The notes under the pieces: model-generated
The model's database searches: none
The model's input: only the letters and a program-made list of their open reading frames with translations
Told to the model about the DNA's origin: nothing
In this document: positions 1-64,000 of the stretch, in pieces
Position numbering within the stretch: the first letter of the stretch is position 1
Layout of the letters: each line of letters begins with the position of its first letter
Program-made: the position numbers and the translations under genes
Assembly: GCA_000002435.2 (NCBI GenBank)
Contig: CM018793.1
Reading direction: 5' to 3' (one strand)
DNA: 64,000 bases
From: Giardia intestinalis
Lineage: Eukaryota

Positions 1-331
1 TCATAGAGCTCAGAAAAGGTGTCGTCCATCACATTCCTCATATGATCTTGAATTTGAGGGGCAAGAAGATAGCCCTCTGCATACCCCATATAGTAGGCAC
101 GCTCCTCATCGGTATCATGTTCCGCCGTGCTTGCTGCAGAACGAAGTTGATAGTATCCTCCAACTGAATTGACGTCCGTTAGCTCGGAGTTAACTATAGC
201 ATTGGACGCAAAATTGTGGAGCAAGCTAACACCTCCCTGGTCATCGCGCACAATGGCCAGTCGTCTGGATGCGTGTGCAATGGTAACGAAGGATGTCAGG
301 ATGAGAAGCATTTAAAGTGTTTCACTTTTAA

Positions 332-1336
332 ATGCCAGTGGCAAAGCCTTTAATAAAGACTATCAAACTTTGGATGTCTGGTGGGTTCAGTTTCGGAGCT
401 CCCGCTCAAGCATCTTCCCAGCCACAAGGTAAAGCACCTGGATTCTCCTTTGGATCTGGCTTTGGCCCCGCGCAGTCAACGCAGTTAACCCAACAGCCAC
501 AGCAGTCACAGCCTGCCCCATCATTCACGTTCGGTGCATCATCCACAAGTGCACCAACCTCAGCCAACACTGGAACTACTGGCTTTGGATTCAGCTTCGC
601 GGCTAAGCCGCAGGTCTCAGGGGCTGGAGGCATCGGCCAGACAACTTCTTCCGTAGCTCCCACAACAACGGCGCCAACTACAGCATCTGCTCCTGCTCCC
701 TTTTCATTTGGGGCACCTGCTGCTCAGTCTTCACAACCTGCACAGCCCACACAACAACCACCGCCGTCAACAGCACCAGCAACCACTGCACCTTTTGCAT
801 TTGGCAAGCCGTCCGAGCCTGTCACTGTTAATAAGGCAAAGGAAGATCAGCCGTCAATAGCTAGTGGAACACAACCAGTCATGGATGCCCGGCTCGTTGA
901 ACTGGAGGGCAAAAAGGTCTCAGGTATTCTTGATAACTTGTATAGTGTTCTTTTAAAAGATTTAGGTACAGCTAACAAGCATTCTGCCGCATTGATAGCT
1001 TGCGAGAAAGACATTGAGCTTCTCGAGGAGACCATGAAACAGTTTTCCTCGAAGCTCACATATATTCAGCAAAAACAGTCTGCTACAGAAGAATCACTGC
1101 GAAAGCTATATGAGCTGCAATGTGATGTCCTTGATATTGTAAAGAAAATGGAAGATTATTCGCAGTACACTGCGCACCCCTTAACCCACGCCATCAATAC
1201 CGTGGAGAGTAATCTTCTGACCCTGGAACAGAAAATCTTGTCATCAAGCGTTATCGATAGAGAAGTACTAGAAGTGTATCAAGGTCTCCAGAGGCAGATT
1301 TCTCTTATAGCTATGCTCGAGGCGGAAGCGCAGTAA
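332..1336 (+). CDS. FG-repeat protein with C-terminal coiled coil; candidate Nup62/Nsp1-type central-channel nucleoporin
   Basis: ATG at 332 preceded by the AT-rich initiator 'tttaaagtgtttcacttttaaATG'. The N-terminal 160 aa or so carry six or more FxFG/FG repeats (GFSFG, FSFGSGFG, FTFG, FGFSF, FSFG, FAFG) set in S/T/P/Q/A-rich spacers. The C-terminal 170 aa or so has a heptad-like coiled-coil character (LVELEGKK...LEQKIL...). The antisense ORF 406..663 is a low-complexity artefact. Confidence 0.5.
   Translation: MPVAKPLIKTIKLWMSGGFSFGAPAQASSQPQGKAPGFSFGSGFGPAQSTQLTQQPQQSQPAPSFTFGASSTSAPTSANTGTTGFGFSFAAKPQVSGAGGIGQTTSSVAPTTTAPTTASAPAPFSFGAPAAQSSQPAQPTQQPPPSTAPATTAPFAFGKPSEPVTVNKAKEDQPSIASGTQPVMDARLVELEGKKVSGILDNLYSVLLKDLGTANKHSAALIACEKDIELLEETMKQFSSKLTYIQQKQSATEESLRKLYELQCDVLDIVKKMEDYSQYTAHPLTHAINTVESNLLTLEQKILSSSVIDREVLEVYQGLQRQISLIAMLEAEAQ
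377..830 (+). repeat. FG/FxFG repeat-encoding low-complexity region (protein-level repeat)
   Basis: Repeated ggnttnagnttngg-type FG codon blocks sit within S/T/A/P/Q-rich coding sequence. This region generates the spurious antisense ORF 406..663. Confidence 0.55.
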
Positions 1337-1344
1337 CTGAGTCA

Positions 1345-4300
1345 CTACTCTCCTACTGTGTGTCCTGGGCGTATGTGCCACTTTTTAAGCATTGAAATAA
1401 AGCGAGAGTTACCAATTTCAGAAGCCATGGATAGAGCTGTTTGTCCGCTACAGTTCCGCATTCCCAGCTCCTTATCTACTAACAGCAGCGCAGTTTCATA
1501 TGCATTATATTGCACACAGTACATGAGAGCGGTCATTCCTCGGTCATCTTTCATTCCACTCTCATGGGGGACAAGAGCTCTGGATAGTGCTGTATCTCCC
1601 AAGGCTATGGCGTGCATAAGGGCCGTTGCCCCCACGGCATCGCGGGCCCCACAGCCTAGAGGAATACATAATTGTGCAAATGGGAGTTTGTTGGCCTTGA
1701 TGGCATATATGAGAGACGAGTCGCAACCAGGACACCAGACGTTTGCCTCAAACGCTAGAATCTCAGCGCACTTGTAGTGTCCTGATTCTATGGCGACGAT
1801 GAGCCCGGTTTTTCCTTCCTTGGAGAGTATTTTGCCCTCGTGTGTAGATAGGTGCCTTACACCACCCACGTTCCCCACCTCCGCAGCAATCATAAGGGCT
1901 GTGATGCCTGTTTCTGTGACCGTCATTCCATATTCTTCAGAGAGAAGTGGGATGGAGGAGTTAAACGAGAGGAATGCGGCATACATCAAGGCAGTCCACC
2001 CTCTAGAGTCCTTATGACGCACTTGGTGTAAATGCTTTTTTACCTCGACTATGCTTTTCTTTTTGATAGAGTTGATTAGACCTAGCTCGCTATCACGGAG
2101 CATCGTGCTATGGGACATATTAAGTTGTGAAAGCTGCCTGACTGCATCGGGATCGTTTGCTGCAAATGGACCGGAAACAATAAGATTTGAAGAGGCTCCT
2201 AAACTGCTTTGATAACCAAAAAGGCCAGACGAGTGGGCTGATTGCCGAAGAACTTGTTGAGACGCCAAAGATGGAGATACTTGCCGAGAATTTCGCAAGA
2301 TCTGAGCGAGTCCTTTGTCATGTGTTGACCGAGCGCTTAGTGGCATTGCGCATACGCGCTCAATGCGAACCAGATCTTCCTTAGAAACGCAGTCTTTAAG
2401 CTTAGCCCAGTGGAGCTCTCCGAGTGCATCCCTAGCCGAGTCGATCAGATCAAGAGCCAGCTGTTTCATTCCCTTGCGCATAACATATTCTAGCGGAAAC
2501 ATGCCGTCTCTGCCTCTAATCATAAGTTCATACGGAGCCAGAAGCATCGCTATCTTAAGCATCCCCATTTCCAGAGCCACGGAGAGTGCAGTGGCCCCGT
2601 TCTTCTCACGCTTACCAGCATGCTCAGGTATAAGCTGAAGAATTTCTCTGGTAGGGTCATTATTCTTGACTGCGGCAATTAGAGGAGAACCTGTGTTTCG
2701 ATACAAAAGCTCTGGATGGCAAGACGTTGGTCTTTTCCGCTGCTTGATTGGTGTGCATTCGTTTGTCTCCTTTGTATCAGGCTGAGTCGTCGACAGTAAC
2801 AGAGTGCTTGCTACACTGGGAACAGCGTATTGATTAAATGTATCAACAGCAGACGCCTGCGAATTTAGAAGGATGCTCTGATTGCGTTGAAAGTCTTCCG
2901 CTAGAATAAGAATATTGACGATATCTCTGTTATTTAAACTTCGGGCTAAATCTATGGGAAGTAGATTTTGTGGACCGTGGATGCGGGATTCAAACCGAGC
3001 TAGAATGCGCACAAAGGATCGACGATTTAACCTTATAGCATGAGTTAGAGCGGTATTGGAAGAGGAATCGATGCAGCCACATTGAGACGGAGTGTACTTT
3101 TCAACACCACTTGGCAGATTATAAATCACGGATAGAATCAAACCTGTCTTCTTATCAGCGCCCACTAATAGCACCCCAGATGTTACTACGGCTTCTACTA
3201 GCTCTGTCATATTCTGGATGAGGGCGAACTCAAAGGCTTGAGTTGAAAGCAATATATTTGAGGTCAATTTCTGATGAAAAGCTTGTAGAGAAGACATGGT
3301 CTCTTCCAACTCCTTCACTAAAACAACAGCCTCATCAGATAGGAAAGCCTGCACTTGGTCGTTTTTATTTGTTACCTGCTTAATTCCCTCCGCAGAGTTG
3401 CATGCAGGGAGACTGTCATTAAGAGAAATATTAGAGACATCTAACGTTCCGCTTAAGCTACTATCCTCTCGAAGATTCTCTGCCTGACGATAGACCGGCT
3501 CAATCTTTTCGCTCCGAGAGAGAATTATGTGAGACTGAGGCCTGGGACGAGACGCTATAGAAGATAGGCTGGCAGAAGCAGTCTTTGCCTGCATATGCTG
3601 GGCTGCCGCGGTACGTAAAGTCTGAGTTCTATCAACACTACATGGAGCCTTTCTCATCATAGAAGTTCCTGACAAAGGTCTTCTGGTCCTTTCTGGAGTG
3701 ACGGCCGTCGGGATTAGCTTGTTAGCTTGAAAATACTCATACTCAAATATTCGTTGAACAGATCTCTGCAAGTCCCTAAATGACCGCAAAGATGTAATCC
3801 GCCGCAAGTAGAGAACTGTCTGCTCGAGCTCTGTGCTATACGTTCCATTAGGTACATATGCCATTGCATATGCCAGGATACTTCCCAGCTGGTTCGCGTC
3901 GTGGCAGGCGGAGACCGGTGCTTCTGGGTACATATCGTATCCTGTAGTGTGTTCCTTCCGAAATCTAAGTTGTCGAGCCATGGAGTGGATGTCACCGAAT
4001 GCGTAATCCGCGATCAAGATGGTGTCCCCAGTCACTGACGCCACAACATTTTCGAGAGAGAGGTGACCATGTATGTAGTGTCCCCCATTAATAGCCTCCA
4101 GAACAACAAGGCCTTCTATGATTCCTTTGCAGATCCTTCGCAGAAAGAGGTCTGGTGGCGCCTTCTGATGTGTCGCGGCCACTCGCAGAATATCTGCCAA
4201 AGAGCGGGAATTGTCGTACTTATACCCCAGCTTAATGGATCTCTGCGGTGACTCAGCATTATCTAGATGTATAACATCGTATGAGATAACTTGGGGCACT

Positions 4301-4458
4301 CTTATGGGAGCAATACTTCGCACCTGCTGGATGAACAGGGACACCATCTGCGGGGGCAAGTCTCGCAAAATAACGCGTCTAAAAATCTGCCGACTCTGTG
4401 TTGCTGCACTAGATGTTGCATAGATGCAGCTAATCCGGTCAGATGCGTACTCTTTCAT
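1345..4458 (-). CDS. NEK-like pseudokinase with C-terminal ankyrin ('TALM') repeats, a Giardia NEK/21.1-type architecture
   Basis: The ORF track starts at a GTG (4485); the first in-frame ATG is at 4458 (MKEYASD...). The N-terminus has a kinase-like fold with degenerate catalytic motifs: 'HGHLSLENV' in place of HRDLKPEN and 'ADYAFGD' in place of DFG. The C-terminal third holds repeated ankyrin units with the G(M/W/A)TALM signature (GWTALMYAAF, GITALMIAAEVG, GATALMHAIALG, GMTALMYCVQYN, GQTALSMASEIG). Stop TAG at 1345-1347. Confidence 0.6.
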   Translation of the reverse strand: MKEYASDRISCIYATSSAATQSRQIFRRVILRDLPPQMVSLFIQQVRSIAPIRVPQVISYDVIHLDNAESPQRSIKLGYKYDNSRSLADILRVAATHQKAPPDLFLRRICKGIIEGLVVLEAINGGHYIHGHLSLENVVASVTGDTILIADYAFGDIHSMARQLRFRKEHTTGYDMYPEAPVSACHDANQLGSILAYAMAYVPNGTYSTELEQTVLYLRRITSLRSFRDLQRSVQRIFEYEYFQANKLIPTAVTPERTRRPLSGTSMMRKAPCSVDRTQTLRTAAAQHMQAKTASASLSSIASRPRPQSHIILSRSEKIEPVYRQAENLREDSSLSGTLDVSNISLNDSLPACNSAEGIKQVTNKNDQVQAFLSDEAVVLVKELEETMSSLQAFHQKLTSNILLSTQAFEFALIQNMTELVEAVVTSGVLLVGADKKTGLILSVIYNLPSGVEKYTPSQCGCIDSSSNTALTHAIRLNRRSFVRILARFESRIHGPQNLLPIDLARSLNNRDIVNILILAEDFQRNQSILLNSQASAVDTFNQYAVPSVASTLLLSTTQPDTKETNECTPIKQRKRPTSCHPELLYRNTGSPLIAAVKNNDPTREILQLIPEHAGKREKNGATALSVALEMGMLKIAMLLAPYELMIRGRDGMFPLEYVMRKGMKQLALDLIDSARDALGELHWAKLKDCVSKEDLVRIERVCAMPLSARSTHDKGLAQILRNSRQVSPSLASQQVLRQSAHSSGLFGYQSSLGASSNLIVSGPFAANDPDAVRQLSQLNMSHSTMLRDSELGLINSIKKKSIVEVKKHLHQVRHKDSRGWTALMYAAFLSFNSSIPLLSEEYGMTVTETGITALMIAAEVGNVGGVRHLSTHEGKILSKEGKTGLIVAIESGHYKCAEILAFEANVWCPGCDSSLIYAIKANKLPFAQLCIPLGCGARDAVGATALMHAIALGDTALSRALVPHESGMKDDRGMTALMYCVQYNAYETALLLVDKELGMRNCSGQTALSMASEIGNSRFISMLKKWHIRPGHTVGE

Positions 4459-4584
4459 TTGGGAATTTTGGCGACAGATGACCACGTGGGAAATTTAAAC
4501 TGCGAAGATGCGCACGGACTAACAGATGTTCATGCAATTCTCTATACTGAGGTCATTTACATTAGAGTCGGTTAGCCCAAAAAG

Positions 4585-7245
4585 ATGTCTAATAGCAATC
4601 TTGATTCATATTTGCGTTCTGCTCGTCATGCGCCTGTGCTGCATTGTCCTTTTAGCATATATTCGGAGCTGCAGCACTTAAAAGACTCTAGCGATCTTCC
4701 CTCATTCCTTTTACGTCCGCTGAGCTATAGCTTATCCCGCTTTAACTTATTTAGAAGCGCAGGGTCCATCTCATTTTCAGCCGCACTAGCTCCTGCAGCT
4801 CCCCATGAACACTATGCATATCCGTGTCTTGCCTCACTGGTCCAATTTCTAGGCTACAGGCCAGAGGACTGTAATGCATCCGTGGAACTCGAAAAGCCTC
4901 TGCAAAATCATGATGTCTGCACATATATAGCTTCACCTGACGAGCTGGCGTGCGCTCTATCACTCCTCGGCACCCAACACACCCATCCACCTGATCTTGA
5001 GAGCGATACCACGAGCGACAGTGAAGAGCTGTCTGATGATCAACAATCGCCCAACAGGTCTCGCCCCAGAACTCACGTCGAGCTCCATTTGCAACACCTC
5101 CGGAGGTCAATTCCGCGTCCAAAATCAACTAAGCATGCAAATCTTTACTTACTTCGGGCATCATCTAGGCCTACTGTCTGTCCGAATATCATTCTCGTCG
5201 AAGACAGTGGGGGTGCTGGACTTGCTGCACTTTTTCGATCGATATGTCATCGGGTAAGTGACGTTTATAGCAATCTGCCTGTCCACAGTATCTTTTCAAC
5301 CGTTTATTCGACAAGTATTGGAGAAAAGCAGTGCTTAACAATGGCGCATAGAGGCTTGCAGATGCAATGTTGTAACGACGGTGCTACTAGTGACCTTGCT
5401 ACTGAACGTGTGCTCTTCACAGTCCAAGAATCAAAGAGAATCATGCGCTTATTCAATCGCAAAGAGCGCCAGAAAGACGGGACCTGGACAAAGAGACCCC
5501 GCAAACCCTTAGTATCTCCATCAGAGTCTATAACACAGGCTCTTTTGCGTGCCAAGGCTGCTGCTCAAACAAATAGCAAAGATGAAGATAAAGAGACATA
5601 CCAATTCTCCTCTTCTCTCTCCCCCTCTTCTTCTGAGTCCTCCCTTACTGCGCAACACAAACATAAAATTACATCCTATTTTAGCTATTTGTCAGGCTAC
5701 CCCACCCTTGCATGGCCCCCCGTAACAGTCATTGACTTTAGTCCCATTCAATACAACATCTCTACGTTTGATATGTGCAGCGAGATAAGCTTCAGCCTAG
5801 GTACGGTCCATAAGGAAGCAGGGACAAAGGCGGCTAAGCGGCCAATTCTCGTGGGCTATAGCAGACACCGCTTTAGCTACAGACGACAACTTTTTCGTGC
5901 GCAACTTTTTTATCATATGCTATCTAATTCCTCAAGCTACAAATTGGAAAGTGACAAGTATTACTATAATAGTCTAAATGATTGCATGGACCTACACGTA
6001 GAACAGGCAGTAGTTGAGAAGAGAAAAGGCCAGTTTCGTCCATTATCGGTTCAGGAAGTGCTCTGCGGGATAACTGGAGAGAGTAGATCCCTGGATGAAG
6101 TGGTGCAAAAGATCAGCGAGCCTGCTGATATCATCCCTCCCAAAAAAGTACCAGAGACGAAAAGAACCCAGAAGAAAAATGCAAAATCTAGTAGCAAGCA
6201 TTCTATCTTAGATCAAATGGTAAAGGTATCTCAGAAGCCATCAGAGGCAATAGACTGTGAGGTCGGCGAACCACTAAGAAAGCAGCTACCTTCATCCACC
6301 GTCCTAGACGCAGACTCTTTTATTAAGCTATTTAACAAAACATCAGACAGTAACATAAGCTCAATGCAGCACCTCGGAAGGGACGCACCTGTGCCGACCT
6401 TCATTAACGGTCGAGGCCGGGCGCAACATGAATACTCGCTCATTAATGAGTACTCAGCAGATGATCGGGAGGACATCTCTTTTATTAGTGTGCCGTTGTG
6501 TGAGATTGCTCCATTTAATTGTAGCCACTTATTTATGCTCAAAGATGTGGCTTCAGACATAGCCAAGTATAAAGCGCTTGCTTGTGAGGCACTTGTCTTA
6601 GCATGCTATGACACCGCCAGCTGGCAGGCGTCTAAGCATACGCTATCTCTGCGTCCAGACATACGCCAGCTTTCCAACCTTATACACTTTTGGGGAGATG
6701 CAGCGAGTATGCCCCTGGTGGCTAAGCGAAAACAGGGTGCTGCCTGGCCAGATCACACGTATGCAGACGTTATAGAAATATGTTCGTCTCTTTGTGGCGG
6801 GTTCCTCATTCTGTCGGGGTCATCTCACTTGTCACTGCATCAAGCATCTACTGGGCAGGCTAGTTGCACGATTGAAATAAGTCATATCGTGAATAGTGAA
6901 AGGATTCAGTCAGCCGTTCGCTATGTTCTGTTGTCGCAGAAAGGGTCTCGAAAGCGATACAGAGTAGACTTTGTACCGGAGACGTGTCCAGCACTTCCCG
7001 TAACAGAGAAGTACATATCGTATCTGGAACGTGCAGATCATCAAGATACCATACAATACAATATATCACTCAACATGGACCAGAAAGGCATATGGGGTGA
7101 TATTCTGTTGGCTAGTGGCGAGATCATGACCAGAAGAATGGTAGACATGGTACACATGGCGCTCCCGATGGTCGACTACGGGGCACCAAGCAGCGTACTT
7201 CAAGGTTTGAATGTCTTAAAAAAATGGTCTTATTTGTTGCTTTGA
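4585..7245 (+). CDS. hypothetical protein (886 aa); no family recognised
   Basis: Long uninterrupted ORF with ATG at 4585, divergent from the 4458 gene with a 126-bp spacer. Codon usage matches the neighbouring genes. The antisense ORFs are short. Confidence 0.45.
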   Translation: MSNSNLDSYLRSARHAPVLHCPFSIYSELQHLKDSSDLPSFLLRPLSYSLSRFNLFRSAGSISFSAALAPAAPHEHYAYPCLASLVQFLGYRPEDCNASVELEKPLQNHDVCTYIASPDELACALSLLGTQHTHPPDLESDTTSDSEELSDDQQSPNRSRPRTHVELHLQHLRRSIPRPKSTKHANLYLLRASSRPTVCPNIILVEDSGGAGLAALFRSICHRVSDVYSNLPVHSIFSTVYSTSIGEKQCLTMAHRGLQMQCCNDGATSDLATERVLFTVQESKRIMRLFNRKERQKDGTWTKRPRKPLVSPSESITQALLRAKAAAQTNSKDEDKETYQFSSSLSPSSSESSLTAQHKHKITSYFSYLSGYPTLAWPPVTVIDFSPIQYNISTFDMCSEISFSLGTVHKEAGTKAAKRPILVGYSRHRFSYRRQLFRAQLFYHMLSNSSSYKLESDKYYYNSLNDCMDLHVEQAVVEKRKGQFRPLSVQEVLCGITGESRSLDEVVQKISEPADIIPPKKVPETKRTQKKNAKSSSKHSILDQMVKVSQKPSEAIDCEVGEPLRKQLPSSTVLDADSFIKLFNKTSDSNISSMQHLGRDAPVPTFINGRGRAQHEYSLINEYSADDREDISFISVPLCEIAPFNCSHLFMLKDVASDIAKYKALACEALVLACYDTASWQASKHTLSLRPDIRQLSNLIHFWGDAASMPLVAKRKQGAAWPDHTYADVIEICSSLCGGFLILSGSSHLSLHQASTGQASCTIEISHIVNSERIQSAVRYVLLSQKGSRKRYRVDFVPETCPALPVTEKYISYLERADHQDTIQYNISLNMDQKGIWGDILLASGEIMTRRMVDMVHMALPMVDYGAPSSVLQGLNVLKKWSYLLL

Positions 7246-8426
7246 TCTGCACGGGACTCAGCCTTGAACTCAAGCGTGTCCAAGTTGTAACGCGTCACGG
7301 GGCCAGGACAACTTTAAACCCATTTCCGGCTGAGACAGAGGACTGGATCTGCGATGGAATCGGAACCATTGCCTTTTCCACTCTGCAGGCAGGGTCCACA
7401 GCACATACAAAGCATTTCTTGGCTGTATATAACACACCGCATCCCACTCTTAAGGGTGGTTCGTGCATTCAGGGCATACTCACGAGGGAGGGTCGACTTC
7501 AGCATGAGCAATTGGGCAAGGCTTTTCGACAAAAGTACGGCGACTTCTTTCCCCGCAGGTTTGTGCAGGAGGCATTTTATATTCGATCTACCAACTATGA
7601 AAGAACAAAGCAATCCGCTATGAGCTTCTTAATAGGCATGTATCCAGAGCTGGGCCAAGGGTCTTATCACGATGGTCACCAGATAACTATGCCGGCTATT
7701 CACATAGCGGAGACAGATGACTGGTTGGAACTTATGGACTGTCCGTCAATGGATAAGGCCAAGAAGTATTTTTCCAGAGATCCGGACTATGTGCAGTTGC
7801 TGGAGCTTCATCAAGAGTCGCAACAGCGCTTGAGTAGGCTTGCTGGATTTAATGAAACAGTGGGCTGGGGCGTTCTCCGTGACAATCTTATTGCTCGCAC
7901 AACCATGGGCATTCCCCTGATGAAGGGCTTTACAGAGGTTGACGTCGAAGAGTCTCGCGAACTGCACGACGCTAAGTACAGGCTTGTGTACTGCCGCTCT
8001 GATCTGGAGGAAAGGAAGAAGTATCTCCGTCCTGCCATCGGGAGGCTCTTGAAGCTCTTGACCACTGAAATGAGCGACGAGCAGAGGGTGGAGAAACTCC
8101 TGCTGTACTCGGCACACGATACCACCCTGGCTCCGTTGATGGGTGCCCTTACCGACCCAAGCAAGTACGATTGTGCCCAGCCAGATTATGCATCATCAGT
8201 GACTTTTGAGCTTTATCAGCATGAAAATGACCGATACGTACGTCTCCTCTATAATAGCAAACCATTTGTCCCGCCCTTCTGTGCCTCGATTACAATAGGC
8301 GATATCGACAGCTTATGTCTGTTCGACGATTATGTTGCAGGCGTTTCCGAGTTCTACAGTATAGACTTTGAGGAGGAGTGCTACCACACTCAGTGGCCTG
8401 ACGCTCAGGAGATCAAAGCGAACTGA
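7224..8426 (+). CDS. histidine acid phosphatase (lysosomal/prostatic acid phosphatase family), secreted or lumenal
   Basis: N-terminal signal peptide MVLFVALICTGLS. Contains the RHG motif 'VTRHGARTT' and the second catalytic motif 'LLYSAHDTTLAPLMGAL', which matches the YSAHDTT signature of the LAP/PAP family. Initiator 'cttaaaaaaATG'. The first 22 nt overlap the 3' end of the upstream gene. Confidence 0.75.
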   Translation: MVLFVALICTGLSLELKRVQVVTRHGARTTLNPFPAETEDWICDGIGTIAFSTLQAGSTAHTKHFLAVYNTPHPTLKGGSCIQGILTREGRLQHEQLGKAFRQKYGDFFPRRFVQEAFYIRSTNYERTKQSAMSFLIGMYPELGQGSYHDGHQITMPAIHIAETDDWLELMDCPSMDKAKKYFSRDPDYVQLLELHQESQQRLSRLAGFNETVGWGVLRDNLIARTTMGIPLMKGFTEVDVEESRELHDAKYRLVYCRSDLEERKKYLRPAIGRLLKLLTTEMSDEQRVEKLLLYSAHDTTLAPLMGALTDPSKYDCAQPDYASSVTFELYQHENDRYVRLLYNSKPFVPPFCASITIGDIDSLCLFDDYVAGVSEFYSIDFEEECYHTQWPDAQEIKAN

Positions 8427-8516
8427 GGATTACGGATCAACACTGGTATCTTTCAATCAAATCTGAGAAAAAAATCTGAAAAATTTAAAAAATAAAGCTC
8501 GGAAAGAAGGAAGCAG

Positions 8517-8921
8517 ATGGGAAATCCACGCATCGCAGCAGAGCAGTATCTCAAGAAGTACAACATCCCAGACCTTTTTGACTATCTCCTTTCCCAGATA
8601 GTCATCAACCTGCCGGAGGATCCATGGACCCATCTGTCCGAGATATGCGAAAAGCTTGACAGCCGCTCTTTCCAAGACAACATTCCCTTCTTCACGCGGG
8701 ACGAGATCAATATTGTATTCAGCAATTATGAGGTCTTAAACAGGGGTTACATCACAGGCGCCCAGGCAAAGCAGGCACTGAAGACAATGGGCCTTAAGCC
8801 GCGAATAGTAGATGATTTATTCATTGACGACGACGCCAATCTCTCTCGAGAGGAGTTCAGTCAGTATGCCGTCAACGGATTCAACAAGAGGTTGAACTCG
8901 TGGCTGGGGAAGTACCCATGA
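8517..8921 (+). CDS. small DPY-30/RIIa-like dimerisation-docking domain protein (possibly axoneme-associated)
   Basis: Residues 8-45 or so, 'AEQYLKKYNIPDLFDYLLSQIVINLPEDPWTHLSEI', fit the DPY-30 motif (YLxxxVxPxLxxGL...P.DP..FL). ATG preceded by 'aaaaaataaagctcggaaagaaggaagcagATG'. Confidence 0.45.
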   Translation: MGNPRIAAEQYLKKYNIPDLFDYLLSQIVINLPEDPWTHLSEICEKLDSRSFQDNIPFFTRDEINIVFSNYEVLNRGYITGAQAKQALKTMGLKPRIVDDLFIDDDANLSREEFSQYAVNGFNKRLNSWLGKYP

Positions 8922-8947
8922 GGTCGGGGCAGGCCTTCAGCCATCCA

Positions 8948-10687
8948 TCATTGTATGCACGGACAGCCCGTATGCACCTCTATCTGCTCAAAGCGATCAG
9001 TAAACCAGTACTTGGCCAGGCTATGCAAGAAGTTGCTACTTCCAGACAGACCGGTTCCTTTGAAGCACTCTTTCGTTAGCCGACGCCCCTGCTCGAGCCG
9101 AGTCCTGATGTTAGCGAAGAGCCGGGCATTTAGAGTGCAGATGAGGAAAGGAACGTTTTCGGCGTCCTTCTGAGCATCACAAAGACGTGTCATAGATTCG
9201 CCTAGTGTGCCCTGCACGCTGGCCTTAGTAAGAAACTTATACTTCTTTAGAAGCTTTGAGTTAACGTACACATTACTCAGACGTGTTTTGACGAGATAGG
9301 GATGAATGAGACTGGGCGTCAACTGTAACTGCCTGGTTTGAACAGAGGGCATAAGGATAACAATGTCAAACATCTCATGGAGCTGTGATATTTCTGTTGA
9401 TATGCCTATTACGCCATTGAATGCGATGTTAAATGTTTGTGCTTCGCCGAGAGTCAAGGAGGTTGAGGCCTTATCGTCTGCATCTGACCAGAGGTAATTA
9501 AACATGGATACTTGAGAAATATGCGTGAGCCTTGATTCAACTGGCCCGCCGTGTAATTTGTGAACGACATTCTCGGGCCCGCTCTCGGTAGGGTCTAGAA
9601 ACAGAAATGGGCGATTGATTTTGGTCTGCTGCGCCACAGCCAATGAATGCAGTTCAATGTGACCCAACAAACGAGGAAGTAACGTATATCTTAGGGCCTC
9701 GGGAACGTTGTCCGACGTATCCGAGAGCAAGTCGCCGGGGGCAGTTCGTGACTCACAATCGTCATCAAAGAAACCCGATGCATTGTTTTTCAATTGCGTA
9801 GTTTGAAAGGACTTTCTCTTTGGGGAGACAACGACTTTACCCTGTCTTTCTACCCGCCGGGCATTCTTCTTATTCTTGTGACCATCATGGGAGGCAGCCT
9901 TTGTGACTGTCTGGGGTGAGAGCAGTATGTGATCATTAAACGTTGTCGTTATGCTGAGCATGGCGAGGGTTCCGATGATATCTACTATATGCTTAACAGG
10001 TGGGTGTGCTGCAATACCGACTCGAAGACCTAGGAGAAGACCTGCTCTGACAATTGCTAAAGTCGATTCATCAAATTCCTCAACAAGACGCTGATCCTGA
10101 TGAGGTCGAAAGAGCTGTGGCCTCATCAGTAGTCTAGCACCCAGAAGTGGACGCAGATGTTCCTTGAGCTCAGACCCAAGATCCAATGGGCTCACAATAG
10201 CCTCGCTTTCGTCGCGAAGACGTACAAGCTCGGAATATATCGTGTCACATACCTTTTTAATCTGAATGGCGCAATCAGAGTCTACAAGCCCCCGTTCCAG
10301 GAACAAGAGCATGTCTCCATGCCCAAAAAGAAGACCAACAGAGAACATTACCGCGTTTCTATTCGCCTGCTTTCCTGTTTCTCCTCTATAGCAGAACAGT
10401 GCAAAGCAACCTTGATGATAGGAGTAACACAAGTCATGCGTCTGCGTATGTGCTCCAGAGATGATGGATGTATGTTCTAGATTATTACTAAGCTTGTGCA
10501 TTAGTAGCATAGCCGGATCAGAGCTCTTCAGGGCGGTGCTGAAGTTATATACAAGCCCCTCCGAACTCATCAATAAGTCTAAAGTACTGCCATGAAGCGG
10601 ATCGAAGTGCGTGCAGAACACATGAGTGGCTTCCGCAAACCGCGGTTCCTCAGACTTGGTGTCCTTGGACGCCGACAGGAAGGCCAT
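8948..10687 (-). CDS. hypothetical protein (579 aa)
   Basis: ATG at 10687 (plus-strand 'cat' at 10685-10687). Long ORF, convergent with the DPY-30 gene across a 26-bp gap. No motif recognised. Confidence 0.45.
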   Translation of the reverse strand: MAFLSASKDTKSEEPRFAEATHVFCTHFDPLHGSTLDLLMSSEGLVYNFSTALKSSDPAMLLMHKLSNNLEHTSIISGAHTQTHDLCYSYHQGCFALFCYRGETGKQANRNAVMFSVGLLFGHGDMLLFLERGLVDSDCAIQIKKVCDTIYSELVRLRDESEAIVSPLDLGSELKEHLRPLLGARLLMRPQLFRPHQDQRLVEEFDESTLAIVRAGLLLGLRVGIAAHPPVKHIVDIIGTLAMLSITTTFNDHILLSPQTVTKAASHDGHKNKKNARRVERQGKVVVSPKRKSFQTTQLKNNASGFFDDDCESRTAPGDLLSDTSDNVPEALRYTLLPRLLGHIELHSLAVAQQTKINRPFLFLDPTESGPENVVHKLHGGPVESRLTHISQVSMFNYLWSDADDKASTSLTLGEAQTFNIAFNGVIGISTEISQLHEMFDIVILMPSVQTRQLQLTPSLIHPYLVKTRLSNVYVNSKLLKKYKFLTKASVQGTLGESMTRLCDAQKDAENVPFLICTLNARLFANIRTRLEQGRRLTKECFKGTGLSGSSNFLHSLAKYWFTDRFEQIEVHTGCPCIQ

Positions 10688-10711
10688 CTAATTTACACAC
10701 TCTAATTTACG

Positions 10712-11422
10712 TTAAGCGAGGACCACCTTGATCGAGGTCTGGACTGTTGGCACATCGATAACGGTGAGAGTTTCGTGCAGGGCGACTGTCTGTGGAAAGG
10801 AGATGCGCGAGAGACTCGACACAAGGTGTGGGTATTGGGTTTTGGTGTACTGTGTGCTTATGTGAAGTTCTTTGAGGACGTCAGTGAGCAGAGGAAGGAC
10901 CTGAGTGCATGCCCTCTTGCTTCCAAACCACACCTCTATCGTGCAGAACTCCTTCTCTAGCTTCAAGCAGCAGCCGTTGATTCCAAGCTTGGTCTTGTCT
11001 GTGGAGGCCGAGGAGTGCTCCAAAGCTCCAGTCAAAAGCAGTGTGCAGATAAAATTCCAGAGAGAATCTAGATCCGTGGGATCGACAATTGGATGTAACT
11101 TGTTAGACGCTTGATAGACCGCCTGGACTGCTTGCACCGATAGGCAACAGCGAAACCTGACGATCGATCCGCCGGCATTCATGGGATCTTCCCACAGGCA
11201 CTCTATTTGGTCTCTGAACAGTGAAATATGACCCTGCCTCAACTTTGAAATGGACGGAATGCTGTGCAAGGAAGATATAATTTCATCTAGATCAGTTGAA
11301 TCCACGCAAATCCTGCTATTCTGCTGGCTGAACGGTATCGGCAGGCTGTGCTTGGAGTAGAAACGCAAGGGCACCCAAAAGGCAACGCTCCACGAGGAGA
11401 GTAGCTCTCCCGTTGCCCCCAT
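10712..11422 (-). CDS. hypothetical protein (about 236 aa)
   Basis: The ORF track begins at a GTG (11491) and overlaps the ARL gene. The first ATG (MGATGELL...) is at 11422 and is preceded on the coding strand by 'gggtcaaaaaATG'. Confidence 0.35.
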   Translation of the reverse strand: MGATGELLSSWSVAFWVPLRFYSKHSLPIPFSQQNSRICVDSTDLDEIISSLHSIPSISKLRQGHISLFRDQIECLWEDPMNAGGSIVRFRCCLSVQAVQAVYQASNKLHPIVDPTDLDSLWNFICTLLLTGALEHSSASTDKTKLGINGCCLKLEKEFCTIEVWFGSKRACTQVLPLLTDVLKELHISTQYTKTQYPHLVSSLSRISFPQTVALHETLTVIDVPTVQTSIKVVLA

Positions 11423-11463
11423 TTTTTGACCCACTCGTTTTAAAACAAAAAGGCAACACGGAT

Positions 11464-11970
11464 TCAAGGCTGCTTTGGCACATCGAGCCACTGCGCAATT
11501 TTGTCACAGCCTTGGCCGTCCAGCCCACAAAACATAAAAACCTCTTGGACGCGGTCTTTGTCCAGTTGTAAAGTGGTCCTGTAATAATCGGCCTTTTGCG
11601 ACACCCCAGGCTGGTCTATTTTCGTTACTACCACTGCAAAACGGGAAGCACGCATGTCCGTGTGCCCCAATATGTCCTTTATCAGATCCCGCGCTTGATC
11701 GAGCGGGCTTGTCCCGTCGACCACAAAGAGGCACGTTTGCGTGCCTGAGTAGTGCTCACTCCACAGCTGCATCATCTCAGCCGAGCCACCCACGTCTATA
11801 ACTTCATATCTATTGTATTTCTCTGCAGTGAAGTTGATTGTGGGATTGACAACAGTAAACGAGTTGGTTTTTAGGTAATTGATCAGGGTGGATTTCCCAG
11901 AGAACTGCCGGCCCAGAATCAATAACTTGGCTGTTTTATGGCGAGCGGGTCTGGAGCTGGCTGCACCCAT
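11464..11970 (-). CDS. ARF-like (ARL) small GTPase
   Basis: N-terminal MGxxxS (Gly2, a candidate myristoylation site). P-loop 'GRQFSGKST', switch II 'IDVGGSA' (DxGG), and 'TKID' (NKxD-like). AT-rich initiator on the minus strand ('cttaaaaaattataaaatattATG'). Confidence 0.7.
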   Translation of the reverse strand: MGAASSRPARHKTAKLLILGRQFSGKSTLINYLKTNSFTVVNPTINFTAEKYNRYEVIDVGGSAEMMQLWSEHYSGTQTCLFVVDGTSPLDQARDLIKDILGHTDMRASRFAVVVTKIDQPGVSQKADYYRTTLQLDKDRVQEVFMFCGLDGQGCDKIAQWLDVPKQP

Positions 11971-12104
11971 AATATTTTATAATTTTTTAAGTTATGAGCA
12001 AGGAAAGAGGAAGGCATAACAAAGGTCTTATTGGATGAAAAGCCTTAGTCAGTACTTACAGAACTAGAGCCGCAACAGAACGGGATCCGGTCATAAGACC
12101 CCAC

Positions 12105-15100
12105 TCAGATCTTACCGTAAGTGGACCTTCTGCTCGGTGTAAGAGCGGTCCCAGCCCCGGAGCTGGGAGCCCTGTAGTTCAGTGCTTCTGCAGCCTTCGG
12201 TAAGTCAACTAGCATGAGCTTGTCCATCAACTCCTTCTGCCTTTCCAACTCGGTCATAACTATGGTTTTCTGTTGCGAGAGGGTGCTCATTGTTTGAGAT
12301 GCATCCAGCATGGATTTGCTGAGCCTTGTCGTCATGTTCTCTGCCTGATTGCGTAGATCGTTAATTTCTTGCTCATATCTAACATTCTCGGCTATTATAT
12401 CATCCATGGCAGACATCTGCTTGTTCAGAGCCAATATATCTTTCTTGAGAGCATCGTTTTCTGCCTTAAGTAAAAGAAATTCTTTGGTTGATGTGATTAG
12501 GCTACTGAATTTTGAATAGAGCATAGAGTGCTCCCTCTCTATACCCTCTGGATTATCTGCCGTCACTTCTATCTCCTGTATTAGTGCTCTCAGTGCATCA
12601 CGCTCCTCAATGAGAGAGGTTATGTCTACATAGGTCTTCTTAAGAGATGCCAGTTTCCGTTTCAGTATTGTTACCTCCTCGATCAGGCAAGGATCGTCCT
12701 TATGACCCAGAAACTGTGCCAATTGGTCTTCAAGATACTGTCGTTCGAGAACAGCAGCGGCTACTTCCGGGTTAGCTTGTCTTGCCTCCTCAAGTGAGCT
12801 GGAGAGTGAGGCTATCTGCCGGTCCAGAAGTGTCGGATTGGTGGAAAAATCCCGAAACTCTTGTAAGTCCTGAGACAGTTCGGCTCTGTGCTTAATTCTG
12901 GCGCTCAGGGACGTGTTGCTGTCACGAGCAGTTGCTAGCTGTACTTCCAGTGTCTCTATTTCATTTTGGAGGCGACTCTCTTGGCCTATTTGGCTCTTGA
13001 ATTCCTTTAATTCCTTTCTCAACGATAAAGCCTTATCGATCATGGTGCTAAGGTTATAGTTACTGGACTTAAACGCCTCCAATATGTTGTGCAAATTATC
13101 AATCCTGGTTTGTAGCGCCTTTGTGTTTCTCTCAGTTCCTTCTGCGCTCTCTGCTGCCATCTGGCAGTCCTCACAGAGGATGGTGAGGTCTTCTATGTCA
13201 AGAAGGCAGTTATGTATTTCTGGATAAGACTCTCGTAATTCAAGAAGGTTGTTTTGTATGACTTCGCGGCGAGTTTCTAGCTCATCTAGGGCTCCTGGCC
13301 TGAGATAATTGTCTATCTCGGCGTGCAAGTCCTTTATGTCCTGGTTCAATGCAGTTATCGCGTGATCATCCTGCTGCAGTTGTTGAAGCTGCAGTTGAAG
13401 ATGTGCCTTCTTGGCCTCTAATTGGTCAAGGACGACTTTTGGATCCTCGATGCGCTCATATTGCTTTAGTGACATTCCCAGCTCGTCGCAGTCCTTTATT
13501 AACTGGTGTAGCTGTGGATTGGCCTTCATTAGCGCATCGAAACGAAGCTGCAGATCACTCTTCTTTGTCTCGAGCAGCTCAGTATTGAGCCTCCCTTCAT
13601 GGATGTCACCAACCAACGTCTCTAGGTACTTATTTTCCTCTATGATGCTGAAAATGGAAGGATGCTTCTGTTTGAGAGCAGACAGTTGATCTACCAAGTT
13701 GGCATTTTCACGCACTATGGCAGAAGGCTGTTTAATGGCATTTGTTAAGCTATTAAGCTCTACCGTGGTTACTTCTATGCGGTTAATAAGCTCGGCTAGC
13801 TGGGGATTAGACTTCCGGAGCGTCTCCACTTCTGTTTCCAGACTCCTCTGACGGGCCTCGAGACGGCTCGGGTTATCTTTGTATGTCTTCATCTCTTCTA
13901 ATATCAGTTTGAGGTGCTCTACCTCGTTGACAAGGTGAGTGATGCCTTTTTCGCTCTTTATAGTGAAAAGCTCGGTCTGGAGTTGCGAGATATCATCAGA
14001 CAACGTCTTTTCATTGATCTCTCCGGATTTAAAGGCATTAATGAGACCTCTGAGCCGGTCTTGTTCGTCAAGTAGTAGCGAAACAGCAGAATTAGTATTT
14101 CTTAGAACGCGTGCCTCATTGCTTAACGATGTAATGACATTGCGTAACTCTGTTGTATCCAGAGAGTAGCGCTGAAGTTCAACAATCTCACGCTCTAGTT
14201 GGGCTTTCTCAGCTAAAAGTGCACCAACGGGTGACTTCTTTGCAGTATCATCTAGCGCTTTCAGTTGAGCCTTCAGTTGGGCAATTTGTTCCACGAGGCA
14301 TTCTGACTTGACAGAGTTATCTTTAGCTAATTGCGTGCTGGCTTCCAGCTTCTGCTGAAGAGAGTCAATCTCTGCAAGACGCTCAAACACATGGCTGTGC
14401 GCACTGTGCAATTCAGCAATCTCGTGCTCAATCTCTACTTTTTTCTGAGCAAGCTGGTCAGGACTATTAATATAGTTTTTGTATTGGCTCACTTCCTGCT
14501 GCATGCCCTCAACAGACTGCAGCAGCTGAAGAACATCCGGGGAGCCACGCTTCAAATCCTCCAAGGCATTGATTAGCTCACGATTTTGCTGCTCTAGCCG
14601 TGGCCTAGATTGAATAGCTATCTCTAGTGTTTGCATCTTCTCCTTCAGGCGTTCATTTTCAGCCAAAAGGGAATCTATGTCTGGGTTAAGTGTCTTCAGT
14701 TCTGCAATCTTATCTAGCAATACCTGCTTGCTTTCCTCCAAACGTCCTCTATCATCAATGCTCGCGTGGAACTCATTGATTTGCTGCAGCAAGCACAGCT
14801 TATCTTGTATGATGGATTCGATATCTGGAAAGTCGAGCTGCAATGCCGCCAGATTCTCTTGTAGCTTGTAATTATCTTCTTGCAAAGCTTCAGGATCTAT
14901 ATTTCCTTCTTTAATATCCATTATTTGGGTGCGGAGTGCGTTGTTTTCGTCCAGGAGCCTCAGAGTATTTCCGTGGGCTTCTTTCAACGCTGCTAGATTT
15001 TCCTGCAGCTGGATATAGTCCGCCTCAATTGTGAGCTTATTGCGCACTGCTGTCTCTACTGCTGCTTGCTCTTCACGGATCTTCTCCAAACCGGTTATCA

Positions 15101-17063
15101 TAGATAGAATCTCCGCACTACTCTCCTTTATTGAAGCCAGCTCTTCTTGAGACTTAACTAGCTCCCCTAGAAGTGTAGAAGGAGACTCAGCGTATAGCTT
15201 AAGCGACTTGATCTCGTTCTGAATGATGCCACGCTTTTCTAGAAGCTCCACTACTCCCGGTGAGTTTGTGCGGAGATCGTTTAGCTCCTGTTCTAGATTA
15301 CAAATCTCTGTGGCAAGAGCGGTGCTGCTGGTTGCAAGTCCATTGAGCTCCATGATCTCGTCTTGCAGAGCTGCTCTCTGCTTAGTAAGTTTCTCCACCT
15401 CTGGGTTATTGCGTTTAAGCTCTTCTTTCAGCCCGCGCATAGCCTCCACTTCGTTGTAAATTGTCTTTATATTGGCCAATGAATCTCCGAAGTTCTTGAT
15501 ATCCTGAGCCAGCTTGTTCTTATCTGCCAAAAGCCCAACGATATCTGGGTTCCCTTCTACTAGCATTGTTAGCTCTCCTCTCAATACCTCTAGTTCTTGC
15601 TCCAAGCTTTGCTTGTTATTTATGTACTCCTTAAACTCTAAGATCTCGTCATGTGTTCGCTTATAGATGTCAACGAGAAGTTTCACATCCGGAGAGGATG
15701 TCTTCAGCATTCCTAGCGTCTCCTTTTCCTGATTAAGCTTGTCAGCAAATCCAGCATTGTTGTCGAGTGCCTGCTGATAGAGGTCCACAATAGATCTGCA
15801 CTCCACATGCTCTCTAACCAGGAGGGAAATCTCTGGGTTGTTCTTTTCAAGTTCTGTAAGCTTCTGCTTCAGGCTTGTACATTCAAAAAGAGCACTTTCT
15901 AGAGTGCTGGTAGAGATGCGTTGTATCATGGAGCGCAGGTCTTCTGCCTTCTTAAGGGTCTCTGCGACATCCGGGTGGTTGGCCGCCATTTCCTGGTATT
16001 GCTTGCGAAGCAACGCATTCTCATTTAACCCATTTGTGGGAAACTGCACCATCTGCCGCAACTCTTCGATGTTCGATAGTAGCTGCTTTCTCTCTGTATA
16101 CCCTTGCATGACTGCCGGGTTGCTTTCGAGTATGGAGTCTATGCTCTGCTGGAGCATGCTTATATTATCAGTTAAACTAACAGGATTAATAATATAATTG
16201 TCCAACAGGCTTTTCTCTGCTTTGAGTTCCATGATTTTGTCAATATACACCGATGCAGTTTGATGTTTCGCGCGCTTAAGCTCAATGGTCGCTTGAAGTG
16301 CAGAGATCTGGTGCGATAGTTGGCTCAGGTCTTCCCCTGTATCCTCGGATGGCGCTGGACCATTACGAACAGGATGCTCAATTAAGGAATATAGATTAAG
16401 CTCGTGTTCTGCGTCTAAATAATCCTGTACCAAGGCCAGTGAATCCGCACTCATCGCTTTTCGAGTCTCCTCAATCTGCTTCCTCAGCAGCTCTGCCTCT
16501 GGGAGCATGACATGGCTTCCACTTGAAGCTGCCTGGATAGCTCGTGTAAGTACTTCAAGCTCCTTTTCAAGCTCTAATTTTTCAGATGTACATTTTTGAA
16601 TGGTCGGGTTTGTGCCCAAATCTGCCACCCGTGTCCGTAGCTCTTCGACTGTGCGGGAAAGAGAGCTCAACTCGGCAAGCTGATCCTGCAATTTAGTGCA
16701 TTCTTCTTTGAGAGCTTCCCTACTTCCTGATTGTTGTTCAATGGCTTCAATACTGGCAAGAAGGTCCTGTCGTGTGACAGATAACGTGGCACGCCCAGAG
16801 AGATCTTGGCAGGACGCAAGAATTGCACCATAAAGAGACTCCACCCGGCCATCGAGTTGCTGACGATACGTCTCCGAGAGCCTCTGTACCTGGAGCTGAA
16901 GCTCAGCACCAAGATTCTTCACGACTTCCTCCGGAAAAAGCCCTGCACCGCCCAAAAGCGCCAAGACATATGTGCTAAAGATATCCATTGTGCCGCTCAC
17001 AGCACCGTTCACTTCCTCGACCAGGGCACTCAGCTGCTCCAGTGGCACGGGATTCAAGGACAT
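12105..17063 (-). CDS. giant coiled-coil repeat protein (about 1,650 aa), probably cytoskeletal
   Basis: The ORF track starts at a TTG (17084); the first ATG (MSLNPVPLEQ...) is at 17063. The protein is almost entirely heptad-rich alpha-helical sequence. It is organised as 20 or more degenerate units of 30-40 residues, each punctuated by an N/S-P-(D/E)-h-x-x-L-L motif: NPEISLLV, SPDVKLLV, NPDIVGLL, NPEVEKLT, SPGVVELL, NPDIDSLL, SPDVLQLL, NPQLAELI, NPQLHQLI, YPEIHNCL, NPEVAAAV and others. Confidence 0.6.
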   Translation of the reverse strand: MSLNPVPLEQLSALVEEVNGAVSGTMDIFSTYVLALLGGAGLFPEEVVKNLGAELQLQVQRLSETYRQQLDGRVESLYGAILASCQDLSGRATLSVTRQDLLASIEAIEQQSGSREALKEECTKLQDQLAELSSLSRTVEELRTRVADLGTNPTIQKCTSEKLELEKELEVLTRAIQAASSGSHVMLPEAELLRKQIEETRKAMSADSLALVQDYLDAEHELNLYSLIEHPVRNGPAPSEDTGEDLSQLSHQISALQATIELKRAKHQTASVYIDKIMELKAEKSLLDNYIINPVSLTDNISMLQQSIDSILESNPAVMQGYTERKQLLSNIEELRQMVQFPTNGLNENALLRKQYQEMAANHPDVAETLKKAEDLRSMIQRISTSTLESALFECTSLKQKLTELEKNNPEISLLVREHVECRSIVDLYQQALDNNAGFADKLNQEKETLGMLKTSSPDVKLLVDIYKRTHDEILEFKEYINNKQSLEQELEVLRGELTMLVEGNPDIVGLLADKNKLAQDIKNFGDSLANIKTIYNEVEAMRGLKEELKRNNPEVEKLTKQRAALQDEIMELNGLATSSTALATEICNLEQELNDLRTNSPGVVELLEKRGIIQNEIKSLKLYAESPSTLLGELVKSQEELASIKESSAEILSMITGLEKIREEQAAVETAVRNKLTIEADYIQLQENLAALKEAHGNTLRLLDENNALRTQIMDIKEGNIDPEALQEDNYKLQENLAALQLDFPDIESIIQDKLCLLQQINEFHASIDDRGRLEESKQVLLDKIAELKTLNPDIDSLLAENERLKEKMQTLEIAIQSRPRLEQQNRELINALEDLKRGSPDVLQLLQSVEGMQQEVSQYKNYINSPDQLAQKKVEIEHEIAELHSAHSHVFERLAEIDSLQQKLEASTQLAKDNSVKSECLVEQIAQLKAQLKALDDTAKKSPVGALLAEKAQLEREIVELQRYSLDTTELRNVITSLSNEARVLRNTNSAVSLLLDEQDRLRGLINAFKSGEINEKTLSDDISQLQTELFTIKSEKGITHLVNEVEHLKLILEEMKTYKDNPSRLEARQRSLETEVETLRKSNPQLAELINRIEVTTVELNSLTNAIKQPSAIVRENANLVDQLSALKQKHPSIFSIIEENKYLETLVGDIHEGRLNTELLETKKSDLQLRFDALMKANPQLHQLIKDCDELGMSLKQYERIEDPKVVLDQLEAKKAHLQLQLQQLQQDDHAITALNQDIKDLHAEIDNYLRPGALDELETRREVIQNNLLELRESYPEIHNCLLDIEDLTILCEDCQMAAESAEGTERNTKALQTRIDNLHNILEAFKSSNYNLSTMIDKALSLRKELKEFKSQIGQESRLQNEIETLEVQLATARDSNTSLSARIKHRAELSQDLQEFRDFSTNPTLLDRQIASLSSSLEEARQANPEVAAAVLERQYLEDQLAQFLGHKDDPCLIEEVTILKRKLASLKKTYVDITSLIEERDALRALIQEIEVTADNPEGIEREHSMLYSKFSSLITSTKEFLLLKAENDALKKDILALNKQMSAMDDIIAENVRYEQEINDLRNQAENMTTRLSKSMLDASQTMSTLSQQKTIVMTELERQKELMDKLMLVDLPKAAEALNYRAPSSGAGTALTPSRRSTYGKI

Positions 17064-17157
17064 TGCCTGTATAGTATTAGTCAAAAATTATTACAAGTAG
17101 TTGCAAAAATTATGGCAAATGCTAAATTCCGAATTTTGAGACACCTCTAAATTAAAA
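17064..17157. promoter_or_regulatory. 94-bp bidirectional promoter region between the two head-to-head coiled-coil genes; AT-rich initiators on both strands
   Basis: '...tcaaaaattattacaagtagttgcaaaaattatggcaaatgctaaattccgaattttgagacacctctaaattaaaa' lies between ATG 17063 (minus strand) and ATG 17158 (plus strand). Confidence 0.5.
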
Positions 17158-19731
17158 ATGTCCGAGGCTATGGTTTTCAGCAAGATCGACGAGTACACGC
17201 TCTTTATGAGCCGGTCTCTCCAGAAATCGCTCAAAACATTTGCTGAGCAGGTCATGGCCCTAATTTATCAGTATAAAGATACGCTTGTCGAGGATAGGCT
17301 TGCTCTCACCAACACCCTCGACGAGGCGGTTCAGATTCTTGTCGACAGTGGCAAGGAGGAGGCGGATAAGCTTGGATTTAATATATACTCTGCGGTGAGT
17401 AGGTATATCAGCGAGATCTGGGCCTCTCAGTCTGGTCAGACAACGGCGGCCCCGCCAGCGACGGATATCGACGGGCTCCACAGGCAGCTTGTTGCTCTCA
17501 AGAATAGCCTTGGCCAAAATGCTGAGCTCTATGAGCAGAGGTGCCAACTTCAGGCGGAGTTGCGCGAACTTCAGGAATTTTCGGAGAACCCCGCGGCAGC
17601 AGTCGAGGAAATTATGCAGCTGAAGGCCCAGATAGATGAGCTCAAGTACGGGGCCTCGAACCACAACGCCCTTGTCCAGGAGAAGAGGGATCTTGAGCGC
17701 CATCTTGCAGACCTGCGCCTCAGTAGACAAGACACTAACTCACGCCTCCCCCAGGAGATCGACAGACTTCGCGCTGAGATCGAGGACGAGAAGCGCAATC
17801 TGCCGCATATGGACGATCTGCAAAGGCAGCGCGACGAGCTCCAGAGGCAGCTAGACACAATCAGGCGCCGGGGCAACACGTCGGGTGTCATGGCCGAGAT
17901 TGAGAACATACAGAGGCAGATAGACGATGCCAACTCCTCTGCGTCGAGCGAGCATGAGCTTCGAATGCTCCGTGCCGAAGTTGAGACTCTCCGTGCCCAG
18001 AAGTCCATCGTCACCCGTCTTGAGGCGGAGAATGCGGATCTGCGCCGAGAGCTACAGGACATTCGTGGCCGTGCTCAGGAAATGAGCGCTAGCCAGCGCT
18101 ACAGCGCCAATCAGGCGCAGGAGCTGCAGGAGAAGGCGATGCAGGCAGAGGAGCTTCTGCAGCAGAAGATTGAGCTTAGGCGCCAGCTTCATGAGGCTCT
18201 AGAGCGAGCAGATGCAGGTGAGGCTGCTCTTCGTGACAAGAGGCGACTTGAAGATGAGATAAAGGGCCTTCAGTTGCGTCTTACCGAAAACGACTTTACG
18301 AAGGAGCGCTCTATCCTCCGGAACGAGATCCAGGCTAAGACTACCGAGATAGACACACTTATCAGTGACCGTCGCGCTCTGGAGACCAAGCTCCTCAATA
18401 AAGAGGCAGAAGTGGATCAGCTTCTTTATGAAAAGCAACTTCTCAAGACAGAGCTGAACTCCTATCGCGGAACAAACGAGGATATAGACAAGCTTACCTT
18501 TGAGAAACGCCAGCTTGTTGAGGAGCTAAACGACCTGCGTGAGAAGACTATCAAATACGACCAATTGGCTCGTGAGAAGGCGGCGCTCGAGACTGAACTC
18601 AAGGAAAACTCGTACAACTTTGACCAGTTGCTTGAACAAAAGCAACAGATGCGTAGCGATCTCAATGCCCTTCGCGAAAAGGCAGCCGACTACGAGCGCG
18701 TCGATCGCGAGCTTCGCCTCAAGGACAAGGAGCTCGAGGAGAAGAATGCTGAGATCGAGAGGCTTCTTGAGGACCGCCGCGTCATGCGTACCGAGCTCCT
18801 CCACTCTAAGGAGTCTGCGACCGATGTTGACAGTTTGATACAAGAGAAGAGGCTGCGTGACCGAGAGCTTGCCCACCTTCGTGACCGCATGAGCGAGTAT
18901 GAGCGTGTGGTAGAAGAGAGGATCCAAAAGGAGAAAGAAAATAACCTTCTTAAGCAGCGTATCACGGAATTGGAGCAGCAGCAGCGCACCGCGACAGTCC
19001 GCGAGACCGAGATGAGTGCCCTCCGTGAGAAGGCTAACGAGTTAGATGGCTACAACCGTGAGCGCCAGGCAAGAGAGCATGAGATCAACATGTTGCGTGA
19101 CAAGGCCTTGGAGTCCGACAAGCTTCGCCAGGATAACAGGGTGATGGCGATGGAATTGACAGAGCTTCGCGAGAAGGTGCAACTTCTCGAGAAACTCCAA
19201 TACGAGAAGAGAGCACGAGACGTAGAGATGCTCGAGTTGCGCCACAAAGCCATGGACGTTGACACTCTTGTTGAGGAGAAGCAACGCCTTGAAATGCGTC
19301 TTGCAGAGCTCAAGATCAAGGTCAATAATTATGATCAGCTGGCAGACGACAAGGCTCGTCTGCAGGAGCAACTGAAAGAAATGTCAGACAAGCTGATAGA
19401 GTTCGAGATGATCATGGATGACAACCGAAGGCTTAAGCTTCAGGTTAAGGAGCTCGACCTTAAGACTGCAAACATGGAGAAGCTTTATGAGGAGTACAAG
19501 AAGCTCGAAGACCAGCTGAAGGCAACGAAGGCGATGACCTCTACAGGCATGGGTGTGTCGGCTGCCTCTCCGGCATTTTACAAGACGAAGAGTATGCGCC
19601 TTACACAACAAAACAACCAGATGAAAAACACAACAGACAACCTCCTAACGCGCGACATTCCCAAGTTGATCGACAAGCTTATTGAGCGCCCTGCGGGGAC
19701 TACAACCATGGGCCGAAGTGGTAAGTTCTGA
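17158..19731 (+). CDS. coiled-coil repeat protein (857 aa)
   Basis: ATG at 17158 preceded by 'ctctaaattaaaaATG'. The central region consists of degenerate 29-residue repeats of the form L-x-x-LR(E/D)KAx-x-(Y/D)-(E/D)-x-x-x-x-EK-x-x-LExEL: LNDLREKTIKYDQLAREKAALETEL, LNALREKAADYERVDRELRLKDKEL, MSALREKANELDGYNRERQAREHEI, LTELREKVQLLEKLQYEKRARDVEM. The antisense ORFs are repeat artefacts. Confidence 0.6.
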   Translation: MSEAMVFSKIDEYTLFMSRSLQKSLKTFAEQVMALIYQYKDTLVEDRLALTNTLDEAVQILVDSGKEEADKLGFNIYSAVSRYISEIWASQSGQTTAAPPATDIDGLHRQLVALKNSLGQNAELYEQRCQLQAELRELQEFSENPAAAVEEIMQLKAQIDELKYGASNHNALVQEKRDLERHLADLRLSRQDTNSRLPQEIDRLRAEIEDEKRNLPHMDDLQRQRDELQRQLDTIRRRGNTSGVMAEIENIQRQIDDANSSASSEHELRMLRAEVETLRAQKSIVTRLEAENADLRRELQDIRGRAQEMSASQRYSANQAQELQEKAMQAEELLQQKIELRRQLHEALERADAGEAALRDKRRLEDEIKGLQLRLTENDFTKERSILRNEIQAKTTEIDTLISDRRALETKLLNKEAEVDQLLYEKQLLKTELNSYRGTNEDIDKLTFEKRQLVEELNDLREKTIKYDQLAREKAALETELKENSYNFDQLLEQKQQMRSDLNALREKAADYERVDRELRLKDKELEEKNAEIERLLEDRRVMRTELLHSKESATDVDSLIQEKRLRDRELAHLRDRMSEYERVVEERIQKEKENNLLKQRITELEQQQRTATVRETEMSALREKANELDGYNRERQAREHEINMLRDKALESDKLRQDNRVMAMELTELREKVQLLEKLQYEKRARDVEMLELRHKAMDVDTLVEEKQRLEMRLAELKIKVNNYDQLADDKARLQEQLKEMSDKLIEFEMIMDDNRRLKLQVKELDLKTANMEKLYEEYKKLEDQLKATKAMTSTGMGVSAASPAFYKTKSMRLTQQNNQMKNTTDNLLTRDIPKLIDKLIERPAGTTTMGRSGKF

Positions 19732-19753
19732 GCCTCTGTGAATTTACACCTGG

Positions 19754-22720
19754 TCATAAGTAGCCTGTGTTAGAAAAGTTAGCAATTTTGTCGTACATGT
19801 ATGGTTTGCAAAAGTTCATCTTTATATGTGGTCGTGACTTCTGTGATATGAGATCGCAGTAGGAGACGATGGCCGGACGTATCCTGTAAACATGCTTAGA
19901 TCGTGCTATGGAATCCAATCTTTTCATTAGCTTTTCGTCGATAGATTGCTGGAGTTGCTGCTTGCGTAAGATATCGCCTGCGTTGAAGGCCAGTGAGAGG
20001 TCTAGAATAGCTGTAGTGGTTTCTGTGATAATGTCTAATGGTTCTTTCGCTCTGGAACCTAGTAGATGAAATGAATCAATCTCTACGCCACTTGTTGCAG
20101 TCGAGGGTTGCTTTCCTTGCGTGCTGTTGCTCTCATAAGATAGGTATTTGCTGGAACGGGGATTAAGGGACAATGGCTCTAAGACGGACTGTCCATTCTT
20201 GTAAAAGCGTATTGTCTCGGTTGCCATATCCACTATGGCGCCTACCACATCGTTGGATCCCAAGAATAGTCCACTGAATCTCCTTTGACCACGCTCAAAG
20301 ATAAATCCATCTGTAGTTATAAAAGCTCCATTGATAGCCGGAGAGTCGCATCCGTGGAATAGCTGCTCTTCATACATTACCCCCAATGCTAGATTTGTAG
20401 CACTGGGGAGGTTCTTGAGGATAAACTCGAAGTACACCTTAGCGAATTTGGAAGATGATAAGATGTACTTATTACATTTGATCGTGACATAGTGCCTAGG
20501 AGTCTTTAGTTCAATATGGAGCCCGCTCACATCAAGATCATAGAGGTCCATATGCTTAAGCATGCAGACGGTTCCATCCAGGATCTGATATTGTTTCACT
20601 AGCTTCCGGCTCTCAAGCACCTCTGTGAGAAGATCTTGGAACGGTTCCGTCCCTGAGGTAAGAGCCATTTTGATTGCATCCTCACTCCACTGTTTGTACA
20701 TTTCACGCATGGCAGCTCTTCTACTACGCATCTCCTCTATAAGGTATTCAAACGGCACTATCTCTACTCGTGTACGTTTAGGGCATTGCTTGGTCCCACA
20801 GGGGTCTCGAGGATGATCACAGGGATGCTCCTGGGCCTCCTCTGATGGGTGGGAGAAAGGATTGGGGGCACTATATATTGTAGCGCTTGTCTCTGATAGC
20901 TCATTATTGGGATTGTTGGTAGTATTAAGCTGATGGAACGAGGAGAACTCCTGGACAGATGGAATGACGACATGCTCCAGGTCCTTTAGGGTTTCGTCAT
21001 CAATGTGAACAGAACTACTATCAATTAATGGAAATAGTTGCTCCTTTAACTCCTGATTTTCCCCTGTTAATAGATTGATCTGTAACGTGACTCCTTGCTT
21101 GTCTTGCAACACGAGATTGTACTTATCTCCATCTAATCCTGACTGTCCTGTGCTCTCCTCATCTCCTGTGAAGGGCGCACGGGATTGTCTTATGGCCGCA
21201 GAAAAGCCTAGGTTAATAAGCTCTTTATTTGCACAGTCCTTCATAAGAATGCACCCGTACGCCCTGATATGCATGAAAAGAAGACCCAAGTCCTTTGTAG
21301 AGACGCGTCGAAGAATCTCTCGATAGATATCTTCTGATACAAGCTTGCAACTGGTCAGTGCTGGTGATGTATATATCTCTGGTGAGACAATATGGCGTGC
21401 AATTAGGACCGTGACAGCATCTATGAATGTGTCCGACTCCAGAGAAATGGCCATTATGAGCAGTTGCGGTAGCTGAGCTATAGGCTTAAAGATCATTTCC
21501 TCTAGCATCTTTAGATCTGCCAGTCTGCGACTCGTTCCCGCTGTCTCCTGAGTTAGCGCAAAGAACGCCTGAAGGTGGTCCCTGTACTCTGTTTCGAGCG
21601 CATCATAGTACTGCAAAGCATCCACTTGGTGATCCACATACACACTATCAATCTGCTTGGCTCCATTTTTCAGCAGCCCCTCATATTTCAACTGCACCTC
21701 CTTCACTGCTTCTATGAAGCTCGCGGTCACCTCATCACAGAGTCGCTTCTCTGCGTATGCCTTCCAGCTTTTGAGACAGTTAAGCCTTTCCTCCCTACGT
21801 ATGTCGATCAGCATATTGAATTCGTTGGTTATTTCAGTTGCATATGTTTCAGCCAGAGAAATGGCAGATGATATCAGTCGCTGCTCACTTATAACAGTGG
21901 GGTGGCGGCAAAAGAGAAGAAAGCGTGCAAAGCCATCGGGATATAAGTGAGGATGAGATCTGTGTGTTTCGCAGGAGGCCATATGGGGGAAGCTTCTGTC
22001 CACTAGCTCTATGGCAGCATCCTCTTCAATAGTCGCAAAGCAGCCCTGAGACTCTCCATAGATGGCGGGGGGAAGGTCACGTGTCTTTTGTGCGTAAAGC
22101 CGTGACATGAGATTGGACTGCCTGGTAAGAGCGCATCTTCGAGTAACAAAGGAAATAAACTTCTGGCCTTTCAAGTTTGTGTAGAGTAGGGAGTCTGAGA
22201 TATGAGATAGAACAGGGGAGCTTGCCTTTAGTTCCTCTGGTGGCACATGCAGAGGAAACTGAACAATTAGCTTCTCTTTTCCGTAGTTTGAGGTTTCTCG
22301 TTGGAAGATCAGTTTCTCCTGAGTGTCTGTCTGGGGAGGAAAGGCCAGCAAGGACCGATCCTTGAGAAGTATGCTCTCCGGATCCTTAAGTATGGCATCT
22401 CTCTCCTCTTGTAGTGTAAGCTCTCTGGAGATAAGGGAAACTAAGGGTGCATATAAAGGAGAATTAATGAGTGTATCTAGGCGCAGAAGAAGCGCTTTAC
22501 TGTACAAGTTGTACCTCTCTGGTTTGGGAAATTTGCCGGGCGCCTTTTCTCTCGCTTTTGCATAAAGATAACAGAGTGCATCATTGATCCCATCCTCTGT
22601 CGTACTTTCATAGTTATTGGCCCAGTACGCCGAGAGGAGGAGCTTGTCTTCCGAAAACGAAAACTCAGTAATGGCAAGGGGCATCGGCCACTCCACGACA
22701 GGGGACGCGGGATAGCCCAT
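19754..22720 (-). CDS. SPRY (B30.2-like) domain-containing protein (988 aa)
   Basis: ATG at 22720 with 'gttaaaataATG' on the coding strand. The segment '...KVYFEFIL...LALGVMYEE...FITTDGFIFERGQRRFSGLFLGSNDVVGAIVDMATETIRFYKNGQSV' fits the SPRY core pattern (G.NDVIG..lD...g.l.FykNG). Confidence 0.4.
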   Translation of the reverse strand: MGYPASPVVEWPMPLAITEFSFSEDKLLLSAYWANNYESTTEDGINDALCYLYAKAREKAPGKFPKPERYNLYSKALLLRLDTLINSPLYAPLVSLISRELTLQEERDAILKDPESILLKDRSLLAFPPQTDTQEKLIFQRETSNYGKEKLIVQFPLHVPPEELKASSPVLSHISDSLLYTNLKGQKFISFVTRRCALTRQSNLMSRLYAQKTRDLPPAIYGESQGCFATIEEDAAIELVDRSFPHMASCETHRSHPHLYPDGFARFLLFCRHPTVISEQRLISSAISLAETYATEITNEFNMLIDIRREERLNCLKSWKAYAEKRLCDEVTASFIEAVKEVQLKYEGLLKNGAKQIDSVYVDHQVDALQYYDALETEYRDHLQAFFALTQETAGTSRRLADLKMLEEMIFKPIAQLPQLLIMAISLESDTFIDAVTVLIARHIVSPEIYTSPALTSCKLVSEDIYREILRRVSTKDLGLLFMHIRAYGCILMKDCANKELINLGFSAAIRQSRAPFTGDEESTGQSGLDGDKYNLVLQDKQGVTLQINLLTGENQELKEQLFPLIDSSSVHIDDETLKDLEHVVIPSVQEFSSFHQLNTTNNPNNELSETSATIYSAPNPFSHPSEEAQEHPCDHPRDPCGTKQCPKRTRVEIVPFEYLIEEMRSRRAAMREMYKQWSEDAIKMALTSGTEPFQDLLTEVLESRKLVKQYQILDGTVCMLKHMDLYDLDVSGLHIELKTPRHYVTIKCNKYILSSSKFAKVYFEFILKNLPSATNLALGVMYEEQLFHGCDSPAINGAFITTDGFIFERGQRRFSGLFLGSNDVVGAIVDMATETIRFYKNGQSVLEPLSLNPRSSKYLSYESNSTQGKQPSTATSGVEIDSFHLLGSRAKEPLDIITETTTAILDLSLAFNAGDILRKQQLQQSIDEKLMKRLDSIARSKHVYRIRPAIVSYCDLISQKSRPHIKMNFCKPYMYDKIANFSNTGYL

Positions 22721-22883
22721 TATTTTAACAAGTGCTCGTCACACGTGGGCGCTCTAGATTTACAATAATCACACAGAAAATCTAATGGTCTTCTTGTCAA
22801 GCCTTTACTAAGGTTTATGGCAGTGTATAGACAGAAAAATAATACAACGCAAGTGAAGGCCCGAGCTGCTGCCTACGCTGCCT

Positions 22884-23492
22884 ATGGCCTCATGGAAGCA
22901 CAACCAAATAGGCTCGTCCGATTTTATCTTTGCCGAGATTGACTGTATGGGGGTCTCCATCATTGTCACCGAGCTGCCCACCGTGTCTTCGCTTCCGCTC
23001 CATTTGCAAGTTTATGATTTTCTCAACGTCACAGCCTTAGTCACATTTGGCCCAGCTAGCTACAGCATGGCACCTATCAGGAATCGTGGCTTGAGCGTCA
23101 CGATGTTTGACTATTCATCTTCAACAGCGCTCACACACAACGCCCTGGCTGAGTGGCAAAGCTTTATGCAGAGGAAAATTCTGGATGCACACTCCTCTCC
23201 CAGACGTGAGCTGATTTGCATATTGGACGATACAGCCGGTGTCAAGACGATCATTCTCTTCTCTCTACTAATGTATCACTGGGGGTGCTCTTTGGAACAT
23301 GCGCTGCAACGTGGCCGAGAGTACTTGCCTCGAGTTGTCCTCACGTCTGAAGAGGAGATCTTTCTGTGCAAGCAAATCTTAGCTACCAAGCAAATATCAC
23401 GTACCAAACGGTTCCTTTTCCTCTTTCGACGGTATGTGCTGCAACTGAGGCTTTGTAAGCGGCGTAAAGAGTATAGTGCTACTCTTCTTTAG
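22884..23492 (+). CDS. dual-specificity-phosphatase-fold protein with a mutated catalytic loop (probable pseudophosphatase)
   Basis: A DUSP-like alignment runs across roughly 120 aa: 'FLNVTALVTF' matches the GITAVLNVS region, and 'LAEWQSFMQRKI' matches the aA helix. 'RELICILDDTAGVKTIILFSLLMY' lies where VxVHCxAGxSRSxTxxxAYLM is expected, so the Cys nucleophile is Asp and the Arg is Lys. The start context is not AT-rich, so the start is uncertain. Confidence 0.4.
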   Translation: MASWKHNQIGSSDFIFAEIDCMGVSIIVTELPTVSSLPLHLQVYDFLNVTALVTFGPASYSMAPIRNRGLSVTMFDYSSSTALTHNALAEWQSFMQRKILDAHSSPRRELICILDDTAGVKTIILFSLLMYHWGCSLEHALQRGREYLPRVVLTSEEEIFLCKQILATKQISRTKRFLFLFRRYVLQLRLCKRRKEYSATLL

Positions 23493-23506
23493 ATCAAGAA
23501 AAAACA

Positions 23507-23827
23507 ATGGCCGTGGCCTCTCCTCTTTTAGAGCAGTTCCTGATGGTCAACTCTGGTAATTTTCAATACAACATCGTTGACAAAGGTGTAGACGGTGATA
23601 TGCTCTTTTACAAAGTTGCATTTTTCCTCATGGACCCCAAGGAGCCCATCCCAGAGGCAATCATTTTTACCTTTTATGAAGGCTCTAGCAATGGAGAAAG
23701 CAACCTTCTGTTTGTTCCCGAAAATTATCACTACAAATGTGACACGCGGTGCATCGCCGAAGGGAAGTTTTCTGCCCTTTTGATGTCACGCTTCAACCAG
23801 AAGTTGCGGGCCAAAGGCCTTACTTAG
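23507..23827 (+). CDS. small hypothetical protein (106 aa)
   Basis: Carries a canonical Giardia initiator, 'agatcaagaaaaaacaATGgcc'. The ORF lies between two confidently called genes. No family recognised. Confidence 0.35.
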   Translation: MAVASPLLEQFLMVNSGNFQYNIVDKGVDGDMLFYKVAFFLMDPKEPIPEAIIFTFYEGSSNGESNLLFVPENYHYKCDTRCIAEGKFSALLMSRFNQKLRAKGLT

Positions 23828-23870
23828 CGGTGTTACAATCTAGTGCGTAAATTTTTCTGTACATGTCAAG

Positions 23871-23877
23871 GTTCACT
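23871..23877 (-). promoter_or_regulatory. AGTGAAC polyadenylation signal overlapping the RPA1 TGA stop codon
   Basis: Plus strand 'gttcact'; the minus strand reads AAG-TGA-AC, i.e. AGTGAAC with TGA as the stop. AGTRAAY is the established Giardia poly(A) signal. Confidence 0.5.
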
Positions 23878-25324
23878 TGAATGCCTCCATGTTCCGCCTA
23901 TAGGCTTGGAGCTGACCCACCAGGTTGTCGAAAATGGTAACGTAGGACGGAGCCAGTTCTATTCCCATCAGGTTCGTTCTGTCTCTTCCATCATACTTCC
24001 CTTGGGTCATCTTGACCGCTACGTCAACCTCCAGAACCTTGGAAAGAAGGTGTAGTTTTTCGTCGTCTCCCCTCTCCATAAACTCATCTGCAGACATGCC
24101 CATGAGGGTGGATGCATAGGGGTCAAAAATCGTTATGCGCGTGTGTGCCAGCACATCAGATATGTTCCCCCCTATGCGCCAGTAATACTTTTCGCCTGCA
24201 CTGGTCTCTTGGCACTTCGGGCAGATGGGACTGTCTCGCAGAGCACACTTGCAGGATGCACACCCCCGATAGGTGGCTAACTCCAGATTACGGTCCAGTA
24301 CGAGAGACACCAAGGCACGCAAGGGCTCGCTACTTGCGAGTTCTCCAAGAGTGCTGTAGGGCATCGTCTTCCAGCCACCTGCTCCCCTGTCGTCGCGCCT
24401 AGGAGAATTGGGCTCCATGTTTGCTCCCGATAGATTAGCACACGCCTCTTTGGCCTCCTGAGACGCCCACCAGAAGCGAAAGTCCTTTAGATTGCCAAGC
24501 TCATCCGGCTTGGATGGAGCGTCAGTAACCAGAAAAATCTTAGTGTGACTTGTGCAAGAACATTGGATACCATACCTCTCGCTGCTTCTGAACTGAACTC
24601 TCGAGAAAACAACAATCTTTCCTGTGAGGTGTGTATCGACGTTGTCTTTCGTGAAGTTGTACGCACTAAGGAACGGCTCTAGTTGCTCCGACCAAATAGA
24701 GACTTTAATGTTCCCTGTCTTATCAACAACCAAAAGGTCTAACCGGGACCACTGGCGAGCCGATTCTGGCGATGAGTAAACCATAGTTGCATCCGAGATG
24801 CCGGCAAGAATGGTACACACATGAGTGTGGGGTTGCTCAGAATCACCTTGCAGCTCGGACCTAAAGCCTACTGAGTTGTGTGTTTGATTCAAAAGGCCTT
24901 TTACAACCTCCTTAGCCTCAGATATGGCCGAAACAGTAGAGAGCGCAGATTCAAGTTGTTTCTCCTTATTTGGTGGCGGGGCAGTGCTAGCTGCTGAGAG
25001 TAGAGTAATGATTGTCCCGCTCTTTATTGAGATCTTATAATCTGACCGCGACATGTCGAACTTTCTGTCTGCTGGAGTCTTTGAGGAAATCCCAATATTC
25101 TTCAACTGTATGATATCCCCCACCGAGATCTGAGGGGAAAACTTATCAGCGTCGGTGAAGCAGTCAACCTTGACGTCTGAAGAATCGTCGTCGAGCAGAA
25201 AAGAGAACCACGGCTTTCCTGTGCGCGTAGTAGCAAGCGGCTTCCTACTAACGACTCTTCCTTGAACTGTGTGCTGACCAAAGTCGACCAAGTCAGCTAT
25301 TCGGGTGATAATTGGTTCCATCAT
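23873..25324 (-). CDS. replication protein A large subunit (RPA1)-like; short form lacking the N-terminal 70N domain
   Basis: The ORF track starts at a TTG (25333); the ATG-ATG pair is at 25324/25321 (MMEPIITRIADL...). Three OB-fold-like segments are present. The last contains a C4 zinc ribbon 'CASCKCALRDSPICPKC', followed by 'YYWRIGGNISDVLAHTRITIFDPYASTLMGMSADEF'. This matches the RPA70 DBD-C signature (C..C...C..C...Y.Y.l...i.D.tg.....F...a..l.G.sA.E). Confidence 0.55.
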   Translation of the reverse strand: MMEPIITRIADLVDFGQHTVQGRVVSRKPLATTRTGKPWFSFLLDDDSSDVKVDCFTDADKFSPQISVGDIIQLKNIGISSKTPADRKFDMSRSDYKISIKSGTIITLLSAASTAPPPNKEKQLESALSTVSAISEAKEVVKGLLNQTHNSVGFRSELQGDSEQPHTHVCTILAGISDATMVYSSPESARQWSRLDLLVVDKTGNIKVSIWSEQLEPFLSAYNFTKDNVDTHLTGKIVVFSRVQFRSSERYGIQCSCTSHTKIFLVTDAPSKPDELGNLKDFRFWWASQEAKEACANLSGANMEPNSPRRDDRGAGGWKTMPYSTLGELASSEPLRALVSLVLDRNLELATYRGCASCKCALRDSPICPKCQETSAGEKYYWRIGGNISDVLAHTRITIFDPYASTLMGMSADEFMERGDDEKLHLLSKVLEVDVAVKMTQGKYDGRDRTNLMGIELAPSYVTIFDNLVGQLQAYRRNMEAFK

Positions 25325-25773
25325 TTTTTGCAATCCTCATAACAGGATGTGAGAGGAGGGGCGATGACTGTGTTGATCCAACCACGTACACTATTGGTCA
25401 ACGCTTCCCAGTGTCACCAGATCAACCGCCTGACAAAATTACAGCTGTATACCTTAATTCCCTTTTGAGAAAGAAAACATTAGGAAGTTAGCAACAACGA
25501 TTGCTCCCACAGAAAACCGCATCAGAGGTGCACGTGCGCTCAAAAAGGCCAAAAAAACAGAATCTTTCGGGCCTCTTTTGGGCCAATCGTTTTTACTGAC
25601 ATGAACAACTGTTAAACGTTGGTGAATAACTAGAAGGCCGCTAAAGATGCGACGATTCACTGGCACGCCACAGCTATAATTTTCTCTCACTATAGGTAAA
25701 AAGATATTGTAAAGCATTACATTAAACCCATCTCTGCGTTAAAAATTAATTATTGGCAGTACTCGGAGGCACC

Positions 25774-28587
25774 ATGTCCTGGTCATCACTGTTCGCGCTT
25801 TTAATTATTGCTATGCATGCTCATGATGAAGTCTGCGCACGCTGCCTTCATGATAAGTGCTTGCAGACGAGGCACGGCAGTGTATGCACTCATTGCGAGA
25901 CTGGATATGTCCCCTTGGAGGGCCGGTGCACCGCCACGGATGTGTCTTTCTGTCTTGTCGAATCAGAAGGGGGAGGTACATGTTCTCAGTGTGCCTATGG
26001 ATATAGAGGCCTCCTAAATGGTTGCTATCCTGTGCCACTGTTTGGAGTGCTTGACGGTAATGTATCTGCTGCCTCAGCCTTTTACATTTCCACTCACGTC
26101 CTTCTTAATGGCCAAATTCTCTTCACGGGGTGCTTTGCAAACAATGAACTGCCCATCAATGGTGTCTGCGCCGAGGACACTGACAATTGGTGTGCTCAAT
26201 CTGGAGAGACTGACTTTAGCTATGGAACGTCCTGTTTGCGGTGCACAGGGACTAATGTGTTCTATTTCAAGGGAGGATGCTATAACACCAAGACAGAGCC
26301 TGGCAGCCTGATTTGCAAGGCAGCTTTGGATGGAGTCTGTACTGCTTGCAATACCGATAGCGGCTACGTGTTCGAGAACCCTAGTACAGGTACGAAGACA
26401 GACCAGTGCATATCATGCGGCGATGGATATGGAGCCGATGGGTACAGTGGCGTTGAAAGTTGTAAAACATGTGTAGCGCCAAGTGGAAATAGCAAAATAG
26501 CTACGTGCTCTGCATGCCCAGATGGCTATAAATTTAACATTGCACACACTCGGTGCTTTAACTGTGCATTGCAGGGGTGCTTAAACTGTGATGGCTACGA
26601 CAGCTGTGAACACTGTGACACCGGCTTCTTTATGGCTGATCAATCGTACAGCAAAATCTGTGTTACGACGTGTCCATCAGGAACGTTCCCGTTTGTCAAC
26701 TCCACTGGATATAATAAGTGTTTCTCGTGCTCAAGTTCTGATGGAAGTGATTCTATAGCTGTAGAGCGCATACCAGGCTGTGAAACATGCGCAGTTGGTA
26801 GTGGCAACCTCCTGACATGCAGCGCATGCCTACAAGGGTATCAGCTCACGCCCACTGGATGCAAACAGGTTTGCGCTGACGTATTAGGGTGCGGTTTAGA
26901 TGCTTGTACTGTTGTCATAGGCTCTATGTCATACTGTTCAAAGTGCAAAAGTACAAATAACTATGCGCCCATAAACGGAGTATGTGAATATGTTTCCATG
27001 AATGATAAGTCTGGTTGCAGAAGAGAAGAAACTATCGCTGGGGTCTGTCCTCAATGCGGTGAGGGGTATTTCCTGCACATGAATGGTTGCTATAAAGCTG
27101 ATCAGGCTCCAGGAAATCTTGTGTGTAGCAGTGTTGGAACTGGTAGTCGATCTCTTAGAAACGCTGGCGCAGGGTTGTGCAGCGTCTGCGGGTCAGGGTA
27201 CCGTGCTAAGCATGGGCGGTGTATATCATGCAATAAACAGCACTGCCTTGAATACATCCCAAACACTTGTGTATGCACGCTATGCGAGGACAACGTTCTC
27301 CTAATTCAGGGGGAGTGCGTTTCGTTTCCCAGTTCCGGGTGCAAGGTGCCCTACTGTGCGCTGTGCGAAAAGAAGCTGGAAGTGTGCACGCGTTGTGAGG
27401 CCAGCTACTATATCACACCCCTGCACGGATGCACAAAGGACTGTGAAGACCTCATGGGATACCACAACAACGCTGATCTGGGCAAATGCGTTAGATGCAG
27501 AATTAGAAACTGTTACAAGTGCTACGATAGCGCTCGCTGCTCAGAATGCTCTACCGGATACGGGCTCACGGACAACCAGCAATGTGTACGGTGCCCCAAG
27601 AACTGCTTTGCATGCGCACATCACAATAAGTGCACGACATGCAAGTCTGGATACATCTTGAGTGACTCCGAAGTATGTGAGTCGGAGGATGAGTATAAGG
27701 TGGATTGCAAACATGCTGACGCTAAATACATCAAGTACGAGTTCGCACGTCATATAAAGGGATCTGTGCGCCAGAGATTAACGGCCTCCATGTGTTCAGA
27801 ATGTAATGCTGGTAAGGTGCCCATAAACGGTAAGTGCGTTTCAGTATCTGCAAAAGCTCCGAGTTGCACGCCTGGGACCGGGGAGAATGCTGGAAAGTGC
27901 ACCCGCTGCATAAGTAGTGGCAGCTCAAATAGTACCTTCCTTTATTCAGGGGGTTGCTACGATAGCAATACTAACGTGGGTAAGTCTCTCTGTGCAAGCG
28001 TTGGCGACAACGGATTGTGCGCCAGGTGCCCACGGGGCGGGTTTATGCTCGACACCAGTCGTAATGAGTGTGTACCGTGTCCCATGAACTGTATGAAATG
28101 TAACTCATCTGGCTGCCTAAGGTGTGATTCTGGCTGGCTGCTTATCGAAAGTGAGTGCGTGCCGTGCAAAAAAGGCTGCCTTGAATGCGGCAGTTCTTCA
28201 GACAAGTGCACAAGTTGCATCACTGGGTACTACGTAGCTGGAGCCACTACGTCATCTGGAAAGGAGGGGATATGCCGTAGGTGTGATGATACACAGGAAG
28301 TAGACGGTTGGAAAGGGATCCAAGGATGCACACTGTGTACACCACCAGTTTTTGCTGGAGAGGTGCTATGTTTGTCCAAAGAAGTGATAGAAGATGTAGT
28401 AACCCGCTCGCTCAGTTCTGGGGTCGTAGCAGGAATCTCTATTACAATAGTAGTTGTGGTTGCAGCGATCGTGGGGGTCCTAGTTTGGAAATATGTTTGC
28501 AAAAAGAAATCATCCAAACGCATCAAAATGGTTGACATGGACGTCAGCATCAATACCAGCCAGTACATGTCCACAAGCACTGTGTAA
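25774..28587 (+). CDS. high-cysteine membrane protein (HCMP; VSP-like ectodomain, non-VSP cytoplasmic tail)
   Basis: The ORF track starts at a TTG (25753); the ATG at 25774 gives the signal peptide MSWSSLFALLIIAMHA. About 38 CXXC motifs. GGCY motifs are present (FYFKGGCYNTK, LYSGGCYDSNT, NGCYKADQ). A single C-terminal TM segment (GVVAGISITIVVVVAAIVGVLVW) is followed by a 30-aa basic tail, KKKSSKRIKMVDMDVSINTSQYMSTSTV, rather than CRGKA. Confidence 0.75.
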   Translation: MSWSSLFALLIIAMHAHDEVCARCLHDKCLQTRHGSVCTHCETGYVPLEGRCTATDVSFCLVESEGGGTCSQCAYGYRGLLNGCYPVPLFGVLDGNVSAASAFYISTHVLLNGQILFTGCFANNELPINGVCAEDTDNWCAQSGETDFSYGTSCLRCTGTNVFYFKGGCYNTKTEPGSLICKAALDGVCTACNTDSGYVFENPSTGTKTDQCISCGDGYGADGYSGVESCKTCVAPSGNSKIATCSACPDGYKFNIAHTRCFNCALQGCLNCDGYDSCEHCDTGFFMADQSYSKICVTTCPSGTFPFVNSTGYNKCFSCSSSDGSDSIAVERIPGCETCAVGSGNLLTCSACLQGYQLTPTGCKQVCADVLGCGLDACTVVIGSMSYCSKCKSTNNYAPINGVCEYVSMNDKSGCRREETIAGVCPQCGEGYFLHMNGCYKADQAPGNLVCSSVGTGSRSLRNAGAGLCSVCGSGYRAKHGRCISCNKQHCLEYIPNTCVCTLCEDNVLLIQGECVSFPSSGCKVPYCALCEKKLEVCTRCEASYYITPLHGCTKDCEDLMGYHNNADLGKCVRCRIRNCYKCYDSARCSECSTGYGLTDNQQCVRCPKNCFACAHHNKCTTCKSGYILSDSEVCESEDEYKVDCKHADAKYIKYEFARHIKGSVRQRLTASMCSECNAGKVPINGKCVSVSAKAPSCTPGTGENAGKCTRCISSGSSNSTFLYSGGCYDSNTNVGKSLCASVGDNGLCARCPRGGFMLDTSRNECVPCPMNCMKCNSSGCLRCDSGWLLIESECVPCKKGCLECGSSSDKCTSCITGYYVAGATTSSGKEGICRRCDDTQEVDGWKGIQGCTLCTPPVFAGEVLCLSKEVIEDVVTRSLSSGVVAGISITIVVVVAAIVGVLVWKYVCKKKSSKRIKMVDMDVSINTSQYMSTSTV

Positions 28588-28792
28588 ATTACTGTAAGAT
28601 AATGTCGGCATCATGTCTTGATCCACGGGTGTTCGCCCTTAGTGTCCTGGACAATACAGTGAGCCTCCACGGAACAAATACAAAGTCCTTATGGTGTTCT
28701 CATAGTAGTAGAGTTGTCGAACATATTTGCTTAAAAGTTTTTACACTCCAATTTGCAAAAAAGTTTGTGTTTTAACTTTGTTTTAAATTTTA

Positions 28793-31700
28793 ATGACAAA
28801 CCCGCCTCCTCTCGCAGAGACGATCCTGCAATGCAGCAACCCGGAGCAGGAGATGTTCCGCTCTCTCAATGTGGACATGAGCGACCGCAATGACGAGATC
28901 ACCAACAAGCTTGTCCTCAGGGAGTACATAAATATGAAGCTCCAGACCCTTGGATACGAGCCAATTCCGTCGTTAGAGTCGCTTGTACTAACAACACCTG
29001 GTTCCACAAACTCACAGAGTGCTTCACAGGCAAATACGCCTGGCCCTGCCCACTGCATCCAACCCTACAGCAAGCCTTGCGCAGAGTCAGGTGTGACGTC
29101 CGCTCAACATGAAGTTGTGACGGTGTCGTCTATTGCGCGAGATCTGCTGAGGTCTCTCCGTATTGCAGACATTGCACTAGCGGATCACCCATCTCCTGTT
29201 GACATGCGTATCCAGGACTTCATTAACCAGGACCTGAAACCCTTCCCAGGCCTCTCTGCGGACGAGGTAGCTGCACTGAATCTTCCTCCGAAGGCGAACT
29301 GCTTCTCTATGGATCGCTGTGGAATCTCATTCGAGCTATCTACGCCTTTTGACTCGAACTACTACAAGGCAAGTGGCACAGAAGCAGTTCACCTCCCGCA
29401 GGGTCTCCTTGCCAACCCAGAGTCTGACAAACGCACCACAGTGGGAACATTTCATGTTGCAGAAGGTCATCTGCCGATTCCACAAGATAAACTGGCGGTC
29501 CCCACGCGAACCTTCATCCACTTGCTTTCACACGCCCTACATCCACCGAAGGAAACGATGGAGCTTCCATTCACGGGTACCCTCCCTGCTGAGAAACGCT
29601 GCCGCTGCTGGTGCTCTGCCTACCTGACCCCTGTGGTGCAGCCAGGCGTCAGTGCAAACTTTCCTCAGAAGCACATGGAAGTGCGCTTCTTTGTTCCAGG
29701 AGCCTACGTCAGCAATTTAGCATTCGTTGAGTATATTTTTGGGAACGCTGGGGATCCCAGCCTTCCCGAAAACGATCTCTGGCTCAAGCCTGACCGGAAC
29801 ATTGGGGTCACCAGCTGCATCATCATAGCGCCTCACCTGCGCAAGCTCCGAAAGAAGGACCTTGGCCTGCCTAACGTTGCGGATGCAACAGATCGCCAGA
29901 AGAGGGATGGAATGTGCTGGGCATCTGAGGATGAACTGTACAATGGTGGAAAGGCGTTTAAGATCTGTTACCGCTCCAAGGAGGGTGTGTCGATCACGCT
30001 TGTTGCAGACACCTACTACGGCTACTCTAAGAAAGAGATAAAGACGCAGATTTCATATGCTGCCAATGTCCGTGGAAATGCAGAGGAGGAACACAGCGGG
30101 GGCTGTCTCGCTTTCCCTGTTATGTCGTGGGGTCGCAACTTCCGTGCGGATGATAAGCGCATCGGGCTTGTTTCTACCGTGGACGAGCATTCGAATCCAC
30201 GCAGACTTGTTCGTGAAAACTCGTGTCTTTCAACTGGCCTCCCGACAACCTGTCATACGTTCAACGAAATGAGGAAGCTTTTGGCTCCATCTCCAGCGTC
30301 CCTATTCCTGACACTTACCTCTCAAAATTCATCGGGACACGATGGTTCTTCCAAGAAGAGTATTTCTGCGCACGTGAAGCCTGTTGCCACTTATAACAAG
30401 GCAAGGGGTGTTCTGATTGACACTCGCTACCCAGATGACATCGTTTATGTGCCTGAGACTATGTCTATCGATTTGGCCACACGGCACATCAGCTGGACTC
30501 ACCCTGAGTCGGGGGAGCAGATCACAGAAACCATCCTGGCCAATGTCGACTACATCCTCCCTAATGGATACCGTGTTCGCTTAATTCGTCACCCTATTTC
30601 CCATACCTGGATGATTAAGGGAACAAGCGCCGAAGCGATTTGCAATTTCCATAAGCCATTCACTGTCTCCGGGGGTGGAAAGTCAGAGATCAGCAAATCG
30701 GTCCTGGACGCAATAACTTCGGGGACCTTCTATGTAAAAAACTTCGACGATCTAAAGACACAGGTTGATACCGTGTTCAACTACGACTTTCCTAAGAGGT
30801 TCCGCGACGGAAATATCAAGGCAACATCACGCCACATCCTGTCCGAAGATCGTACGCTGGGGTCTGTGATCAAACTTCTAACGGTTGACTATGATATCTA
30901 CACCGATGAGTATAACGAATGGCTCGAAAAGCTTCATAAGGAGATGCCGGATGTCATTGGCTTTATCTTTATTCTAAAGGCTCTCTATCGCCCGTCCTGG
31001 GGTGACTACGACAGCTGGAAAACCAGATTCAGGGTTGATAAGATGAACGGGTCAACAAGTCACACTATCATTTACCAGGATGCACCCCTGGCCGTTAACT
31101 ATTTGAGAGTGGGGTCTGAGAGGGACGAGAAGGGAATGTGGAGGTGGCGAAATTATCGCCTACGCGCAGATTACTACCCCAGCCAGAAGATTCAAACAGA
31201 GGATGACATTACGGCGTCCACAGTTGTGCGCAGCAAGGACCTTTACGACATGGAGATGGACGCAAGCTCAGCGTTGATGGGGTCGCACTGTGGATTGCCT
31301 ACGCCCAATACAGAGGGCGATGCCTCCGAAAAGTCCTACAAATTCGTCAGCAATTGTGAGTACCGCTTTTTCCAGCGCCCGGATGACTGCGTACACCCAG
31401 GAGCAGATAAGCAGTGCGAGATGGACCTCTCTCGTTGCAAGGGGAGGACCTTCATCACAAACTTCCAAAAGATCACTAGAAGCGAGTGCAAGGCAATGGC
31501 AGCCGATGTAATGAGCCTCGAAAAGTACACACAGCCTGTTCAGCAGCTGATCCGCGACTTCGCAGCAGGCGCTTATCCACATGAGGAGTACTGTGTCGTC
31601 TCGTCTCTTCCACGCATTACAGGGACAAAACCGGACGGCACTCCCATTCGCAGTGCTAATGTCCGCTACCTCCAAGACAGGCCTGAGTGGTACGAGCCGT

Positions 31701-32785
31701 GCAAGCGCGAAAAGTACTCTAGCGAGATTTCCCTGCGACTGGCGCGAGGGATAAGTCTAGAGAAGCCTGTGCTCCTGCCTGTTTCGCTGGTCGTTCCGGG
31801 GCGTAGACTGAATCCTAAGGACGGAGATATCAGGCCTCTCGCGGTCTTCAATCCGATGCACTATCAAGAGCTCCCAGAGCTTTTCATGGATCTGATCCCG
31901 TGTATCACCGGGAAGTCTCCATCCACGACTGGAGCTGGCGTTGAGGGGGCGCTCACAAAGGGCCCGTTCAACAGTATTCTTCCGATAGTGGACCTCAACA
32001 ACTGCTTCCTTTCTCTTGTACTCACTGGAACGCCATGCTTTTCAACAGCTGCAGGCTACATCGGCCACAAGTTTAAGGTAGATCACGACATTTCTCTCAT
32101 CATCCCAGAGGTCCTGAGCAGGATGAGCGTTGAAGAGAGGACCCCGAAGTATCTCATCTCTCACAAGTTTATGGAGAAGATTGAGGATTTCGAACACAAT
32201 GGAAAGCATATCCCTGCATCAATCCTCGGTTACCGTATCACTTGGAGTTTTGTCAAGACGTTCTTTGCGAGAGTCTTTGATTCCGTTCATTCCCTCTTCA
32301 CAGAGGAGCATCTCAAGCCTGAACTCCAGGACATGGATGCGTTTGCAGATGGTGTCCTGAACATCCACGAATCGCAGCTGCGAATAATCGACAACTATTT
32401 TGCAGACGGCTCAGTTAACGAGGCAATCCCACCTCTTAAGTACCTCCTTCACATCTGCAAATACGGCGAGTATAAGGGCCTGAAGCTCCACTCCCCCGAG
32501 TTCAGAAAGATGTTTACTCGCGACTACGTGTTAGATAGCGACTGGTATCAGCGACGCCTTGTGGTTAAACAGAGCTTAGACCTGAAGCTTTTAGAGAAGA
32601 ATATCAAATACGTCTTTAACTTCTCCAAGAACGAAGCCATTGCAGAGGAAGCAAACCGTCGCGGCCTGTGTGTGGATAGGGTTCTTGCAGAATCCCTTGC
32701 ACTGAAGAGCTATATTGGCAGCAACAAGTATCTCAACGATCTGGTCGGCACAATTGGTGTGCAAGTGTGGGGTGACGAAGATTGA
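28793..32785 (+). CDS. large conserved hypothetical protein (1,330 aa); probably an enzyme, family not recognised
   Basis: Uninterrupted 4-kb ORF. ATG at 28793 with initiator 'ttttaaattttaATG'. Globular and non-repetitive composition, with no TM segment and no low-complexity stretch. AGTGAAT poly(A) signal 26 nt after the stop. Confidence 0.5.
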   Translation: MTNPPPLAETILQCSNPEQEMFRSLNVDMSDRNDEITNKLVLREYINMKLQTLGYEPIPSLESLVLTTPGSTNSQSASQANTPGPAHCIQPYSKPCAESGVTSAQHEVVTVSSIARDLLRSLRIADIALADHPSPVDMRIQDFINQDLKPFPGLSADEVAALNLPPKANCFSMDRCGISFELSTPFDSNYYKASGTEAVHLPQGLLANPESDKRTTVGTFHVAEGHLPIPQDKLAVPTRTFIHLLSHALHPPKETMELPFTGTLPAEKRCRCWCSAYLTPVVQPGVSANFPQKHMEVRFFVPGAYVSNLAFVEYIFGNAGDPSLPENDLWLKPDRNIGVTSCIIIAPHLRKLRKKDLGLPNVADATDRQKRDGMCWASEDELYNGGKAFKICYRSKEGVSITLVADTYYGYSKKEIKTQISYAANVRGNAEEEHSGGCLAFPVMSWGRNFRADDKRIGLVSTVDEHSNPRRLVRENSCLSTGLPTTCHTFNEMRKLLAPSPASLFLTLTSQNSSGHDGSSKKSISAHVKPVATYNKARGVLIDTRYPDDIVYVPETMSIDLATRHISWTHPESGEQITETILANVDYILPNGYRVRLIRHPISHTWMIKGTSAEAICNFHKPFTVSGGGKSEISKSVLDAITSGTFYVKNFDDLKTQVDTVFNYDFPKRFRDGNIKATSRHILSEDRTLGSVIKLLTVDYDIYTDEYNEWLEKLHKEMPDVIGFIFILKALYRPSWGDYDSWKTRFRVDKMNGSTSHTIIYQDAPLAVNYLRVGSERDEKGMWRWRNYRLRADYYPSQKIQTEDDITASTVVRSKDLYDMEMDASSALMGSHCGLPTPNTEGDASEKSYKFVSNCEYRFFQRPDDCVHPGADKQCEMDLSRCKGRTFITNFQKITRSECKAMAADVMSLEKYTQPVQQLIRDFAAGAYPHEEYCVVSSLPRITGTKPDGTPIRSANVRYLQDRPEWYEPCKREKYSSEISLRLARGISLEKPVLLPVSLVVPGRRLNPKDGDIRPLAVFNPMHYQELPELFMDLIPCITGKSPSTTGAGVEGALTKGPFNSILPIVDLNNCFLSLVLTGTPCFSTAAGYIGHKFKVDHDISLIIPEVLSRMSVEERTPKYLISHKFMEKIEDFEHNGKHIPASILGYRITWSFVKTFFARVFDSVHSLFTEEHLKPELQDMDAFADGVLNIHESQLRIIDNYFADGSVNEAIPPLKYLLHICKYGEYKGLKLHSPEFRKMFTRDYVLDSDWYQRRLVVKQSLDLKLLEKNIKYVFNFSKNEAIAEEANRRGLCVDRVLAESLALKSYIGSNKYLNDLVGTIGVQVWGDED

Positions 32786-32810
32786 GCAGGCTGAGTCCGA
32801 TAGGGCAGTG

Positions 32811-32817
32811 AGTGAAT
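32811..32817 (+). promoter_or_regulatory. AGTGAAT polyadenylation signal of the 1,330-aa gene
   Basis: 'cagtgAGTGAATttg' lies 26 nt downstream of the TGA at 32783-32785. Confidence 0.5.
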
Positions 32818-32857
32818 TTGCGTGTGCTGCATCTTTATGTGGAGCTTGGTTGCAGGG

Positions 32858-32864
32858 ATTTACT
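32858..32864 (-). promoter_or_regulatory. AGTAAAT polyadenylation signal of the convergent kinase gene
   Basis: Plus strand 'atttact' is AGTAAAT on the minus strand, 26-32 nt downstream of the kinase TGA (plus strand 32890-32892). Confidence 0.45.
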
Positions 32865-32889
32865 GCGGAGCACGACGGTGCGTTCTGAC

Positions 32890-34875
32890 TCAAGAAAGGC
32901 GTCTCTGCGTCAAAACGCCGCGAGGGATTGAGATTGAATGATGAACTGACTGTGCAGATGAGGTCCTGCCATGGCTATTGACGGGACTATTGCTTCGCAC
33001 GTGCTGACATGTACGGTTTATTTGACGAAGCTTTTCAATGCAGCGAGTAACAGAGTCTGCATACTTTAAGGATGCAAACCCCTTGGGGTTCCACTTAGCA
33101 GATTCATATTTCTCATTATAATCTTCCTGGAGTCTTGCCGGGGAAGGATACGAAAAGTGCCGTACGTTTTCCTTGATTATAGAAAAGGCAGAATGCGATC
33201 GTTGTGCAGCACGCTCATCCGGCATATTACGCAAGTCTGTTAAGTTCTGCATTTCTCGGAGCTCTTTAATGGTGCAAAATTCGTCAAACTTCGACAAGGA
33301 TGCTTCCATCTGTGCGGCCAGAACATCCTCATCTCCATCTATAGGAGTGCTGATTCTGGCAACATCAGTAGTGGCCAGACGCTGTGCTCTAGCAGGCTCC
33401 TCACTGCGGGGAGAGCTTGGAGTCGCTGAGAAAGCACGTCTCTTGTCAACAGCTGAATCGGTAGGAAGTGCACATCTTCTATTATAGCGCTCTGGAGAGA
33501 TGTTACTGTAAAGAATGTAGCCCCGCGACGGAGAAATAGGCTCATCAACCAATCTGCTAGATTGCACTTTATTGGCGTGCCTATCCATTGACCTATCGTT
33601 TGAGGCTTCTGGCTCCATGATCCTGATACTGTTTCGGGCAGAAGAATGGGAAGAAGAGTTAATCCGTGGCTTAGCGTCATTGCTATCATCCCCAACTGTT
33701 CTAACAACACTTTCAGTAAGAGGAAGGCTCCGCAAGATGTTAAAGAGGTACTCCAGCGAACATTCATCAATACTCCCAGACCATGATAGCTTGCAAAGAA
33801 GCTGCTTCAACTCGTCACAAGTTTCAACCCTAAAAAGAAGCTTTCTAGCTATATCGCTGGGCACGTACAGTTCCCTTTTCAAATCATCCGACAAAATATC
33901 TTTGAAACAGGGATTACGGAGGAGTTGAGATGCTCTAGGTCGAGCGGCTGGGTTTATGGTCAGCATGGCCTCCACCAGCTTAACTAACTCAGAGGATCTC
34001 CCCGGCAAGCATATGCCGAAACGATTTTCTCCCGAAAAGTATGCCTTTTGGACATCGGTATTGGGGAAAAGGCGCTCCGTAGTGGCCATCTCATAAACAA
34101 CGCATCCAAGAGCCCAGATATCATTCTCCACCCCAGCTACAGAATAGTACGCTTCAGGAGCCCTGTATCCTGGCGCTCCAGCAAAGCCCGACTCCTCTGT
34201 GTTAGTAACGTAGTCAAGGGTAATGTTCTTCAACTGCCTCAGCTCCTCTTCATCAAACTGTGCCGCCATAGTAAAGTCTGCTAGCTTGATGTTATTATCG
34301 TAGTCCAACAAGATGTTATCTGGCTTGATGTCACGGTGGGGTATGGGGAAGTGAATACGTGCACTGTCCACGGTACCCTGATCATCTTCTGTGTTGCCAG
34401 ATTTGTCGTCTATGCAGCTTGGCCGTCTACTGGTCGATCTGGAAAGTAATTCAGGGATTTTGTACCATGCTTCTGTCGATGGATCGTGCAGATAATGCAG
34501 AGCACTGAGAAGTTGGTACGTGTACTTCCATATGTCTGCCTCAGGAATGGGTTCCCTGCGTCTGCGGTGGCTCTGAATAAGCTTCTTGAGAGAGTATTTC
34601 ATGAGAGGCATAATAATATTGATTGTTTGCAGCCTGCTGTCAATGACGACTTCCCGTACGGGGAGGATGTATGGGTGATGGAATCCCTGCATTAGGTAGC
34701 CCTCCCTAGACATCCCATAGTACTCCTTGCTGTCTCGGTCAATATCGCCATAATAGATAATTTTGACCACCAACTCCTCTCCAGTCGCCCTATCCATGCA
34801 ATGGTGTATCTTTGCCTGTGTTCCCATGCCAATCATTGCCGCTACGTCATACTTTAAGGCGATTTTGCTCTGCAT
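32890..34875 (-). CDS. atypical Ser/Thr protein kinase (DFG replaced by DFT; large insert before the catalytic loop)
   Basis: The ORF track starts at a TTG (34890); the ATG is at 34875 (MQSKIALKYDVAAMIGMGTQAKI...VVKI). Catalytic loop 'HRDIKPDNILLD'. 'KLADFTMA' stands in place of DFG. 'APGYRAPE' is present. A hydrophilic insert of about 45 aa lies between 'LHYLH' and HRD. The C-terminal 300 aa are S-rich and low-complexity. Confidence 0.6.
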   Translation of the reverse strand: MQSKIALKYDVAAMIGMGTQAKIHHCMDRATGEELVVKIIYYGDIDRDSKEYYGMSREGYLMQGFHHPYILPVREVVIDSRLQTINIIMPLMKYSLKKLIQSHRRRREPIPEADIWKYTYQLLSALHYLHDPSTEAWYKIPELLSRSTSRRPSCIDDKSGNTEDDQGTVDSARIHFPIPHRDIKPDNILLDYDNNIKLADFTMAAQFDEEELRQLKNITLDYVTNTEESGFAGAPGYRAPEAYYSVAGVENDIWALGCVVYEMATTERLFPNTDVQKAYFSGENRFGICLPGRSSELVKLVEAMLTINPAARPRASQLLRNPCFKDILSDDLKRELYVPSDIARKLLFRVETCDELKQLLCKLSWSGSIDECSLEYLFNILRSLPLTESVVRTVGDDSNDAKPRINSSSHSSARNSIRIMEPEASNDRSMDRHANKVQSSRLVDEPISPSRGYILYSNISPERYNRRCALPTDSAVDKRRAFSATPSSPRSEEPARAQRLATTDVARISTPIDGDEDVLAAQMEASLSKFDEFCTIKELREMQNLTDLRNMPDERAAQRSHSAFSIIKENVRHFSYPSPARLQEDYNEKYESAKWNPKGFASLKYADSVTRCIEKLRQINRTCQHVRSNSPVNSHGRTSSAQSVHHSISIPRGVLTQRRLS

Positions 34876-34972
34876 TGGCTTCTGTTGCAACTTTTTTACC
34901 CTTTGATTTACTGACTTTCGTTGTAAGCGCCCAAAAGACTTGTCGCCCAGGCTGATACTTCCCTTTGACGAA

Positions 34973-36709
34973 CTAGTACTGCCCTTCGATGATGTTATTC
35001 TGAGAGACGTTGGCGTTATTTCTTTTCATTTGCTCTGGGTTATGGAGGCGCATGACCTCGGATCCGGGCTGATTGGTGACGTCGCGCTCTGCTCCTGCAT
35101 ACTGTCGAAGACGCTCAACAACAATCCTGTCTATGTCCTCGTCGCAAAGCTCAAAGTTGTCCACGGCGGTCTTGATGCGGGCACCTGCTTCTCTGCGCAG
35201 CGCACTCTCTATGGATTTAAAGATCTCGTCTTCTCTGCTGCGTTTCCAGTTGCGAGCCTCAGAGTTAGTGACCATCTTATTAATCTTCAGTCGGAACTGC
35301 TTGGCTTCTTCTGCTTCCTTCATGAGGGCGAGGTCGTTTGCTTTCTTGGTTGCAAGAGCCTCCTTTAGTATTCGCTCCTGGCGTAGCTGCTCATTTAGCT
35401 CGTCCCTCTTCCACTTTGCCTCGAGCCGGAGGTTTTCCCGCTCGACAGCAAGCGCTCTCTTTAGGGTTTGAGCTATGCGGCCCTCGAGCTTGTAGTAGTA
35501 TGAGACTTCTTGCTGATGTATCTCCTGCATTACCTTGTAGATCATCTTGTGCAGTTTTATCTTCATCCTCTCCTCTTCGAATTGGATTGTTTTCTGTTGT
35601 GTTAGAGATCGAGGCTCGGTTGGCGTCCTCGGTGTTCTGGATGCTCCTCGTCCAGAGCCAGTACCGGGTGTGACAGGTGTGCGCAGCTGTCGTGACCGAG
35701 AGGTTGTTGAGCGATAGGGGGACATGGACTTGGAAGGAGACGCGCCACTGTAGGCTGCTGCCCGAGTGTTAGCACTTACGGATCTGTCTGCAAGGGCCAC
35801 CACAAAATTGCGGAGGTACTTATCGTAGTAGAGATCTACCATTTCACGCACTTCCTGATTGAGTGCCTCTTGGTCAACAACAGACTTTCTACTCCCCTTT
35901 TGGTGAGCACTGATAGTTGCCCGAGACGGAGTGTTCGAACTGGTGCTGGGTCGAGACAGCGCCATAGTTCTGTATGGCGGAGATCTATGCTCAATACTGG
36001 GGGTTGATTGATTGACTCCTTTGTTCCCTCTAATGGGAGAGCTAGAGTCCCCTAAATAAGAAGAACTAACGGACTGATTCTGAGAAGAACGCTGTGGCGG
36101 ATTGACAGAATCAGTTATTAGTAGGGACCCGTTGAGATTTCCCGACGCCCCAACACCAATAGGTCCAATGGATGCTTGATGGCTATCTGCCTCGGCATAC
36201 CTATCTAGGATCTGCTTTGCAGATAGAATACCCTTTGGATCCTCGTACTTCTTCTGCTGCTCCATATACTCAGCTTGTCGCTCCATCAAATCCCGTGACT
36301 CTAGTTCCATCTGCATCTTAAGCAACTTCGTGGCGACCGCTTCCGACATCATCGGGTAACTGGGCATGTCCTCGCTCTTAATAAGCGTGTATACTATCTC
36401 TAGAAGCAGGACACAGTCGAAAAGCTGGTGCTCTTTGAGTCCCTTTGGAGATATGTGATTCGTGGTGATACCCAGTTTGCTTTCAATGTATGAAAGCAGG
36501 CTAACTTCTTTGGCATACGCACGCATGGATGACGTCAGAGATTGCGGAGTGGGAAAGCGGTCCAGCTTGAAGTAGACAAGTGCTAGCTGGTTCACGACCT
36601 CAAACGTAATCTGGCTTGTGTCCGAGAGTATGTTCTTGATTCCAAGCTTGCGGAGCAATATATTAATGCAGGACAGGGCCTGGGCCTTGTAAGAGTCCAC
36701 GCTGGACAT
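34973..36709 (-). CDS. hypothetical protein; S/T/P-rich N-terminal half and coiled-coil C-terminal half
   Basis: In-frame ATGs at 36811 (MMREALG) and 36709 (MSSVDSYK). I prefer 36709: it has an AT-rich initiator ('aaattttattctggaaatccaATG') and does not overlap the divergent neighbour. Confidence 0.4.
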   Translation of the reverse strand: MSSVDSYKAQALSCINILLRKLGIKNILSDTSQITFEVVNQLALVYFKLDRFPTPQSLTSSMRAYAKEVSLLSYIESKLGITTNHISPKGLKEHQLFDCVLLLEIVYTLIKSEDMPSYPMMSEAVATKLLKMQMELESRDLMERQAEYMEQQKKYEDPKGILSAKQILDRYAEADSHQASIGPIGVGASGNLNGSLLITDSVNPPQRSSQNQSVSSSYLGDSSSPIRGNKGVNQSTPSIEHRSPPYRTMALSRPSTSSNTPSRATISAHQKGSRKSVVDQEALNQEVREMVDLYYDKYLRNFVVALADRSVSANTRAAAYSGASPSKSMSPYRSTTSRSRQLRTPVTPGTGSGRGASRTPRTPTEPRSLTQQKTIQFEEERMKIKLHKMIYKVMQEIHQQEVSYYYKLEGRIAQTLKRALAVERENLRLEAKWKRDELNEQLRQERILKEALATKKANDLALMKEAEEAKQFRLKINKMVTNSEARNWKRSREDEIFKSIESALRREAGARIKTAVDNFELCDEDIDRIVVERLRQYAGAERDVTNQPGSEVMRLHNPEQMKRNNANVSQNNIIEGQY

Positions 36710-36750
36710 TGGATTTCCAGAATAAAATTTCTTTTCTTCCGCAAATTTCC

Positions 36751-38430
36751 ATGGAGACCGGAGTGGGCTCAGAGCAACACTGGGGATTATGCCCAGGGCT
36801 TCGCGCATCATCGTGTCAAGGTATTTCTCCAGATTTATTAGAGTGTACCCTCTTTGTTGACATGGGCGATCTACGTTATTTATTTGCTAATATATGTGAT
36901 ATTGTCCGGGCCGTCAAAGGGGGCAAGCAGTGTCGTGTGTTTCTTTATGAGAGGCATGCACATCTACTATGTAAGTTGATTGTCAAGCTCATCCTCTTAC
37001 TTCTTATTGGTCAGGAGACAGACGTCAACTCCAAGATCGAGCTAGCCCACTGCTATTCGGAGATCCACGGGAACACATTTATCTCAGCAGATGCCAAAGA
37101 GCTTTTAAAGTCCGCATTGAAGATAGCATTAGCACTATTTTCTCCTGGATATCGATCCAAGCTCTCTGATGCACACAGAAAGACTTATCTGGCAGCAGCT
37201 AATGTTCTTGATTTTCGAAGCTATTTAAAGCGCGGCGATCAAGACGATTTCTATAGTATTCTTCATTCTATGCTAGAAGAATGCACGGTGAAGCAGGCAG
37301 CACCAGACGATGGGAAAGCAGTCTATCGCAAGAATAGTCACACCCTGACCCCTGGGGTCGAGAAGATAGAGGCGGTGATGGGCCCAGGTGATGCGTTTGA
37401 CAAGCGTTTGAGAGACTTCTATCTGGAGAGATATGATGTGCGTGCAAATGTCTGCATGTGGGACAAGCACATGCACTTAGCTAGTCGCCTGGCCGTTATA
37501 CACGACCCTTTCTTTCAGTCGTTTCGTACCTCGGGGATTTCATACCTAAGAGCCTACTACCGTGGAGCTGCAGTCCTGGGCAACACCGAGGAGGCCCTTC
37601 CAGTGGCGCGGCGTGCAGCAACTACCCAGGAATCCAAAATGTACTGTGGCGAGGACAATCCGCTTCTTCTTTCGAGAACCGTCGAAGGGTCAAAGGTTTC
37701 AACTACTGGATATAGAGGAGACATTCTTCTAGGTCCCTGGTTCGAGGTCGGTTACAATGTGCACTACTGCTTTCCAGACTATTTTGAGCAGGTCCTGAAG
37801 CCCACAATGCATCGAGAACCTAATGCTACCGTACCACTAGTTTCCGACCTGCACGAGTTGACGACTCTGGAAGACTTTGAGCTCTATCGTGTGTACTCCC
37901 CCACGGGCCCGTCATCCTTTGAAGGGATCTTCTCCAGCGTAGAGATATCTGTCTTTAATCTATGTGTCTGCTCTTCTCTGCTCTGGGAGCTAGTAGATGC
38001 ATACAGTACCTTGGACAGGTCACAGCCCACTGGCCCCATTGTCTTGCTCACCGGTGACTTCGGGTCCAGGGTTGGGACCATCCACAAGACTGCCAATCTC
38101 TTCACTGCTGTCTTCCTGAGCATAGAGGGGTGTCGTCTTCTCCAGTCTCCGGATGTATATCATGCCCAGCTGGAGCCGTGCTTGCGTAAGGGTGCTGGTC
38201 ACGTACTTATCACTGAGTTAGGACAGTACGTACTGAGACTGCAGCGAGCAGAGGTTCCTCTGTTCAAGGACAAGCTTAAGAGACAATTGACATCTTGTGG
38301 CTATGAAGCCTCTGAGGCAACGGCAGTTCTTCCTTTCTTCAATAAATATCCAAAGGAGGAGCAAACAGAGGCTATGGGGACGCACCTTGTTGCTGTTGTT
38401 GCAACCGCGAAAACCCCCAATCTTGAATAA
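36751..38430 (+). CDS. hypothetical protein (about 560 aa)
   Basis: The ORF track starts at a TTG (36709); the first ATG is at 36751 (METGVGSEQ...), preceded by 'aataaaatttcttttcttccgcaaatttccATG'. Stop TAA at 38428-38430. Confidence 0.4.
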   Translation: METGVGSEQHWGLCPGLRASSCQGISPDLLECTLFVDMGDLRYLFANICDIVRAVKGGKQCRVFLYERHAHLLCKLIVKLILLLLIGQETDVNSKIELAHCYSEIHGNTFISADAKELLKSALKIALALFSPGYRSKLSDAHRKTYLAAANVLDFRSYLKRGDQDDFYSILHSMLEECTVKQAAPDDGKAVYRKNSHTLTPGVEKIEAVMGPGDAFDKRLRDFYLERYDVRANVCMWDKHMHLASRLAVIHDPFFQSFRTSGISYLRAYYRGAAVLGNTEEALPVARRAATTQESKMYCGEDNPLLLSRTVEGSKVSTTGYRGDILLGPWFEVGYNVHYCFPDYFEQVLKPTMHREPNATVPLVSDLHELTTLEDFELYRVYSPTGPSSFEGIFSSVEISVFNLCVCSSLLWELVDAYSTLDRSQPTGPIVLLTGDFGSRVGTIHKTANLFTAVFLSIEGCRLLQSPDVYHAQLEPCLRKGAGHVLITELGQYVLRLQRAEVPLFKDKLKRQLTSCGYEASEATAVLPFFNKYPKEEQTEAMGTHLVAVVATAKTPNLE

Positions 38431-38441
38431 CTTCCAAAAAA

Positions 38442-40049
38442 ATGTATTCGCTGGGCCTCCCGAATCTTCCTCACACTTACAGATCAGACCGACAGAGATT
38501 GTTTGTTGAGGAAGACCGCACATACGTAACACTCAGAGACGAGAAGAGCCACTGTTTGCTCCTTAGTTTAAGAGAAAAAGGTGTTTACCAATATCTTCCC
38601 ATCCTGGTCTCCACGTCTCAATACATTCTAGTTGAAGATGAGGTAGAATACGCGGATGAAATCGCATGCAACCTGACCTCATCAACGCTGAAGTCTGCTA
38701 ATTCCATTCGAGCAATTGTAGTTGATGACCCTGCATACAGCTCCTTTATCGCTAGCCCCACTGAGGAACCAAATAGCTCTCTGCAAAAGAACTTTGCTAA
38801 GAGTATCACATACCACGCCGTCTACAGCATCAATCCCACCAATCTTATATTGATTCTTTACTCCCGCCTCTCCCTTGATGTGCAGTTCTATCACATTATT
38901 TTGAAGAAGAAACTGATTATCAAGGAATATACGCGGATTCTACCCAATGCAGTGTCAGTCTCTGCTGTTGTCGAAACAATGAAGGTGGATAACCAGATTT
39001 TCATAGGGGCGTACGACCGGCTATACAGTCTCACATTCCCTAGACTAAAGGGTCGCGAGCTTCACATGTTTATTGAGCCTCCAGAAATAAATCTGGTTCT
39101 ATTTGGCAGGCTTATCTCTGGCTACAAACTTAGTATAAACTTTATCCCCACAAATGCAGTGGTTGGACAGCCTAGCAAAGAGAATTGTGGGCCTGATCTT
39201 CCCAGGGAGTCCACGCAGAAGAGCCAACGCAGTGCTGTAGATGGAGAGCTTCTCAATTGCGACGTGGAGCGATTACCCACGCCTTCCGAGAGTGCTATGC
39301 TCGCCGCTGATCAGCACCAGGACAATTACAATCCAGTAACTCTGATTAGCACGAACAACGCCGCAACCATGGATCTTGCTGACTTCGGTGCTGTCCCAGA
39401 CACTCTGGGAGTGGAGGAGGTTAGAGCTGCGTTGCAGAGGGGCAGTGAGGGAGGGCTGCACCGATTTCCATCCAAGGCAGACACTGTGGTCACCCCATTT
39501 AATGTGCAGGACACAGAGCACGGTACTAACATATATCCCAATAGTACCGATCATCCTACACGCGCAGTCGCCTGCTCTTCTTATAGTGATGAGGCTAACG
39601 CATACATGCGTAATCAGCTACAAAGCATGGTGAGTGCCTCCACGGCGTGTGTGGTATTGATTGGTGGGGTTGTGCGCGCTAACGGAAGAAAGTACAACAA
39701 CAAGCGCATACTATACATACCGATAAGCAACATGAATAACTGGGTTTATCAGACGCTGGGGGAATCGAAAGCCATATGGCAGGACTGGGACATTTCCTTC
39801 TTGGAGCGGGAAAAGATAATAGCATTTGGGGGGCGGCGGCGACGCCTCTCATCCGACCTTCGAGTGATCGACCTATCGAAGGGTACTGTGTACGTATGTA
39901 GTCCACTCTATGGGTGTTTGGTTACTCCGAGAAGAAAGGCATCAATCTTCCTTTTCTACGATAAGGGGGTTCGGAAACTGCGAATAGAGTCGGGCTGTAC
40001 TCAAACAGAAGTATTACGAGATGTGGCGGAGCTTGTTTTGCCGATGTGA
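38442..40049 (+). CDS. hypothetical protein (535 aa)
   Basis: ATG at 38442 preceded by 'cttccaaaaaaATG', only 11 nt after the upstream stop. No motif recognised. Confidence 0.4.
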   Translation: MYSLGLPNLPHTYRSDRQRLFVEEDRTYVTLRDEKSHCLLLSLREKGVYQYLPILVSTSQYILVEDEVEYADEIACNLTSSTLKSANSIRAIVVDDPAYSSFIASPTEEPNSSLQKNFAKSITYHAVYSINPTNLILILYSRLSLDVQFYHIILKKKLIIKEYTRILPNAVSVSAVVETMKVDNQIFIGAYDRLYSLTFPRLKGRELHMFIEPPEINLVLFGRLISGYKLSINFIPTNAVVGQPSKENCGPDLPRESTQKSQRSAVDGELLNCDVERLPTPSESAMLAADQHQDNYNPVTLISTNNAATMDLADFGAVPDTLGVEEVRAALQRGSEGGLHRFPSKADTVVTPFNVQDTEHGTNIYPNSTDHPTRAVACSSYSDEANAYMRNQLQSMVSASTACVVLIGGVVRANGRKYNNKRILYIPISNMNNWVYQTLGESKAIWQDWDISFLEREKIIAFGGRRRRLSSDLRVIDLSKGTVYVCSPLYGCLVTPRRKASIFLFYDKGVRKLRIESGCTQTEVLRDVAELVLPM

Positions 40050-40276
40050 CCCGGACCTCTGTAAACGGCGCTCTTTAACGATGGGCTTTCCACTTCTACT
40101 TTTAACTTTTCTGTGCCCATAGGTTGGTATGAACACCTTTATCCACAAGCAGTGAGAATGCTCAAACGAACGTCTGGGATATTGAAGCTAATTAACACTG
40201 AAACTTAATTAATCTTCAAAATCACAAGGCCGAGGAAACTTAGAGGCTTGGCGAGAGTATACTGGTTGTTCCGTAC

Positions 40277-40302
40277 TTTATCTAGGCTTATTTATCTAGG
40301 CT
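40277..40302 (+). repeat. tandem direct repeat (TTTATCTAGGCT x2, period 14) immediately 5' of the kinase ATG
   Basis: 'acTTTATCTAGGCTtaTTTATCTAGGCTcttaggggtaATG'. Confidence 0.6.
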
Positions 40303-40312
40303 CTTAGGGGTA

Positions 40313-43069
40313 ATGAGCAGACCTGGCTTGTATATAGGGCAAGTTATTTACAACTACCGAGTCTTAGAAAAGATTGGTACGGGGAGGTTTGGGACTGTCT
40401 ATCGCGTCCAGAGAGTGGGTACAAACAAGCTTTTTGCACTGAAATACATAGACCTCAAAATGAGCACAGAGAAAGCCAGAAGGCTGCACATGCGCGAACT
40501 ACAGTTACTGCCGTATCTTAAGCATCGCAACGTCATAAACTGCTGTGAGGCACACTTAGACAACAATATGACCGCGTATTTGTTCATGGAGCTTGCAATT
40601 AGCGATTTGAGTAGCCTCTCTAGGACGTGTGCAGCGGCCTATGCACCTGATTATGAACAGCATATCTGCAGAATCATTGCTGACGTAGCTTCTGGGCTGC
40701 ACTACCTCCACACCTATCATACCATGGAAGCTGTCTGTGGACAACCAATCGCTGGGCCCACACCAACAAAGATAGTTCACCGCGACATCAAGCCCGAGAA
40801 CCTCCTTCAGATGGCCGACGGCACAGTGAAGATAGCCGATTTTGGAATCATTGGGCAGTTGAATGTAGAGGAGATGCTCTCCACAGGAGTCGGCACAATC
40901 CGGAACTGTGCGCCAGAGATCTTCAAGCTTCTCAAGTACACAGAGAAGATAGATATATGGGCTCTGGGATGCGCCATTTATCGGTTTTGTCATGGGACTG
41001 ATATCTTTAGTCAGCCCCAAAAGGCCACTACGCTGTCAAGGGTGCGGGAAAGCATGCTTCAGCAACATTCTGCCCTGGCCGACGGAAGAATAGCCTTTGA
41101 GTTTCGCGGTTTTTCTCAAGAGCTATGCAATTTAGTGAAGAGCATGTTTGCCATAGATCCCAGCCAGCGTCCCAGTGCCTATGAGATTCTTTGTCATCCT
41201 CTTATTAACAGGTGGGTGTACAGAGAACGCTATCTGGACTATAACATCCACAATGACATCCCAGCAATCGCCGGTTATCACGACTTTCATTTAATTGAAT
41301 GTACACATAACAGCAATATCTATAAAGCAGTATCTAGTCACACAAGGCAGCCTGTGGTGGTAAAGCGGATTCAATTAGAAGACTCTGGGCATGCTCGCTA
41401 TTTGCAAGATGTTGAACTGCAAATTAGTAGAGAGATCGCCAAAGGGACGTGGAACAATCTTCTTGGTACCATATTGGATGTAATAGATCCGATAGAAGTG
41501 CATCCTGGGTGCCAAGAGGCATACATAGTTATGGAATACTATGAGCGGGGAGACTTGAACGAATACTGCAGAGTAGCAAATATAACAAACGAGCAACTGG
41601 CAGAAGATTATATTTTAGTGATTATGGCTTCCATTCTGGAAGCCTTGGCATTTCTTCATACACCGAACGCTGCACTTAATAAGCCTGCTATTATTCATAA
41701 AGACGTTAAGCCAGGTAACATCCTCTTGACCTCATTTGGTAGCGTGGTACTCATTGACTTTGGATCCGCCACCGAATTGGAAGGCGACTTTCATGAGAGA
41801 GACGACTTCATTACAGGCTCATTGATGTACATGGCACCAGAGTTGTTGCGAGGAGAAAGATATAACGAAAAGGTTGATATCTGGTCTCTCGGAATGACTG
41901 CCTTGTTCCTTTGCGAAAGCCACTATCTAGTTGTTGGATCTACGGCCGGCGCAATACTAAGTAGCATAGAGAGTATATTTCGTAGTGACTATAGGATACC
42001 AAGTAGATATAGTGATGGGCTTAACTCCTTGATCATGATGATGCTCCAATGTGATGTGCAGGAACGACCCTCGGCGCAGGCTCTGTTGAAGCACCCTCTG
42101 ATTGCCGCTAACAGACCAAACTCTTCAGTGGACAGACACGGGAAGTGTCCAGTGATTCGTGCCATCGAAGCTCGTAAGGAAATAACACACTCCTTAGCGA
42201 CACGCTATCCAGACACAGTGGATTCCTCAGGGATGTTTGCCTTAGCGCATGCTGCAAAGTACTGGGACTCAGCCGCCATTCGCATCCTATTGGATATCCA
42301 GAAGAAGATGGTGACACTTCACAAGCAATTCACACCCCTAATGGTATTTCTCTTATCATTACAACTATCTCGTGAGAAAGATGTGGTGAGCAATCTCGAA
42401 AAGATTGAGGAGTGCTTTGAACTTTTAGTACCCTCATTTGCTCGACTTCAAGATGCAACGGGGTATACAGCCCTCATGTGGACTATCCGTCTATATACGC
42501 AGATTAAAGAATCCGGCACACCAGAATCAACTACCTGCGAGGTGCTTCTGAAGTTTATTCCGCGGCTTATCCAAATGGAGCAAGGGGTGGTTCGATCGAC
42601 TGGAGGCACGGCTCTCATGTTAGCCGCGGAGCTGGGATGTCTCGAGGCCGTTGAAGAGTTTGTCCGTATGAACGCAGAGCTCGGCATGCAGAAGCCCAAT
42701 GGAGTCACGGCGCTAATGATTGCAATCAGAAAAGGGCATAACAGCATCGTCAATCTTTTGGTTGAGCGGGAGCACTCACACACAGTAACTGATCCTCCAG
42801 GGTTCACCGCCCTCATGCTCGCTGTGTTGGCCCAGAACACTAAGGCGGTGGAGCGCCTACTGGCATTCGAGGCACAGAGGGCAACAAACGACGGGGTGAC
42901 CGCATTGATGATCGCCGCGGAGATAGGCAAGTCGGAAATACTCGATCTTTTAGCTCCAGCAGAATACGGCCTACTAGACAAAAACCACAATACAGCCGTG
43001 GACTATGCGTGTAGTAATGAAGTGGGGATTTATCTACAGAGATATGCCAAGGGTGATAGTAACCTATAG
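40313..43069 (+). CDS. NEK-family protein with tandem kinase domains (the second degenerate) and C-terminal ankyrin 'TALM' repeats
   Basis: Domain 1 has GTGRFGTV, ALKYI, HRDIKPENLL, DFGI and APE, so it looks catalytically competent. Domain 2, at about aa 320-600, has VVVKRI, 'IHKDVKPGNILL' (HRD replaced by HKD, no Gly loop), DFGSA and MAPELL. The C-terminal 300 aa carry five or more ankyrin units (GYTALMWTI, GGTALMLAAELG, GVTALMIAIRKG, GFTALMLAVLAQ, GVTALMIAAEIG). Confidence 0.7.
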   Translation: MSRPGLYIGQVIYNYRVLEKIGTGRFGTVYRVQRVGTNKLFALKYIDLKMSTEKARRLHMRELQLLPYLKHRNVINCCEAHLDNNMTAYLFMELAISDLSSLSRTCAAAYAPDYEQHICRIIADVASGLHYLHTYHTMEAVCGQPIAGPTPTKIVHRDIKPENLLQMADGTVKIADFGIIGQLNVEEMLSTGVGTIRNCAPEIFKLLKYTEKIDIWALGCAIYRFCHGTDIFSQPQKATTLSRVRESMLQQHSALADGRIAFEFRGFSQELCNLVKSMFAIDPSQRPSAYEILCHPLINRWVYRERYLDYNIHNDIPAIAGYHDFHLIECTHNSNIYKAVSSHTRQPVVVKRIQLEDSGHARYLQDVELQISREIAKGTWNNLLGTILDVIDPIEVHPGCQEAYIVMEYYERGDLNEYCRVANITNEQLAEDYILVIMASILEALAFLHTPNAALNKPAIIHKDVKPGNILLTSFGSVVLIDFGSATELEGDFHERDDFITGSLMYMAPELLRGERYNEKVDIWSLGMTALFLCESHYLVVGSTAGAILSSIESIFRSDYRIPSRYSDGLNSLIMMMLQCDVQERPSAQALLKHPLIAANRPNSSVDRHGKCPVIRAIEARKEITHSLATRYPDTVDSSGMFALAHAAKYWDSAAIRILLDIQKKMVTLHKQFTPLMVFLLSLQLSREKDVVSNLEKIEECFELLVPSFARLQDATGYTALMWTIRLYTQIKESGTPESTTCEVLLKFIPRLIQMEQGVVRSTGGTALMLAAELGCLEAVEEFVRMNAELGMQKPNGVTALMIAIRKGHNSIVNLLVEREHSHTVTDPPGFTALMLAVLAQNTKAVERLLAFEAQRATNDGVTALMIAAEIGKSEILDLLAPAEYGLLDKNHNTAVDYACSNEVGIYLQRYAKGDSNL

Positions 43070-43111
43070 CGTAGCAATGCACGTGCTACTAGGCTATCAC
43101 AACTACTAAAA

Positions 43112-45205
43112 CTAGATAGGGGTGGAGTAGAAGTTCCTTATAACTGAGATAACATGCTCAAGCTCTCTTAGCGTGCTATCATAGAGAGCAAGATCAGTTT
43201 GCAACACCGTGAGCTGAGAGTCATTAGTTTCGATTAGAGTGTCAACAGATACGTCTATGGCCGAGTTAAACGACTCGCCTTGCAAGAGATAAGGGGCCAT
43301 GCTTTTGTAAAGCGCGGAAAGCTTATTAGATATCAACGAGGAAAATACATTGGGTGCCATCACTTCCCGTTGCTTCAGCAGAGTATGCGTATCTACAACC
43401 CACCCATCCAGCTGGGCCACCTTGATGCCCTGCACAATCCCTGTACCTCTATCGAGCTTGAGATGTGGGTTAGCGGTACCGCCGAGCTTTGTGACTCCAG
43501 AAGGTGTCAGGTATGCGTCTGTCATGTGGTCATTGATGATCCTTTTTGAGAATATCGATTTGAGGCTCTCTTGATAGCCGTCAATACGTGCCAAAAACGA
43601 GTCCAAAGCATCAAAAACTTGATTCTGGACCTCCCAATTCCTTGAGAGACAGGTTTTAGTGAACATGGATGTGAAAAAGTGTCTTTTGGAGTGATTTAGA
43701 AGCTTAAATAATTCATACACGGATTGGATGCAGTCAACAGAATCCCTCAATTGATGTGAGTACAGTCCTGGTAAGATATCATCACTGTGGGCCACATGAG
43801 AAATCACTTTTCGGTGTCGGTGCTCCTCTGTCACCATTCTCTCTGAGACAGAGTCCTGACTCAAGGGGATTGTTGCACCTGTTCTTATTATTTCCTTAAG
43901 GCGCATCAGCACTGCACTACTAGAAGACCCCTGCTCAAGCTCTCTGATTGCCAAAGAGTGCGCATACATGTCTCTGAAAGATGTAATCGCAGACAAGGAT
44001 GAATAGGTGTCTAGGGAAGCATGAATATCACTGAAAACTTTCCATATCCCATCCAGCTTTTCAGTGAGTAATTGCCTGTGCTCTTCTCTACCAGAACTCG
44101 TTACAGTAGCCTCTATTTTCTTGTTGGTTCGCTGAATAGTATCAGTAAGGTATTCTATCTGTTGCAATTGGTTTTCTGTTTTCTGTCTAAGTGTGTTTGT
44201 TTTGTTCATAGCTGATACTAGCTCGTCAACAAGGCGCTTTGTTCGACGACCGCAATTCTCAAGCTCTCTGCTGTGGTCCTGCAAAAACGAACTGCACCGT
44301 TGTAACCCGAAAACCTCTGCCTTCAGGAGAACTGCGCCTAGCTGTGGTGTCTTTGTCATCAAATGCTTAATAACCTGAGATGTGATGTTTTCTGGGGCCA
44401 GTTCAAAAGACTCATTACAATAGGTTAGCAAAAGGTCGTTTTCACGCATGCGCAGCAGATCTAGCTCAGCTAGTATTGCTTCTCCCTCCTTAATGTTACG
44501 GAGCGTTGCCTTGTACACGAATCCTAAGCGCGGATGAGTATCTGGGTAGGTCTCATTAGACTCTTCAAAGACCTCTTCATCGTCTCGAAGAAATACCTTA
44601 AGTTGGTGAATCGCTGACTCTATCTCACTCTTGAGTTGACGGAGGAGGGTGGCAAGCCGATGCTTGGTGCTCATGGTGAACTGTCGTGTAGCCTGCTCCT
44701 GTGCAGACAAAAGGTCACGCTCAGAAGTTGCTGTCTCAGATAAATTGGTAGAATCAACCAGAGCCGACCCACATGCGCCTCGAAAAGCGTTCAAGGATTG
44801 CACAATTCCATCTAAAGCCTCATTGACCCTTGTTAGATGGACAATTTTAGTTAGTTGGTTTCGTGTGCTTTCTTCGCTCTTTGCATATGTATCTGTGTCC
44901 ACAAGTACAGACTGCACTAGCTCAAGGAGTTTGGATGGCTGCTCTCCGACTGACATTTGAGTAGACGCGTTCGTGGCAGCAATCTTTTGCTTTTGGAGCT
45001 CCATGATGCGGAAAATCTTTCGAATGCGTGTATACTCGCCCGGGCTAACAGTGTGACGCATCAGCTCTTCCTGAAAGCTCTCATTTGATGCTGAAAGGCA
45101 ATCAAAGTTCTTGGGATGCGGCCGTAGCCTTTCGTCATGCGGAGCATAGCCGAGATCCTTCGTCAGCCAAGTATGAAACTTGATGGATGCCGGTGTGGCA
45201 CACAT
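43112..45205 (-). CDS. hypothetical protein (697 aa); partly coiled-coil
   Basis: ATG at 45205 (plus-strand 'cat' at 45203-45205) with 'ttttaattccacaccaaATG' on the coding strand. Convergent with the kinase gene across a 42-bp gap. Confidence 0.4.
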   Translation of the reverse strand: MCATPASIKFHTWLTKDLGYAPHDERLRPHPKNFDCLSASNESFQEELMRHTVSPGEYTRIRKIFRIMELQKQKIAATNASTQMSVGEQPSKLLELVQSVLVDTDTYAKSEESTRNQLTKIVHLTRVNEALDGIVQSLNAFRGACGSALVDSTNLSETATSERDLLSAQEQATRQFTMSTKHRLATLLRQLKSEIESAIHQLKVFLRDDEEVFEESNETYPDTHPRLGFVYKATLRNIKEGEAILAELDLLRMRENDLLLTYCNESFELAPENITSQVIKHLMTKTPQLGAVLLKAEVFGLQRCSSFLQDHSRELENCGRRTKRLVDELVSAMNKTNTLRQKTENQLQQIEYLTDTIQRTNKKIEATVTSSGREEHRQLLTEKLDGIWKVFSDIHASLDTYSSLSAITSFRDMYAHSLAIRELEQGSSSSAVLMRLKEIIRTGATIPLSQDSVSERMVTEEHRHRKVISHVAHSDDILPGLYSHQLRDSVDCIQSVYELFKLLNHSKRHFFTSMFTKTCLSRNWEVQNQVFDALDSFLARIDGYQESLKSIFSKRIINDHMTDAYLTPSGVTKLGGTANPHLKLDRGTGIVQGIKVAQLDGWVVDTHTLLKQREVMAPNVFSSLISNKLSALYKSMAPYLLQGESFNSAIDVSVDTLIETNDSQLTVLQTDLALYDSTLRELEHVISVIRNFYSTPI

Positions 45206-45234
45206 TTGGTGTGGAATTAAAAAGTATTCCTTTA

Positions 45235-46713
45235 ATGAATGTTGAGCCTAGCAGGGCCTCAACTGCTTCATATGTGCGTCTAGTAAAACTATATACCCGT
45301 AGCCTTGAAAGGTGTGCCAAAATAGGAAGTATGTTTCCATCTGCTACGATAGTTTCTATGTGCCTGAAATGTGCTAAAATACTCGAAACTCTCAAATTAT
45401 CACATTCCGGACATACACCGGCTTCTTTTTGTGAGGCCCACACGGTGGACGATGCCTGCGGTGTCCAAGATTCATATGCAGTTGCCAGGCCTTTATATGA
45501 TTTTCTATTCAAGTTGTTAGAGATTGCATCTCAGGTGAGCGATAGTGAACATGCAAGAATGCAATTGAAGGGTATATTAGATAACAGGGAAAACAGATCA
45601 GCATCAGAAATTAGAGACAATCTGCAGCGTATATTATCCTTACCTCAACAGCCATGTGCGCCTCCTACAGAGGCGATATGCATTGCATTATTGGCTACTA
45701 AAGATATCAATCAAATGGCTTTTCAAATTGAACAGAATTTCGATCAACAAATGGCAGACCTCTATACACTGATGCGCGCCGGCAAGGCCACCTCTACTGA
45801 GGTTGAGGACTTTCTTAATGGAGAACGCAACCACTCTAATTTCCGGTTTTATATACTTTTATGCACGTACATAAGCACGGCGGGATTGACTGTCAAAATC
45901 AATCAACGAACCGGGACTTTGGTGCAGTGGAAGACCGCCCTGATTGATGCAGCAATCAATAATGACCCCGAACAGGTATACGCGCACCACGACAAGCTAT
46001 TTCAACAGAGCCAAGAGTGGATAGATCTGGCTGCCAATGGGGGGTCACACAAAGATCATGTCAAGCTGTCGTCTTTCAATTTAACTGCCTTGATGGCCGC
46101 TGCGTGGTATGGTCACATCGAGTGTGTAAAGCTTCTCTTGGCGGAAATGGGCCTGCAGGACAAGCTGGGGTATACCGCGCTAATGATGGCTGCACAGAAT
46201 GGAAGCGTAGACGCAGCCCTACTCCTTCTGGCAGAGGCAGGGTTTTCTGATGAGTCTGGGTTTACGGCACTGATGGCTGCTGCCTCCAACGGGCACACAG
46301 AGATTGTAGCTATGCTGGCAAGCAGGGAGTCTCGCATGCAAAACAAGGATGGGTCGACCGCCCTAATGCTAGCAACATCCAGGAACAATATCGACGCAGC
46401 ACGGATTCTTGCAGAATATGAGGCAGGGATGTGTGATAACGACGGCATGACTGCTCTGATGATAGCATCTGCTAATGGCTGTCTCCAAATTGTCGGGCTC
46501 TTATACCCAAAAGAAATAGGGCATCGTGACAAGTCTGGCTGGACAGCAATGATATGGGCTGCCCAGCGATGTGCATATTGGTGTATGAAGCTCCTTCTCC
46601 CTTATGAAGGAGAGATCAAGGATAACACGGGAAAGAGCCCAATGGATCATGTAATATGTTCCTCTCATGGAAAGCCTTTAGACAAACAACGGTGTCTTTT
46701 TCTTCTCGTCTAA
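45235..46713 (+). CDS. ankyrin-repeat protein of the Giardia 'protein 21.1' type
   Basis: The ATG at 45235 (MNVEPS...) carries the initiator 'ggaattaaaaagtattcctttaATG'. The upstream ATG at 45187 would overlap the divergent gene. Six or more ankyrin units carry TALM: LTALMAAAWYGH, GYTALMMAAQNGS, GFTALMAAASNGH, GSTALMLATS, GMTALMIASANG, GWTAMIWAAQ. Confidence 0.65.
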   Translation: MNVEPSRASTASYVRLVKLYTRSLERCAKIGSMFPSATIVSMCLKCAKILETLKLSHSGHTPASFCEAHTVDDACGVQDSYAVARPLYDFLFKLLEIASQVSDSEHARMQLKGILDNRENRSASEIRDNLQRILSLPQQPCAPPTEAICIALLATKDINQMAFQIEQNFDQQMADLYTLMRAGKATSTEVEDFLNGERNHSNFRFYILLCTYISTAGLTVKINQRTGTLVQWKTALIDAAINNDPEQVYAHHDKLFQQSQEWIDLAANGGSHKDHVKLSSFNLTALMAAAWYGHIECVKLLLAEMGLQDKLGYTALMMAAQNGSVDAALLLLAEAGFSDESGFTALMAAASNGHTEIVAMLASRESRMQNKDGSTALMLATSRNNIDAARILAEYEAGMCDNDGMTALMIASANGCLQIVGLLYPKEIGHRDKSGWTAMIWAAQRCAYWCMKLLLPYEGEIKDNTGKSPMDHVICSSHGKPLDKQRCLFLLV

Positions 46714-46762
46714 GTGGATGATTTGCTGATAGCAACTTGCTTTTAGTTTCAAAAATTGATTC

Positions 46763-48097
46763 ATGGACAGAGAGAACATTCAGGCCCTTCGACAGTACAG
46801 GAAGTTCGCTGACTTGACAGACAGAGACCTGCAAATATTGAACTGGGACACGCGCAGCCAGTTGCTAGCAACGCTGATGGACGGCATCGCCCCCAGCTGC
46901 AAGCTTTGCAGGTTGTACTACTCTTGCTCACAGACTATATTGCCACGCAGACACCAAGCAGAACGGGGGGTATTCACCTATGAGGACTATATGGAGACGA
47001 TGAGCAGGGGCATTCTGGTCGAGCTACGTAAATTGAACTACAGCTTAGAGCACATCTCGCCGGAAATGGTGCGCAGCGGCTCTACAGAAGCATTCAACGA
47101 GATCGTGCAGATACTTCTTCGGCACTATAACCCAAATATGGAACCTCCCCCGGAGGCGACTTCTAAACGACCAAAACGGCCCCAGGCTGAGACTGTACAC
47201 CCTCATGACCATATTTTCTCCGGGGCAGCATACGAGGCTAATGGAGAAGCAGAATCGTGCAACAACCCAGGGCTGGATGCTCCTGATGCTGTGGAGGAAG
47301 AGCTTCAGGAGCCGAAACAAAGGCCTTCAGAGCGTAGGCTAGGAAGACAGAAATCTACACAATCACGACAAGGCACGGCTTCGTCTTTTGGCCGCCCTGT
47401 TTCCTCAGCTTCTGGTGGGAAAAAGCTCACGGCATTAACCCAACAATTTGAGGCCGTAACTCGGGCGATTATGCTAGATCTTCCCACGGAGTTCAAGAAT
47501 TGCCTCCAACATTTGCCGCTACCGTATGACCTCAGTCAAGAAGAGATAGAAGGTAGGCGTCTCATGTACGTGAGTGCGCGGCGCCTCTGCATGCTGAAGG
47601 CTCAGATAGCATGTCTGGAGGTGTCTCTTCAAAGCTACAAGAAGGGCCTTACCGAGCACAGAGAGCGAATGGATAATGTACTGTCCGCAACGGATAATCT
47701 GGAAGCGGCGTGTCGTAAAGCCCTTCGAGAAGCAGGCACCAATGGGTCACTAACCAATGACCTAACGGTTGTCTTGAACAGCTGTCGACACCTGCGGGAT
47801 ACAGCAGAACCGGAGACATTAGATGTAGACTTTTCACTGATCAAAAGACAGCAGTCGCTCCCTGCAGTCCAGGAGCTTGAAGAGCAGGTGGTGCGCCTCT
47901 CTGCTGATGTTAGAGCAATGATAGAGCCTGTGCGCACTCTCTTTACCAAGGACTTTGGGCTGGAGCTGAGCCCCCAGAAAGCGAATTTGTATGAGCAATT
48001 CCACTCGGCTCTAACACTTTTAGAATATACTACTGTTCGCTTGATTGGGGAGCGCAGCAACGTTGCGACCATAGACGACACCCTTGCCAAAAAATAA
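46763..48097 (+). CDS. hypothetical protein (444 aa)
   Basis: ATG at 46763 preceded by 'ttttagtttcaaaaattgattcATG'. No motif recognised. Confidence 0.4.
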   Translation: MDRENIQALRQYRKFADLTDRDLQILNWDTRSQLLATLMDGIAPSCKLCRLYYSCSQTILPRRHQAERGVFTYEDYMETMSRGILVELRKLNYSLEHISPEMVRSGSTEAFNEIVQILLRHYNPNMEPPPEATSKRPKRPQAETVHPHDHIFSGAAYEANGEAESCNNPGLDAPDAVEEELQEPKQRPSERRLGRQKSTQSRQGTASSFGRPVSSASGGKKLTALTQQFEAVTRAIMLDLPTEFKNCLQHLPLPYDLSQEEIEGRRLMYVSARRLCMLKAQIACLEVSLQSYKKGLTEHRERMDNVLSATDNLEAACRKALREAGTNGSLTNDLTVVLNSCRHLRDTAEPETLDVDFSLIKRQQSLPAVQELEEQVVRLSADVRAMIEPVRTLFTKDFGLELSPQKANLYEQFHSALTLLEYTTVRLIGERSNVATIDDTLAKK

Positions 48098-48125
48098 GGA
48101 CGCCTCTGAATTAAAAAACTGCGGC

Positions 48126-49337
48126 ATGAATGTTCGGACTGTGGAGGACTGGTTCGCCGCTGTGGCCTCGGGAGATCAGCCTCTTGTGGCGGGCTATAGT
48201 CCACGATTTAAAAAGTCAGTTAATGAGAACGGTATGACGGCCCTTATGGTTGCAGCACAGACAGGAAACACAGAGCTTGCAGCCATTCTTCTTAAGGACG
48301 AGCAACAGATAAAGGACAGTCAAGGTCGCACGGCATTGATATATGCCATCCAAAGTGGTCAGTCGCAGCTCTGCCGACTCCTAGCCACCCGTGAACTGGA
48401 TACGAGCAACTTAAAGAGCCAGTCTCCATTTTCGGTGGCAATTCAGAACGATGCTCACGATTGCCTTGAAGCCATGCTGCAGGCTGTTGGACCCGTTAAG
48501 GTAGTGGATAACCCCTTGCTGACTGCGACGTCCGTGGGGTGTCTTCGCTGCCTCAGGATCTTGCTAGAGTATGGCCAGTGTTTCGAGATGAGCGAGTTTG
48601 ACGAGGCACTCGCTCGAGCAGAGGAGCTGGGTCTTGCGGAGCTTTGTACCGAGCTGGTGAGTTGGAAGCACGAAATCACAGACATAATAGCGATCGCAAA
48701 CAAAGCCCCTCAGATTTCGAAGGAGAAATTTCACAATACTATCGATACGTCTACCAGAGCACTAGTGGAGAGCCATTTTGTCGATATCTCCGAGGTAAAG
48801 CATGATCTCAATGAGCGGATAGCTCATCTGCTCGCAGAGAACAAGGAGCTGCGGGCTATGTTGAAGAACTTAGAAGCTAACAACAAAGTACTGCGCGCTG
48901 AGTTGGCCGACGTGCGGACTCAGCAGGAGGACCAGATAGATGGCTACAACCTTGGTGTAGAGGACCCTTGCCTACAACCGCACGGCAACGGCACGACACT
49001 TCTCAGCACTGATTTTCCCAACACCAGTTTACAGCCCCCTGTGGATCTTCTCGATGAGGTTCTACCATTCGACGTCACTGAGACGGTCACCCCTTCCATG
49101 ATCCAAGCCGCACGAAATTTCACGCTGAAAACCAATCCGTATCTACTTTCTCGAAGGCTATTTGGGGAGCAGAGCGCGTGTGACCAATCTTACTCGACGG
49201 CTTTTTTGGCCGAGCAGCACAGCATCCCAGAAGACGGTGACAGAAAGAATACAGGGACGGGGCAAGCACACTATAAAGGATCAGCCTATCATCGTAACGC
49301 AGGAAATAAACGCAGGAAGGCACACCACACTAAGTAG
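48126..49337 (+). CDS. ankyrin-repeat (21.1-type) protein with a C-terminal coiled coil
   Basis: The ORF track begins at a TTG (48084) inside the upstream gene's stop region. The first ATG is at 48126, with 'gaattaaaaaactgcggcATG'. Ankyrin units GMTALMVAAQTGN and GRTALIYAIQSGQ. Heptad segment 'LNERIAHLLAENKELRAMLKNLEANNKVLRAELADV'. Confidence 0.55.
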   Translation: MNVRTVEDWFAAVASGDQPLVAGYSPRFKKSVNENGMTALMVAAQTGNTELAAILLKDEQQIKDSQGRTALIYAIQSGQSQLCRLLATRELDTSNLKSQSPFSVAIQNDAHDCLEAMLQAVGPVKVVDNPLLTATSVGCLRCLRILLEYGQCFEMSEFDEALARAEELGLAELCTELVSWKHEITDIIAIANKAPQISKEKFHNTIDTSTRALVESHFVDISEVKHDLNERIAHLLAENKELRAMLKNLEANNKVLRAELADVRTQQEDQIDGYNLGVEDPCLQPHGNGTTLLSTDFPNTSLQPPVDLLDEVLPFDVTETVTPSMIQAARNFTLKTNPYLLSRRLFGEQSACDQSYSTAFLAEQHSIPEDGDRKNTGTGQAHYKGSAYHRNAGNKRRKAHHTK

Positions 49338-49360
49338 CTCTTTGTTGTTTGGGTTAGATT

Positions 49361-51184
49361 TCAGTTAGATTGATTAGGATGATACTCACTGCCATTTGGA
49401 CATTTTTCTTCTACTTCTGGTGCCAAGTTCAGTATGTTTATAATGAAAGACGATAGGTTATAGATTGTGGCGAGGGCCATGCAGGTACCGAACACGGCAT
49501 ATCGCCACTTGGGCAGCGCAATGTCTGGAAGCCGTCTCCTTCCAGGGCCCTTGCGAATACGTTTCCTGAGACTGGTCTGTTTGCCCTTAGAAGACGACTT
49601 CTCAGGCGCGGCGTCGACTGTAGAACTATTCGCCATGTACGATGACTCATTGCAGGTCACGGTCATCTCGGTGAGCTCTGTCCCTGTAGCATTAAGGTTC
49701 TTGACGTCCCTGTCGTCGAAGTCTTCTGTAGGCTTTCCCATGGCGCGAATCCGCGGCATGTACATGATGACCATGAGGGGTGCGATCCACGTCACGAAAA
49801 TGCCGAAGATCGATGCTGCATAGTTAAATATCTCTCCGATGTTGGGGTATAACATGGCTACGCCCATGCACAGCAATGTTACACCAAAGCCAACGGAGTA
49901 AAATACAATTGTGTCTGTTCTCCCGTTCATCTTGTTGTATGGAATCCACCGCATTATGGAGGCCCGGACAGGGAGAAGGATGATGGGATACGAGACGATG
50001 ACAACGCATGACATCGCCACTCGGATGGCAGAAATGATTTTTTCTTCGTTCCCAGGCTTAAATGTGTTTAGAATGTTGTCCTTTGGCCTGGTAAACATAG
50101 TGCTGCCAACAATTCCCATAACCAGGTTTATGATTGTGGTTATAGGTACGGATATCATGATTGCAAGCTCCATAATCCTTTTGCGCGCTGTCATCGATTG
50201 GCCGCGCATCTCTGCAAACATTGGAGGGATAGAGGAGTGGACCAAATACAGTGTAATAGGGAACGCAGCATATATCATAAAGTGTAGAGAACTCGGCGGG
50301 TAGGGTTTTACGTGTATCAAACACTTTTCAGTTCCTATAACAGGGGTCCTACTCTTCACATGACTACAAAGTAGCACAACTAGGGTCACCGTGGTGAAGA
50401 GGACCATGATGGTGGCGACAATGCTAACATAGTTCAGAAAGTTCAGGCCACGGAAGCATATTAACGGCACTATTATAATGGTAACAATTACAACCGCTAT
50501 GTAGTGTTGGTGACATTGCGGAGCATACTTCCTTGCATAACACGTGTCGTAGTCGTACCCTATTTGGCCTCCAAACGACGTTATGAACCCGAGTGAGTAC
50601 TGAGAGGCGATGACGATGTATCCAATCAGATAAGACGATAGAATAAGGGTGTTAGCGACGTCGATGATGGTCGCAAAGACTGGCCCGAAAATAAAAATAA
50701 ATAGTTCCCTAAATGTTCTACTTTTTGTGTAGTATACAGCCTCGTTGATGGCTATAAAGCTAAAGTAAATTATAACAGCAGATCCTATGAGAATGATTGT
50801 CGCGCCGATCAGGCCCATACTGTAAAATGTGTCTCCCAGCGCTAGCATGCCGGCGCCGATGACGCCGTTCACTATGGTCATAGCAGTGTTGAGCCCCATT
50901 GCACACATCTTCCCGCTGGAGAGATCCCCGGCCGGGGCCTTGAGTCCTGCTGCATCGCCGCTGAGCTTACTTCTTTTGGCAGCCTTCGGTTGAATGTCCC
51001 ACTGTTGTGCTCCAGCCTCCTCATCTGCAACGTTGACAACAGACAGCGGGGTGTGCTGTGCTGTGCTGGGAGACGAGCCCCGATAGGGTGTGGAAATCGA
51101 AGCAAACGCTTCTCCCGGCGGCACTGCAGGGTGTGCGCACTCAATCCCCATCTCATTGCCCGTTTCCGGAAACCTTTGCTCCAT
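49361..51184 (-). CDS. amino-acid transporter, AAAP/SLC38-like family (Aa_trans)
   Basis: A hydrophilic N-terminus of about 100 aa is followed by about 11 hydrophobic segments. The TM1 signature 'TAMTIVNGVIGAGMLALGDTF' matches the AAAP consensus (N..(i)G.G(i)L.LP.A). AT-rich initiator on the minus strand ('tgtgtaaaaaatttaaagtATG'). Confidence 0.65.
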   Translation of the reverse strand: MEQRFPETGNEMGIECAHPAVPPGEAFASISTPYRGSSPSTAQHTPLSVVNVADEEAGAQQWDIQPKAAKRSKLSGDAAGLKAPAGDLSSGKMCAMGLNTAMTIVNGVIGAGMLALGDTFYSMGLIGATIILIGSAVIIYFSFIAINEAVYYTKSRTFRELFIFIFGPVFATIIDVANTLILSSYLIGYIVIASQYSLGFITSFGGQIGYDYDTCYARKYAPQCHQHYIAVVIVTIIIVPLICFRGLNFLNYVSIVATIMVLFTTVTLVVLLCSHVKSRTPVIGTEKCLIHVKPYPPSSLHFMIYAAFPITLYLVHSSIPPMFAEMRGQSMTARKRIMELAIMISVPITTIINLVMGIVGSTMFTRPKDNILNTFKPGNEEKIISAIRVAMSCVVIVSYPIILLPVRASIMRWIPYNKMNGRTDTIVFYSVGFGVTLLCMGVAMLYPNIGEIFNYAASIFGIFVTWIAPLMVIMYMPRIRAMGKPTEDFDDRDVKNLNATGTELTEMTVTCNESSYMANSSTVDAAPEKSSSKGKQTSLRKRIRKGPGRRRLPDIALPKWRYAVFGTCMALATIYNLSSFIINILNLAPEVEEKCPNGSEYHPNQSN

Positions 51185-51904
51185 ACTTTAAATTTTTTAC
51201 ACAGGAGAATTTCGGTAGGTGTTGTACTAAGTTTGTCGGCTTGAAAATGTTTGTATGCTGGGTCGCTCCCTGCAACCAGGAAGACAGGAGTGCACCGCAC
51301 ATCTTGCCCATCTTGGTCATCTTCTCCTGATAGTTTCAGTGATCTACCTCAAGTAGATTGGCGAGCTACTGCTGCTATCGATGTATCAAGCTATCTAGTG
51401 GGTTGACACTTATGATGGCCTATCTTTAGACTATTTACATGATTATCATAACCCTAGTCATAGTCTAAACCAGAGTCTAAAAAAGTCAAAACATTACATG
51501 CATCCATTTCATCCCAAAGCAAAAGCTATCTCTCTGCCCTTGCCATCTTGACTACAGAGCAGCAGAACAGATAGCAAGTGGTAAGTCGTTCCTCACAGGC
51601 TAATCAAAGAGCACTTTTTTTTGAATTTTTTGAAATAGAATCTAACACGGATGCGTTTTAAAGGTGATCAAGATTGAAATTACTTTCATGTGTTTCACCT
51701 AAGACCTTCTGTACAGAGCAGCCAACCACTAGGAGGCAGCTTGTCAAAGTGTACACAGAGACTACGCTCGTTTTGACCGCCAGTTTACTCAGTGACTACA
51801 AGAAATGGTGTGGGGCCGGTCATCCTAAAGCTGTAGTCTACAGATCAGGAGTGAGGCTGTGAGGGCGAAAAGGCAGCTAACCAACAGGGTGTCAATCAGC
51901 CTAT

Positions 51905-54220
51905 CTACGGCTTCTGCTTGCGCTTGCTCTGCATTTCCTCCTCTGACTCATCAAAAGAGGAGTCATCATAGCTTGACTCTTGTTCAGAGGCTGCTCTTCG
52001 CTTGCTCTTCCTCCTGTTCTTTCGTTTATGTGCTTCCCGATCGAAGGAATCGTTATGTGCTATGCGTTGTTGGAGCCTAGAGACGTGAGAGGCTTCATTT
52101 GGAAACGTTGTACCGGAGTGTTCTTCACTAGCCGAAGTATATGACGACAGCTCGCTCTCATCGCTTTCGTCTTGAGCTGAATTGTTGGTGTGTTTCGCAC
52201 TGAAAGCGCCAGACGTAGATTGGCTCTCCTCGTCGCTACTTGTATTAAGAATCTTGTGGCGCCCAGCTTCTCGGGCAATTCGAGCAGCCTCCTCAATGGA
52301 CCCCTTTAATAACTTTCTCTCTATTTGCTTTTCCCGTTCTTGTTGAAGCTCCTCTTTTTCCTTGGAGCTGAGTACAGATGTGACAATCTTGGTGACCTTT
52401 AAGAGATCGTCTCTCTCCTCTTCATCGTCTGCATCAGTATGCTCGCCTTCTGGTTGGCGGATCCCTGTAGCTGATGCCATCTGCTGTTCTGATGCAGGGT
52501 GTTGCGTAGATATACCAGGCTGCTTTCCAACTGATAAATTAATATTGCTGGCCAATCCGTAGCTCAATGCTATATCTGTTAGGTTGAGTTCAGATGCCGG
52601 GGGAAACACCTCCCGATCACCTTGGACATGGATGGATTTAGCATATGAAACTATCGCTTTTTGTGCTAGGTGCTTTATGTATGTATCTGTGATGCAAAGC
52701 TCTGTAAGCTTCTGGCGTATGGACACGACGGTCCTTAGCTTCACCGTCTTCTTCTGATAGTCAATCTTTGCCTCGTCCAGCCTCTTCGTGAACCCCTGCT
52801 CCTGATCTGTTAGGAATAGAAGTGAGAAGCCAGGGAGGTTCATTCTTGCTGCACGACCTGCTCTGTGTGCGTAGGTGATCACACCATCTGGACAGTCGAA
52901 GTGCACCACCCAGTGAACAATAGGAAGGTCTACACCACGGGCACACATGTCTGTGGTTATAAGGGCAGCTGTGCGCATCCCAGAGAATTCGATAAAGGTA
53001 TCGTGGCGCTTCCCAGCCTTCATCCTTCCACTGAGGCACATGATAGGTATTCCTGGCTCACAGAGCTTAAAGCTTTCACAGAGAAAAGCTGCCTGGCGGG
53101 CTGTAGCAACGAAAATCACGATCTTGCTGTTGCTCTTGCTCTTTAGAAAGCTAAACAGAATGTCTATCTTGTCTGCCGGATGTACTGTCATGATGATGTT
53201 TGTCAAATTTGGAGGGAGCTTTATACCTCCCGTGTCTGGGCAAGAAGAGGTAACAAACTGTATGTTCTCTCCGTATGTATCTGATGTAATGTCTTTCTGT
53301 GAGATACCCGCTAACTGTGCCAGTGATATCCCATCAGCTTTGTAGAGATCTTTTCCTTTCGGCTTTTCTTTCAAATCGTCTGTCTCCTGCTGGACAAGCT
53401 GATCAAGATTTGCCACTGTCACTACTCCTGTATTCATATCAGCAATCTTCAACATGTGCTCTGCTATTCCAAAGTACTTTATTAATTTGATGATGGCCTT
53501 GCGCACAAGAGGCGTTTCTATTGCCGTAAAGAAGCCTAGCCAGAGCTGCTCGCTCTGCTGTGGTATGTACTTTATGATAGAAAAAATATCAGCATAGAAT
53601 CCCTTTTCAAGTAGGTTATCAACCTCGTCAAAGATCAGAACGCGAAGATTGTCAGCTGAAAACTGGATGCAAGAGGAAAGCTGGTGGAGAAGCCTGCCTG
53701 GAGTAGCTATTATGACATTCATAGACATGAGCACACGTTGCTCTTCCTTGACGTCGTGGCCGCCAGTGATGAGGCCGACAGACATTTTGTATTTTCGCCC
53801 GAGAACGTTGAGGACAGTGAAGGTCTGGACACAAAGCTCGGCTGTAGGAAGAAGAATGAGCGCGCCCAGGCCGTCTAGACGCTGCCATTGAAGGGATATA
53901 AGCCGCTGAAGTAAGGGTATCAGGAACGCTAGAGTCTTGCCACTACCCGTCCTGCTGAGCCCGAAAACGGCCACAGACTCTCCTGTAAACAGAGGAATAG
54001 TGTACCTTTGAATTGGGGTCATCGTCTTAAAACCGCTCTGGGCGAGGTTGTGCTTGAGGGTTTCGTCTATGTCTAGTGTTTGAAACGAATGTTCTTGAAC
54101 ATTCTCCTGTTTAGTATCCTCAGCAGGAGCCAAGAGCGACGGCCCCCTGCGATATGCGCGCCGCTTGTGAGTGGGCATAACTTGAATTATTTTCTGGAAA
54201 GACCCCAACTGGTGCTGCAT
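51905..54220 (-). CDS. DEAD-box (DEVD variant) ATP-dependent RNA helicase with a basic/acidic C-terminal extension, probably a ribosome-biogenesis helicase
   Basis: The ORF track starts at a GTG (54400), overlapping the dynein 3' end. In-frame ATGs lie at 54220 and 54178. Q motif 'FKTMTPIQ'. Motif I 'TGSGKTLAF'. Motif Ia 'PTAELC'. Motif II 'DEVD'. Motif III-like 'FTAIETP'. Motif V 'ARGVD'. Motif VI 'HRAGRAAR'. K/E/S-rich C-terminal tail. Confidence 0.75.
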   Translation of the reverse strand: MQHQLGSFQKIIQVMPTHKRRAYRRGPSLLAPAEDTKQENVQEHSFQTLDIDETLKHNLAQSGFKTMTPIQRYTIPLFTGESVAVFGLSRTGSGKTLAFLIPLLQRLISLQWQRLDGLGALILLPTAELCVQTFTVLNVLGRKYKMSVGLITGGHDVKEEQRVLMSMNVIIATPGRLLHQLSSCIQFSADNLRVLIFDEVDNLLEKGFYADIFSIIKYIPQQSEQLWLGFFTAIETPLVRKAIIKLIKYFGIAEHMLKIADMNTGVVTVANLDQLVQQETDDLKEKPKGKDLYKADGISLAQLAGISQKDITSDTYGENIQFVTSSCPDTGGIKLPPNLTNIIMTVHPADKIDILFSFLKSKSNSKIVIFVATARQAAFLCESFKLCEPGIPIMCLSGRMKAGKRHDTFIEFSGMRTAALITTDMCARGVDLPIVHWVVHFDCPDGVITYAHRAGRAARMNLPGFSLLFLTDQEQGFTKRLDEAKIDYQKKTVKLRTVVSIRQKLTELCITDTYIKHLAQKAIVSYAKSIHVQGDREVFPPASELNLTDIALSYGLASNINLSVGKQPGISTQHPASEQQMASATGIRQPEGEHTDADDEEERDDLLKVTKIVTSVLSSKEKEELQQEREKQIERKLLKGSIEEAARIAREAGRHKILNTSSDEESQSTSGAFSAKHTNNSAQDESDESELSSYTSASEEHSGTTFPNEASHVSRLQQRIAHNDSFDREAHKRKNRRKSKRRAASEQESSYDDSSFDESEEEMQSKRKQKP

Positions 54221-54226
54221 ACAAAA

Positions 54227-54233
54227 GTTCACT
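54227..54233 (-). promoter_or_regulatory. AGTGAAC polyadenylation signal of the dynein gene, 8 nt after its TGA and 7 nt before the helicase ATG
   Basis: The minus strand reads 'TGA tttcattatcAGTGAACttttgt ATG'. Confidence 0.5.
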
Positions 54234-54243
54234 GATAATGAAA

Positions 54244-57200
54244 TCACTGGTTCAGCGCTGCAAACAAGGCTACGCCGCGCTTGGTCCACTTGGCACTTTC
54301 GTCGGCTTGAATCGGTAAATCCACGGGCATGATGAAATTGGTGCTGTGTCCTGTCGTACTCAGGACACCAGCGCGCGCAAGAGTTCGGTATGCAGGGCAC
54401 CGATATATTCTACGAGCAACCTCGGGGTCGACATCCTTCCCTTGCTCATCTGGAAGGAAGTGGATGACCGGCATCCGTGAATACAGCTCGCGAGAGTATG
54501 ATTCCTGGATAGTGCTGGTTTCCATGCACCACCTGGCCCCCTCCATATAGAGTCCGTAAACGTAACACCCATCTGTGTTTGAGCGGTGCAAAGCTTCTAC
54601 ACGAGTGTTGAGCTCTGGGCCTTCGTTGAGGAAGTTGGTTGTGTTTACCATTACATTGCTAATAGTAAATCTAAAGATGAGCTTATCGATTGCAATGACA
54701 TACTTTCTAGCAAAGTTCTGCAAACAGCCGGTCAAGAAGCCCTGCGTGAAGAAGAAGCCCGAGATCCAGAAGCAGATTGGAATCCCCTTCTCAATCCAGA
54801 CATTGATGAAGGATATCCGGTCCAAGAGGTCAATATAGTACGAAGCAAGAGGCTTGAGGCATGGATAGCTATATTTAAGCCACAGTGCTGGGGTTTTGTT
54901 GTTCGACAGGTTATCCGCCAGCTCTTCAAGCTCGGCGTTCATGACGGAGAAGCCCCGAATTGCCTTTTGTAGGTCTTGGAGAGACTTCTTGATATTTATA
55001 AGCAGCTTGTTATACCTCATACATTCTTGAACAAGAACAGTGTTGAACGACTCTTCATAACGCGTGGGATACTTCAGGCTGACCGCCTCAACGTCGAAAA
55101 GGTCGGGGCAGCGGTCTAGGAGCCCCTGGGCTTGATCGAGGAGAAGAACGTTTTTGTCATTTCCGGTGGAATTCTGGGAACTGTCTTCGGCGTCTCCGTC
55201 TTTGGTGTCTTTATTGTCTTTTGGTTGCAGCTTAATCAGGTCATTCAGCATGGCCTGCACAGCTTGATTATCGCAGGTTATGGCTGCATTCATGTGGAGG
55301 CCAAAGATTTCTGGTCTGGGGTCGTTGGGAATCTGCTCTCGGATACACTCCAGATAGTCCTTATAGTTTAGATTGTCTGGAAGCTGTTTGATCGAAACAA
55401 TCTCTGTGTCGTTCATCCGACTAAAGTCATAGCCCTCCACAAGGGCTTCGTCTGAAAGGTAGTCGTTAAGGATGGTAGTCAGACACCTCTCGTCGTTATA
55501 GTCTGTTACACGCCCGCAGTAGTTTATCTTTCCGAAAAGAAACTGGAGGACGTTGTACGGCACCGAAGTGTACGAATCAATGAAGAGACCTAGCTGTTTA
55601 AAGCACATGTCAAGATCGCCAGACGTGAAGTCGTAGGAGATGTTATATCCGAGCGGGCCAAATTTGCGCCTCTCCTGAGTGACAGCATGAAAGACCGACA
55701 TGGAGAAGGTAAGCTTCTTGAAGATCTGAATCTTTGTCGGATCGCCAGACTGTATCGTCTCGTTAAGAATTTTATCGTTCAGGTTGCTGTACGTTCTAAG
55801 CACATTGTTACGCATCCCGAGGGCGGCTTCGTTTGTCATTTTAACGGAGTTCTGCAGAATAGAGACAGGGAATTGTTCGCTGGGCATAGAGGTGAGCCAC
55901 AGCCTGAAGTCGCGATGAATATTTGAGGGATCGGAGCTTAGTTGTTCAATAATCTTGTCTAGCTCTGGCATCCACGAGACCGCCAGGTGGCAGTTCATGA
56001 GAATGATCCACGAGCCCCGCTCGATACCTTGAGTAATCAACTGGCTTGCTATCGCTCCCTGTCCTTGGCCCAGAGAGATGGACTGCATCTTTCGGCTCAT
56101 CCTCATTTCGTCTGCGAAGCGGAAAAGGTCGGCCATGGGATCTGATCCGCTACTCAAAATGAAGAGCAGGGGCGTAACATTGTTGGAGTCCTTAAAGGAG
56201 AGCTCTAGATTGAAGAGTTGCGGTTCGTTAAAGCGTGGTCCAAGCTCCTGCTCTATGTATATACGAGAGTACGCGATAATCTTGTCTGGACGAATGCACA
56301 TGAGTGGTAGAAACCGCTGGAAGGGAGTGAGTGCGTCTTGGTATGGCTGTGGGATTGGAAGCGTCTCGGGTTGTGAACTCTCAAACATTCGCCTCCAGAT
56401 AGCCTGGTTTTCTTTGTTGGCAAACGTATTAGAAAAGCCTTTGAAAGTACCTGAAACGTTGTCCAGATCACATATGTTGATCCAAGACCTCTCACTGAGC
56501 CATTCGGGGCACGGGTTAGGCTTTGGGGCCGTTGCAGACGCAGACCCAATAAGCAGATATCGAAGCTCGTTGGTGTTGAGGTCTCCGGCATGGTGCTTTA
56601 TGCGTATCGCTACTAGCACGGCGAAAAGAAGCTTATGGACTTCGAAGAGAGACCTGCAAATAGTGGTGTAAAGGTAATAGGTAAAGTGATCAATCAAGTT
56701 CTCTAAGCGTACACTCAGCTCGTCGGCCTGCTCAGCGTCAGCTATTGCTTGGACAAAAAGACTAACGTACCACTGCAAGGAGTATTGGTACATGCTGTCG
56801 ATGTTCGCCATATCACAGCAGCAGAAGTACAGGATGCTAGCACGCGTGGCAACAGGGCGGTACAGCTCGCGCGTGACATCAATCTCTTTTTCGGTCTTTT
56901 CAGACTCGGCAACCTTCGTCGCGATTTCCTGGCTAGTCTTCTGAGACTGCGATAGCGTCTCTATCAGTGTTTCGTCCGACAGGATATCGCCCGTAGACTC
57001 CGAGAGAAGCCTGAGGATCGTTGCCTCAAGGGACTTGAGCTCCTGACGCATTCGACTGTTGCTTATGACAAGCTGGCTCTTCATGCTTTCGAGGTCCTGG
57101 CGTTCTCTGTTCACGACGGTGGCCAACAGCTGCTCCTCAAGCCCGGACTCGTTGATGGCAAAGTTGAGGGTTAGGACCTTGACTGCGTTTTCTGGAGAGT

Positions 57201-60200
57201 ATTTTGGGTTTGGCAAGCTTGTGACAAGGTAAACCCTGAAGTTCGGATTATATGGAATAATCTGGTCTCCTAGTTTTATCACCACAGTGTTCCCATCCTT
57301 GTAAACTTGCTTCTGCAGAATTCCGTCAAGTGCAGGGTCGATCTCCTCCAAGAGATTGACGATCATAACCGGCTTGCCAAAGCGCAATGCATTCTCCATG
57401 GTTCTGAGGAGATCTTTGTCGCTTGCTTTGCAAACTGTGAGCGAATTGTCCTTCTCCATGTTACGGACGAACTTCATGCCCTGGCCCTGTGGGTCAATGA
57501 GTAGTGGATACTTGTCACTATTGTACATAAAAAGAGCGTTCTCTATCGAGTGATTATCCGAGGGCAATCCGTTGACATGGAAATGCTGAATTTCAACCTC
57601 GTCAGAAAGTATCTCCTTCAGGTTTAAGTGTTCTCCTGTAGAGCGCGGTATGTTCAGCTCATCAATGAACTTAATCCAGCTCTGGGCAATCTTTGTTCTG
57701 AACTGCGATGTAAATGCGCCGAGGTAGACGATGCATCCAGCAGAGAACAGACAGTCTCCGAGGATGGAGCTCAGCTTCTTGTCCATGTCGGCCATAGCCT
57801 GCGTCCAACGATCCTTTTCTCCGCCAAGCCCACTTATCAGCTTTTCAGCCCTCTCGAGTTTCAGCCCTGTCTCCTCAACCTGGCGAGTAAGGTCCTCCTT
57901 CTTTTCAACAGCTGCCGAGAATTGCGCTTCCAGTTGGGCAATCTTATTTTCAACGGTATTTAGCTCATCCACCAGCTTATCCAGGTTCTGCTGGACAATT
58001 GTTAGCTCTCCCTCTGCTTCGGCAAGCTTTTGACGTTTAGGCTCGACCTGTTTCGCCACGTGATAGTACTTGTTCATAGCGTGCACCCAGGAACACATCG
58101 CCATGGCGGCCTTGGACTTCTTCTCAATCTCCTTCGGAACAAATTCTGGGTCAACAATATACTTTTGAATCTTCTTTATGATGTCTGGTTTGATGTTATC
58201 TCGATCGTAGTTCATAAGCTTGTCTAGAAGACCACGAGGATCCGAAAGTAGCTTTTTGCTAGGGTCCCAATAATCCTCGATAAACTGGCCTGGCTTATCC
58301 TTGTCTTGAACGCGATTGCCCTTGACGCCGAAGAATTGACAGACCGCTTCAAGGACCAACTTGACACCGTAGGGTGGGCTAGTGTAGTGTCCAATTTCAG
58401 AGAGATCTGAAACCTTCAGGGACTTAAGCGCTTCGAGAGCAGCTTCGAGGGCGGGAATTGCCTCTGCCAAATCGCGCTCAGCATCATTCTTGATAGCTTC
58501 ACACTCGTCGCGCTTCGCTGCAGCAATTTGTTTCTCCTTCGCGACAACTTGCCTGGTCTTATCGGCTTCTGTTTTGTCCTTATCAAGATCAACCATCATG
58601 GCCTCCACCTCTGTCTGCGTCCGCTCAAGGACGGGTTGGAGCGCAATGAGATCTTCCTGCATCTTTGCAACCATAGTTTGTGTGTCCAGAAGCTTGTGCA
58701 GCCCAGATTTAAGTTGCATCTTGTACTCATTAACCTTGTTGTACTGGGCCTGGAGAACGCGTGCAAAGGTGGATAAGAGCGTAAGATAAAGAGTTGGGGT
58801 GATATGATTTAGACGTCCTGACTCTTCCTTGTACCTCTTGGACCAGGTTTCGATAGAGATATGGAATCGCATGCATAGCTTGATAATTGAGTTCTGTAAG
58901 AGGGTCTTTTTCTCCTTCCTCTTAGTCTCATCTAGCTCCATCCCAGACTGCTCGTCCAGATAAGCATTGAGAAACTCGGATTGCGGAGAGTCTGGGAAGC
59001 ATGTCACACCCTGTTCTATTAAAGCATAATTATAGACACTGCGACCAACGTCGATCAGCGCCTCATCTGGCCATCCTGTGAACCAGTCCAGCGTGCAGCA
59101 ATTGACCAGAGATGGGAAGTTCCGAAGGCGTGTTCTGAGTGCTGCAGACGGACTGAAGGTCAGAACCAAGTGGATATTGGCCTTGACCCGGGTAAGATAC
59201 GCATCAAAGAGGGCTATCTTTGTAGGCTGGAGGCCCTTCTCCATACACAGTGGTCGTACGGCTGCGAAGATTGTCTCCATATCGTTTAGGTCATAGAGGT
59301 TCTGGATGTCAGCAGTGTTCAGGATTGCGTTGATATCTTCCACCATCGCCTCGTTGACAATCATGGAGTCTGTAAAGAGGAAGACAATCTGCTTATTGTC
59401 TACACCAGCAGTCATCAGAATCTTCTTCAAGTCATCGCGCCATTCTGGTATCCCGTAGTTCTTTCGTAGTTCAATTGTGTGTAGATCATACTCGGCAAGA
59501 AAGGCGCTAAGACGCGCCAGGCTACTACGACCAGAGCCCCCAAGGCCTATCAGCAAGCAGTTTCCACCGGGTTGGCGCAAAATGCGTGAGATCCTGCTTA
59601 GGTGCGAGATGGCATCCCTGAACATAACGAGGTTCATCTGCTTGCTGTTCTGATCGTTATAATCGTTGAGAGTGTCTGAAAGAACATGAGAAAGAGCAGG
59701 TATATCAGTAATTTCTTTGTAAGGCCGAATTGCCTGCTGTGGATTAGCAAAGTTACCAAAAAGAAGAGTGTCTGGGTGCTTGCCCTCTAAGACGTCCTTA
59801 TCCAGATCACGGTTAAAGAAGTTGCTTGTCTGCTTTGTCAAAAGCTTCTCAAACCAATGCCTATCGTGGTCATCGACCAAACGATCGTAATACACTCGCA
59901 TGTTCTCGTGGATCCAGAGTCTGATTAAGTTCTTCTCAACATCAGCGATAGAATAGGGGACGGTGGATCCATCATTGCTGAGCTTAGCGACAACGCTGAG
60001 AGGGTCTATCATGAGGATGCCCTGGAACACTTTAGAGAGATCGCGCAGATTGAAAACATAGTGGGACTTCTCTGGAGTTGGCAGAAGTTCCGCCCTTGCA
60101 CTGTTGTACACACTGAGAGAAGCGTCAACAAGAATCTGGCACCGCTTCTTCACCTCGTCAGCCAGGTCTGCTGCCGACGCCGTTGTGAAGGATCTGCCGG

Positions 60201-63200
60201 ACCACCACTTAACAATAGTCGAAAAAATGCCCTTAAGGCCGTTATCGTTCATCTCTGGAAAGACCAGAAAGTTCAGATGCCTTTGCATACGATTTGTTAT
60301 TGTCTGTCGTCCACCTCCAGGCGGCCCCATAGCCGTGATGAGATACGTGTCAATGATCTGCTTAAAGAAAAGCTCGTCTCGGTCGTACCAGCCGCCGTGA
60401 TCCACCATTTGCCGAATAAGTTCAATGACAGGAATAGCTCCGTACTTCTCCTTGTTAGGAAGATTAAGGTCATCTATGAAAAGCACAAACTTCTTCCCTG
60501 CTACAGGCCCATAAACGCCCTTCCTCCGCTTCTCCATCTTTCCATCTATAAAATCTTGGGTCTGATTCGCCCCCGTCCTAGCGGAAAAGTTCAAAAAGAT
60601 AGGGATGTTTGTAGTCATGTCACTCGCGGGGCCTCGGAGAAGGTAATTCTTTATAACACTAGTCTTACCGGTTCCAGTTTGACCCACAGCAAGCACTGGG
60701 AATCCATTTAGAAGAAGCTTACGGACAAGATAGCTCGAGCGAACGGTGTCGGCTGTGGGAATGAAGATGTCTTGGAATTCAACGGTCTTGTTGGGACCTG
60801 TCCCCAGGCTGTCAATGGAAAATTCTGGGATTGTCTGCATCCATGGCACCCAGCGCGGTTGGTTCTCACCTTCTTCGTTATCATCCATAGTTACTTTGGC
60901 ATCTATCGGCGGATAGACAAAACAGTAATCGTAAATAGTCGTTGGATGACCGGTCTGGGGGTCTTTTTCAGGAAGCGGAAAATCTGCCAAGTAGCCGCCC
61001 TCGTTGATCCTTGCTCTTAGCCAGTTGTCAAAGCGCTTTCTGTCGTCTTCTGTCGCGATATTGCTGCCAACACCCCAAGCCAGAGCGAAGAAGAAGAAGA
61101 CCTCGAGATAAGTGTTCAGTGTGTCGATCTTCTGTTCCTCAATGACATTAAACTCATTTGGCTTGAACTCTCGGATGAAGCAATCAAGGATTTTAGTCGT
61201 TGCATGTATAAGATTTTGAGGGCACGATTTTATCATGCTCTGCGTGTTTTTGGCTACAAAATCAAGTGAGTCGTTGAGGTGTGAAACGAACAACTCCTTA
61301 AAGCGCTTTGCCACATCGGAGTACCTCTCCGTGACACCGAGGCGCGACTTCATCGAGGTTCCGCGAGAAGAATCAGCGTTTGCACTCTTTCCACGAGCAG
61401 CATTAGTCCCGACAACGCGCAAATCATCAGGAAGACGGTCAATCCATGTGTCGACATAGGCTGATGAGCTGACTGTGTCCAACCCATTGAAGAAGATCAT
61501 GCCTGCACGACTGACGGTGGCTGGGGAGGCTTCGGCGAGATCCTCGACTTCAAAAACAAGACTAATCACATTCGTTAAGGCAATGATTTCGCCAGATGTC
61601 AAACAGAGTTTCTTGTTGTCATCGAGAACAGTGTTCATAGACTCTATCCACAAGGCATCGATGGGTCCACAGATATGGAGCCACTGCCGCACATGGTCGA
61701 ACTTCCGGACGAATGCCGGTCCGTTCACCTGAGATATCGTTAAGATATTCTTGTCGGTGACACCATCGTTTTGCAAATACATAGACTGCTCAATATAAGT
61801 CGTATGCGCATTGTACGCAGCCACCGACTTTCTGATCAGGTCGGCCAGAATACCATCAGACCATTCGTGGGATACCAGGTCAAATTCACCATAAAGCTGG
61901 CCCATCGTGATAGACTTTGGATTAATGCGGTGGATCACTGCCTTCATGAATGTGTAGTCCTCGGGGATCTCCTTGTCCGCCTCAGCCAGGGTCATGCCGG
62001 GGTTGCTTCGGAGAAGCTTATTAAAGTGTGCAAGTCTAGCGTCATATTCTTCCTGATTAAGCTTGTTGAGTGCCAAGGCCAGCGCCTCAAGAGCCACGGT
62101 CTTTCCAGAAGACGTCTGGCCAACGGTCATGAGACCGTGACGAAGCAGAACAGTCTGGTACACCTCGATGACCTTATTGATGAACGATTCCTCTATCTGC
62201 ATATAGCCCATCTGATTGGACCGCAGCACGTATGTAATGCTTTCAATAAGTTTGGTGAAGTCGACATGCGGTGATTCTGTCCCTGGGAACATATCCTTGA
62301 CGATGTTGCCAAAAAGAATAACGTCATTGCTGAGGAACTTAGGTACGTTGACCTCTTTAATAGCGCGCAAAAGAATTTGCTCCTCTGTAACAGTTAGCTT
62401 TCCGTTGGACGTGTACTCCCGAATCATGTTGCCGGCAGCCTGAAGAGTGGTGTTGAGCGCACGCATGCCAAAGTCGTAGTGGTCCTGTGACGATAGTTGT
62501 TCTGAACTAAGCTTAAACGACGCAGTCGTCTTACGGGCAAGGATCTTCGCATTCTTGTATCCAAAGCTATAGAGCCGTATTTCTGCAATAAGAGAATAGT
62601 CTGGAACCATACACGAAACCGACCTAAACAAAGCCTTAAGATTGTCAGGCAGCTCAACGCGACCAGCGTATCCTGGGTTCATTGTGATGAACACAGCGCA
62701 GGTTGGCTTGAGGCTGATCTCGCGGCCTTCAAAGAGGAAGCGCTCCTGCCTGTTAATGATGGCACGTTGAATCGTCAAAATCTGCTGAGCGATAACAGAA
62801 AGAACCTCTATGTCAATGCGGTTGAATTCATCGAAGCAGCTCCAAGCTCCAGACATCGCCAGTCCGGTGAAGAACTTCCCCATGGCCTTGTAGTCTAGAC
62901 CCTCAGAGCAGTTGAAGACAATAACTGGCTGTGCGAGGGCTTTTGCAAGATCCTTTGTAGACTCTGTTTTTCCTGTTCCCGCAGGTCCTGCGGGAGCGCC
63001 TCCAAGATAGTTTGAAAGGGCAGAGGTCAAGGTAATATAGATTCTATCAGTAAGAGGAGTAATGACAAGTCGGGATGTATTGCCTAAATATTCAAAACCA
63101 TAGGGATAAGTGGTCTGAACCTGTCGGATATGCATGTCGATTTGATTATTGGTCTTGGTGAAATAAGTTCTGGCCGCAGACTGGACCTGAATAACACCGG

Positions 63201-64000
63201 TGTCTTCATTAGTCTCCAAGGAACCAGGATCAATATTCTGAATGGCTATGTCCAAAAGATCTTCTGGCTTGCTCTGATCAGGAACGTTGCAGACATAGTA
63301 TCGAAGCTGCGACATCCACTCGAAGTCCGACGTGCGCGTGATCTTCGCCTTAACGAGGTTAGCGACTGTGTCTCTGTTGTGAACGTCGAGGGTTAGAAGA
63401 GCTGCTAAAGTCTTTGCCTCAAGCTTCGTGAGTCCCTGCCTCACAAGGTCTGTCAGAGACGAAAGTTGCTCCTCTTGCCGAGCATAGAATTCTTCTATTC
63501 TCCCTTCTACAATAGCTGTTTCTGTGTCTGAGCAGAAGAAGAGCTGGCTTGCAGCCAGTACGCCCTGGGCAAAGAAACGGCGCACCCACTGAGAGCGGCC
63601 CTTGATTCCGTCACTGACCCACGCGACTTGATACGCCAAGATAGACTCAAAAATGCGCTGGCGAACGGTCCGAATCATCATCTTCTCGAGATTGCCCATC
63701 CAAACCTCAACAGACCCCTTCGGATAAAGAGGCTCGGAAAACTCAACCCACTCACCTTCGTGAGAGAACATCCCGCTCATCTGGTAATCCTGCTCCTCTG
63801 GGGCAAACTTGACCCGGTTGATATTTTCGAAGCAAGACCTGAAGTAAGGTTGTACGCAGTTCGGATCTCTTGTCTGAGATAAGATGGATAGGAGCTCTGC
63901 ATCGGACAGAAAGTAGAATCGGGGAAATGCTTGCCTTTTCGCCTCAAGATAGTCTGAAAGACCCTTCTGAACCGTATCAAGGATCTTATTGGACTCTCGA
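54244..64000 (-). CDS. dynein heavy chain, C-terminal ~3,250 codons (motor domain); the 5' end lies beyond the window edge
   Basis: Four P-loops sit at the expected spacing: AAA1 'GPAGTGKTETTKDLAKAL', AAA2 'GQTSSGKT', AAA3 'GQTGTGKTS', AAA4 'GLGGSGRSSL'. A stalk coiled coil and a C-terminal domain are present. I translated the minus strand above the ORF-track ATG (63780). The frame stays open to position 64000 and encodes '...LDTVQKGLSDYLEAKRQAFPRFYFLSDAELLSILSQTRDPNCVQPYFRSCFENINRVKF', which is the conserved DHC linker motif. The gene is therefore cut by the window boundary and does not start at 63780. Confidence 0.9.
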   Translation of the reverse strand, partial: RESNKILDTVQKGLSDYLEAKRQAFPRFYFLSDAELLSILSQTRDPNCVQPYFRSCFENINRVKFAPEEQDYQMSGMFSHEGEWVEFSEPLYPKGSVEVWMGNLEKMMIRTVRQRIFESILAYQVAWVSDGIKGRSQWVRRFFAQGVLAASQLFFCSDTETAIVEGRIEEFYARQEEQLSSLTDLVRQGLTKLEAKTLAALLTLDVHNRDTVANLVKAKITRTSDFEWMSQLRYYVCNVPDQSKPEDLLDIAIQNIDPGSLETNEDTGVIQVQSAARTYFTKTNNQIDMHIRQVQTTYPYGFEYLGNTSRLVITPLTDRIYITLTSALSNYLGGAPAGPAGTGKTESTKDLAKALAQPVIVFNCSEGLDYKAMGKFFTGLAMSGAWSCFDEFNRIDIEVLSVIAQQILTIQRAIINRQERFLFEGREISLKPTCAVFITMNPGYAGRVELPDNLKALFRSVSCMVPDYSLIAEIRLYSFGYKNAKILARKTTASFKLSSEQLSSQDHYDFGMRALNTTLQAAGNMIREYTSNGKLTVTEEQILLRAIKEVNVPKFLSNDVILFGNIVKDMFPGTESPHVDFTKLIESITYVLRSNQMGYMQIEESFINKVIEVYQTVLLRHGLMTVGQTSSGKTVALEALALALNKLNQEEYDARLAHFNKLLRSNPGMTLAEADKEIPEDYTFMKAVIHRINPKSITMGQLYGEFDLVSHEWSDGILADLIRKSVAAYNAHTTYIEQSMYLQNDGVTDKNILTISQVNGPAFVRKFDHVRQWLHICGPIDALWIESMNTVLDDNKKLCLTSGEIIALTNVISLVFEVEDLAEASPATVSRAGMIFFNGLDTVSSSAYVDTWIDRLPDDLRVVGTNAARGKSANADSSRGTSMKSRLGVTERYSDVAKRFKELFVSHLNDSLDFVAKNTQSMIKSCPQNLIHATTKILDCFIREFKPNEFNVIEEQKIDTLNTYLEVFFFFALAWGVGSNIATEDDRKRFDNWLRARINEGGYLADFPLPEKDPQTGHPTTIYDYCFVYPPIDAKVTMDDNEEGENQPRWVPWMQTIPEFSIDSLGTGPNKTVEFQDIFIPTADTVRSSYLVRKLLLNGFPVLAVGQTGTGKTSVIKNYLLRGPASDMTTNIPIFLNFSARTGANQTQDFIDGKMEKRRKGVYGPVAGKKFVLFIDDLNLPNKEKYGAIPVIELIRQMVDHGGWYDRDELFFKQIIDTYLITAMGPPGGGRQTITNRMQRHLNFLVFPEMNDNGLKGIFSTIVKWWSGRSFTTASAADLADEVKKRCQILVDASLSVYNSARAELLPTPEKSHYVFNLRDLSKVFQGILMIDPLSVVAKLSNDGSTVPYSIADVEKNLIRLWIHENMRVYYDRLVDDHDRHWFEKLLTKQTSNFFNRDLDKDVLEGKHPDTLLFGNFANPQQAIRPYKEITDIPALSHVLSDTLNDYNDQNSKQMNLVMFRDAISHLSRISRILRQPGGNCLLIGLGGSGRSSLARLSAFLAEYDLHTIELRKNYGIPEWRDDLKKILMTAGVDNKQIVFLFTDSMIVNEAMVEDINAILNTADIQNLYDLNDMETIFAAVRPLCMEKGLQPTKIALFDAYLTRVKANIHLVLTFSPSAALRTRLRNFPSLVNCCTLDWFTGWPDEALIDVGRSVYNYALIEQGVTCFPDSPQSEFLNAYLDEQSGMELDETKRKEKKTLLQNSIIKLCMRFHISIETWSKRYKEESGRLNHITPTLYLTLLSTFARVLQAQYNKVNEYKMQLKSGLHKLLDTQTMVAKMQEDLIALQPVLERTQTEVEAMMVDLDKDKTEADKTRQVVAKEKQIAAAKRDECEAIKNDAERDLAEAIPALEAALEALKSLKVSDLSEIGHYTSPPYGVKLVLEAVCQFFGVKGNRVQDKDKPGQFIEDYWDPSKKLLSDPRGLLDKLMNYDRDNIKPDIIKKIQKYIVDPEFVPKEIEKKSKAAMAMCSWVHAMNKYYHVAKQVEPKRQKLAEAEGELTIVQQNLDKLVDELNTVENKIAQLEAQFSAAVEKKEDLTRQVEETGLKLERAEKLISGLGGEKDRWTQAMADMDKKLSSILGDCLFSAGCIVYLGAFTSQFRTKIAQSWIKFIDELNIPRSTGEHLNLKEILSDEVEIQHFHVNGLPSDNHSIENALFMYNSDKYPLLIDPQGQGMKFVRNMEKDNSLTVCKASDKDLLRTMENALRFGKPVMIVNLLEEIDPALDGILQKQVYKDGNTVVIKLGDQIIPYNPNFRVYLVTSLPNPKYSPENAVKVLTLNFAINESGLEEQLLATVVNRERQDLESMKSQLVISNSRMRQELKSLEATILRLLSESTGDILSDETLIETLSQSQKTSQEIATKVAESEKTEKEIDVTRELYRPVATRASILYFCCCDMANIDSMYQYSLQWYVSLFVQAIADAEQADELSVRLENLIDHFTYYLYTTICRSLFEVHKLLFAVLVAIRIKHHAGDLNTNELRYLLIGSASATAPKPNPCPEWLSERSWINICDLDNVSGTFKGFSNTFANKENQAIWRRMFESSQPETLPIPQPYQDALTPFQRFLPLMCIRPDKIIAYSRIYIEQELGPRFNEPQLFNLELSFKDSNNVTPLLFILSSGSDPMADLFRFADEMRMSRKMQSISLGQGQGAIASQLITQGIERGSWIILMNCHLAVSWMPELDKIIEQLSSDPSNIHRDFRLWLTSMPSEQFPVSILQNSVKMTNEAALGMRNNVLRTYSNLNDKILNETIQSGDPTKIQIFKKLTFSMSVFHAVTQERRKFGPLGYNISYDFTSGDLDMCFKQLGLFIDSYTSVPYNVLQFLFGKINYCGRVTDYNDERCLTTILNDYLSDEALVEGYDFSRMNDTEIVSIKQLPDNLNYKDYLECIREQIPNDPRPEIFGLHMNAAITCDNQAVQAMLNDLIKLQPKDNKDTKDGDAEDSSQNSTGNDKNVLLLDQAQGLLDRCPDLFDVEAVSLKYPTRYEESFNTVLVQECMRYNKLLINIKKSLQDLQKAIRGFSVMNAELEELADNLSNNKTPALWLKYSYPCLKPLASYYIDLLDRISFINVWIEKGIPICFWISGFFFTQGFLTGCLQNFARKYVIAIDKLIFRFTISNVMVNTTNFLNEGPELNTRVEALHRSNTDGCYVYGLYMEGARWCMETSTIQESYSRELYSRMPVIHFLPDEQGKDVDPEVARRIYRCPAYRTLARAGVLSTTGHSTNFIMPVDLPIQADESAKWTKRGVALFAALNQ

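Follow-up and report, generated by a model that had tools for sequence, protein, structure and literature searches.

Gene, reading frame and orthologues

The stretch of Giardia intestinalis DNA analyzed here (64,000 nucleotides, hereafter the window) carries an open reading frame (ORF) at 332..1336 on the + strand, which in its longest form, as first reported, encodes 334 amino acids plus stop. The frame proposed in an earlier, sequence-only reading is present, and its translation is 100% identical to the G. intestinalis WB gene GL50803_7552, annotated in both NCBI and UniProt. Residue numbers below follow this 334-residue translation.

The 5′ end of this frame is probably over-extended, with the conserved start at the second ATG, nt 374. 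Met15 coincides with the start of the orthologues, while the upstream ATG lies in a different frame in assemblage B, where it makes a short upstream ORF, and is absent in lineage SRR17450160; the current RefSeq model (.2) of GL50803_7552 is likewise 320 residues long. Because of these orthologue starts, the loss or frame shift of the upstream ATG, and the RefSeq length, the likely coding sequence is 374..1336 (+), encoding 320 residues that begin MSGGFSFGAP. A conserved A/T-rich element, CTTTAATAA (348..356, +), lies 17-25 nt before ATG 374 and is invariant in a three-lineage DNA alignment, and may represent an initiator or promoter element.

Full-length syntenic orthologues are found in at least four Giardia lineages, with the downstream neighbour conserved, and a more distant Giardia orthologue (P0028) is 32% identical. 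Across four lineages of the G. intestinalis complex, 75% of the C-terminal domain is invariant. That the frame arose by chance in compact Giardia DNA, with no real gene behind it, could be argued from the mechanical nature of the ORF listing and from nothing further; against this conservation, synteny and annotation, its probability is negligible.

An exhaustive phmmer search with the C-terminal domain against 1.84 billion representatives returned only the Giardia orthologues P0003 and P0028 and the repeat-inflated P0029, and a profile search of a 5.8-billion-sequence set added nothing, with zero homologues detected outside Giardia. The Spironucleus and Trepomonas orthologues that the sequence-only reading had proposed to look for were detected in neither search. 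In the literature searched, GL50803_7552 is not named and no Giardia Nup62 is described, and localisation or interaction data were likewise not found.

FG-repeat domain and C-terminal helices

The N-terminal half of the protein is dominated by an FG-repeat domain (residues 19-158; 386..805, +), supported by motif counts, shuffle tests, phenylalanine conservation and AlphaFold2 confidence. It contains six FG clusters (GFSFG, GFSFGSGFG, SFTFG, GFGFSF, PFSFG and PFAFG), and every one of the 14 phenylalanines in residues 15-165 lies inside an FG-type motif (FG, FxFG or GFGFSF). The same region holds seven FG dipeptides, compared with a shuffle mean of 1.7 (p = 0.0002), and five FxFG motifs, compared with a shuffle mean of 0.14, a count reached in none of 100,000 shuffles. 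The N-terminal FxFG/FSFG array described from the sequence alone is thus borne out. The spacers are rich in A, S, P, T, G and Q, with only 4 of 151 residues charged. Twelve of the 14 phenylalanines are invariant across four lineages of the G. intestinalis complex, compared with 38% of the other N-domain residues; conserved phenylalanines amid drifting spacers are a known pattern for FG-nucleoporins. The distant orthologue P0028 has only two FG dipeptides and zero FxFG motifs. AlphaFold2 assigns pLDDT <50 to residues 1-185, and the N-terminal half is predicted to be disordered.

A linker (residues 159-183, KPSEPVTVNKAKEDQPSIASGTQPV; 806..880, +), the sole charged stretch before the helices and non-helical in both models, leads into the C-terminal domain. 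Modelled alone in AlphaFold2, this domain reaches a mean pLDDT of 85.7 and forms three helices: a long helix of 94 residues (184-277; 881..1162, +), a short helix 2 (283-304; 1178..1243, +) that opens at the conserved HPLTHAINTVE, and a short helix 3 (310-333; 1259..1330, +) containing the conserved EVLEVYQGLQRQISLIAMLEA. A single heptad register, into which both short helices fall, spans all 148 C-terminal residues, and the 3.5-residue hydrophobic periodicity has a power of 127, compared with 10.6 ± 10.9 in shuffles, none of 5000 of which reach 127. The C-terminal coiled coil anticipated by the sequence-only reading is therefore present as a helical heptad region, although its length is ~150 rather than ~170 residues. 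Fold searches returned generic coiled coils only.

Similarity to the first coiled-coil segment of Nup62/Nsp1

Curated and group-limited models that recognize Nup62/Nsp1 do not recognize the Giardia protein. Nsp1_C (PF05064), the Pfam family against which the sequence-only reading had suggested comparing the C-terminal region, gave zero matches at E ≤ 10 in hmmscan of the full protein, the C-terminal domain, seven orthologues and P0028. The only nucleoporin family matched was Nup54 (PF13874), sub-threshold at E 0.08 and 13.4 bits (cut-off 30.5 bits), and no Nup58 family was listed at E ≤ 10; the top Pfam matches, Antigen_Bd37, Paralemmin and TMF_TATA_bd, are unrelated helical families and were set aside. 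The precomputed Pfam field of the GL50803_7552 protein is empty, while its UniRef name is "Nucleoporin NSP1-like C-terminal domain-containing protein", an automatic label attached to UniProt entries V6TLP7 / A0A644FAW5 that our Pfam scan does not reproduce. In the PDB, the full-length protein matches human Nup62 best (E 0.017), mostly via the low-complexity region, and the C-terminal domain profile alone did not find Nup62.

A Nup62 profile built from metazoan sequences (23-30), whether or not CtNsp1 and ScNsp1 were included, performed at the level of reversed or shuffled controls in both hhalign and hmmsearch, and fungal-only and opisthokont-only profiles detected nothing in the Giardia protein. 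A local match of 17-20 columns between SKLTYIQQKQ and ELDFILSQQ of the metazoan profile was dropped as a lead, because the significant gapless alignment described below sets this Nup62 block opposite LRKLYELQCDVL.

Specific similarity appears once the first coiled-coil segment (CCS1) of Nup62/Nsp1 is represented by a pan-eukaryotic profile, built with 32 taxa from the alignment in supplementary file 55 of Neumann et al. 2010 (PMC2951903). In hhalign, the Giardia C-terminal domain alignment matches this profile with a probability of 87.9%, an E of 3.2e-6 and a score of 36.4. The alignment is gapless over 87-88 columns and covers residues 190-276 (899-1159, +), nearly the whole of the long helix. 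The most conserved block of the Giardia family, LRKLYELQCDVLDIVKKMED, faces the most conserved block of Nup62, eLdfIlsQQkELedlLspLEe (general pattern ..L..I...Q.EL...L...E), and the G. intestinalis group and P0028 share one alignment register.

Heptad-preserving column shuffles (n = 150) score 14.3 ± 2.9 in hhalign and never exceed 23.7, and the reversed alignment scores 15.2, placing the observed score 7.6 sd above the heptad-preserving null. Rotation of columns by multiples of seven was discarded as a null, because it leaves the matching segment intact. With hmmsearch, five Giardia lineages score 14.6, 17.0, 16.7, 10.7 and 17.7 bits against the CCS1 profile, values reached by none of 1000 plain shuffles and by 11, 1, 1, 33 and 1 per 2000 heptad-preserving shuffles, respectively; when subset profiles are included, the scores span 10.7-22.7 bits and are equalled or exceeded by 0-33 of 2000 heptad shuffles. 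Among the 166 stop-to-stop segments of the window, the top match of the profile is the ORF at 332..1336. A control profile of the Nup54 coiled coil, in contrast, remains at background (hhalign 4%, score 17.1; 2.7-8.9 bits).

The signal can be traced to bona fide non-opisthokont Nup62s from plants, Dictyostelium, Naegleria, Trichomonas and stramenopiles. When the profile is limited to the divergent kinetoplastid and apicomplexan members, the match covers the first 43 columns of the Giardia helix (hhalign 86%); these subset profiles, non-opisthokont and divergent, were picked after the fact. With the same CCS1 profile, coiled coils of the PDB other than Nup62 attain as much as 22.4 bits. Because the HMMER scores of 11-23 bits fall within this range, we consider the CCS1 evidence to be moderate and to lean on the prior provided by the FG domain.

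The similarity ends with the long helix. The 57 residues that follow show no match to profiles of the second and third Nup62 coiled-coil segments (CCS2 and CCS3), scoring at shuffle level. Reading HPLTHAI/CPLTQAL as the DPLxQI start of CCS3, with CCS2 deleted, found no statistical support. The hallmark W-D / NGEKI motif is also absent; the C-terminal domain has no tryptophan, and the aligned positions read ...ACEKDIELLEE....

Assignment and comparison with the channel nucleoporins

We propose that GL50803_7552 encodes a miniature, highly divergent central-channel FG-nucleoporin orthologous to Nup62/Nsp1, a reading to which we assign a probability of roughly 70%. The nucleoporin assignment first made from the FG and coiled-coil architecture is hence strengthened by a specific profile similarity to CCS1, and the sequence offers moderate support for Nup62/Nsp1 in particular, beyond a generic protein with FG repeats and a coiled coil.

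As in Nup62/Nsp1, an N-terminal FxFG domain is followed by a C-terminal heptad coiled coil, and the spacers are uncharged and rich in S, T, P and A in both vertebrate Nup62 and the Giardia protein. The start MSGGFSFG resembles the M(S/A/G)..F(S/N)FG start of Nup62 orthologues from many eukaryotes (PMC2951903, supplementary file 55). The Giardia protein is much smaller, however, with 320 residues and six FG clusters compared with 522 residues in human Nup62 and 823 in yeast Nsp1, and its C-terminal domain is ~45 residues shorter (~150 versus ~195). Its tail matches neither CCS2 (D.ERE.TY.LAE...) nor CCS3 (DP..QI..ILN.H...L.WID), and it lacks the W-D / NGEKI motif of most Nup62s. In the Neumann et al. 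alignment (PMC2951903), the kinetoplastid, apicomplexan and diatom sequences likewise have a degenerate form of this motif, and kinetoplastid TbNup62 and the apicomplexan Nup62 candidates, although placed in the family, lack the tryptophan of W-D. These kinetoplastid and apicomplexan candidates do keep recognizable CCS2 and CCS3 columns there, whereas the Giardia protein does not.

The protein could instead be an FG-nucleoporin of the pore with a coiled-coil anchor but of another kind, either Nup58/Nup49-type, Nup54/Nup57-type or lineage-specific, with a convergent likeness to CCS1. An FG region combined with a three-segment coiled coil is the plan of all three channel nucleoporins, and Nup54/Nup57 and Nup58/Nup49 share the FG region and coiled-coil anchor with the Giardia protein; the sub-threshold Nup54 match in Pfam, the tail unlike CCS2 and CCS3, and HMMER scores inside the range of unrelated PDB coiled coils would all fit such a protein. 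We nevertheless consider this unlikely, given that the Nup54 profile stays at background while Nup62 CCS1 stands far above its heptad-preserving null, and that the repeats are FxFG, as opposed to the GLFG or plain FG of Nup54/Nup57 and Nup58/Nup49, behind a Nup62-like start. Against Nup54 identity in particular, the alpha/beta domain and the signature W..A...NPDP...PVP..GF..L..R are absent, and the protein has no room for such a domain. The Nup54 candidate reported for Giardia by Neumann et al. (gi|159117887) does carry this signature and is a different protein from GL50803_7552.

Giardia also encodes many lineage-specific coiled-coil proteins, and a cytoskeletal or vesicle-associated protein outside the pore, with a Phe/Gly-containing low-complexity N-terminus arisen by chance, would be in keeping with a family detected in Giardia only, unrecognized by the curated Pfam model and with few FG motifs in P0028. 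The selective conservation of the FxFG phenylalanines amid drifting spacers, the highly non-random excess of FG motifs, and a CCS1 similarity that runs end to end without gaps, keeps one register and survives both the heptad-preserving nulls and the Nup54 control make this origin very unlikely.

If the protein is indeed a Nup62-type channel nucleoporin, its N-terminal domain of ~150 residues would be natively unfolded, almost uncharged and cohesive, with its six conserved FxFG/FG clusters extending into the channel of the pore. There, the clusters could provide low-affinity hydrophobic docking for importin-beta-type receptors and NTF2-like carriers, while inert macromolecules would be excluded. 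The C-terminal ~150 residues, as amphipathic heptad helices (one of 94 residues and two of ~22-24), may pair in parallel with other coiled-coil nucleoporins in a heteromeric coiled coil and so anchor the FG domain. Pore residence, receptor binding, formation of a heterotrimer and the choice of partners are all inferred.

Few model eukaryotes have a nuclear pore as poorly defined as that of Giardia. The HMM survey of Neumann et al. 2010 (PMC2951903) listed seven Giardia nucleoporins, including Nup54 and without Nup62, a gap that the present candidate would fill. The automatic Nsp1-like label in UniProt predates our analysis, and the assignment is computational and of moderate strength. A credible FG-nucleoporin of this type could nonetheless serve as bait in tagging, proximity labelling and pull-down experiments to map the pore of a eukaryote that is binucleate and highly reduced. 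It would also extend the Nup62 family to diplomonads, with a bearing on reconstructions of the ancestral pore, and its very small FG domain (~150 residues, six motifs) offers material for studies of minimal selective barriers.

More tentatively, the channel FG-nucleoporin of Giardia may be a stripped-down Nup62 in which only CCS1 is recognizable and the CCS2/CCS3 module has been replaced or lost, a possibility that we hold to be rather doubtful. In other eukaryotes, it is this module that makes the Nup62-Nup54-Nup58 heterotrimer complete, and the heterotrimer in turn docks on Nup93/Nic96. Neumann et al. 2010 (PMC2951903) did not detect this scaffold protein in Giardia. If such a reduction took place, then the central transport channel of the pore in Giardia would be attached differently and more simply, making Giardia a natural model for minimal FG anchoring.

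Gene model and genomic neighborhood

The ATG-initiated open reading frame at 332..1336 (+ strand), as listed for the window, encodes 334 aa that match Giardia intestinalis WB GL50803_7552 at 100% identity; this protein in turn shares 98% identity with DHA2_150286 of assemblage A2. NCBI labels it a hypothetical protein, while its UniRef label is 'Nucleoporin NSP1-like C-terminal domain-containing protein'. The sequence-only reading had taken the whole of 332-1336 as the gene; the ORF is present, with its start likely at ATG 374 instead. When 332-373 was compared with the upstream regions at L002 and L003, loci of other Giardia lineages, only assemblage A proved to have the in-frame ATG at 332. 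In assemblage B, the upstream ATG lies out of frame and gives a short uORF terminated by TAG; the lineage SRR17450160 has no upstream ATG. The position of Met15 (counted from ATG 332) is the start in the assemblage B proteins P0002/P0014, in P0003/P0027 and P0004 from two further Giardia lineages, and in the more distant P0028. The A/T-rich CTTTAATAA (348-356) is invariant and lies 17-25 nt 5' of the conserved ATG 374. Because the orthologues start at Met15, the upstream ATG is not conserved, and the current RefSeq model is 320 aa long, the coding sequence is likely 374..1336. The predicted protein start, MSGGFSFGAP, resembles those of Nup62/Nsp1 from diatoms, oomycetes, and fungi (MASFNFG, MGFSFG, MSFNFG, MSFSFG, and MAFNFG; PMC2951903, supplementary file 55).

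Gene packing around this locus is tight. Downstream and convergent lies a gene for a 1046-aa protein whose C-terminal part has ankyrin repeats (1345-4485, - strand; Pfam Ank_2, 9e-39). Its stop codon is 8 nt from that of GL50803_7552, and the gene is kept as neighbor in three other Giardia lineages, with 44% identity in the most distant. Upstream, a divergent gene (1-310, - strand), whose L002 and L003 orthologues are tagged Phospholip_B (PF04916, phospholipase B-like), starts at nt 310, 21-63 nt from the start of the candidate nucleoporin gene. At L001, the locus of the distant lineage, the upstream gene is another one, encoding a protein of 2355 aa, and 5 nt separate the two start codons.

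An exhaustive phmmer search with the C-domain as query, run over 1.84 billion representatives, returned P0003, P0028, and P0029 only, and a profile search beyond phmmer found no further homologue; the orthologues envisaged in Spironucleus and Trepomonas were not detectable by either search. P0028 (271 aa, 32% identity, E 5.6e-16 with the C-domain query) is a syntenic orthologue, with a convergent downstream neighbor that shares 44% identity with the ankyrin gene of the window. P0029, a 1217-aa protein of six tandem ~110-aa repeats, matched the last 85 Giardia residues (summed E 5e-12; for example, SSIVDASIIDVYEGI against SSSVIDREVLEVYQGL), probably a repeat-inflated chance similarity of amphipathic helices in an unrelated repeat protein.

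FG domain and C-terminal coiled coil

Residues 15-165 contain 14 Phe, and 14/14 fall inside FG-type motifs (FG, FxFG, and GFGFSF), which occur here as GFSFG, GFSFGSGFG, SFTFG, GFGFSF, PFSFG, and PFAFG. The N-terminal FxFG/FSFG array described from the translation is borne out, with both 7 FG dipeptides (1.7 expected from shuffles, p = 0.0002) and 5 FxFG (0.14 expected; at least 5 in 0/100,000 shuffles) exceeding the shuffles. The spacers consist of Ala, Ser, Pro, Thr, Gly, and Gln, with charged residues at 4/151 positions, and residues 1-185 have an AlphaFold2 pLDDT below 50. FG-nucleoporin domains keep their motifs while the spacers drift; across four lineages of the G. intestinalis complex, 12/14 Phe are invariant as against 38% of other N-domain residues, and the C-domain is 75% invariant. 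The N-terminal region of P0028 has 2 FG and no FxFG.

Modeled alone with five orthologues, the C-domain (mean pLDDT 85.7) is predicted to form three helices: a long helix of 94 aa (residues 184-277), followed by helices at residues 283-304 and 310-333. Its 3.5-residue hydrophobic periodicity has a power of 127, compared with 10.6 ± 10.9 in shuffles (reached by 0/5000), and a single heptad register runs across all 148 residues, with Leu/Ile/Val/Met at 58% of a/d positions and 20% of others. The proposed C-terminal coiled coil therefore stands in its helical character and heptad pattern, at a length of ~150 aa rather than ~170. Fold searches with both predicted models returned generic coiled coils only.

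Comparison with the Nup62 family

Similarity of the C-domain to the Nup62 family was recovered with a 32-taxon profile, and not with Pfam Nsp1_C, the comparison suggested in the sequence-only reading, or with a metazoan profile. In Pfam-A, the protein, its C-domain, the orthologues, and P0028 gave no Nsp1_C match at E <= 10; the top matches were unrelated helical families (Antigen_Bd37 and Paralemmin), and Nup54 (PF13874) scored 13.4 bits, below its cut-off of 30.5. The Nsp1 name in UniProt is an automatic one, and no Pfam match behind it could be reproduced. Human Nup62 was the best PDB match of the full-length protein (E 0.017) in an alignment carried largely by the low-complexity part; searched with the C-domain profile alone, the PDB yielded no Nup62. 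The metazoan Nup62 profile, which recovers Chaetomium and yeast Nsp1, a 709-aa pore protein (9hcj), and two NUP62-named chains (9sob) at E 1e-25 to 1e-39, did not lift the Giardia proteins (2.7-6.2 bits) above reversed sequences, and hhalign with it stayed at background level.

For the 32-taxon profile, columns of CCS1, the first coiled-coil segment, were transcribed from a published Nup62 alignment (Neumann et al. 2010; PMC2951903); the 32 taxa span animals, fungi, plants, green and red algae, Dictyostelium, Naegleria, Trichomonas, stramenopiles, kinetoplastids, and apicomplexans. Giardia residues 190-276, inside the long predicted helix 184-277, align without gaps to profile positions 2-88. 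The HMMER scores of five lineages (14.6, 17.0, 16.7, 10.7, and 17.7 bits) were reached by 0/1000 plain shuffles and by 11, 1, 1, 33, and 1 per 2000 heptad-position-preserving shuffles, respectively; reversed sequences gave 3-9 bits. WB and the 32%-identical P0028 agree in register, as in the Giardia family's own alignment. Aligned profile to profile, the Giardia and 32-taxon alignments match with a probability of 87.9% (E 3.2e-6, 88 columns) and a score of 36.4; the reversed alignment scores 15.2, and 150 heptad-preserving column shuffles average 14.3 ± 2.9 (maximum 23.7). Giardia ELEGKKVSGILDNLY is aligned to the Nup62 domain start (Trichomonas LKGKTVKQVLEQF, plants ITGKTVEEIIKEW), and the most conserved Giardia block, LRKLYELQCDVLDIVKKMED, to the most conserved Nup62 block, ELDFILSQQKELEDLLSPLEE.

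The signal comes from the non-opisthokont members, and an opisthokont-only profile gave none. Ten bona fide Nup62s (plants, Volvox, Dictyostelium, Naegleria, Trichomonas, Phytophthora, and diatoms) yielded 14.7-22.7 bits (E down to 4.6e-9; matched by 0-2/2000 heptad shuffles), and a plants-only profile reached 62% in hhalign with unchanged register; these subsets were picked post hoc, the 32-taxon result being the a priori test. Among 177,635 PDB sequences, unrelated coiled coils score up to 22.4 bits against the 32-taxon profile, and the HMMER scores alone would be marginal in a proteome search (by extrapolation, roughly E 1e-3 to 1e-2 per ~5000 proteins). A control profile of the Nup54 coiled coil (23 taxa, same paper) remained at background (hhalign 4%, score 17.1, 2.7-8.9 bits). 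For the 57 residues past the long helix, the profiles of CCS2 and CCS3 (second and third segments) gave no match. Unlike most Nup62, the Giardia protein lacks the W-D/NGEKI motif, which is degenerate in kinetoplastid, apicomplexan, and diatom members too.

A candidate Nup62-type nucleoporin

The best-supported reading, based on sequence, is that GL50803_7552 encodes a miniature, very divergent Nup62/Nsp1-type FG-nucleoporin, because an end-to-end, gapless, register-consistent match coincides with heptad-aware nulls, the Nup54 control, and an independent FG domain. The FG domain with its coiled coil would also suit some other kind of coiled-coil FG-nucleoporin, as would the tail unmatched by CCS2 and CCS3; set against the CCS1 alignment, we consider this unlikely. 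Less probable still is a non-pore coiled-coil protein with an FG-like head by chance, to which the missing Nsp1_C match and the detection of homologues in Giardia only might point and against which the excess of motifs over shuffles speaks.

For a Nup62/Nsp1-type protein, we infer pore residence, receptor binding, and partners: the FxFG domain, cohesive and uncharged, would form the lining of the transport channel and serve as a binding site for importin-beta-type receptors, and the heptad coiled coil would act as an anchor by pairing heteromerically with further coiled-coil nucleoporins. A candidate partner is gi|159117887, the Giardia Nup54 candidate of Neumann et al. (PMC2951903, supplementary file 53), a protein distinct from GL50803_7552 that carries the Nup54 signature (EKLWLEARRCCPDCTRYSPVLVYGFEQLAARAAAH); Giardia plausibly has both Nup62-type and Nup54 subunits. 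The tail, short and without a profile match, would also be compatible with a channel module that is attached in Giardia in another way than in the canonical Nup62-Nup54-Nup58-Nup93 arrangement.

The 2010 survey assigned seven nucleoporins to Giardia, Nup62 not among them (PMC2951903), and a full-text literature search found no paper on GL50803_7552 or any Giardia Nup62. We regard the gene as a computationally supported new member of a known family, not surprising in kind, and its automatic UniProt name already indicates Nsp1. Its product would offer a useful anchor from which to map the nuclear pore of Giardia.

Elsewhere in the window, a histidine phosphatase branch-2 ORF (7224-8426, + strand; Pfam His_Phos_2, 6.5e-69) overlaps at its start the end of an 886-aa ORF with no Pfam match (4585-7245, + strand) by 22 nt (7224-7245), reflecting either a true gene overlap or a later downstream start. 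The - strand carries an eIF4E-like ORF of 259 aa (10712-11491; Pfam IF4E, 1.2e-9) and a very long ORF of 3178 aa (54244-63780).

Follow-up and report, generated by a model that had tools for sequence, protein, structure and literature searches.

The divergently transcribed neighbor of the median body protein gene in Giardia intestinalis is probably its distant paralog

In a 64,000-nucleotide stretch of Giardia intestinalis WB DNA (contig CM018793.1 of GenBank assembly GCA_000002435.2; hereafter, the window), two long genes encoding helical repeat proteins are arranged head to head. The arrangement raises the question of what the two products are and whether the genes share a promoter, a structure, or an ancestor. 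The two open reading frames and the AT-rich spacer between them lie as the initial annotation described.

12105 to 17063, minus strand: coding sequence of GL50803_16342 (hereafter, 16342) from its first ATG (1652 aa, 186 kDa, pI 4.8; ORF list and composition)
17064 to 17157, no strand assigned: intergenic spacer (94 bp, 72% A+T) holding the promoters and 5' UTRs of both genes
17158 to 19731, plus strand: coding sequence of the median body protein (MBP; 857 aa, 100.6 kDa; ORF list)

The minus-strand gene is annotated as a hypothetical protein and matches XP_001707410 / A8BES0 exactly; the extension of its ORF to a TTG at 17084 is purely mechanical. The plus-strand gene is MBP, a component of the ventral disc and the median body. 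Its size agrees with the published one (i.e., 857 aa and 101 kDa), and the published guide MBPgRNA95 (AACATTTGCTGAGCAGGTCA) has a single match at 17235 to 17254 on the plus strand, where the cut falls between bases 94 and 95 of the ORF (published position, just upstream of CDS base 95). MBP is flanked by 16342 on one side and by GL50803_95023 on the other. Exact-sequence look-ups name 16342 and both outer neighbors, while the exact MBP sequence is absent from the collection searched; the separate library of representative proteins includes only fragments of it (97 to 99% identical). MBP is a known, abundant ventral-disc protein, and both the domed shape of the disc and normal microribbon-crossbridge complexes depend on it (PMC12367319, PMC6337905, PMC3243723). 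Clear loss-of-function phenotypes exist for only a few Giardia disc proteins, among them MBP, whose loss results in open, flattened discs and poor attachment. It has been described in the literature as lacking homologs.

Autocorrelation revealed internal periodicity far above chance in both proteins, and two orthologs of each reproduced the same periods. The parts of the two proteins are as follows.

17446 to 19533, plus strand: MBP repeat array (residues 97 to 792; 29 units of 24 residues)
17518 to 18093, plus strand: first eight MBP units (residues 121 to 312), which end in helix breakers; this part aligns repeatedly to 16342
16305 to 17063, minus strand: N-terminal region of 16342 (residues 1 to 253), helical, well conserved, and outside the 48-residue array
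12414 to 16304, minus strand: repeat array of 16342 (residues 254 to 1550; about 27 units of 48 residues)
12105 to 12413, minus strand: C-terminal tail of 16342 (residues 1551 to 1652 plus the stop codon)

In MBP, the BLOSUM autocorrelation reached z = 11.5 at lag 24 (largest z in shuffles, about 4), with lag 48 as the other dominant lag. The autocorrelation, the row layout, and the unit HMM agree on a unit of 24 residues (n = 29 units; consensus, L.ELREKA.E.D.L.EEK..LE.E.), which replaces the unit of 29 residues initially assigned; the motif string then given for the protein itself spans 24 residues from its first to its last L. The units were defined by the HMM, since a few are spaced by 21 residues and strict 24-residue slicing consequently blurs the profile. 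Units 1 to 8 are closed by helix breakers (i.e., ENP, GASN, RLP, NLP, GNTSG, and NSSASS). Units 9 to 29 carry no breakers yet keep the 24-residue phase shift. No solved structures related to MBP by sequence were found.

The array of 16342 exhibited a stronger signal at twice this length (z = 15.0 at lag 48 and z = 9 at lag 24; shuffle maximum, about 4). Instead of the units of 30 to 40 residues proposed earlier, it consists of 48-residue units (consensus, L...L..LK..NP[DE]h..LL.E...L..EI.EF...I.NP..L.), each a pair of helices of 26 and 22 residues opened by [NSD]-P, and an iterated HMM picked up 17 clean in-register copies. The array contains 29 prolines, the proline spacings are 22, 26, and 48 residues, and N-cap-proline dipeptides are enriched in the protein (24, versus 9.5 in shuffles). 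The punctuation motif that had been recognized in this protein (i.e., [NS]P[DE]h..LL) was recovered in 5 copies (0.03 in shuffles) and in 10 copies in a relaxed form. A Pfam scan of both proteins returned only sub-threshold matches of the coiled-coil type, and AF2 models of residues 1 to 260 and 386 to 889 of 16342 were all helical at low confidence (pLDDT, 59 to 61; pTM, 0.21 to 0.24), the N-terminal model having a pLDDT of 59 and a pTM of 0.24. The C-terminal tail carries a conserved VDLPKAAEALNYR motif, whose weak likeness to RDIPKLIDKLIER of MBP (p about 0.006 to 0.06) is suggestive only.

The two proteins had been regarded as repetitive in different ways. However, 48 is twice 24, and the hydrophobic period is common to both, with a Fourier peak at 3.44 residues (i.e., 24/7) in each. 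The helix breakers (P/G/N/S) likewise peak at 24.2 to 24.3 residues in both proteins. The 24-residue module thus described comprises three heptads plus three residues and has seven core positions. A canonical, continuous coiled coil was rejected as a description, since neither protein follows the unbroken 3.50-residue heptad and 16342 has proline breaks besides. The broader description of both as lineage-specific, all-helical, heptad-based repeat proteins of Giardia was borne out. No tandem repeats were found at the DNA level in the arrays, which are therefore old.

Conservation was compared across three lineages (i.e., WB and two divergent ones), between which synonymous sites are near saturation (pS, 0.61 to 0.78). 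MBP orthologs are 93 to 94% identical, and 92% of the residues are invariant; the orthologs of 16342 are 67 to 71% identical, with 62% of the residues invariant. The corresponding dN values are 0.03 to 0.04 for MBP and 0.18 to 0.21 for 16342; the adjoining genes lie between the two, at about 0.11. The alignment of 16342 contains only 4 gap columns in 1652, and 31 of its 40 prolines are kept. As judged from this alignment (i.e., few indels and retained prolines), purifying selection acts on the architecture of 16342, but its sequence is much less constrained. The head-to-head layout is kept in both divergent lineages.

The possible kinship of the two proteins was missed in the initial annotation. 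Apart from two MBP fragments, a phmmer search of 1.84e9 representative sequences with MBP returned nothing but P0002, an ortholog of 16342 (E = 2e-10, 56.5 bits, 8 stretches); no other coiled-coil protein reached an E value of 1e-3. In local phmmer searches, MBP matched the 16342 orthologs at 35 to 56 bits, no reversed sequence was among the matches listed, and the remaining matches had E values of at least 0.1. The punctuated units of MBP line up break on break with 16342 at 7 to 8 places in the phmmer alignments, and the best BLASTP high-scoring pair joins residues 88 to 357 of MBP to residues 1355 to 1625 of 16342. When unit profiles were compared, shifts 4 and 28 (i.e., 4 + 24) ranked as the top 2 of 48, with a score of 10.9; reversed MBP units scored 1.8 at most. 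Profiles built from the orthologs were aligned by hhalign with a probability of 89.8 and an E value of 1.8e-6. On the basis of these searches, 16342 appears to be the only detectable relative of MBP, and we infer common descent from the sequence comparisons. Since the MBP search yields nothing but MBP fragments and the 16342 family, an old inverted duplication is the most likely origin of the pair. We therefore favor, as reasonably probable, the reading that 16342 is a distant MBP paralog, i.e., a structural protein built from the same module, and that the pair arose by inverted tandem duplication.

In evolutionary terms, an ancestral module of ~24 residues would lie behind both elongated all-alpha structural proteins. 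In MBP, the module is repeated 29 times with breakers surviving only in units 1 to 8, so that most of the array may be able to assemble into long coiled-coil rods. The 48-residue unit of 16342 (26 + 22), present in about 27 copies, would stem from the fusion of two modules, and an N-cap-proline at nearly every module would give segmented short amphipathic helices and no continuous rod. The inverted tandem duplication would have left a divergent pair transcribed from a constrained, AT-rich spacer of 94 to 95 bp. Compared with MBP, 16342 shares the 24-residue module, the 3.44-residue hydrophobic period, and specific sequence similarity, but it is twice as long, joins its modules into 48-residue pairs, has retained proline breaks in nearly all modules, and has an unrelated N-terminal region; its dN is 5 to 6 times faster, and its mRNA is about 6-fold or more lower.

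The length of the spacer is kept at 94 to 95 bp, and 70 of its 95 alignment columns are invariant in the three lineages. Conservation is strongest on the MBP side alone, where one element stands out.

17131 to 17157, plus strand: invariant 27-nt block GAATTTTGAGACACCTCTAAATTAAAA (27/27 invariant), which ends at the MBP ATG and contains an AT-rich initiator-like element

By analogy with the description of the Giardia initiator (PMC1885649), this block is presumably the core promoter and 5' UTR of MBP; its 17-nt core (17135 to 17151) has no second match in the window at <=3 mismatches. Giardia promoters have been described as inherently bidirectional, and intergenic spacings of 30 to 177 bp are given as typical (PMC1885649). 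The window itself holds six divergent pairs (gaps of 126, 94, 163, 449, -61, and -19 bp), and a short divergent spacer is ordinary in the compact Giardia genome. A comparable case is the ran/phd head-to-head pair (153 bp; Teodorovic et al. 2007, PMC1885649), in which the genes also diverge from a spacer of <200 bp with AT-rich initiator-like elements and are both transcribed. Unlike in ran/phd, the MBP/16342 spacer is unusually conserved (i.e., 70/95 columns and one invariant block of 27 nt), and the genes on either side of it are probable relatives.

Published RNA-seq data indicate that both genes are transcribed (logCPM, 9.43 for MBP and 6.86 for 16342), with a difference of about 6-fold in CPM and roughly 11-fold per kb. 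In one data set, both transcripts decreased upon host-cell contact, with log2 fold changes of -1.55, -1.85, and -2.07 for MBP and of -0.69 for 16342; at 3 h, both had fallen, 16342 less so (-0.69) than MBP (-1.85). MBP has an FPKM of 233 in the Franzen table, and 16342 is not among the rows listed there, which extend down to an FPKM of 38.6. The case for the co-expression from a shared promoter that had been proposed for the pair is weak: both genes are transcribed and both fall upon host contact, but the levels and the responses differ.

A stronger version of this proposal, in which one bidirectional promoter drives both genes as a co-regulated unit and the products assemble together in the disc, the median body, or the funis, seems doubtful to us. 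The layout and spacer length kept in three lineages, the 70 of 95 columns retained despite nearly saturated synonymous sites, and the joint decrease upon host-cell contact speak for it, and paralogs often co-assemble. However, closely spaced divergent genes and initiation in both directions are commonplace in Giardia, and head-to-head gaps of such usual length are weak grounds for inferring co-expression. Additionally, the strongest conservation is confined to the MBP side, the response of 16342 to host cells is much weaker, and the expression levels are ~6-fold or more apart. 16342 is also absent from the candidate tables examined from the supplement of the 2011 disc proteome, as well as from an EV proteome table; MBP is present in both.

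It is unlikely, in our view, that the two are unrelated, generic coiled-coil genes whose 24-residue period is convergent or compositional and whose adjacency in a compact genome is coincidental. Spurious matches are frequent for coiled-coil proteins, and a BLASTP comparison of 16342 with its own reverse scored 42.7 bits, about equal to the 43.9 bits of 16342 versus MBP; part of the similarity between the two proteins is therefore periodic and compositional. The unit HMMs are also barely significant: that of 16342 matched MBP orthologs at E values of only 0.004 to 0.016, and that of MBP found nothing in the 16342 proteins. The N-terminal domains exhibited no significant similarity (z = 0.4). 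Against this reading, the 16342 family was found at 2e-10 among 1.84e9 representatives and no other coiled-coil protein at 1e-3. BLASTP comparisons across the pair with reversed sequences gave just 25 to 27 bits, and the phmmer matches listed included no reversed sequence. The noncanonical 3.44-residue period and the 24-residue breaker period are common to both proteins, the two best profile registers differ by exactly 24 columns, and breaks fall on breaks in the alignments. These features argue for the common descent of MBP and 16342.

The cytoskeletal role that had been suggested for the pair holds for the smaller gene, which is MBP, while for 16342 we can only infer it. There, 16342 would act in the cytoskeleton as a structural protein or scaffold of lower abundance. 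No mention, localization, or phenotype of 16342 was found in the main texts of the literature searched under several spellings. A more specific proposal is that 16342 is an unrecognized second member of the MBP family that works with MBP in the ventral disc or the median body and that the repeat units of both proteins act as rulers, in which case the paralogs would set or read out the periodic spacing of microtubule-associated structures of the disc. Arithmetic from the helix rise gives a length (helix plus short linker) of roughly 7 to 8.7 nm for the 48-residue unit and 3.6 to 4.2 nm for the 24-residue unit, which by our own calculation would be commensurate with the 8-nm tubulin dimer and the 4-nm monomer spacing. 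Nonetheless, we regard the proposal as quite improbable.

Several known architectures offer points of comparison. ApoA-I and apoA-IV consist of tandem 22-residue amphipathic helices with proline punctuation. By analogy only, 16342, with its tandem proline-opened amphipathic helices of ~22 to 26 residues, resembles such exchangeable apolipoproteins more than a continuous rod; however, there is no sequence kinship, and their pattern is 11/3 (3.67), compared with the heptad-type 3.44 of 16342. Spectrin units are three-helix bundles of about 106 residues. The spectrin likeness once read into the regular prolines is limited to long arrays of helical segments with regular breaks, since the period of 16342 is 48 residues (i.e., two helices), not 106, and no match to Pfam PF00435 was obtained at E <= 1. 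The repeat of SF-assemblin and beta-giardin is 29 residues, i.e., four heptads and a skip residue. These segmented coiled coils (Weber et al. 1993, cited in PMC3243723) resemble the present proteins as heptad-based, microtubule-associated cytoskeletal rods with a regular discontinuity and a Giardia disc context, but their period of 29 differs from the 24 of the MBP/16342 module, and the discontinuities of 16342 are true proline helix breaks. A segmented coil of this type, which the 29-residue unit initially assigned to MBP would imply, was rejected, as lag 29 was not among the top autocorrelation lags of the two proteins (periods, 24 and 48) and no Pfam SF-assemblin match was found. It is extremely improbable that 16342 belongs with the SMC-type chromosome proteins or with other conserved long-coiled-coil machines such as a golgin or tether. 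The DH-strain copy does bear the name "Chromosome segregation protein SMC" in one database record, and a weak Pfam TMF_TATA_bd match was obtained (E = 8e-4, under the curated cut-off). However, the protein is one unbroken 48-residue repeat array without a globular head or hinge (Walker A/B motifs, the N- and C-terminal ATPase head halves, and the central hinge were looked for and are absent), Pfam matches to SMC_N, a hinge, or an ATPase are lacking at E <= 1, and its homologs were found only within the G. intestinalis complex.

If 16342 is indeed the sole relative of MBP, it would be an evident candidate for another structural component of the cytoskeleton used in attachment or division, and the pair would allow a single 24-residue helical module to be compared at two very different levels of constraint (i.e., 92% versus 62% invariant residues). 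The general picture of Giardia genome organization is unaffected. Perturbations near the MBP promoter may then affect 16342 as well: the published MBP(-7) CRISPRi guide falls within the 94-bp spacer, and the MBP knock-out cassettes lie about 190 bp from the start codon of 16342.

The plus-strand gene of the divergent pair is GL50803_16343, the long-known median body protein (MBP), which a published table lists at 857 aa and 101 kDa. The published knock-out guide MBPgRNA95 (AACATTTGCTGAGCAGGTCA) has a single match in the window (17235-17254), and the Cas9 cut therefore falls just 5' of base 95 of this ORF, in agreement with the authors' statement. For gene coordinates, lengths, and orientation as well as the spacer, the initial annotation agreed with the ORF list and the measured spacer; the TTG start listed for the minus-strand gene GL50803_16342 (here 16342) at 17084 is a mechanical ORF limit only.

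Features of the MBP/16342 locus of Giardia intestinalis WB
11464-11970, minus strand: ARF-family GTPase ORF (exact-sequence look-up)
12105-17063, minus strand: 16342 CDS, 1652 aa from the first ATG, hypothetical protein (XP_001707410, A8BES0; exact-sequence look-up)
17064-17157, ATG to ATG: spacer, 94 bp, 72% A+T
17158-19731, plus strand: MBP CDS, 857 aa, 100.6 kDa
19754-22720, minus strand: GL50803_95023, SPRY-domain protein (exact-sequence look-up)

The exact WB MBP sequence had no match among a 15-billion-protein collection, a word-based homology search with MBP returned zero matches, and a 50% representative library holds MBP as fragments only. The MBP stop codon lies 22 bp (19732-19753) from the stop of the convergent SPRY-domain gene, and the published MBP 3'UTRs (24 and 166 to 168 nt) would overlap the 3' end of that gene. 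Two minus-strand ORFs inside the MBP CDS (17260-17730, 156 aa; 17571-18062, 163 aa) have low-complexity, S/R/C-rich translations and are probably artefactual, a by-product of repetition and codon bias on the sense strand.

Both proteins are internally periodic, as had been proposed, and the periodicity is statistically solid. In BLOSUM autocorrelation against shuffles (largest shuffle z, ~4), 16342 peaked at a lag of 48 residues (z = 15.0; further peaks at 24, 96, and 72) and MBP at a lag of 24 (z = 11.5; further peaks at 48, 72, and 96), and their orthologues behaved in the same way. Set in 48-residue rows, 16342 displays ~27 units (residues ~254 to ~1550), not the units of 30 to 40 residues first suggested. 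Two breaks per unit, one major (L..LK..NP[DE]h..LL) and one minor (..[NSD]P..L), delimit helices of ~26 and ~22 residues, and nearly all proline spacings within the array are 22, 26, or 48. MBP falls into 29 units of 24 residues (residues 97 to 792), a few of them spaced at 21; the unit length of 29 given previously is the unit count, and the motif on which it was based itself spans 24 residues. Helix breakers (i.e., ENP, GASN, RLP, NLP, GNTSG, and NSSASS) end the first eight MBP units and are absent from later ones. Since no DNA-level tandem repeats were found in the arrays, both arrays are old.

The hydrophobic residues of both proteins gave a Fourier peak at 3.44 residues (i.e., 24/7, or seven core positions per 24 residues; the canonical value is 3.50), and the helix breakers (P, G, N, and S) gave one at 24.2 to 24.3 residues in 16342 and MBP alike. 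Within the 16342 unit, hydrophobic columns follow a 4-3-4-3 spacing along each helix and are reset at every proline. An AF2 model of 16342 residues 386 to 889 contained helices only, interrupted for the most part at the major NP sites (pLDDT, 61; pTM, 0.21; packing untrustworthy), and the N-terminal 260 residues were modeled as helical as well, with low confidence. From the repeat pattern and these low-confidence, all-helix models, we picture 16342 as short amphipathic helices joined into a segmented chain, which may either dimerize as a segmented coiled coil or fold into hairpins within one molecule. 

Several known families were considered for 16342. It is not an SMC protein, as ATPase and hinge domains are absent; public databases list the DH-strain copy as "Chromosome segregation protein SMC", a name that, given the missing head and hinge, was seemingly assigned in error on the basis of coiled-coil similarity. 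Spectrin repeats were rejected on the period of 48 and the lack of a Pfam match, and an SF-assemblin/giardin-type 29-residue coil was rejected by Pfam search and autocorrelation. The proline-punctuated helices of 22 to 26 residues resemble those of exchangeable apolipoproteins by analogy only; unlike in those proteins, the hydrophobic period of 16342 is heptad-like.

BLASTP of 16342 against MBP gave an E value of 6e-8, hhalign of the two orthologue profiles gave a probability of 89.8 (E = 1.8e-6), and a local phmmer search with MBP scored 35 to 56 bits against three 16342 orthologues, with no reversed sequence among the matches listed and all others at E >= 0.1. The punctuated MBP units (107 to 305) match 16342 at seven or eight places, break on break (e.g., EFSENPAAAVEEIMQLK opposite YIANPAALTDSINMLQ). 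When the MBP unit profile was compared with the 16342 unit, shifts of 4 and 28 (24 apart) were the top two of 48, with a score of 10.9; the reversed MBP unit scored 1.8 at most. The decisive control was a phmmer search of 1.84 billion representative proteins with MBP, in which three proteins only reached E <= 1e-3: two MBP fragments and a 16342 orthologue (E = 2e-10). No other long coiled coil, myosins and SMC proteins included, did so. Against kinship, the unit HMMs alone were barely significant, BLASTP of 16342 against its own reversed sequence scored as high as against MBP, the N-terminal domains are not similar, and the C-terminal tails have only a weak D[LI]PK....L..R motif in common. On these sequence comparisons, it is likely, though not proven, that the two genes share an ancestor and arose by inverted tandem duplication, and 16342 is best placed in the MBP family as a second, divergent member. 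Two points here are new, if modest: 16342 seems to be the only detectable relative of MBP, and the two have in common a 24-residue module with a hydrophobic period of 3.44.

We compared WB with two Logan assemblies (runs ERR3333380 and ERR3333381), in both of which the pair is also head to head. Identity to WB was 93 to 94% for the MBP orthologues and 67 to 71% for those of 16342, with synonymous sites near saturation (pS, 0.61 to 0.78). The dN values were 0.03 to 0.04 for MBP, 0.18 to 0.21 for 16342, and ~0.11 for the ARF and SPRY neighbors; this large difference in rate between MBP and 16342 is a modest new observation. The 16342 alignment contains just 4 gap columns in 1652, and 31 of 40 prolines are conserved. 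Judged from the sequences, the architecture of 16342 is constrained and its sequence comparatively free.

The spacer measures 94 to 95 bp across the three lineages. One MBP orthologue (L002 701-3277) was called from its fifth codon (Met5; MVFSK), yet it also has the conserved upstream ATG (MSEA), so that the spacer of this locus is 95 bp, the same as in L001, the other non-WB locus. In the alignment, 70 of 95 columns are invariant, among them an unbroken 27-nt block, GAATTTTGAGACACCTCTAAATTAAAA (17131-17157), which ends at the MBP ATG and is identical in all three lineages, again a new result of modest weight. Set against near-saturated synonymous sites, this invariance reveals clear constraint, which peaks on the MBP side. 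At its end, the 27-nt block has an AT-rich, initiator-like element of the Giardia promoter type (PMC1885649), and we infer a promoter role for the block; its 17-nt core (17135-17151) had no further match in the window with up to 3 mismatches. A 12-codon uORF on the MBP strand (ATGGCAAATGCT...TAA; 17113-17151) is probably meaningless; the position aligned with its ATG is TTG in L001 and ATA in L002. Giardia promoters have been described as inherently bidirectional, with a typical intergenic spacing of 30 to 177 bp and a common ran/phd spacer of 153 bp (PMC1885649), and the window holds six head-to-head pairs (gaps of 126, 94, 163, 449, -61, and -19 bp). In Giardia, the short divergent spacer between MBP and 16342 is nothing unusual.

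Both MBP and 16342 are transcribed, with MBP levels higher by a factor of at least ~6. In published RNA-seq data from trophozoites on Caco-2 cells, MBP (logCPM, 9.43) changed by log2FC values of -1.55, -1.85, and -2.07 at 1.5, 3, and 4.5 h, while 16342 (logCPM, 6.86; log2FC, -0.69) was among the rows listed in the 3 h table only; the direction is the same and the size different, so the two genes may or may not be co-regulated. In a strand-specific RNA-seq study, MBP reached an FPKM of 233 in WB, and 16342 was not among the rows listed, which reach down to an FPKM of 38.6.

MBP, a well-studied protein, is abundant in disc preparations; it localizes to three parts of the disc (body, margin, and overlap zone), with median body signal seen just occasionally. 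With morpholinos, with CRISPRi, and in quadruple-allele knock-outs, discs are flattened and open, microribbon-crossbridge complexes are aberrant, and attachment is poor (PMC12367319, PMC6337905, PMC3243723). It has been described as having no homologues outside Giardia, and Spironucleus salmonicida lacks it. GL50803_16342, in any spelling, was not found in the main texts of the literature searched. The published CRISPRi guide MBP(-7) sits inside the spacer common to both genes, and the knock-out cassettes were inserted at base 95, ~190 bp from the 16342 ATG; effects on 16342 are not mentioned in these publications. Since both are ~200 bp or less from the start codon of 16342, 16342 expression in those strains needs checking.

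Elsewhere in the window, small overlaps occur between several neighboring ORFs: between the IF4E-like and ARF ORFs if the long start is taken (10712-11970), within a tandem pair (22 bp; 7224-7245), and within two head-to-head pairs (61 bp, 36751-36811; 19 bp, 45187-45205). These could reflect wrongly set start codons in some cases or genuine gene overlap. Strong negative AT skew (about -0.20) marks 12001-16000, in the 16342 CDS, and 34001-36000, which covers a minus-strand ORF (34973-36811) without a Pfam match. A 3178-aa ORF (54244-63780, minus strand) occupies the right end of the window.

Follow-up and report, generated by a model that had tools for sequence, protein, structure and literature searches.

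What does a protein do when it has the look of a dual-specificity phosphatase and carries aspartate where the catalytic cysteine should be? A short gene of Giardia intestinalis, lying in a stretch of 64,000 nucleotides (hereafter, the window), raises this question. A first-pass annotation had read its product as a DUSP-fold protein, most likely a catalytically dead pseudophosphatase acting as a phospho-binding or scaffold module. We followed up this reading with sequence, profile and structure comparisons, together with an analysis of selection among Giardia lineages. In our view, the protein is probably a highly diverged relative on the PRL (PTP4A) branch, catalytically dead, of the binding type and restricted to its lineage.

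The gene, its product and its surroundings

The ORF was confirmed as first annotated: both the ORF list and the sequence show it uninterrupted, with 202 codons followed by TAG and a 202-aa product (Table 1). The protein sequence is identical to XP_037902330.1 / KAE8305749.1 of G. intestinalis WB (GL50803_0019189, here GL50803_19189; UniProt D3KH43), for which the only database label is 'hypothetical protein'. It includes ICILDDTAGVKTIIL, and the DNA at 23214-23249 (ATT TGC ATA TTG GAC GAT ACA GCC GGT GTC AAG ACG) is translated as I-C-I-L-D-D-T-A-G-V-K-T.

For this strain we placed the start at M1, since an in-frame TGA lies at 22854-22856. The alternative start at M22, chosen by some gene callers, would be too short because the homology to PRLs begins at residue 17. 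Assemblage B orthologues present in-frame upstream ATGs instead, giving products of 207 or 213 aa. The gene start is overlapped by an upstream ORF in another frame (22816-22941, plus strand), about 41 codons long with its ATG at 22816. On a 908-bp Logan contig, this upstream frame runs into the gene at 'GVSIIVTE', which implies a 1-nt indel and gives a 224-aa product (P0012); the fusion probably stems from an error of assembly or sequencing.

Table 1. Positions in the window of GL50803_19189 and of its parts
Feature	Position	Strand	Basis
Complete CDS, probable PRL-like pseudophosphatase GL50803_19189	22884..23492	+	exact XP_037902330.1 match, dN/dS
PTP/DSP-fold domain, residues ~15-170, beta1 to alpha6 equivalent	22926..23393	+	
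Gly56, site of the PRL regulatory second Cys (Cys49 of PRL-1/3)	23049..23051	+	alignment
General-acid (WPD-type) loop equivalent, F75-T84 'FDYSSSTALT'	23106..23135	+	alignment
Strand and P-loop equivalent, E109-T122 'ELICILDDTAGVKT'	23208..23249	+	alignment, invariance in 29 sequences
D115	23226-23228	+	
D116	23229-23231	+	
K121	23244-23246	+	
C-terminal basic amphipathic tail, residues 166-202	23379..23489	+	charge, hydrophobic moment

Among the neighbours –a SPRY protein, a 106-aa ORF, an RPA1-like protein and a VSP– we found no functional link to GL50803_19189. The conserved 106-aa ORF (23507-23827, plus strand) starts 14 nt past the pseudophosphatase stop, measures 106-107 aa in all lineages examined, and had no Pfam and no PDB sequence match at E <= 10. 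Upstream lies a divergent 988-aa protein (19754-22720, minus strand; 989 aa in the synteny listing) that is syntenic in all lineages. It presents a SPRY-like segment at residues 760-845, which scored 25.5 bits against a Pfam cutoff of 26.3, and is otherwise unannotated. Two genes downstream, a 944-aa Cys-rich protein of the VSP family (25753-28587, plus strand; PF03302, E 1.9e-56) keeps its position in other lineages.

The window also holds a 400-aa histidine acid phosphatase (7224-8426, plus strand; His_Phos_2, E 6.5e-69), with an ORF whose first 22 nt are shared with the 886-aa ORF before it (4585-7245). An eIF4E-like ORF with a GTG start (10712-11491, minus strand) and the ORF of a 168-aa Arf-family GTPase (11464-11970, minus strand) overlap by 28 nt, and the eIF4E-like gene probably starts at a downstream ATG. 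Two kinases and three ankyrin-repeat ('21.1'-type) proteins are encoded at 40313-43069 (+), 32890-34890 (-), 1345-4485 (-), 45187-46713 (+) and 48084-49337 (+); one kinase is NEK-like, with two kinase-domain stretches and C-terminal ankyrin repeats, and in the second the match to the kinase profile is limited to its C-terminal half. Such a kinase and ankyrin cluster is typical of Giardia expansions. Finally, the motor region of a dynein heavy chain (AAA1-AAA6, stalk and C-terminal domain) occupies 54244-64000 on the minus strand. Its ORF is listed from an internal ATG (63780), and no stop interrupts the frame before the right-hand edge of the window, beyond which the gene therefore continues.

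A PTP fold with a degenerate active site

Pfam and NCBIfam are blind to GL50803_19189, and homology was therefore established by profile-profile and structure comparison. Scans of both libraries gave no match for the protein, and Pfam gave none at E <= 10 for any of six family members. The comparison with the PF00782/DSPc profile proposed by the first-pass annotation thus came back empty with HMMER at that threshold for all six; canonical PRLs, by contrast, carry PF00782, PF22785 and PF00102. When the six-sequence Giardia family was compared by hhalign with a profile of 25 PRLs, the two aligned over 127 columns (residues 17-148 of GL50803_19189) with a probability of 94.6 % and an E of 6.5e-8.

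Searches against all PDB sequences pointed to the same family. PRL-2 C101D with CNNM3 (6wur_A) was the best match of the single sequence (phmmer, E 0.0023) and of the family HMMER profile (E 1.3e-4), and the matches comprised PRL/PTP4A proteins plus a few archaeal or ancestral PTPs only. Neither search retrieved a DUSP, MKP, VHR, STYX or CDC14 at E <= 1, and KAP/CDKN3, DUSP23/VHZ and PIR1, as well as CDC14, went undetected at the sequence and profile level among PDB sequences.

We also ran an exhaustive HMMER profile search over 1.84 billion representative proteins. Its sole true match outside the Giardia family was P0031 (E 6e-4), a canonical PRL in which both VHCVAGLGRAP and a CAAX box are present. 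P0030, a repeat protein of 6,458 aa rich in Lys, Leu and Glu, reached E 2.6e-30 against the family profile and was rejected as a repeat artefact: its score sums 26 matches of a 30-residue helix (residues 73-102) to the repeats.

At the structural level, an AF2 model built on an alignment of Giardia sequences only presented a core pLDDT of 70-86, and in Foldseek its best match was PRL-3 (E 1.1e-7, TM 0.77). The top structures were PRL-3, PRL-2 and PRL-1, with E ~1e-7 and TM 0.73-0.78 on the target, whereas MKP5 and the MKP-type DUSPs reached E ~2e-4 only. A second model leans towards PRL because PRLs were included in its alignment. The central sheet and the element of strand, P-loop and helix that define the alpha/beta PTP/DSP fold are both present.

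The assignment to this fold is secure and the similarity is well above chance, at an identity to PRLs of 15-23 %. By sequence, profile and structure alike, no family comes closer than PRL. Regarding the 'DUSP fold' first proposed, the fold itself is borne out by hhalign and by AF2 with Foldseek, and the 15-residue alignment of strand, P-loop and helix on which that proposal drew is structurally sensible; the nearest family, however, is PRL/PTP4A, which counts as dual-specificity in a broad sense, rather than the classical MKP-type DUSPs.

To compare individual residues, six Giardia family sequences and 25 diverse PRLs were placed in one alignment. The nucleophilic Cys is replaced by Asp (D116, or D115) and the P-loop Arg by K121 (29/29 sequences), and instead of the H-C-X5-R signature the loop reads L-D-D-T-A-G-V-K. 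Both hhalign and MAFFT align D116 with the Cys, the loop then being one residue shorter. The ungapped register, in which D115 takes the place of Cys and the motif becomes D-X5-K, is equally possible, as the two hhalign gaps cancel. Depending on the register, the His before the Cys corresponds to Asp or Leu (D115 when D116 is at the Cys position). In the model, the strand spans residues 109-114, the loop 115-119 and the helix starts at 120; the DSSP boundaries of two models fit both registers. Since D115 and D116 are both invariant Asp, and all alignments pair K121 with the Arg, the replacement of Cys by Asp and of Arg by Lys, as first annotated, is robust in either register.

The degeneracy extends beyond the P-loop to the acid loop, the Cys49 equivalent and the CAAX box. 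The general-acid Asp is gone: the PFxDG of PRLs aligns with Y-S/P-S-S, and S79 and S80 stand where D and G, respectively, are found in 25/25 PRLs. The second Cys of PRLs, which forms the disulfide (Cys49), corresponds to Gly56 in 6/6 Giardia sequences vs. Cys in 25/25 PRLs. All of 120 canonical PRLs presented H-C-[VI]-A-G-[LI]-G-R-A-P, the acid-loop DG and a Cys at position -4, with Cys49 scorable in 103 of them only. Position 122, which corresponds to the Ala that follows the Arg in PRLs, is Thr in three Giardia lineages and Ala in two, and with Cys and Arg gone its residue carries no meaning. Among the positions invariant in the 25 PRLs, the residues kept by the Giardia family are fold markers: P32, Y60, W91, A118-G119, G134, A140 and R/K145.

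PTP chemistry needs a thiolate nucleophile, an Arg for clamping the phosphate and stabilising the transition state, and a general-acid Asp. Since all three are gone, sequence and established mechanism together would exclude Cys-based phosphoryl transfer by GL50803_19189.

The C-terminal tail is a further difference. Residues 166-202 have a net charge of +10, vs. -4 for the remaining protein, and a helical hydrophobic moment of 0.4-0.5; a helix is predicted at residues 173-198 with low pLDDT. The tail sequence is poorly conserved and ends differently among lineages (...SATLL, ...FRRCE, ...FRRRY, ...GFFR), always with basic and hydrophobic (aromatic or aliphatic) residues. None of the Giardia family lineages examined has the CAAX farnesylation box, a defining feature of PRLs (PMC8728433). 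PRLs associate with membranes through a polybasic stretch and the farnesyl group. Judging by composition, the amphipathic helix of GL50803_19189 probably gives membrane or acidic-surface association in place of a prenyl anchor.

Selection on the pocket and the competing readings

The loop ICILDD[T/A]AGVK was found in all 29 distinct sequences, which come from independent NCBI, ENA and Logan assemblies and from at least five lineages. These sequences include WB, DH, GS, an assemblage B isolate and one lineage at 87 % identity. Two further lineages, at 63-66 % identity, were retrieved from runs ERR3333378-82. They probably correspond to the assemblages C and D from dogs in PMC6939161, a link from run to project that we infer. 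The codons of D115, D116, A118, G119 and K121 vary synonymously among lineages. Gene-wide pairwise dN/dS among five lineages ranged from 0.06 to 0.14, with dS of 0.6-2.2 being near-saturated. The ORF is intact in five lineages, and four lineages other than this one keep the gene order: 857-aa gene, SPRY gene (minus strand), GL50803_19189, 106-aa gene, RPA1-like gene (minus strand) and VSP. The gene is under strong purifying selection.

Within the protein, the two presumed pocket loops have 18 of 23 residues invariant vs. 53 % for the whole protein (hypergeometric P = 0.007), a modest enrichment for which each loop alone gives P ~0.06-0.07. The beta1-beta2 region is as conserved as the pocket loops. 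In the acid-loop equivalent, 8/10 residues are invariant within the Giardia family, and helix alpha3 and the C-terminal tail are free to vary among lineages.

We detected the family solely in the Giardia intestinalis species complex. No orthologue outside the complex was found among the 1.84 billion representatives, where no named Giardia muris or Spironucleus match appeared either, and no recent paralogue was present in the protein collections searched. When we looked for a Giardia paralogue with an intact CX5R, a database search seeded with PRLs had no Giardia protein among the best 120 of 2,543 matches. The Pfam-based survey of 2008 reported four Giardia proteins of the PTP superfamily and no small PRL. 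As we read its row order, three of them cluster with the DSPs and the 610-aa Q7QWV9 with CDC14/PRL/DUSP23. This survey suggests that a canonical PRL is absent from Giardia. Literature searches returned no publication mentioning the gene IDs, and nothing relevant on Giardia together with pseudophosphatase, PRL, CNNM, DUF21 or magnesium transporter.

A dead active site alone does not prove that the pocket is a functional surface. It is the strong constraint on the remodelled pocket that leads us to argue that it still is one. A partner would dock on the remodelled and conserved pocket; the base of this pocket would keep its negative charge, as in engineered PRL C104D; and the basic C-terminal helix could bring the protein to membranes or acidic surfaces. 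With the fold confirmed and the substitutions fixed under purifying selection, a catalytically dead pseudophosphatase is the better-supported reading, as had been proposed, and a binding or scaffold role may be ascribed to it.

A more specific alternative takes GL50803_19189 as the PRL counterpart of Giardia working in pseudophosphatase mode. The Asp pocket would receive the acidic loop of a Mg2+ transporter of the CNNM/CorC type (DUF21 + CBS-pair), or of an equivalent, and thereby regulate ion homeostasis; the change from Cys to Asp would be a separation-of-function mutation fixed by evolution. Several observations fit: PRL is nearest by every method, the best PDB sequence match is itself the PRL-2 C101D mutant complexed with CNNM3, C104D retains CNNM binding and C104E, C104S and C104A weaken it, the pocket loops are among the most constrained segments, and no small canonical PRL appeared in the 2008 survey of Giardia. 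We nevertheless consider this reading unlikely. The P-loop Arg, reported to be indispensable for the CNNM Asp, is Lys here, the acid loop bordering the pocket is completely different, and the CAAX box is missing. Besides, the counterpart of R138 is not assignable, as the alignment past residue 148 is unreliable, the identity to PRLs is low, and literature searches found no Giardia CNNM. We likewise doubt the broader version of this history, in which Giardia lacks a canonical PRL and GL50803_19189 descends from the ancestral PRL, with Cys replaced by Asp through evolution.

Still less probable is a STYX-like binder of phospho-residues that would dock on phosphorylated proteins (e.g., MAPKs), shielding or sequestering them. 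In binders of the STYX type, the P-loop Arg and its phosphate cradle are retained and the pocket is neutral or basic. In GL50803_19189, the Arg has given way to Lys and the loop has two acidic residues, and the exchange of Arg for Lys together with two invariant loop Asp would be expected to repel a phosphate dianion. The fold comparisons also speak against it, with MKP/DUSP structures far below PRLs in Foldseek, no DUSP, MKP or STYX in the PDB sequence searches and Pfam DSPc unmatched. With two invariant acidic residues and the bidentate Arg lost, the phospho-binding role first suggested becomes less plausible here than for STYX-type modules.

An enzyme that works without Cys is very improbable. 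Here, Asp would act as the nucleophile or as a general base for water, and Lys121 and the Ser/Thr-rich loop would bind the substrate, possibly a non-protein one. The invariant D-D, K and S-S-T cluster at the former active site is under direct selection, PTP1B C215D keeps trace activity, and other folds (HAD, EYA) do include phosphatases that work through an Asp. However, PRL C104D and C104E are inactive, and the transition-state Arg and the general-acid Asp are both missing, so the first-pass annotation was right to rank an Asp-based chemistry lower. The motif is D-D-T and not the D-x-D-x-T/V of HAD enzymes, the fold is PTP and not HAD, and to our knowledge the PTP fold has no efficient Asp nucleophile. 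A HAD-like reading of 'LDDT' was rejected on the D-D-T-A motif, the PTP fold and the lack of any HAD among the top structures.

Lastly, an artefact or a dying gene (a miscalled ORF, a Cys codon misread in sequencing or a drifting pseudogene) is excluded. The missing Pfam/NCBIfam match, the 'hypothetical protein' label and the lack of literature would speak for it. Error and decay are both countered by the identical Asp loop in all 29 sequences, with no assembly showing an intact Cys-X5-Arg, by the synonymous codon changes, the low dN/dS at near-saturated dS, the intact ORF with synteny in five lineages and the confident fold prediction.

For Giardia biology, the diverged, binding-type pseudophosphatase that we favour means that a protein called 'hypothetical' and unseen by domain libraries now has a fold and a hypothesis that can be tested. 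It is a PRL-like addition to the very few PTP-superfamily proteins of this parasite (four in the 2008 survey). Its confinement to the G. intestinalis complex, together with the lack of a host orthologue at any useful level of identity, could make it a lineage marker. A natural Cys-to-Asp change in a PRL-type pocket under purifying selection also bears on the debate on whether PRLs are enzymes or pseudophosphatases. If the Asp pocket still docked a transporter, of the CNNM type or another, nature would have demonstrated that what is conserved and selectable in the PRL lineage is the binding of partners without catalysis, and the protein would offer an entry to Mg2+ homeostasis in a minimal eukaryote. 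Existing knowledge is not overturned: pseudophosphatases are a well-known and common category, and Giardia is rich in pseudoenzymes.

Comparison with known phosphatases and pseudophosphatases

The closest known system is PRL/PTP4A (human PRL-1/2/3, Drosophila PRL-1 and Leishmania PRL, 3s4o). The Giardia protein shares with it the single-domain PTP fold of ~150 residues, with strands and helices in the same order, and a basic C-terminal extension. It differs in lacking the catalytic Cys, the His, the Arg, the Asp-Gly of the acid loop, Cys49 and the CAAX box, in an insertion of ~14 residues between the alpha5 and alpha6 equivalents, and in being invisible to Pfam. PRLs themselves act largely as pseudophosphatases via their catalytic pocket, and the Ala right after their P-loop Arg stabilises the phosphocysteine. 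For CNNM binding, an Asp of the CBS-pair loop enters the catalytic pocket of PRL, which depends on the P-loop Arg and on R138.

The engineered mutants PRL-3 C104D, PRL-1 C104D (6wus) and PRL-2 C101D (6wur) have Asp at the nucleophile position, as the Giardia protein does. These Cys-to-Asp mutants are inactive, 8-10 degrees C more stable, and keep the binding to their partner CNNM because the negative charge is preserved. However, Arg110, the acid loop, R138 and the CAAX box are still in place in these mutants, and CNNM binding and membrane targeting require them. All of these are changed or lost in Giardia, and CNNM-type binding therefore cannot be assumed.

Among natural pseudophosphatases, what separates STYX from an active DUSP is essentially a Gly in place of Cys, and a single back-mutation reactivates it. 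Compared with STYX and MK-STYX, the Giardia protein is more degenerate, at least four of its catalytic or regulatory positions being lost, and it is nearer to PRL than to MKP-type DUSPs. With the classical DSPs (PF00782; MKPs, VHR) it has the superfamily fold in common, without a DSPc match and without HCX5R. KAP/CDKN3, CDC14, DUSP23/VHZ and PIR1 are small DSPs related to PRL, and all are active HCX5R enzymes. GL50803_19189 lacks what marks a PRL proper (CAAX, Cys49 and CX5R) as well as the Pfam DSPc match, and it is best filed as a PRL-like pseudophosphatase of the PTP fold.

Follow-up and report, generated by a model that had tools for sequence, protein, structure and literature searches.

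The Giardia intestinalis gene GL50803_00101278 very probably encodes an active cytosolic PPi-type phosphoenolpyruvate carboxykinase (PPi-PEPCK; PEP carboxytransphosphorylase, EC 4.1.1.38), as predicted from homology and a structural model, with carboxylation the likely direction. Its CDS occupies 28793..32785 on the + strand of the window, the 64,000-nucleotide stretch analysed here. The assignment is made because the protein belongs to the PPi-PEPCK family, shares its predicted fold, keeps its invariant residues, is under purifying selection, and is made by the parasite. The protein is a copy of an already known enzyme, and its family is recognised by databases and by one 2024 paper.

Gene Structure and Identity

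The CDS is a single ORF of 1330 amino acids. It runs from ATG 28793, the earliest available start codon past an in-frame upstream stop, to a TGA at 32783-32785, with no internal stops and, by repeat search, no tandem repeats. The uninterrupted frame and non-repetitive composition described in an earlier note on this DNA thus hold. A run of 1330 open codons at about 50% GC is far beyond chance. The whole-CDS dN/dS against the assemblage B orthologue is 0.02, and the ORF is therefore a genuine coding gene.

The canonical Giardia initiator and poly(A) signal read earlier from the letters are likewise present. An AT-rich initiator-like region adjoins the ATG on its 5′ side (28768..28790, + strand), where TRF reports an 11-bp unit with consensus TGTTTTAAATT in about two copies (2.1). 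We take this region to be a putative promoter/initiator, from general knowledge of Giardia promoters. The AT-rich TTTTAAATTTTA that precedes the ATG has the same bases throughout in assemblage B, and the final ~12 nt (TTTAAATTTTA) are identical there. The remaining upstream region has diverged, with 34.5% ungapped identity over the upstream 200 nt outside the AT-rich stretch. AGTGAAT (32811-32817, + strand) begins 26 nt past the stop and fits the Giardia poly(A) consensus AGTRAAY, which is scarce in the window (21 sites observed vs 33 expected, both strands). AGTGAAT also lies 3′ of the assemblage B orthologue, amid otherwise unalignable sequence.

The protein exactly matches G. intestinalis WB GL50803_00101278 (XP_001707402.1, UniProt A8BEQ2). 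NCBI still labels XP_001707402.1 “hypothetical protein”, the UniRef name is [quoted passage not shown], and precomputed annotation places PF26300 (PEPCK_PPi_lobe_2) on the protein’s own cluster and on the assemblage B orthologue. Our scans of local Pfam-A and NCBIfam copies returned no family at E <= 1, apparently because the PF26300 model is missing from those copies. PMC11527388 (2024) labels the gene PEPCK from HHpred, among the proteome changes of an Mlf knockout, and PMC4954726 describes expression and imaging of HA-tagged Gl101278; this proteomics and tagging is evidence that Giardia produces it. The searchable literature yielded no report of an activity assay on the Giardia protein. The gene had been put forward as the window’s best candidate for something undescribed, a ranking that the UniRef domain name and the PMC11527388 label overturn.

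Homology to Characterised PPi-PEPCKs

The protein has full-length homology to biochemically and structurally characterised PPi-PEPCKs. Matches by phmmer reach E=3.3e-254 (8e1u_A) and E=2.4e-251 (6k31_A) in two stretches, query 119-451 and 541-1324, and a profile of 34 homologues aligns along chain residues 5-1128 and 14-1150 of these two crystallised enzymes. A PDB search with the profile at E <= 10 returned the two PPi-PEPCKs alone, with ATP/GTP-PEPCKs absent. Homologues are numerous: 4537 at E <= 1e-5 were scored among the candidates of a word-index search, confirmation extended to at least 588 loci in bacterial genomes, and an exhaustive search yielded 1757 representatives at the 50% identity level.

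8E1U is the malate-bound PPi-PEPCK of Propionibacterium freudenreichii (McLeod & Holyoak 2023, as cited in PMC12547629). It is about 39% identical to the Giardia protein in structural alignment, homologous over its full length, and shares the blocks YxGYxKKE, EEEHSGG, HKPxTVSGGGKSEISKS, QTEDDITAS, FQRPDD, GRRxNP, and TGKSPSTTGAGxEGALTKGPFN. The Giardia protein is about 200 residues longer, with insertions at aa 3-18, 61-105, 456-482, 500-531, and 826-844. The Actinomyces israelii enzyme 6K31 (Chiba et al. 2019, as cited in PMC10441589) carries the same motifs and shows the same length and insertion differences.

Among metamonads, identity to the Giardia protein is 70% in G. muris (GMRT_10109), 44% in Spironucleus salmonicida (SS50377_28350), and ~48% in Aduncisulcus paluster (GKT24910.1, named PPi-type PEPCK by NCBI); Barthelona sp. 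PCE also has an orthologue (KAL0237589.1). These orthologues span 1215 to 1341 aa and vary in insertion length, with insertion positions common to the diplomonads. A neighbour-joining tree recovers the diplomonad clade with 100% bootstrap and places the sampled metamonads together at 64%.

Predicted Fold

The AF2 model, a monomer covering aa 131-1330, has a pLDDT of 86.7 and a pTM of 0.88. Its ten best Foldseek matches are all 8e1u or 6k31 chains (query TM 0.83-0.86, target TM 0.89-0.91, rmsd 2.9-3.8 Å; 0.85/0.91 with an rmsd of ~3 Å for 8e1u and 0.83/0.90 for 6k31), which places the modelled protein in the PPi-PEPCK fold. The earlier note’s description of the protein as globular stands for the bulk of the chain, since 1068 of the 1200 modelled residues (aa 131-1330) have pLDDT >= 70, and fails for five low-complexity insertions.

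Every remaining Foldseek match at E <= 0.001 is an ATP- or GTP-PEPCK entry, and ranks 11 to 50 are all ATP-/GTP-PEPCKs (E 6.1e-5 to 1.6e-2, query TM 0.13-0.30). These matches to the model show a shared PEPCK core fold, which at such low TM points to distant structural kinship rather than membership. Classical PEPCKs (for example E. coli 1AQ2, rat cytosolic 3DT4, Giardia GL50803_10623) catalyse the same PEP/oxaloacetate chemistry but are about half the size, use a nucleotide instead of PPi/Pi as phosphoryl partner, and have no sequence similarity to the Giardia protein that even the family profile detects at E <= 10. By sequence the protein does not match the ATP- or GTP-PEPCK families, with zero Pfam/NCBIfam matches at E <= 1 and none by profile at E <= 10. 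The reaction, metal requirement, and homodimer state of PPi-PEPCKs, and the three-dimensional structure that they share with ATP/GTP PEPCKs, are described in PMC8100219 and PMC10441589, the homodimeric state being credited to Chiba 2019 as cited in PMC10441589.

Conserved Residues and Motifs

Giardia retains 216 of the 243 columns invariant among 28 bacterial homologues. In a broader alignment of 26 sequences, 21 of them non-diplomonad and reaching down to 30% identity, it retains all 41 columns that are invariant in the non-diplomonad set. These family-invariant, presumably catalytic or substrate-binding, residues include R214, Y408, K413, K414, H434, S626, G629, K630, and E632, as well as D804, D805, R862, D864, R958, E1051, K1056, and H1098. 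The catalytic roles assigned below are our assumption, placed by motif order and general knowledge of classical PEPCKs rather than by structural superposition; in PPi-type and classical PEPCKs the Lys-Lys, His, P-loop, and Asp-Asp motifs appear to follow an analogous order.

The motif Y408-x-G-Y-S-K413-K414 (30014..30034, + strand), with Y408, G410, K413, and K414 invariant in 26/26 sequences and in both PDB enzymes, may be the equivalent of the GTP-PEPCK Tyr/Lys-Lys active-site motif, judging from motif order and the common fold. E432-E433-H434 (30086..30094, + strand) lies in the EEEHSGG block common to 8e1u and 6k31; H434, invariant in 26/26, is a putative metal ligand by analogy with classical PEPCK. 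The P-loop-like T-V-S626-G-G-G-K630-S631-E632 (30662..30688, + strand) has S626, G629, K630, and E632 invariant in 26/26. Its SGGGKSE is modelled in a Walker-A-like topology of strand (487-490), loop, and helix (500-504; model numbering), and S626-GGG-K630-S631 is a putative phosphate/PPi-binding element. The Asp pair D804-D805 (31202..31207, + strand), invariant in 26/26 and part of the QTEDDITAS block of both PDB enzymes, supplies putative metal ligands. The longest nearly invariant family block is K1041-SPSTTGAGVEGALTKGPF-N1060 (31913..31972, + strand), with S1042, E1051, T1055, K1056, and F1059 invariant in 26/26. Model residues 920-924 (protein 1050-1054) have pLDDT < 50 although the sequence is invariant, and the block is probably a mobile active-site loop that may act as a lid.

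Both crystallised enzymes carry Asp at position 310, as do 19 of the 21 sequences from outside the diplomonads; Giardia has Ala there and Spironucleus has Gly. The replacement of D310 by Ala counts against the assignment as an active PPi-PEPCK.

Lineage-Specific Insertions

The ~180 extra residues form lineage-specific, low-complexity, low-confidence loop insertions, presumably at the surface. Insertion 1 (aa 61-105; 28973..29107, + strand) is an N-terminal loop rich in S/T/P/G/Q that is absent from bacterial homologues (a gap in at least 90% of the 28 bacterial sequences), has an omega of 0.118, and lies outside the modelled range. Insertion 2 (aa 456-482; 30158..30238, + strand; omega 0.158) is a loop expansion in all diplomonads with pLDDT < 50 at model 332-355 (protein 462-485). 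The Ser-rich insertion 3 (aa 500-531; 30290..30385, + strand; omega 0.20) occurs in G. intestinalis and a relative, P0003, is missing from G. muris and Spironucleus, and has pLDDT < 50 at model 379-395 (protein 509-525). The Giardia-specific insertion 4 (aa 826-844; 31268..31324, + strand) is the fastest-evolving segment (dN 0.25), with pLDDT < 50 at model 693-711 (protein 823-841).

The comparison of assemblages A and B gives dN/dS values of 0.011 for the core and 0.149 for the insertions, which evolve about 13 times faster; the core is under strong purifying selection. PMC4954726, in which Gl101278 came up through AP2 co-immunoprecipitation, reports the tagged protein in the zone of the peripheral vacuoles and at the cell cortex, a site that is not obvious for a soluble glycolytic-branch enzyme and that counts against the assignment as an active cytosolic PPi-PEPCK.

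Proposed Function and Alternatives

The enzyme most likely catalyses PEP + Pi + CO2 <-> oxaloacetate + PPi and feeds the PPi-dependent glycolysis of Giardia. A divalent metal on ligands of the K414/H434/D805 type would stabilise the enolpyruvate intermediate. Binding of Pi/PPi would fall to conserved arginines together with the P-loop-like S626-GGG-K630-S631, and the invariant 1041-1060 loop would shut over the active site. Carboxylation would open a route PEP → oxaloacetate → malate → pyruvate, in which malate dehydrogenase and malic enzyme take part, and would save PEP's phosphoryl energy as PPi that PPi-dependent phosphofructokinase and pyruvate phosphate dikinase could spend. The metabolic map of PMC5450421 contains malate dehydrogenase (3331), malic enzyme (14285), and GTP-PEPCK (10623). 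PPi-PEPCK would act beside this separately annotated GTP-PEPCK, GL50803_10623, with a presumed division of labour and a presumed PPi/Pi specificity. The physiological model is Entamoeba histolytica, another anaerobic gut protist, with the same enzyme family and PPi-dependent glycolysis. Chiba et al. 2015 (as cited in PMC8100219) made the founding gene identification with its PPi-PEPCK1-3; by the account of PMC8100219, these three are the PPi-PEPCK genes of Entamoeba and an ATP/GTP PEPCK is lacking, whereas Giardia has one PPi-PEPCK and a GTP-PEPCK.

A true PPi-PEPCK could instead run mainly as a decarboxylating, gluconeogenic enzyme (oxaloacetate + PPi → PEP + CO2 + Pi), for example carrying aspartate- or malate-derived carbon into sugar phosphates for cyst-wall GalNAc synthesis, while GTP-PEPCK carboxylates. 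The reaction is reversible (PMC10441589), the computed results leave its direction unfixed, and GTP-PEPCK 10623, the second Giardia PEPCK, is the one drawn in fermentative maps. This arrangement is nonetheless improbable: the characterised PPi-PEPCK, unlike the ATP/GTP enzymes, is reported to prefer carboxylation (McLeod & Holyoak, as cited in PMC12547629), and Spironucleus keeps the PPi enzyme even though PEPCK is counted among the Hexamitinae losses in a published diplomonad reconstruction, which suggests that the PPi type can carry the PEP-oxaloacetate node alone. It is very unlikely that the protein is a PPi-PEPCK derivative with a mainly non-catalytic or moonlighting role, such as in static clathrin/AP2 assemblies at peripheral vacuoles with the insertions as interaction surfaces. 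The recovery of HA-Gl101278 in AP2-subunit co-IP datasets and its localisation to the bare zone and cell cortex (PMC4954726), the ~140 residues of lineage-specific low-complexity loops, and the replaced D310 would fit such a role, but 41/41 family-invariant residues are kept, the core has an omega of 0.011, and the insertions change about 13-fold faster, where a main function residing in them would predict the reverse. The same co-IP/cortex list also holds Gl21942, an ordinary metabolic enzyme (NADP-glutamate dehydrogenase, PMC5450421), so abundance, and not a dedicated role, may explain the association.

A diplomonad-specific protein of unknown function and no family, the alternative offered by the earlier note, is scarcely credible. 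It would agree with the Pfam-A and NCBIfam scans, empty at E <= 1, and with the NCBI name “hypothetical protein”, and it is already refuted by the phmmer, homologue-search, profile, and Foldseek results: 4537 homologues, at least 588 bacterial loci, 1757 representatives, and two crystal structures at E ~1e-250, with thousands of homologues in bacteria and several in other metamonads. These confident matches also overturn the note’s statement that the protein has no recognisable family; it had named a confident profile hit to a well-characterised family as the result that would move the gene from unknown to annotated, and such hits were obtained many times over. Its suggestion of a possible enzyme is borne out by PPi-PEPCK family membership, and its specific hypothesis of a PPi-type PEPCK-like protein, as in Entamoeba and propionibacteria, by the sequence and fold matches to 8E1U and 6K31.

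Implications for Giardia Metabolism

The consequences of the PPi-PEPCK assignment are modest. It adds no new kind of system, and the gene can leave the list of unknowns. The Giardia metabolic maps of PMC5450421 and PMC8700996 list GTP-PEPCK GL50803_10623 alone. A tentative and rather doubtful extension is that PPi-PEPCK, not the mapped GTP-PEPCK, is the main PEP-oxaloacetate enzyme in Giardia and other metamonads and a major PPi source, inherited from an early metamonad ancestor. If so, the published diplomonad reconstructions in which Hexamitinae have lost PEP-oxaloacetate interconversion would have to be revised, and PPi-PEPCK would be a parasite-specific target. On this reading, regulation might also be altered, or the cortical localisation explained, by the loop insertions and the D310A/G replacement seen in diplomonads alone. 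PPi-PEPCK is reported only from unicellular eukaryotes and bacteria (PMC8100219), and the Entamoeba counterpart is among the PPi enzymes inhibited by bisphosphonates (PMC7943716). With the gene correctly annotated, the PPi economy of Giardia would be complete, PPi-PEPCK standing beside PPi-PFK and PPDK, and the enzyme class would be flagged as a possible drug target.

Identity and Family of the Protein

GL50803_00101278 (also written GL50803_101278 or Gl101278) is a 1330-aa protein of Giardia intestinalis and almost certainly a member of the PPi-dependent phosphoenolpyruvate carboxykinase (PPi-PEPCK) family. The translation of its open reading frame is identical at every residue to the entry from G. 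intestinalis WB (assemblage A; GL50803_00101278, XP_001707402.1, KAE8305753.1, UniProt A8BEQ2), and 1330-aa orthologues are present in assemblages A2, B, and E. NCBI names it 'hypothetical protein', and UniRef names it 'PPi-type phosphoenolpyruvate carboxykinase lobe 2 domain-containing protein'.

In phmmer searches of PDB sequences, the protein matches two PPi-dependent PEPCKs, 8e1u_A from Propionibacterium freudenreichii (E=3.3e-254) and 6k31_A from Actinomyces israelii (E=2.4e-251), each in two blocks at query residues 119-451 and about 541-1324. A profile built from 34 homologues aligns to nearly the entire 8e1u and 6k31 chains and retrieves nothing else from the PDB at E <= 10, so that a sequence link to ATP- or GTP-dependent PEPCKs was undetected. 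A word-indexed search of 5.8 billion proteins yielded 4537 homologues at E <= 1e-5 among the candidates scored, and an exhaustive HMMER search of 1.84 billion 50%-identity representatives yielded 1757 at E <= 1e-3, with 303 at E <= 1e-30.

Local Pfam-A and NCBIfam hmmscans returned zero families at E <= 1. The precomputed Pfam family on the homologues and on the protein's own cluster is PF26300, named PEPCK_PPi_lobe_2; because it is present only in the precomputed annotations, the empty local scans reflect a gap in the library copies and are uninformative about the protein. An empty Pfam scan with these copies is weak evidence for novelty. The earlier note had described an undescribed protein with no recognisable family, a view overturned by the two crystallised enzymes, the UniRef name, and a PEPCK label in PMC11527388. 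Its suggestion of a PPi-type PEPCK proved correct on the phmmer matches, PF26300, and the ten best structural matches. The enzyme family is a known one, and both automatic annotation and one paper have already assigned GL50803_101278 to PEPCK.

Fold and Conserved Residues

A model of residues 131-1330, predicted by AlphaFold2 from an alignment of 121 sequences, has a mean pLDDT of 86.7 and a pTM of 0.88. In a Foldseek search of the PDB with this model, ranks 1-10 are held by 8E1U and 6K31 chains only (TM 0.83-0.86 on the query and 0.89-0.91 on the target, rmsd about 3-3.8 A), and ranks 11-50 are ATP- or GTP-dependent PEPCK entries throughout, with E from 6e-5 to 1.6e-2. This ranking agrees with the statement in PMC10441589 that PPi-PEPCKs adopt the three-dimensional architecture of classical PEPCKs but are unrelated to them in sequence. 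The likeness of the Giardia protein to classical PEPCKs is likewise visible at the level of the fold only and not in the sequence profile.

Compared with 28 close bacterial homologues, the protein keeps 216 of 243 invariant columns. Six positions that are invariant in those homologues, and that carry the bacterial residue in both crystallised enzymes, are changed in every diplomonad (R180F, Y199V, D310A, W336N, N407T, and N1006L in Giardia). These changes might be read as marks of a degenerate diplomonad pseudoenzyme. In a wider sample comprising full-length 50%-identity representatives down to 30% identity and other metamonads, five of the six (180, 199, 336, 407, and 1006) vary freely, and the reading was rejected with D310A/G as the one unusual change. 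Residue 310 (window 29720-29722) lies in the conserved SNLDFVExIFGNAGDP helix and is nearly constant outside the diplomonads: 19 of 21 non-diplomonad sequences have Asp, as do both crystallised enzymes. All Giardia sequences have Ala instead, as does P0003, a relative from Logan run SRR31929897, and Spironucleus has Gly.

All 41 columns that are strictly invariant across the 21 non-diplomonad sequences are retained in Giardia. They include R214, T216, F220, Y408, G410, K413, K414, H434, G436, S626, G629, K630, E632, D804, D805, E856, R862, D864, E876, N890, N956, R958, S1042, E1051, T1055, K1056, F1059, and H1098. In the model, S626-GGG-K630-S631 forms a strand-loop-helix, the arrangement typical of a P-loop. 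The order of Tyr/Lys-Lys, His, P-loop, and Asp-Asp along the protein presumably parallels that of the active-site motifs in classical PEPCKs. The block 1041-1060 is invariant in sequence, yet its pLDDT is locally low at residues 1050-1054, as would be expected for a mobile active-site loop.

Selection and Insertions

The alignment of the assemblage A and B genes is gap-free, with identities of 82.7% for nucleotides and 94.5% for amino acids. Over the whole gene the Nei-Gojobori dN/dS is 0.02; the conserved core alone gives 0.011 and the insertions give 0.149. These values are approximate because dS is ~1.6 and near saturation. Bacterial members of the family have ~1150 residues, and the Giardia surplus is held in discrete insertions at residues 3-18, 61-105, 456-482, 500-531, and 826-844, plus a few of 4 residues. 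The insertions evolve ~13x faster than the core, are richer in S/T/P/G/N/Q (53% vs 31%), and match the segments of the model with pLDDT < 50. Their positions are common to diplomonads and their lengths differ; such a pattern resembles ordinary loop expansion in eukaryotic proteins.

Distribution and Origin

Relatives of the Giardia protein are found in G. muris (70% identity), P0003 (53%), and Spironucleus salmonicida (44%), as well as in the Carpediemonas-like Aduncisulcus paluster, where the NCBI name is already PPi-type PEPCK, in Barthelona sp. PCE, and in 'Eukaryota sp. GEM-RC1'. Among bacteria, homologous loci were confirmed in at least 588 genomes from many phyla. The best 80 of these loci are all 41-45% identical to the Giardia protein and span Bacteroidota, Ignavibacteriota, Verrucomicrobiota, Planctomycetota, Gemmatimonadota, Proteobacteria, Spirochaetota, Actinomycetota, and others, with no archaeal locus among the 80.

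Neighbour-joining bootstrap support is 100% for the diplomonad clade, 57% with Aduncisulcus added, and 64% for all sampled metamonads together. A search for the bacterial donor of a lateral transfer singled out no candidate: the best 80 loci are of uniform identity, the neighbour-joining trees lack a supported bacterial sister, and the metamonads tend to group with one another. The simplest reading of these sequences, with moderate neighbour-joining support, is an old acquisition that would have been followed by vertical descent within metamonads.

P0003 is a 1341-aa PPi-PEPCK encoded at L083:10001-14026 of a Logan contig and is placed between G. muris and Spironucleus, with 96-100% neighbour-joining support for the surrounding clades. 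Its contig has a GC content of 61-66% over the first 18 kb vs ~49% in the window, and it has no synteny with the window, the downstream kinases being only 21% identical. The source looks like an unsequenced diplomonad-related lineage.

The Hexamitinae ancestor has been scored as having lost PEP-oxaloacetate interconversion via PEPCK (PMC7762791). S. salmonicida encodes a 1215-aa PPi-PEPCK homologue (SS50377_28350) that keeps 41 of the 41 family-invariant residues, and the reported loss is probably the absence of the PPi type from annotation.

Gene Structure and Neighboring Genes

The PPi-PEPCK gene (28793..32785, + strand) is uninterrupted, with 1330 codons from ATG to TGA, and 28793 is the earliest possible start downstream of the upstream in-frame stop. 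The start adjoins the AT-rich stretch TTTTAAATTTTA, which lies within ~2 tandem copies of an 11-bp unit (consensus TGTTTTAAATT) at 28768-28790, directly 5' of the ATG; of this region, assemblage B keeps only the proximal TTTAAATTTTA. A search for tandem repeats found none inside the ORF. An AGTGAAT poly(A)-signal-like motif lies 26 nt past the stop (32811-32817, +). The earlier note was thus accurate about the uninterrupted frame, the initiator, the AGTGAAT motif, and the non-repetitive composition.

The downstream neighbor is a convergent kinase gene (32890-34890, - strand) with its own motif, AGTAAAT, 26 nt past its stop (32858-32864, -), so that the 104-bp intergenic gap (32786-32889) holds two such motifs, one per gene. 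AGTRAAY is rare across the window, with 21 sites on both strands vs a mean of 33 in dinucleotide-preserving shuffles, and 99 of 100 shuffles carry at least 21 sites. This depletion is consistent with selection that removes stray poly(A) signals where genes are densely packed. Upstream lies a gene of the variant-specific surface protein (VSP) family (25753-28587, + strand, 944 aa, PF03302 E=1.9e-56); its ORF call begins at TTG, and its true start is therefore probably a later ATG. The assemblage B locus has the same neighbors, the VSP-family gene upstream and, encoded on the other strand, the protein kinase downstream.

Four other large ORFs surpass the PPi-PEPCK gene as candidate real unknowns in the window. 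A scan with the local Pfam-A copy that also missed PPi-PEPCK covered three of them, of 1659 aa (12105-17084, -), 886 aa (4585-7245, +), and 857 aa (17158-19731, +), and gave no match at E <= 1e-4; the fourth is 3178 aa long (54244-63780, -).

Expression and Proposed Function

GL50803_101278 is made as a protein, since it is among the proteome changes of an Mlf knockout (PMC11527388, 2024) and an HA-tagged version has been imaged at the cell cortex after its detection in AP2 co-IP data (PMC4954726, 2016). A dedicated clathrin-associated role drawn from that localisation was judged weak: the same list contains at least one ordinary metabolic enzyme, Gl21942, an NADP-glutamate dehydrogenase (PMC5450421). 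A supplementary figure of PMC11527388, which lays out Giardia energy metabolism as a scheme, identifies 'hypothetical protein GL50803_101278' as PEPCK, with 'homology inferred from HHpred prediction'. In other Giardia metabolic maps (PMC5450421, PMC8700996), the sole PEPCK is the GTP-PEPCK GL50803_10623 (EC 4.1.1.32). PMC8100219, which cites Chiba et al., gives Entamoeba three PPi-PEPCK genes and no other PEPCK. The searchable literature, with the founding PPi-PEPCK papers outside its scope, yielded no enzymology on the PPi-type protein of Giardia.

The enzyme would catalyze PEP + Pi + CO2 <-> oxaloacetate + PPi (EC 4.1.1.38); PMC8100219 and PMC10441589 describe this reaction and its metal dependence, and a characterised PPi-PEPCK is reported in PMC12547629 to favour carboxylation. 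Giardia oxaloacetate may then pass to malate and pyruvate via malate dehydrogenase 3331 and malic enzyme 14285, both of which appear in the metabolic map of PMC5450421. The PPi product would feed PPi-dependent steps of glycolysis; both PMC7762791 and PMC12965863 mention a Giardia PPDK. Judged from sequence and the predicted structure, the protein is very probably an active PPi-PEPCK working in this way. Its remaining interest lies in an outdated 'hypothetical protein' label, in the omission of the enzyme from diplomonad metabolic reconstructions, and in its biochemistry.
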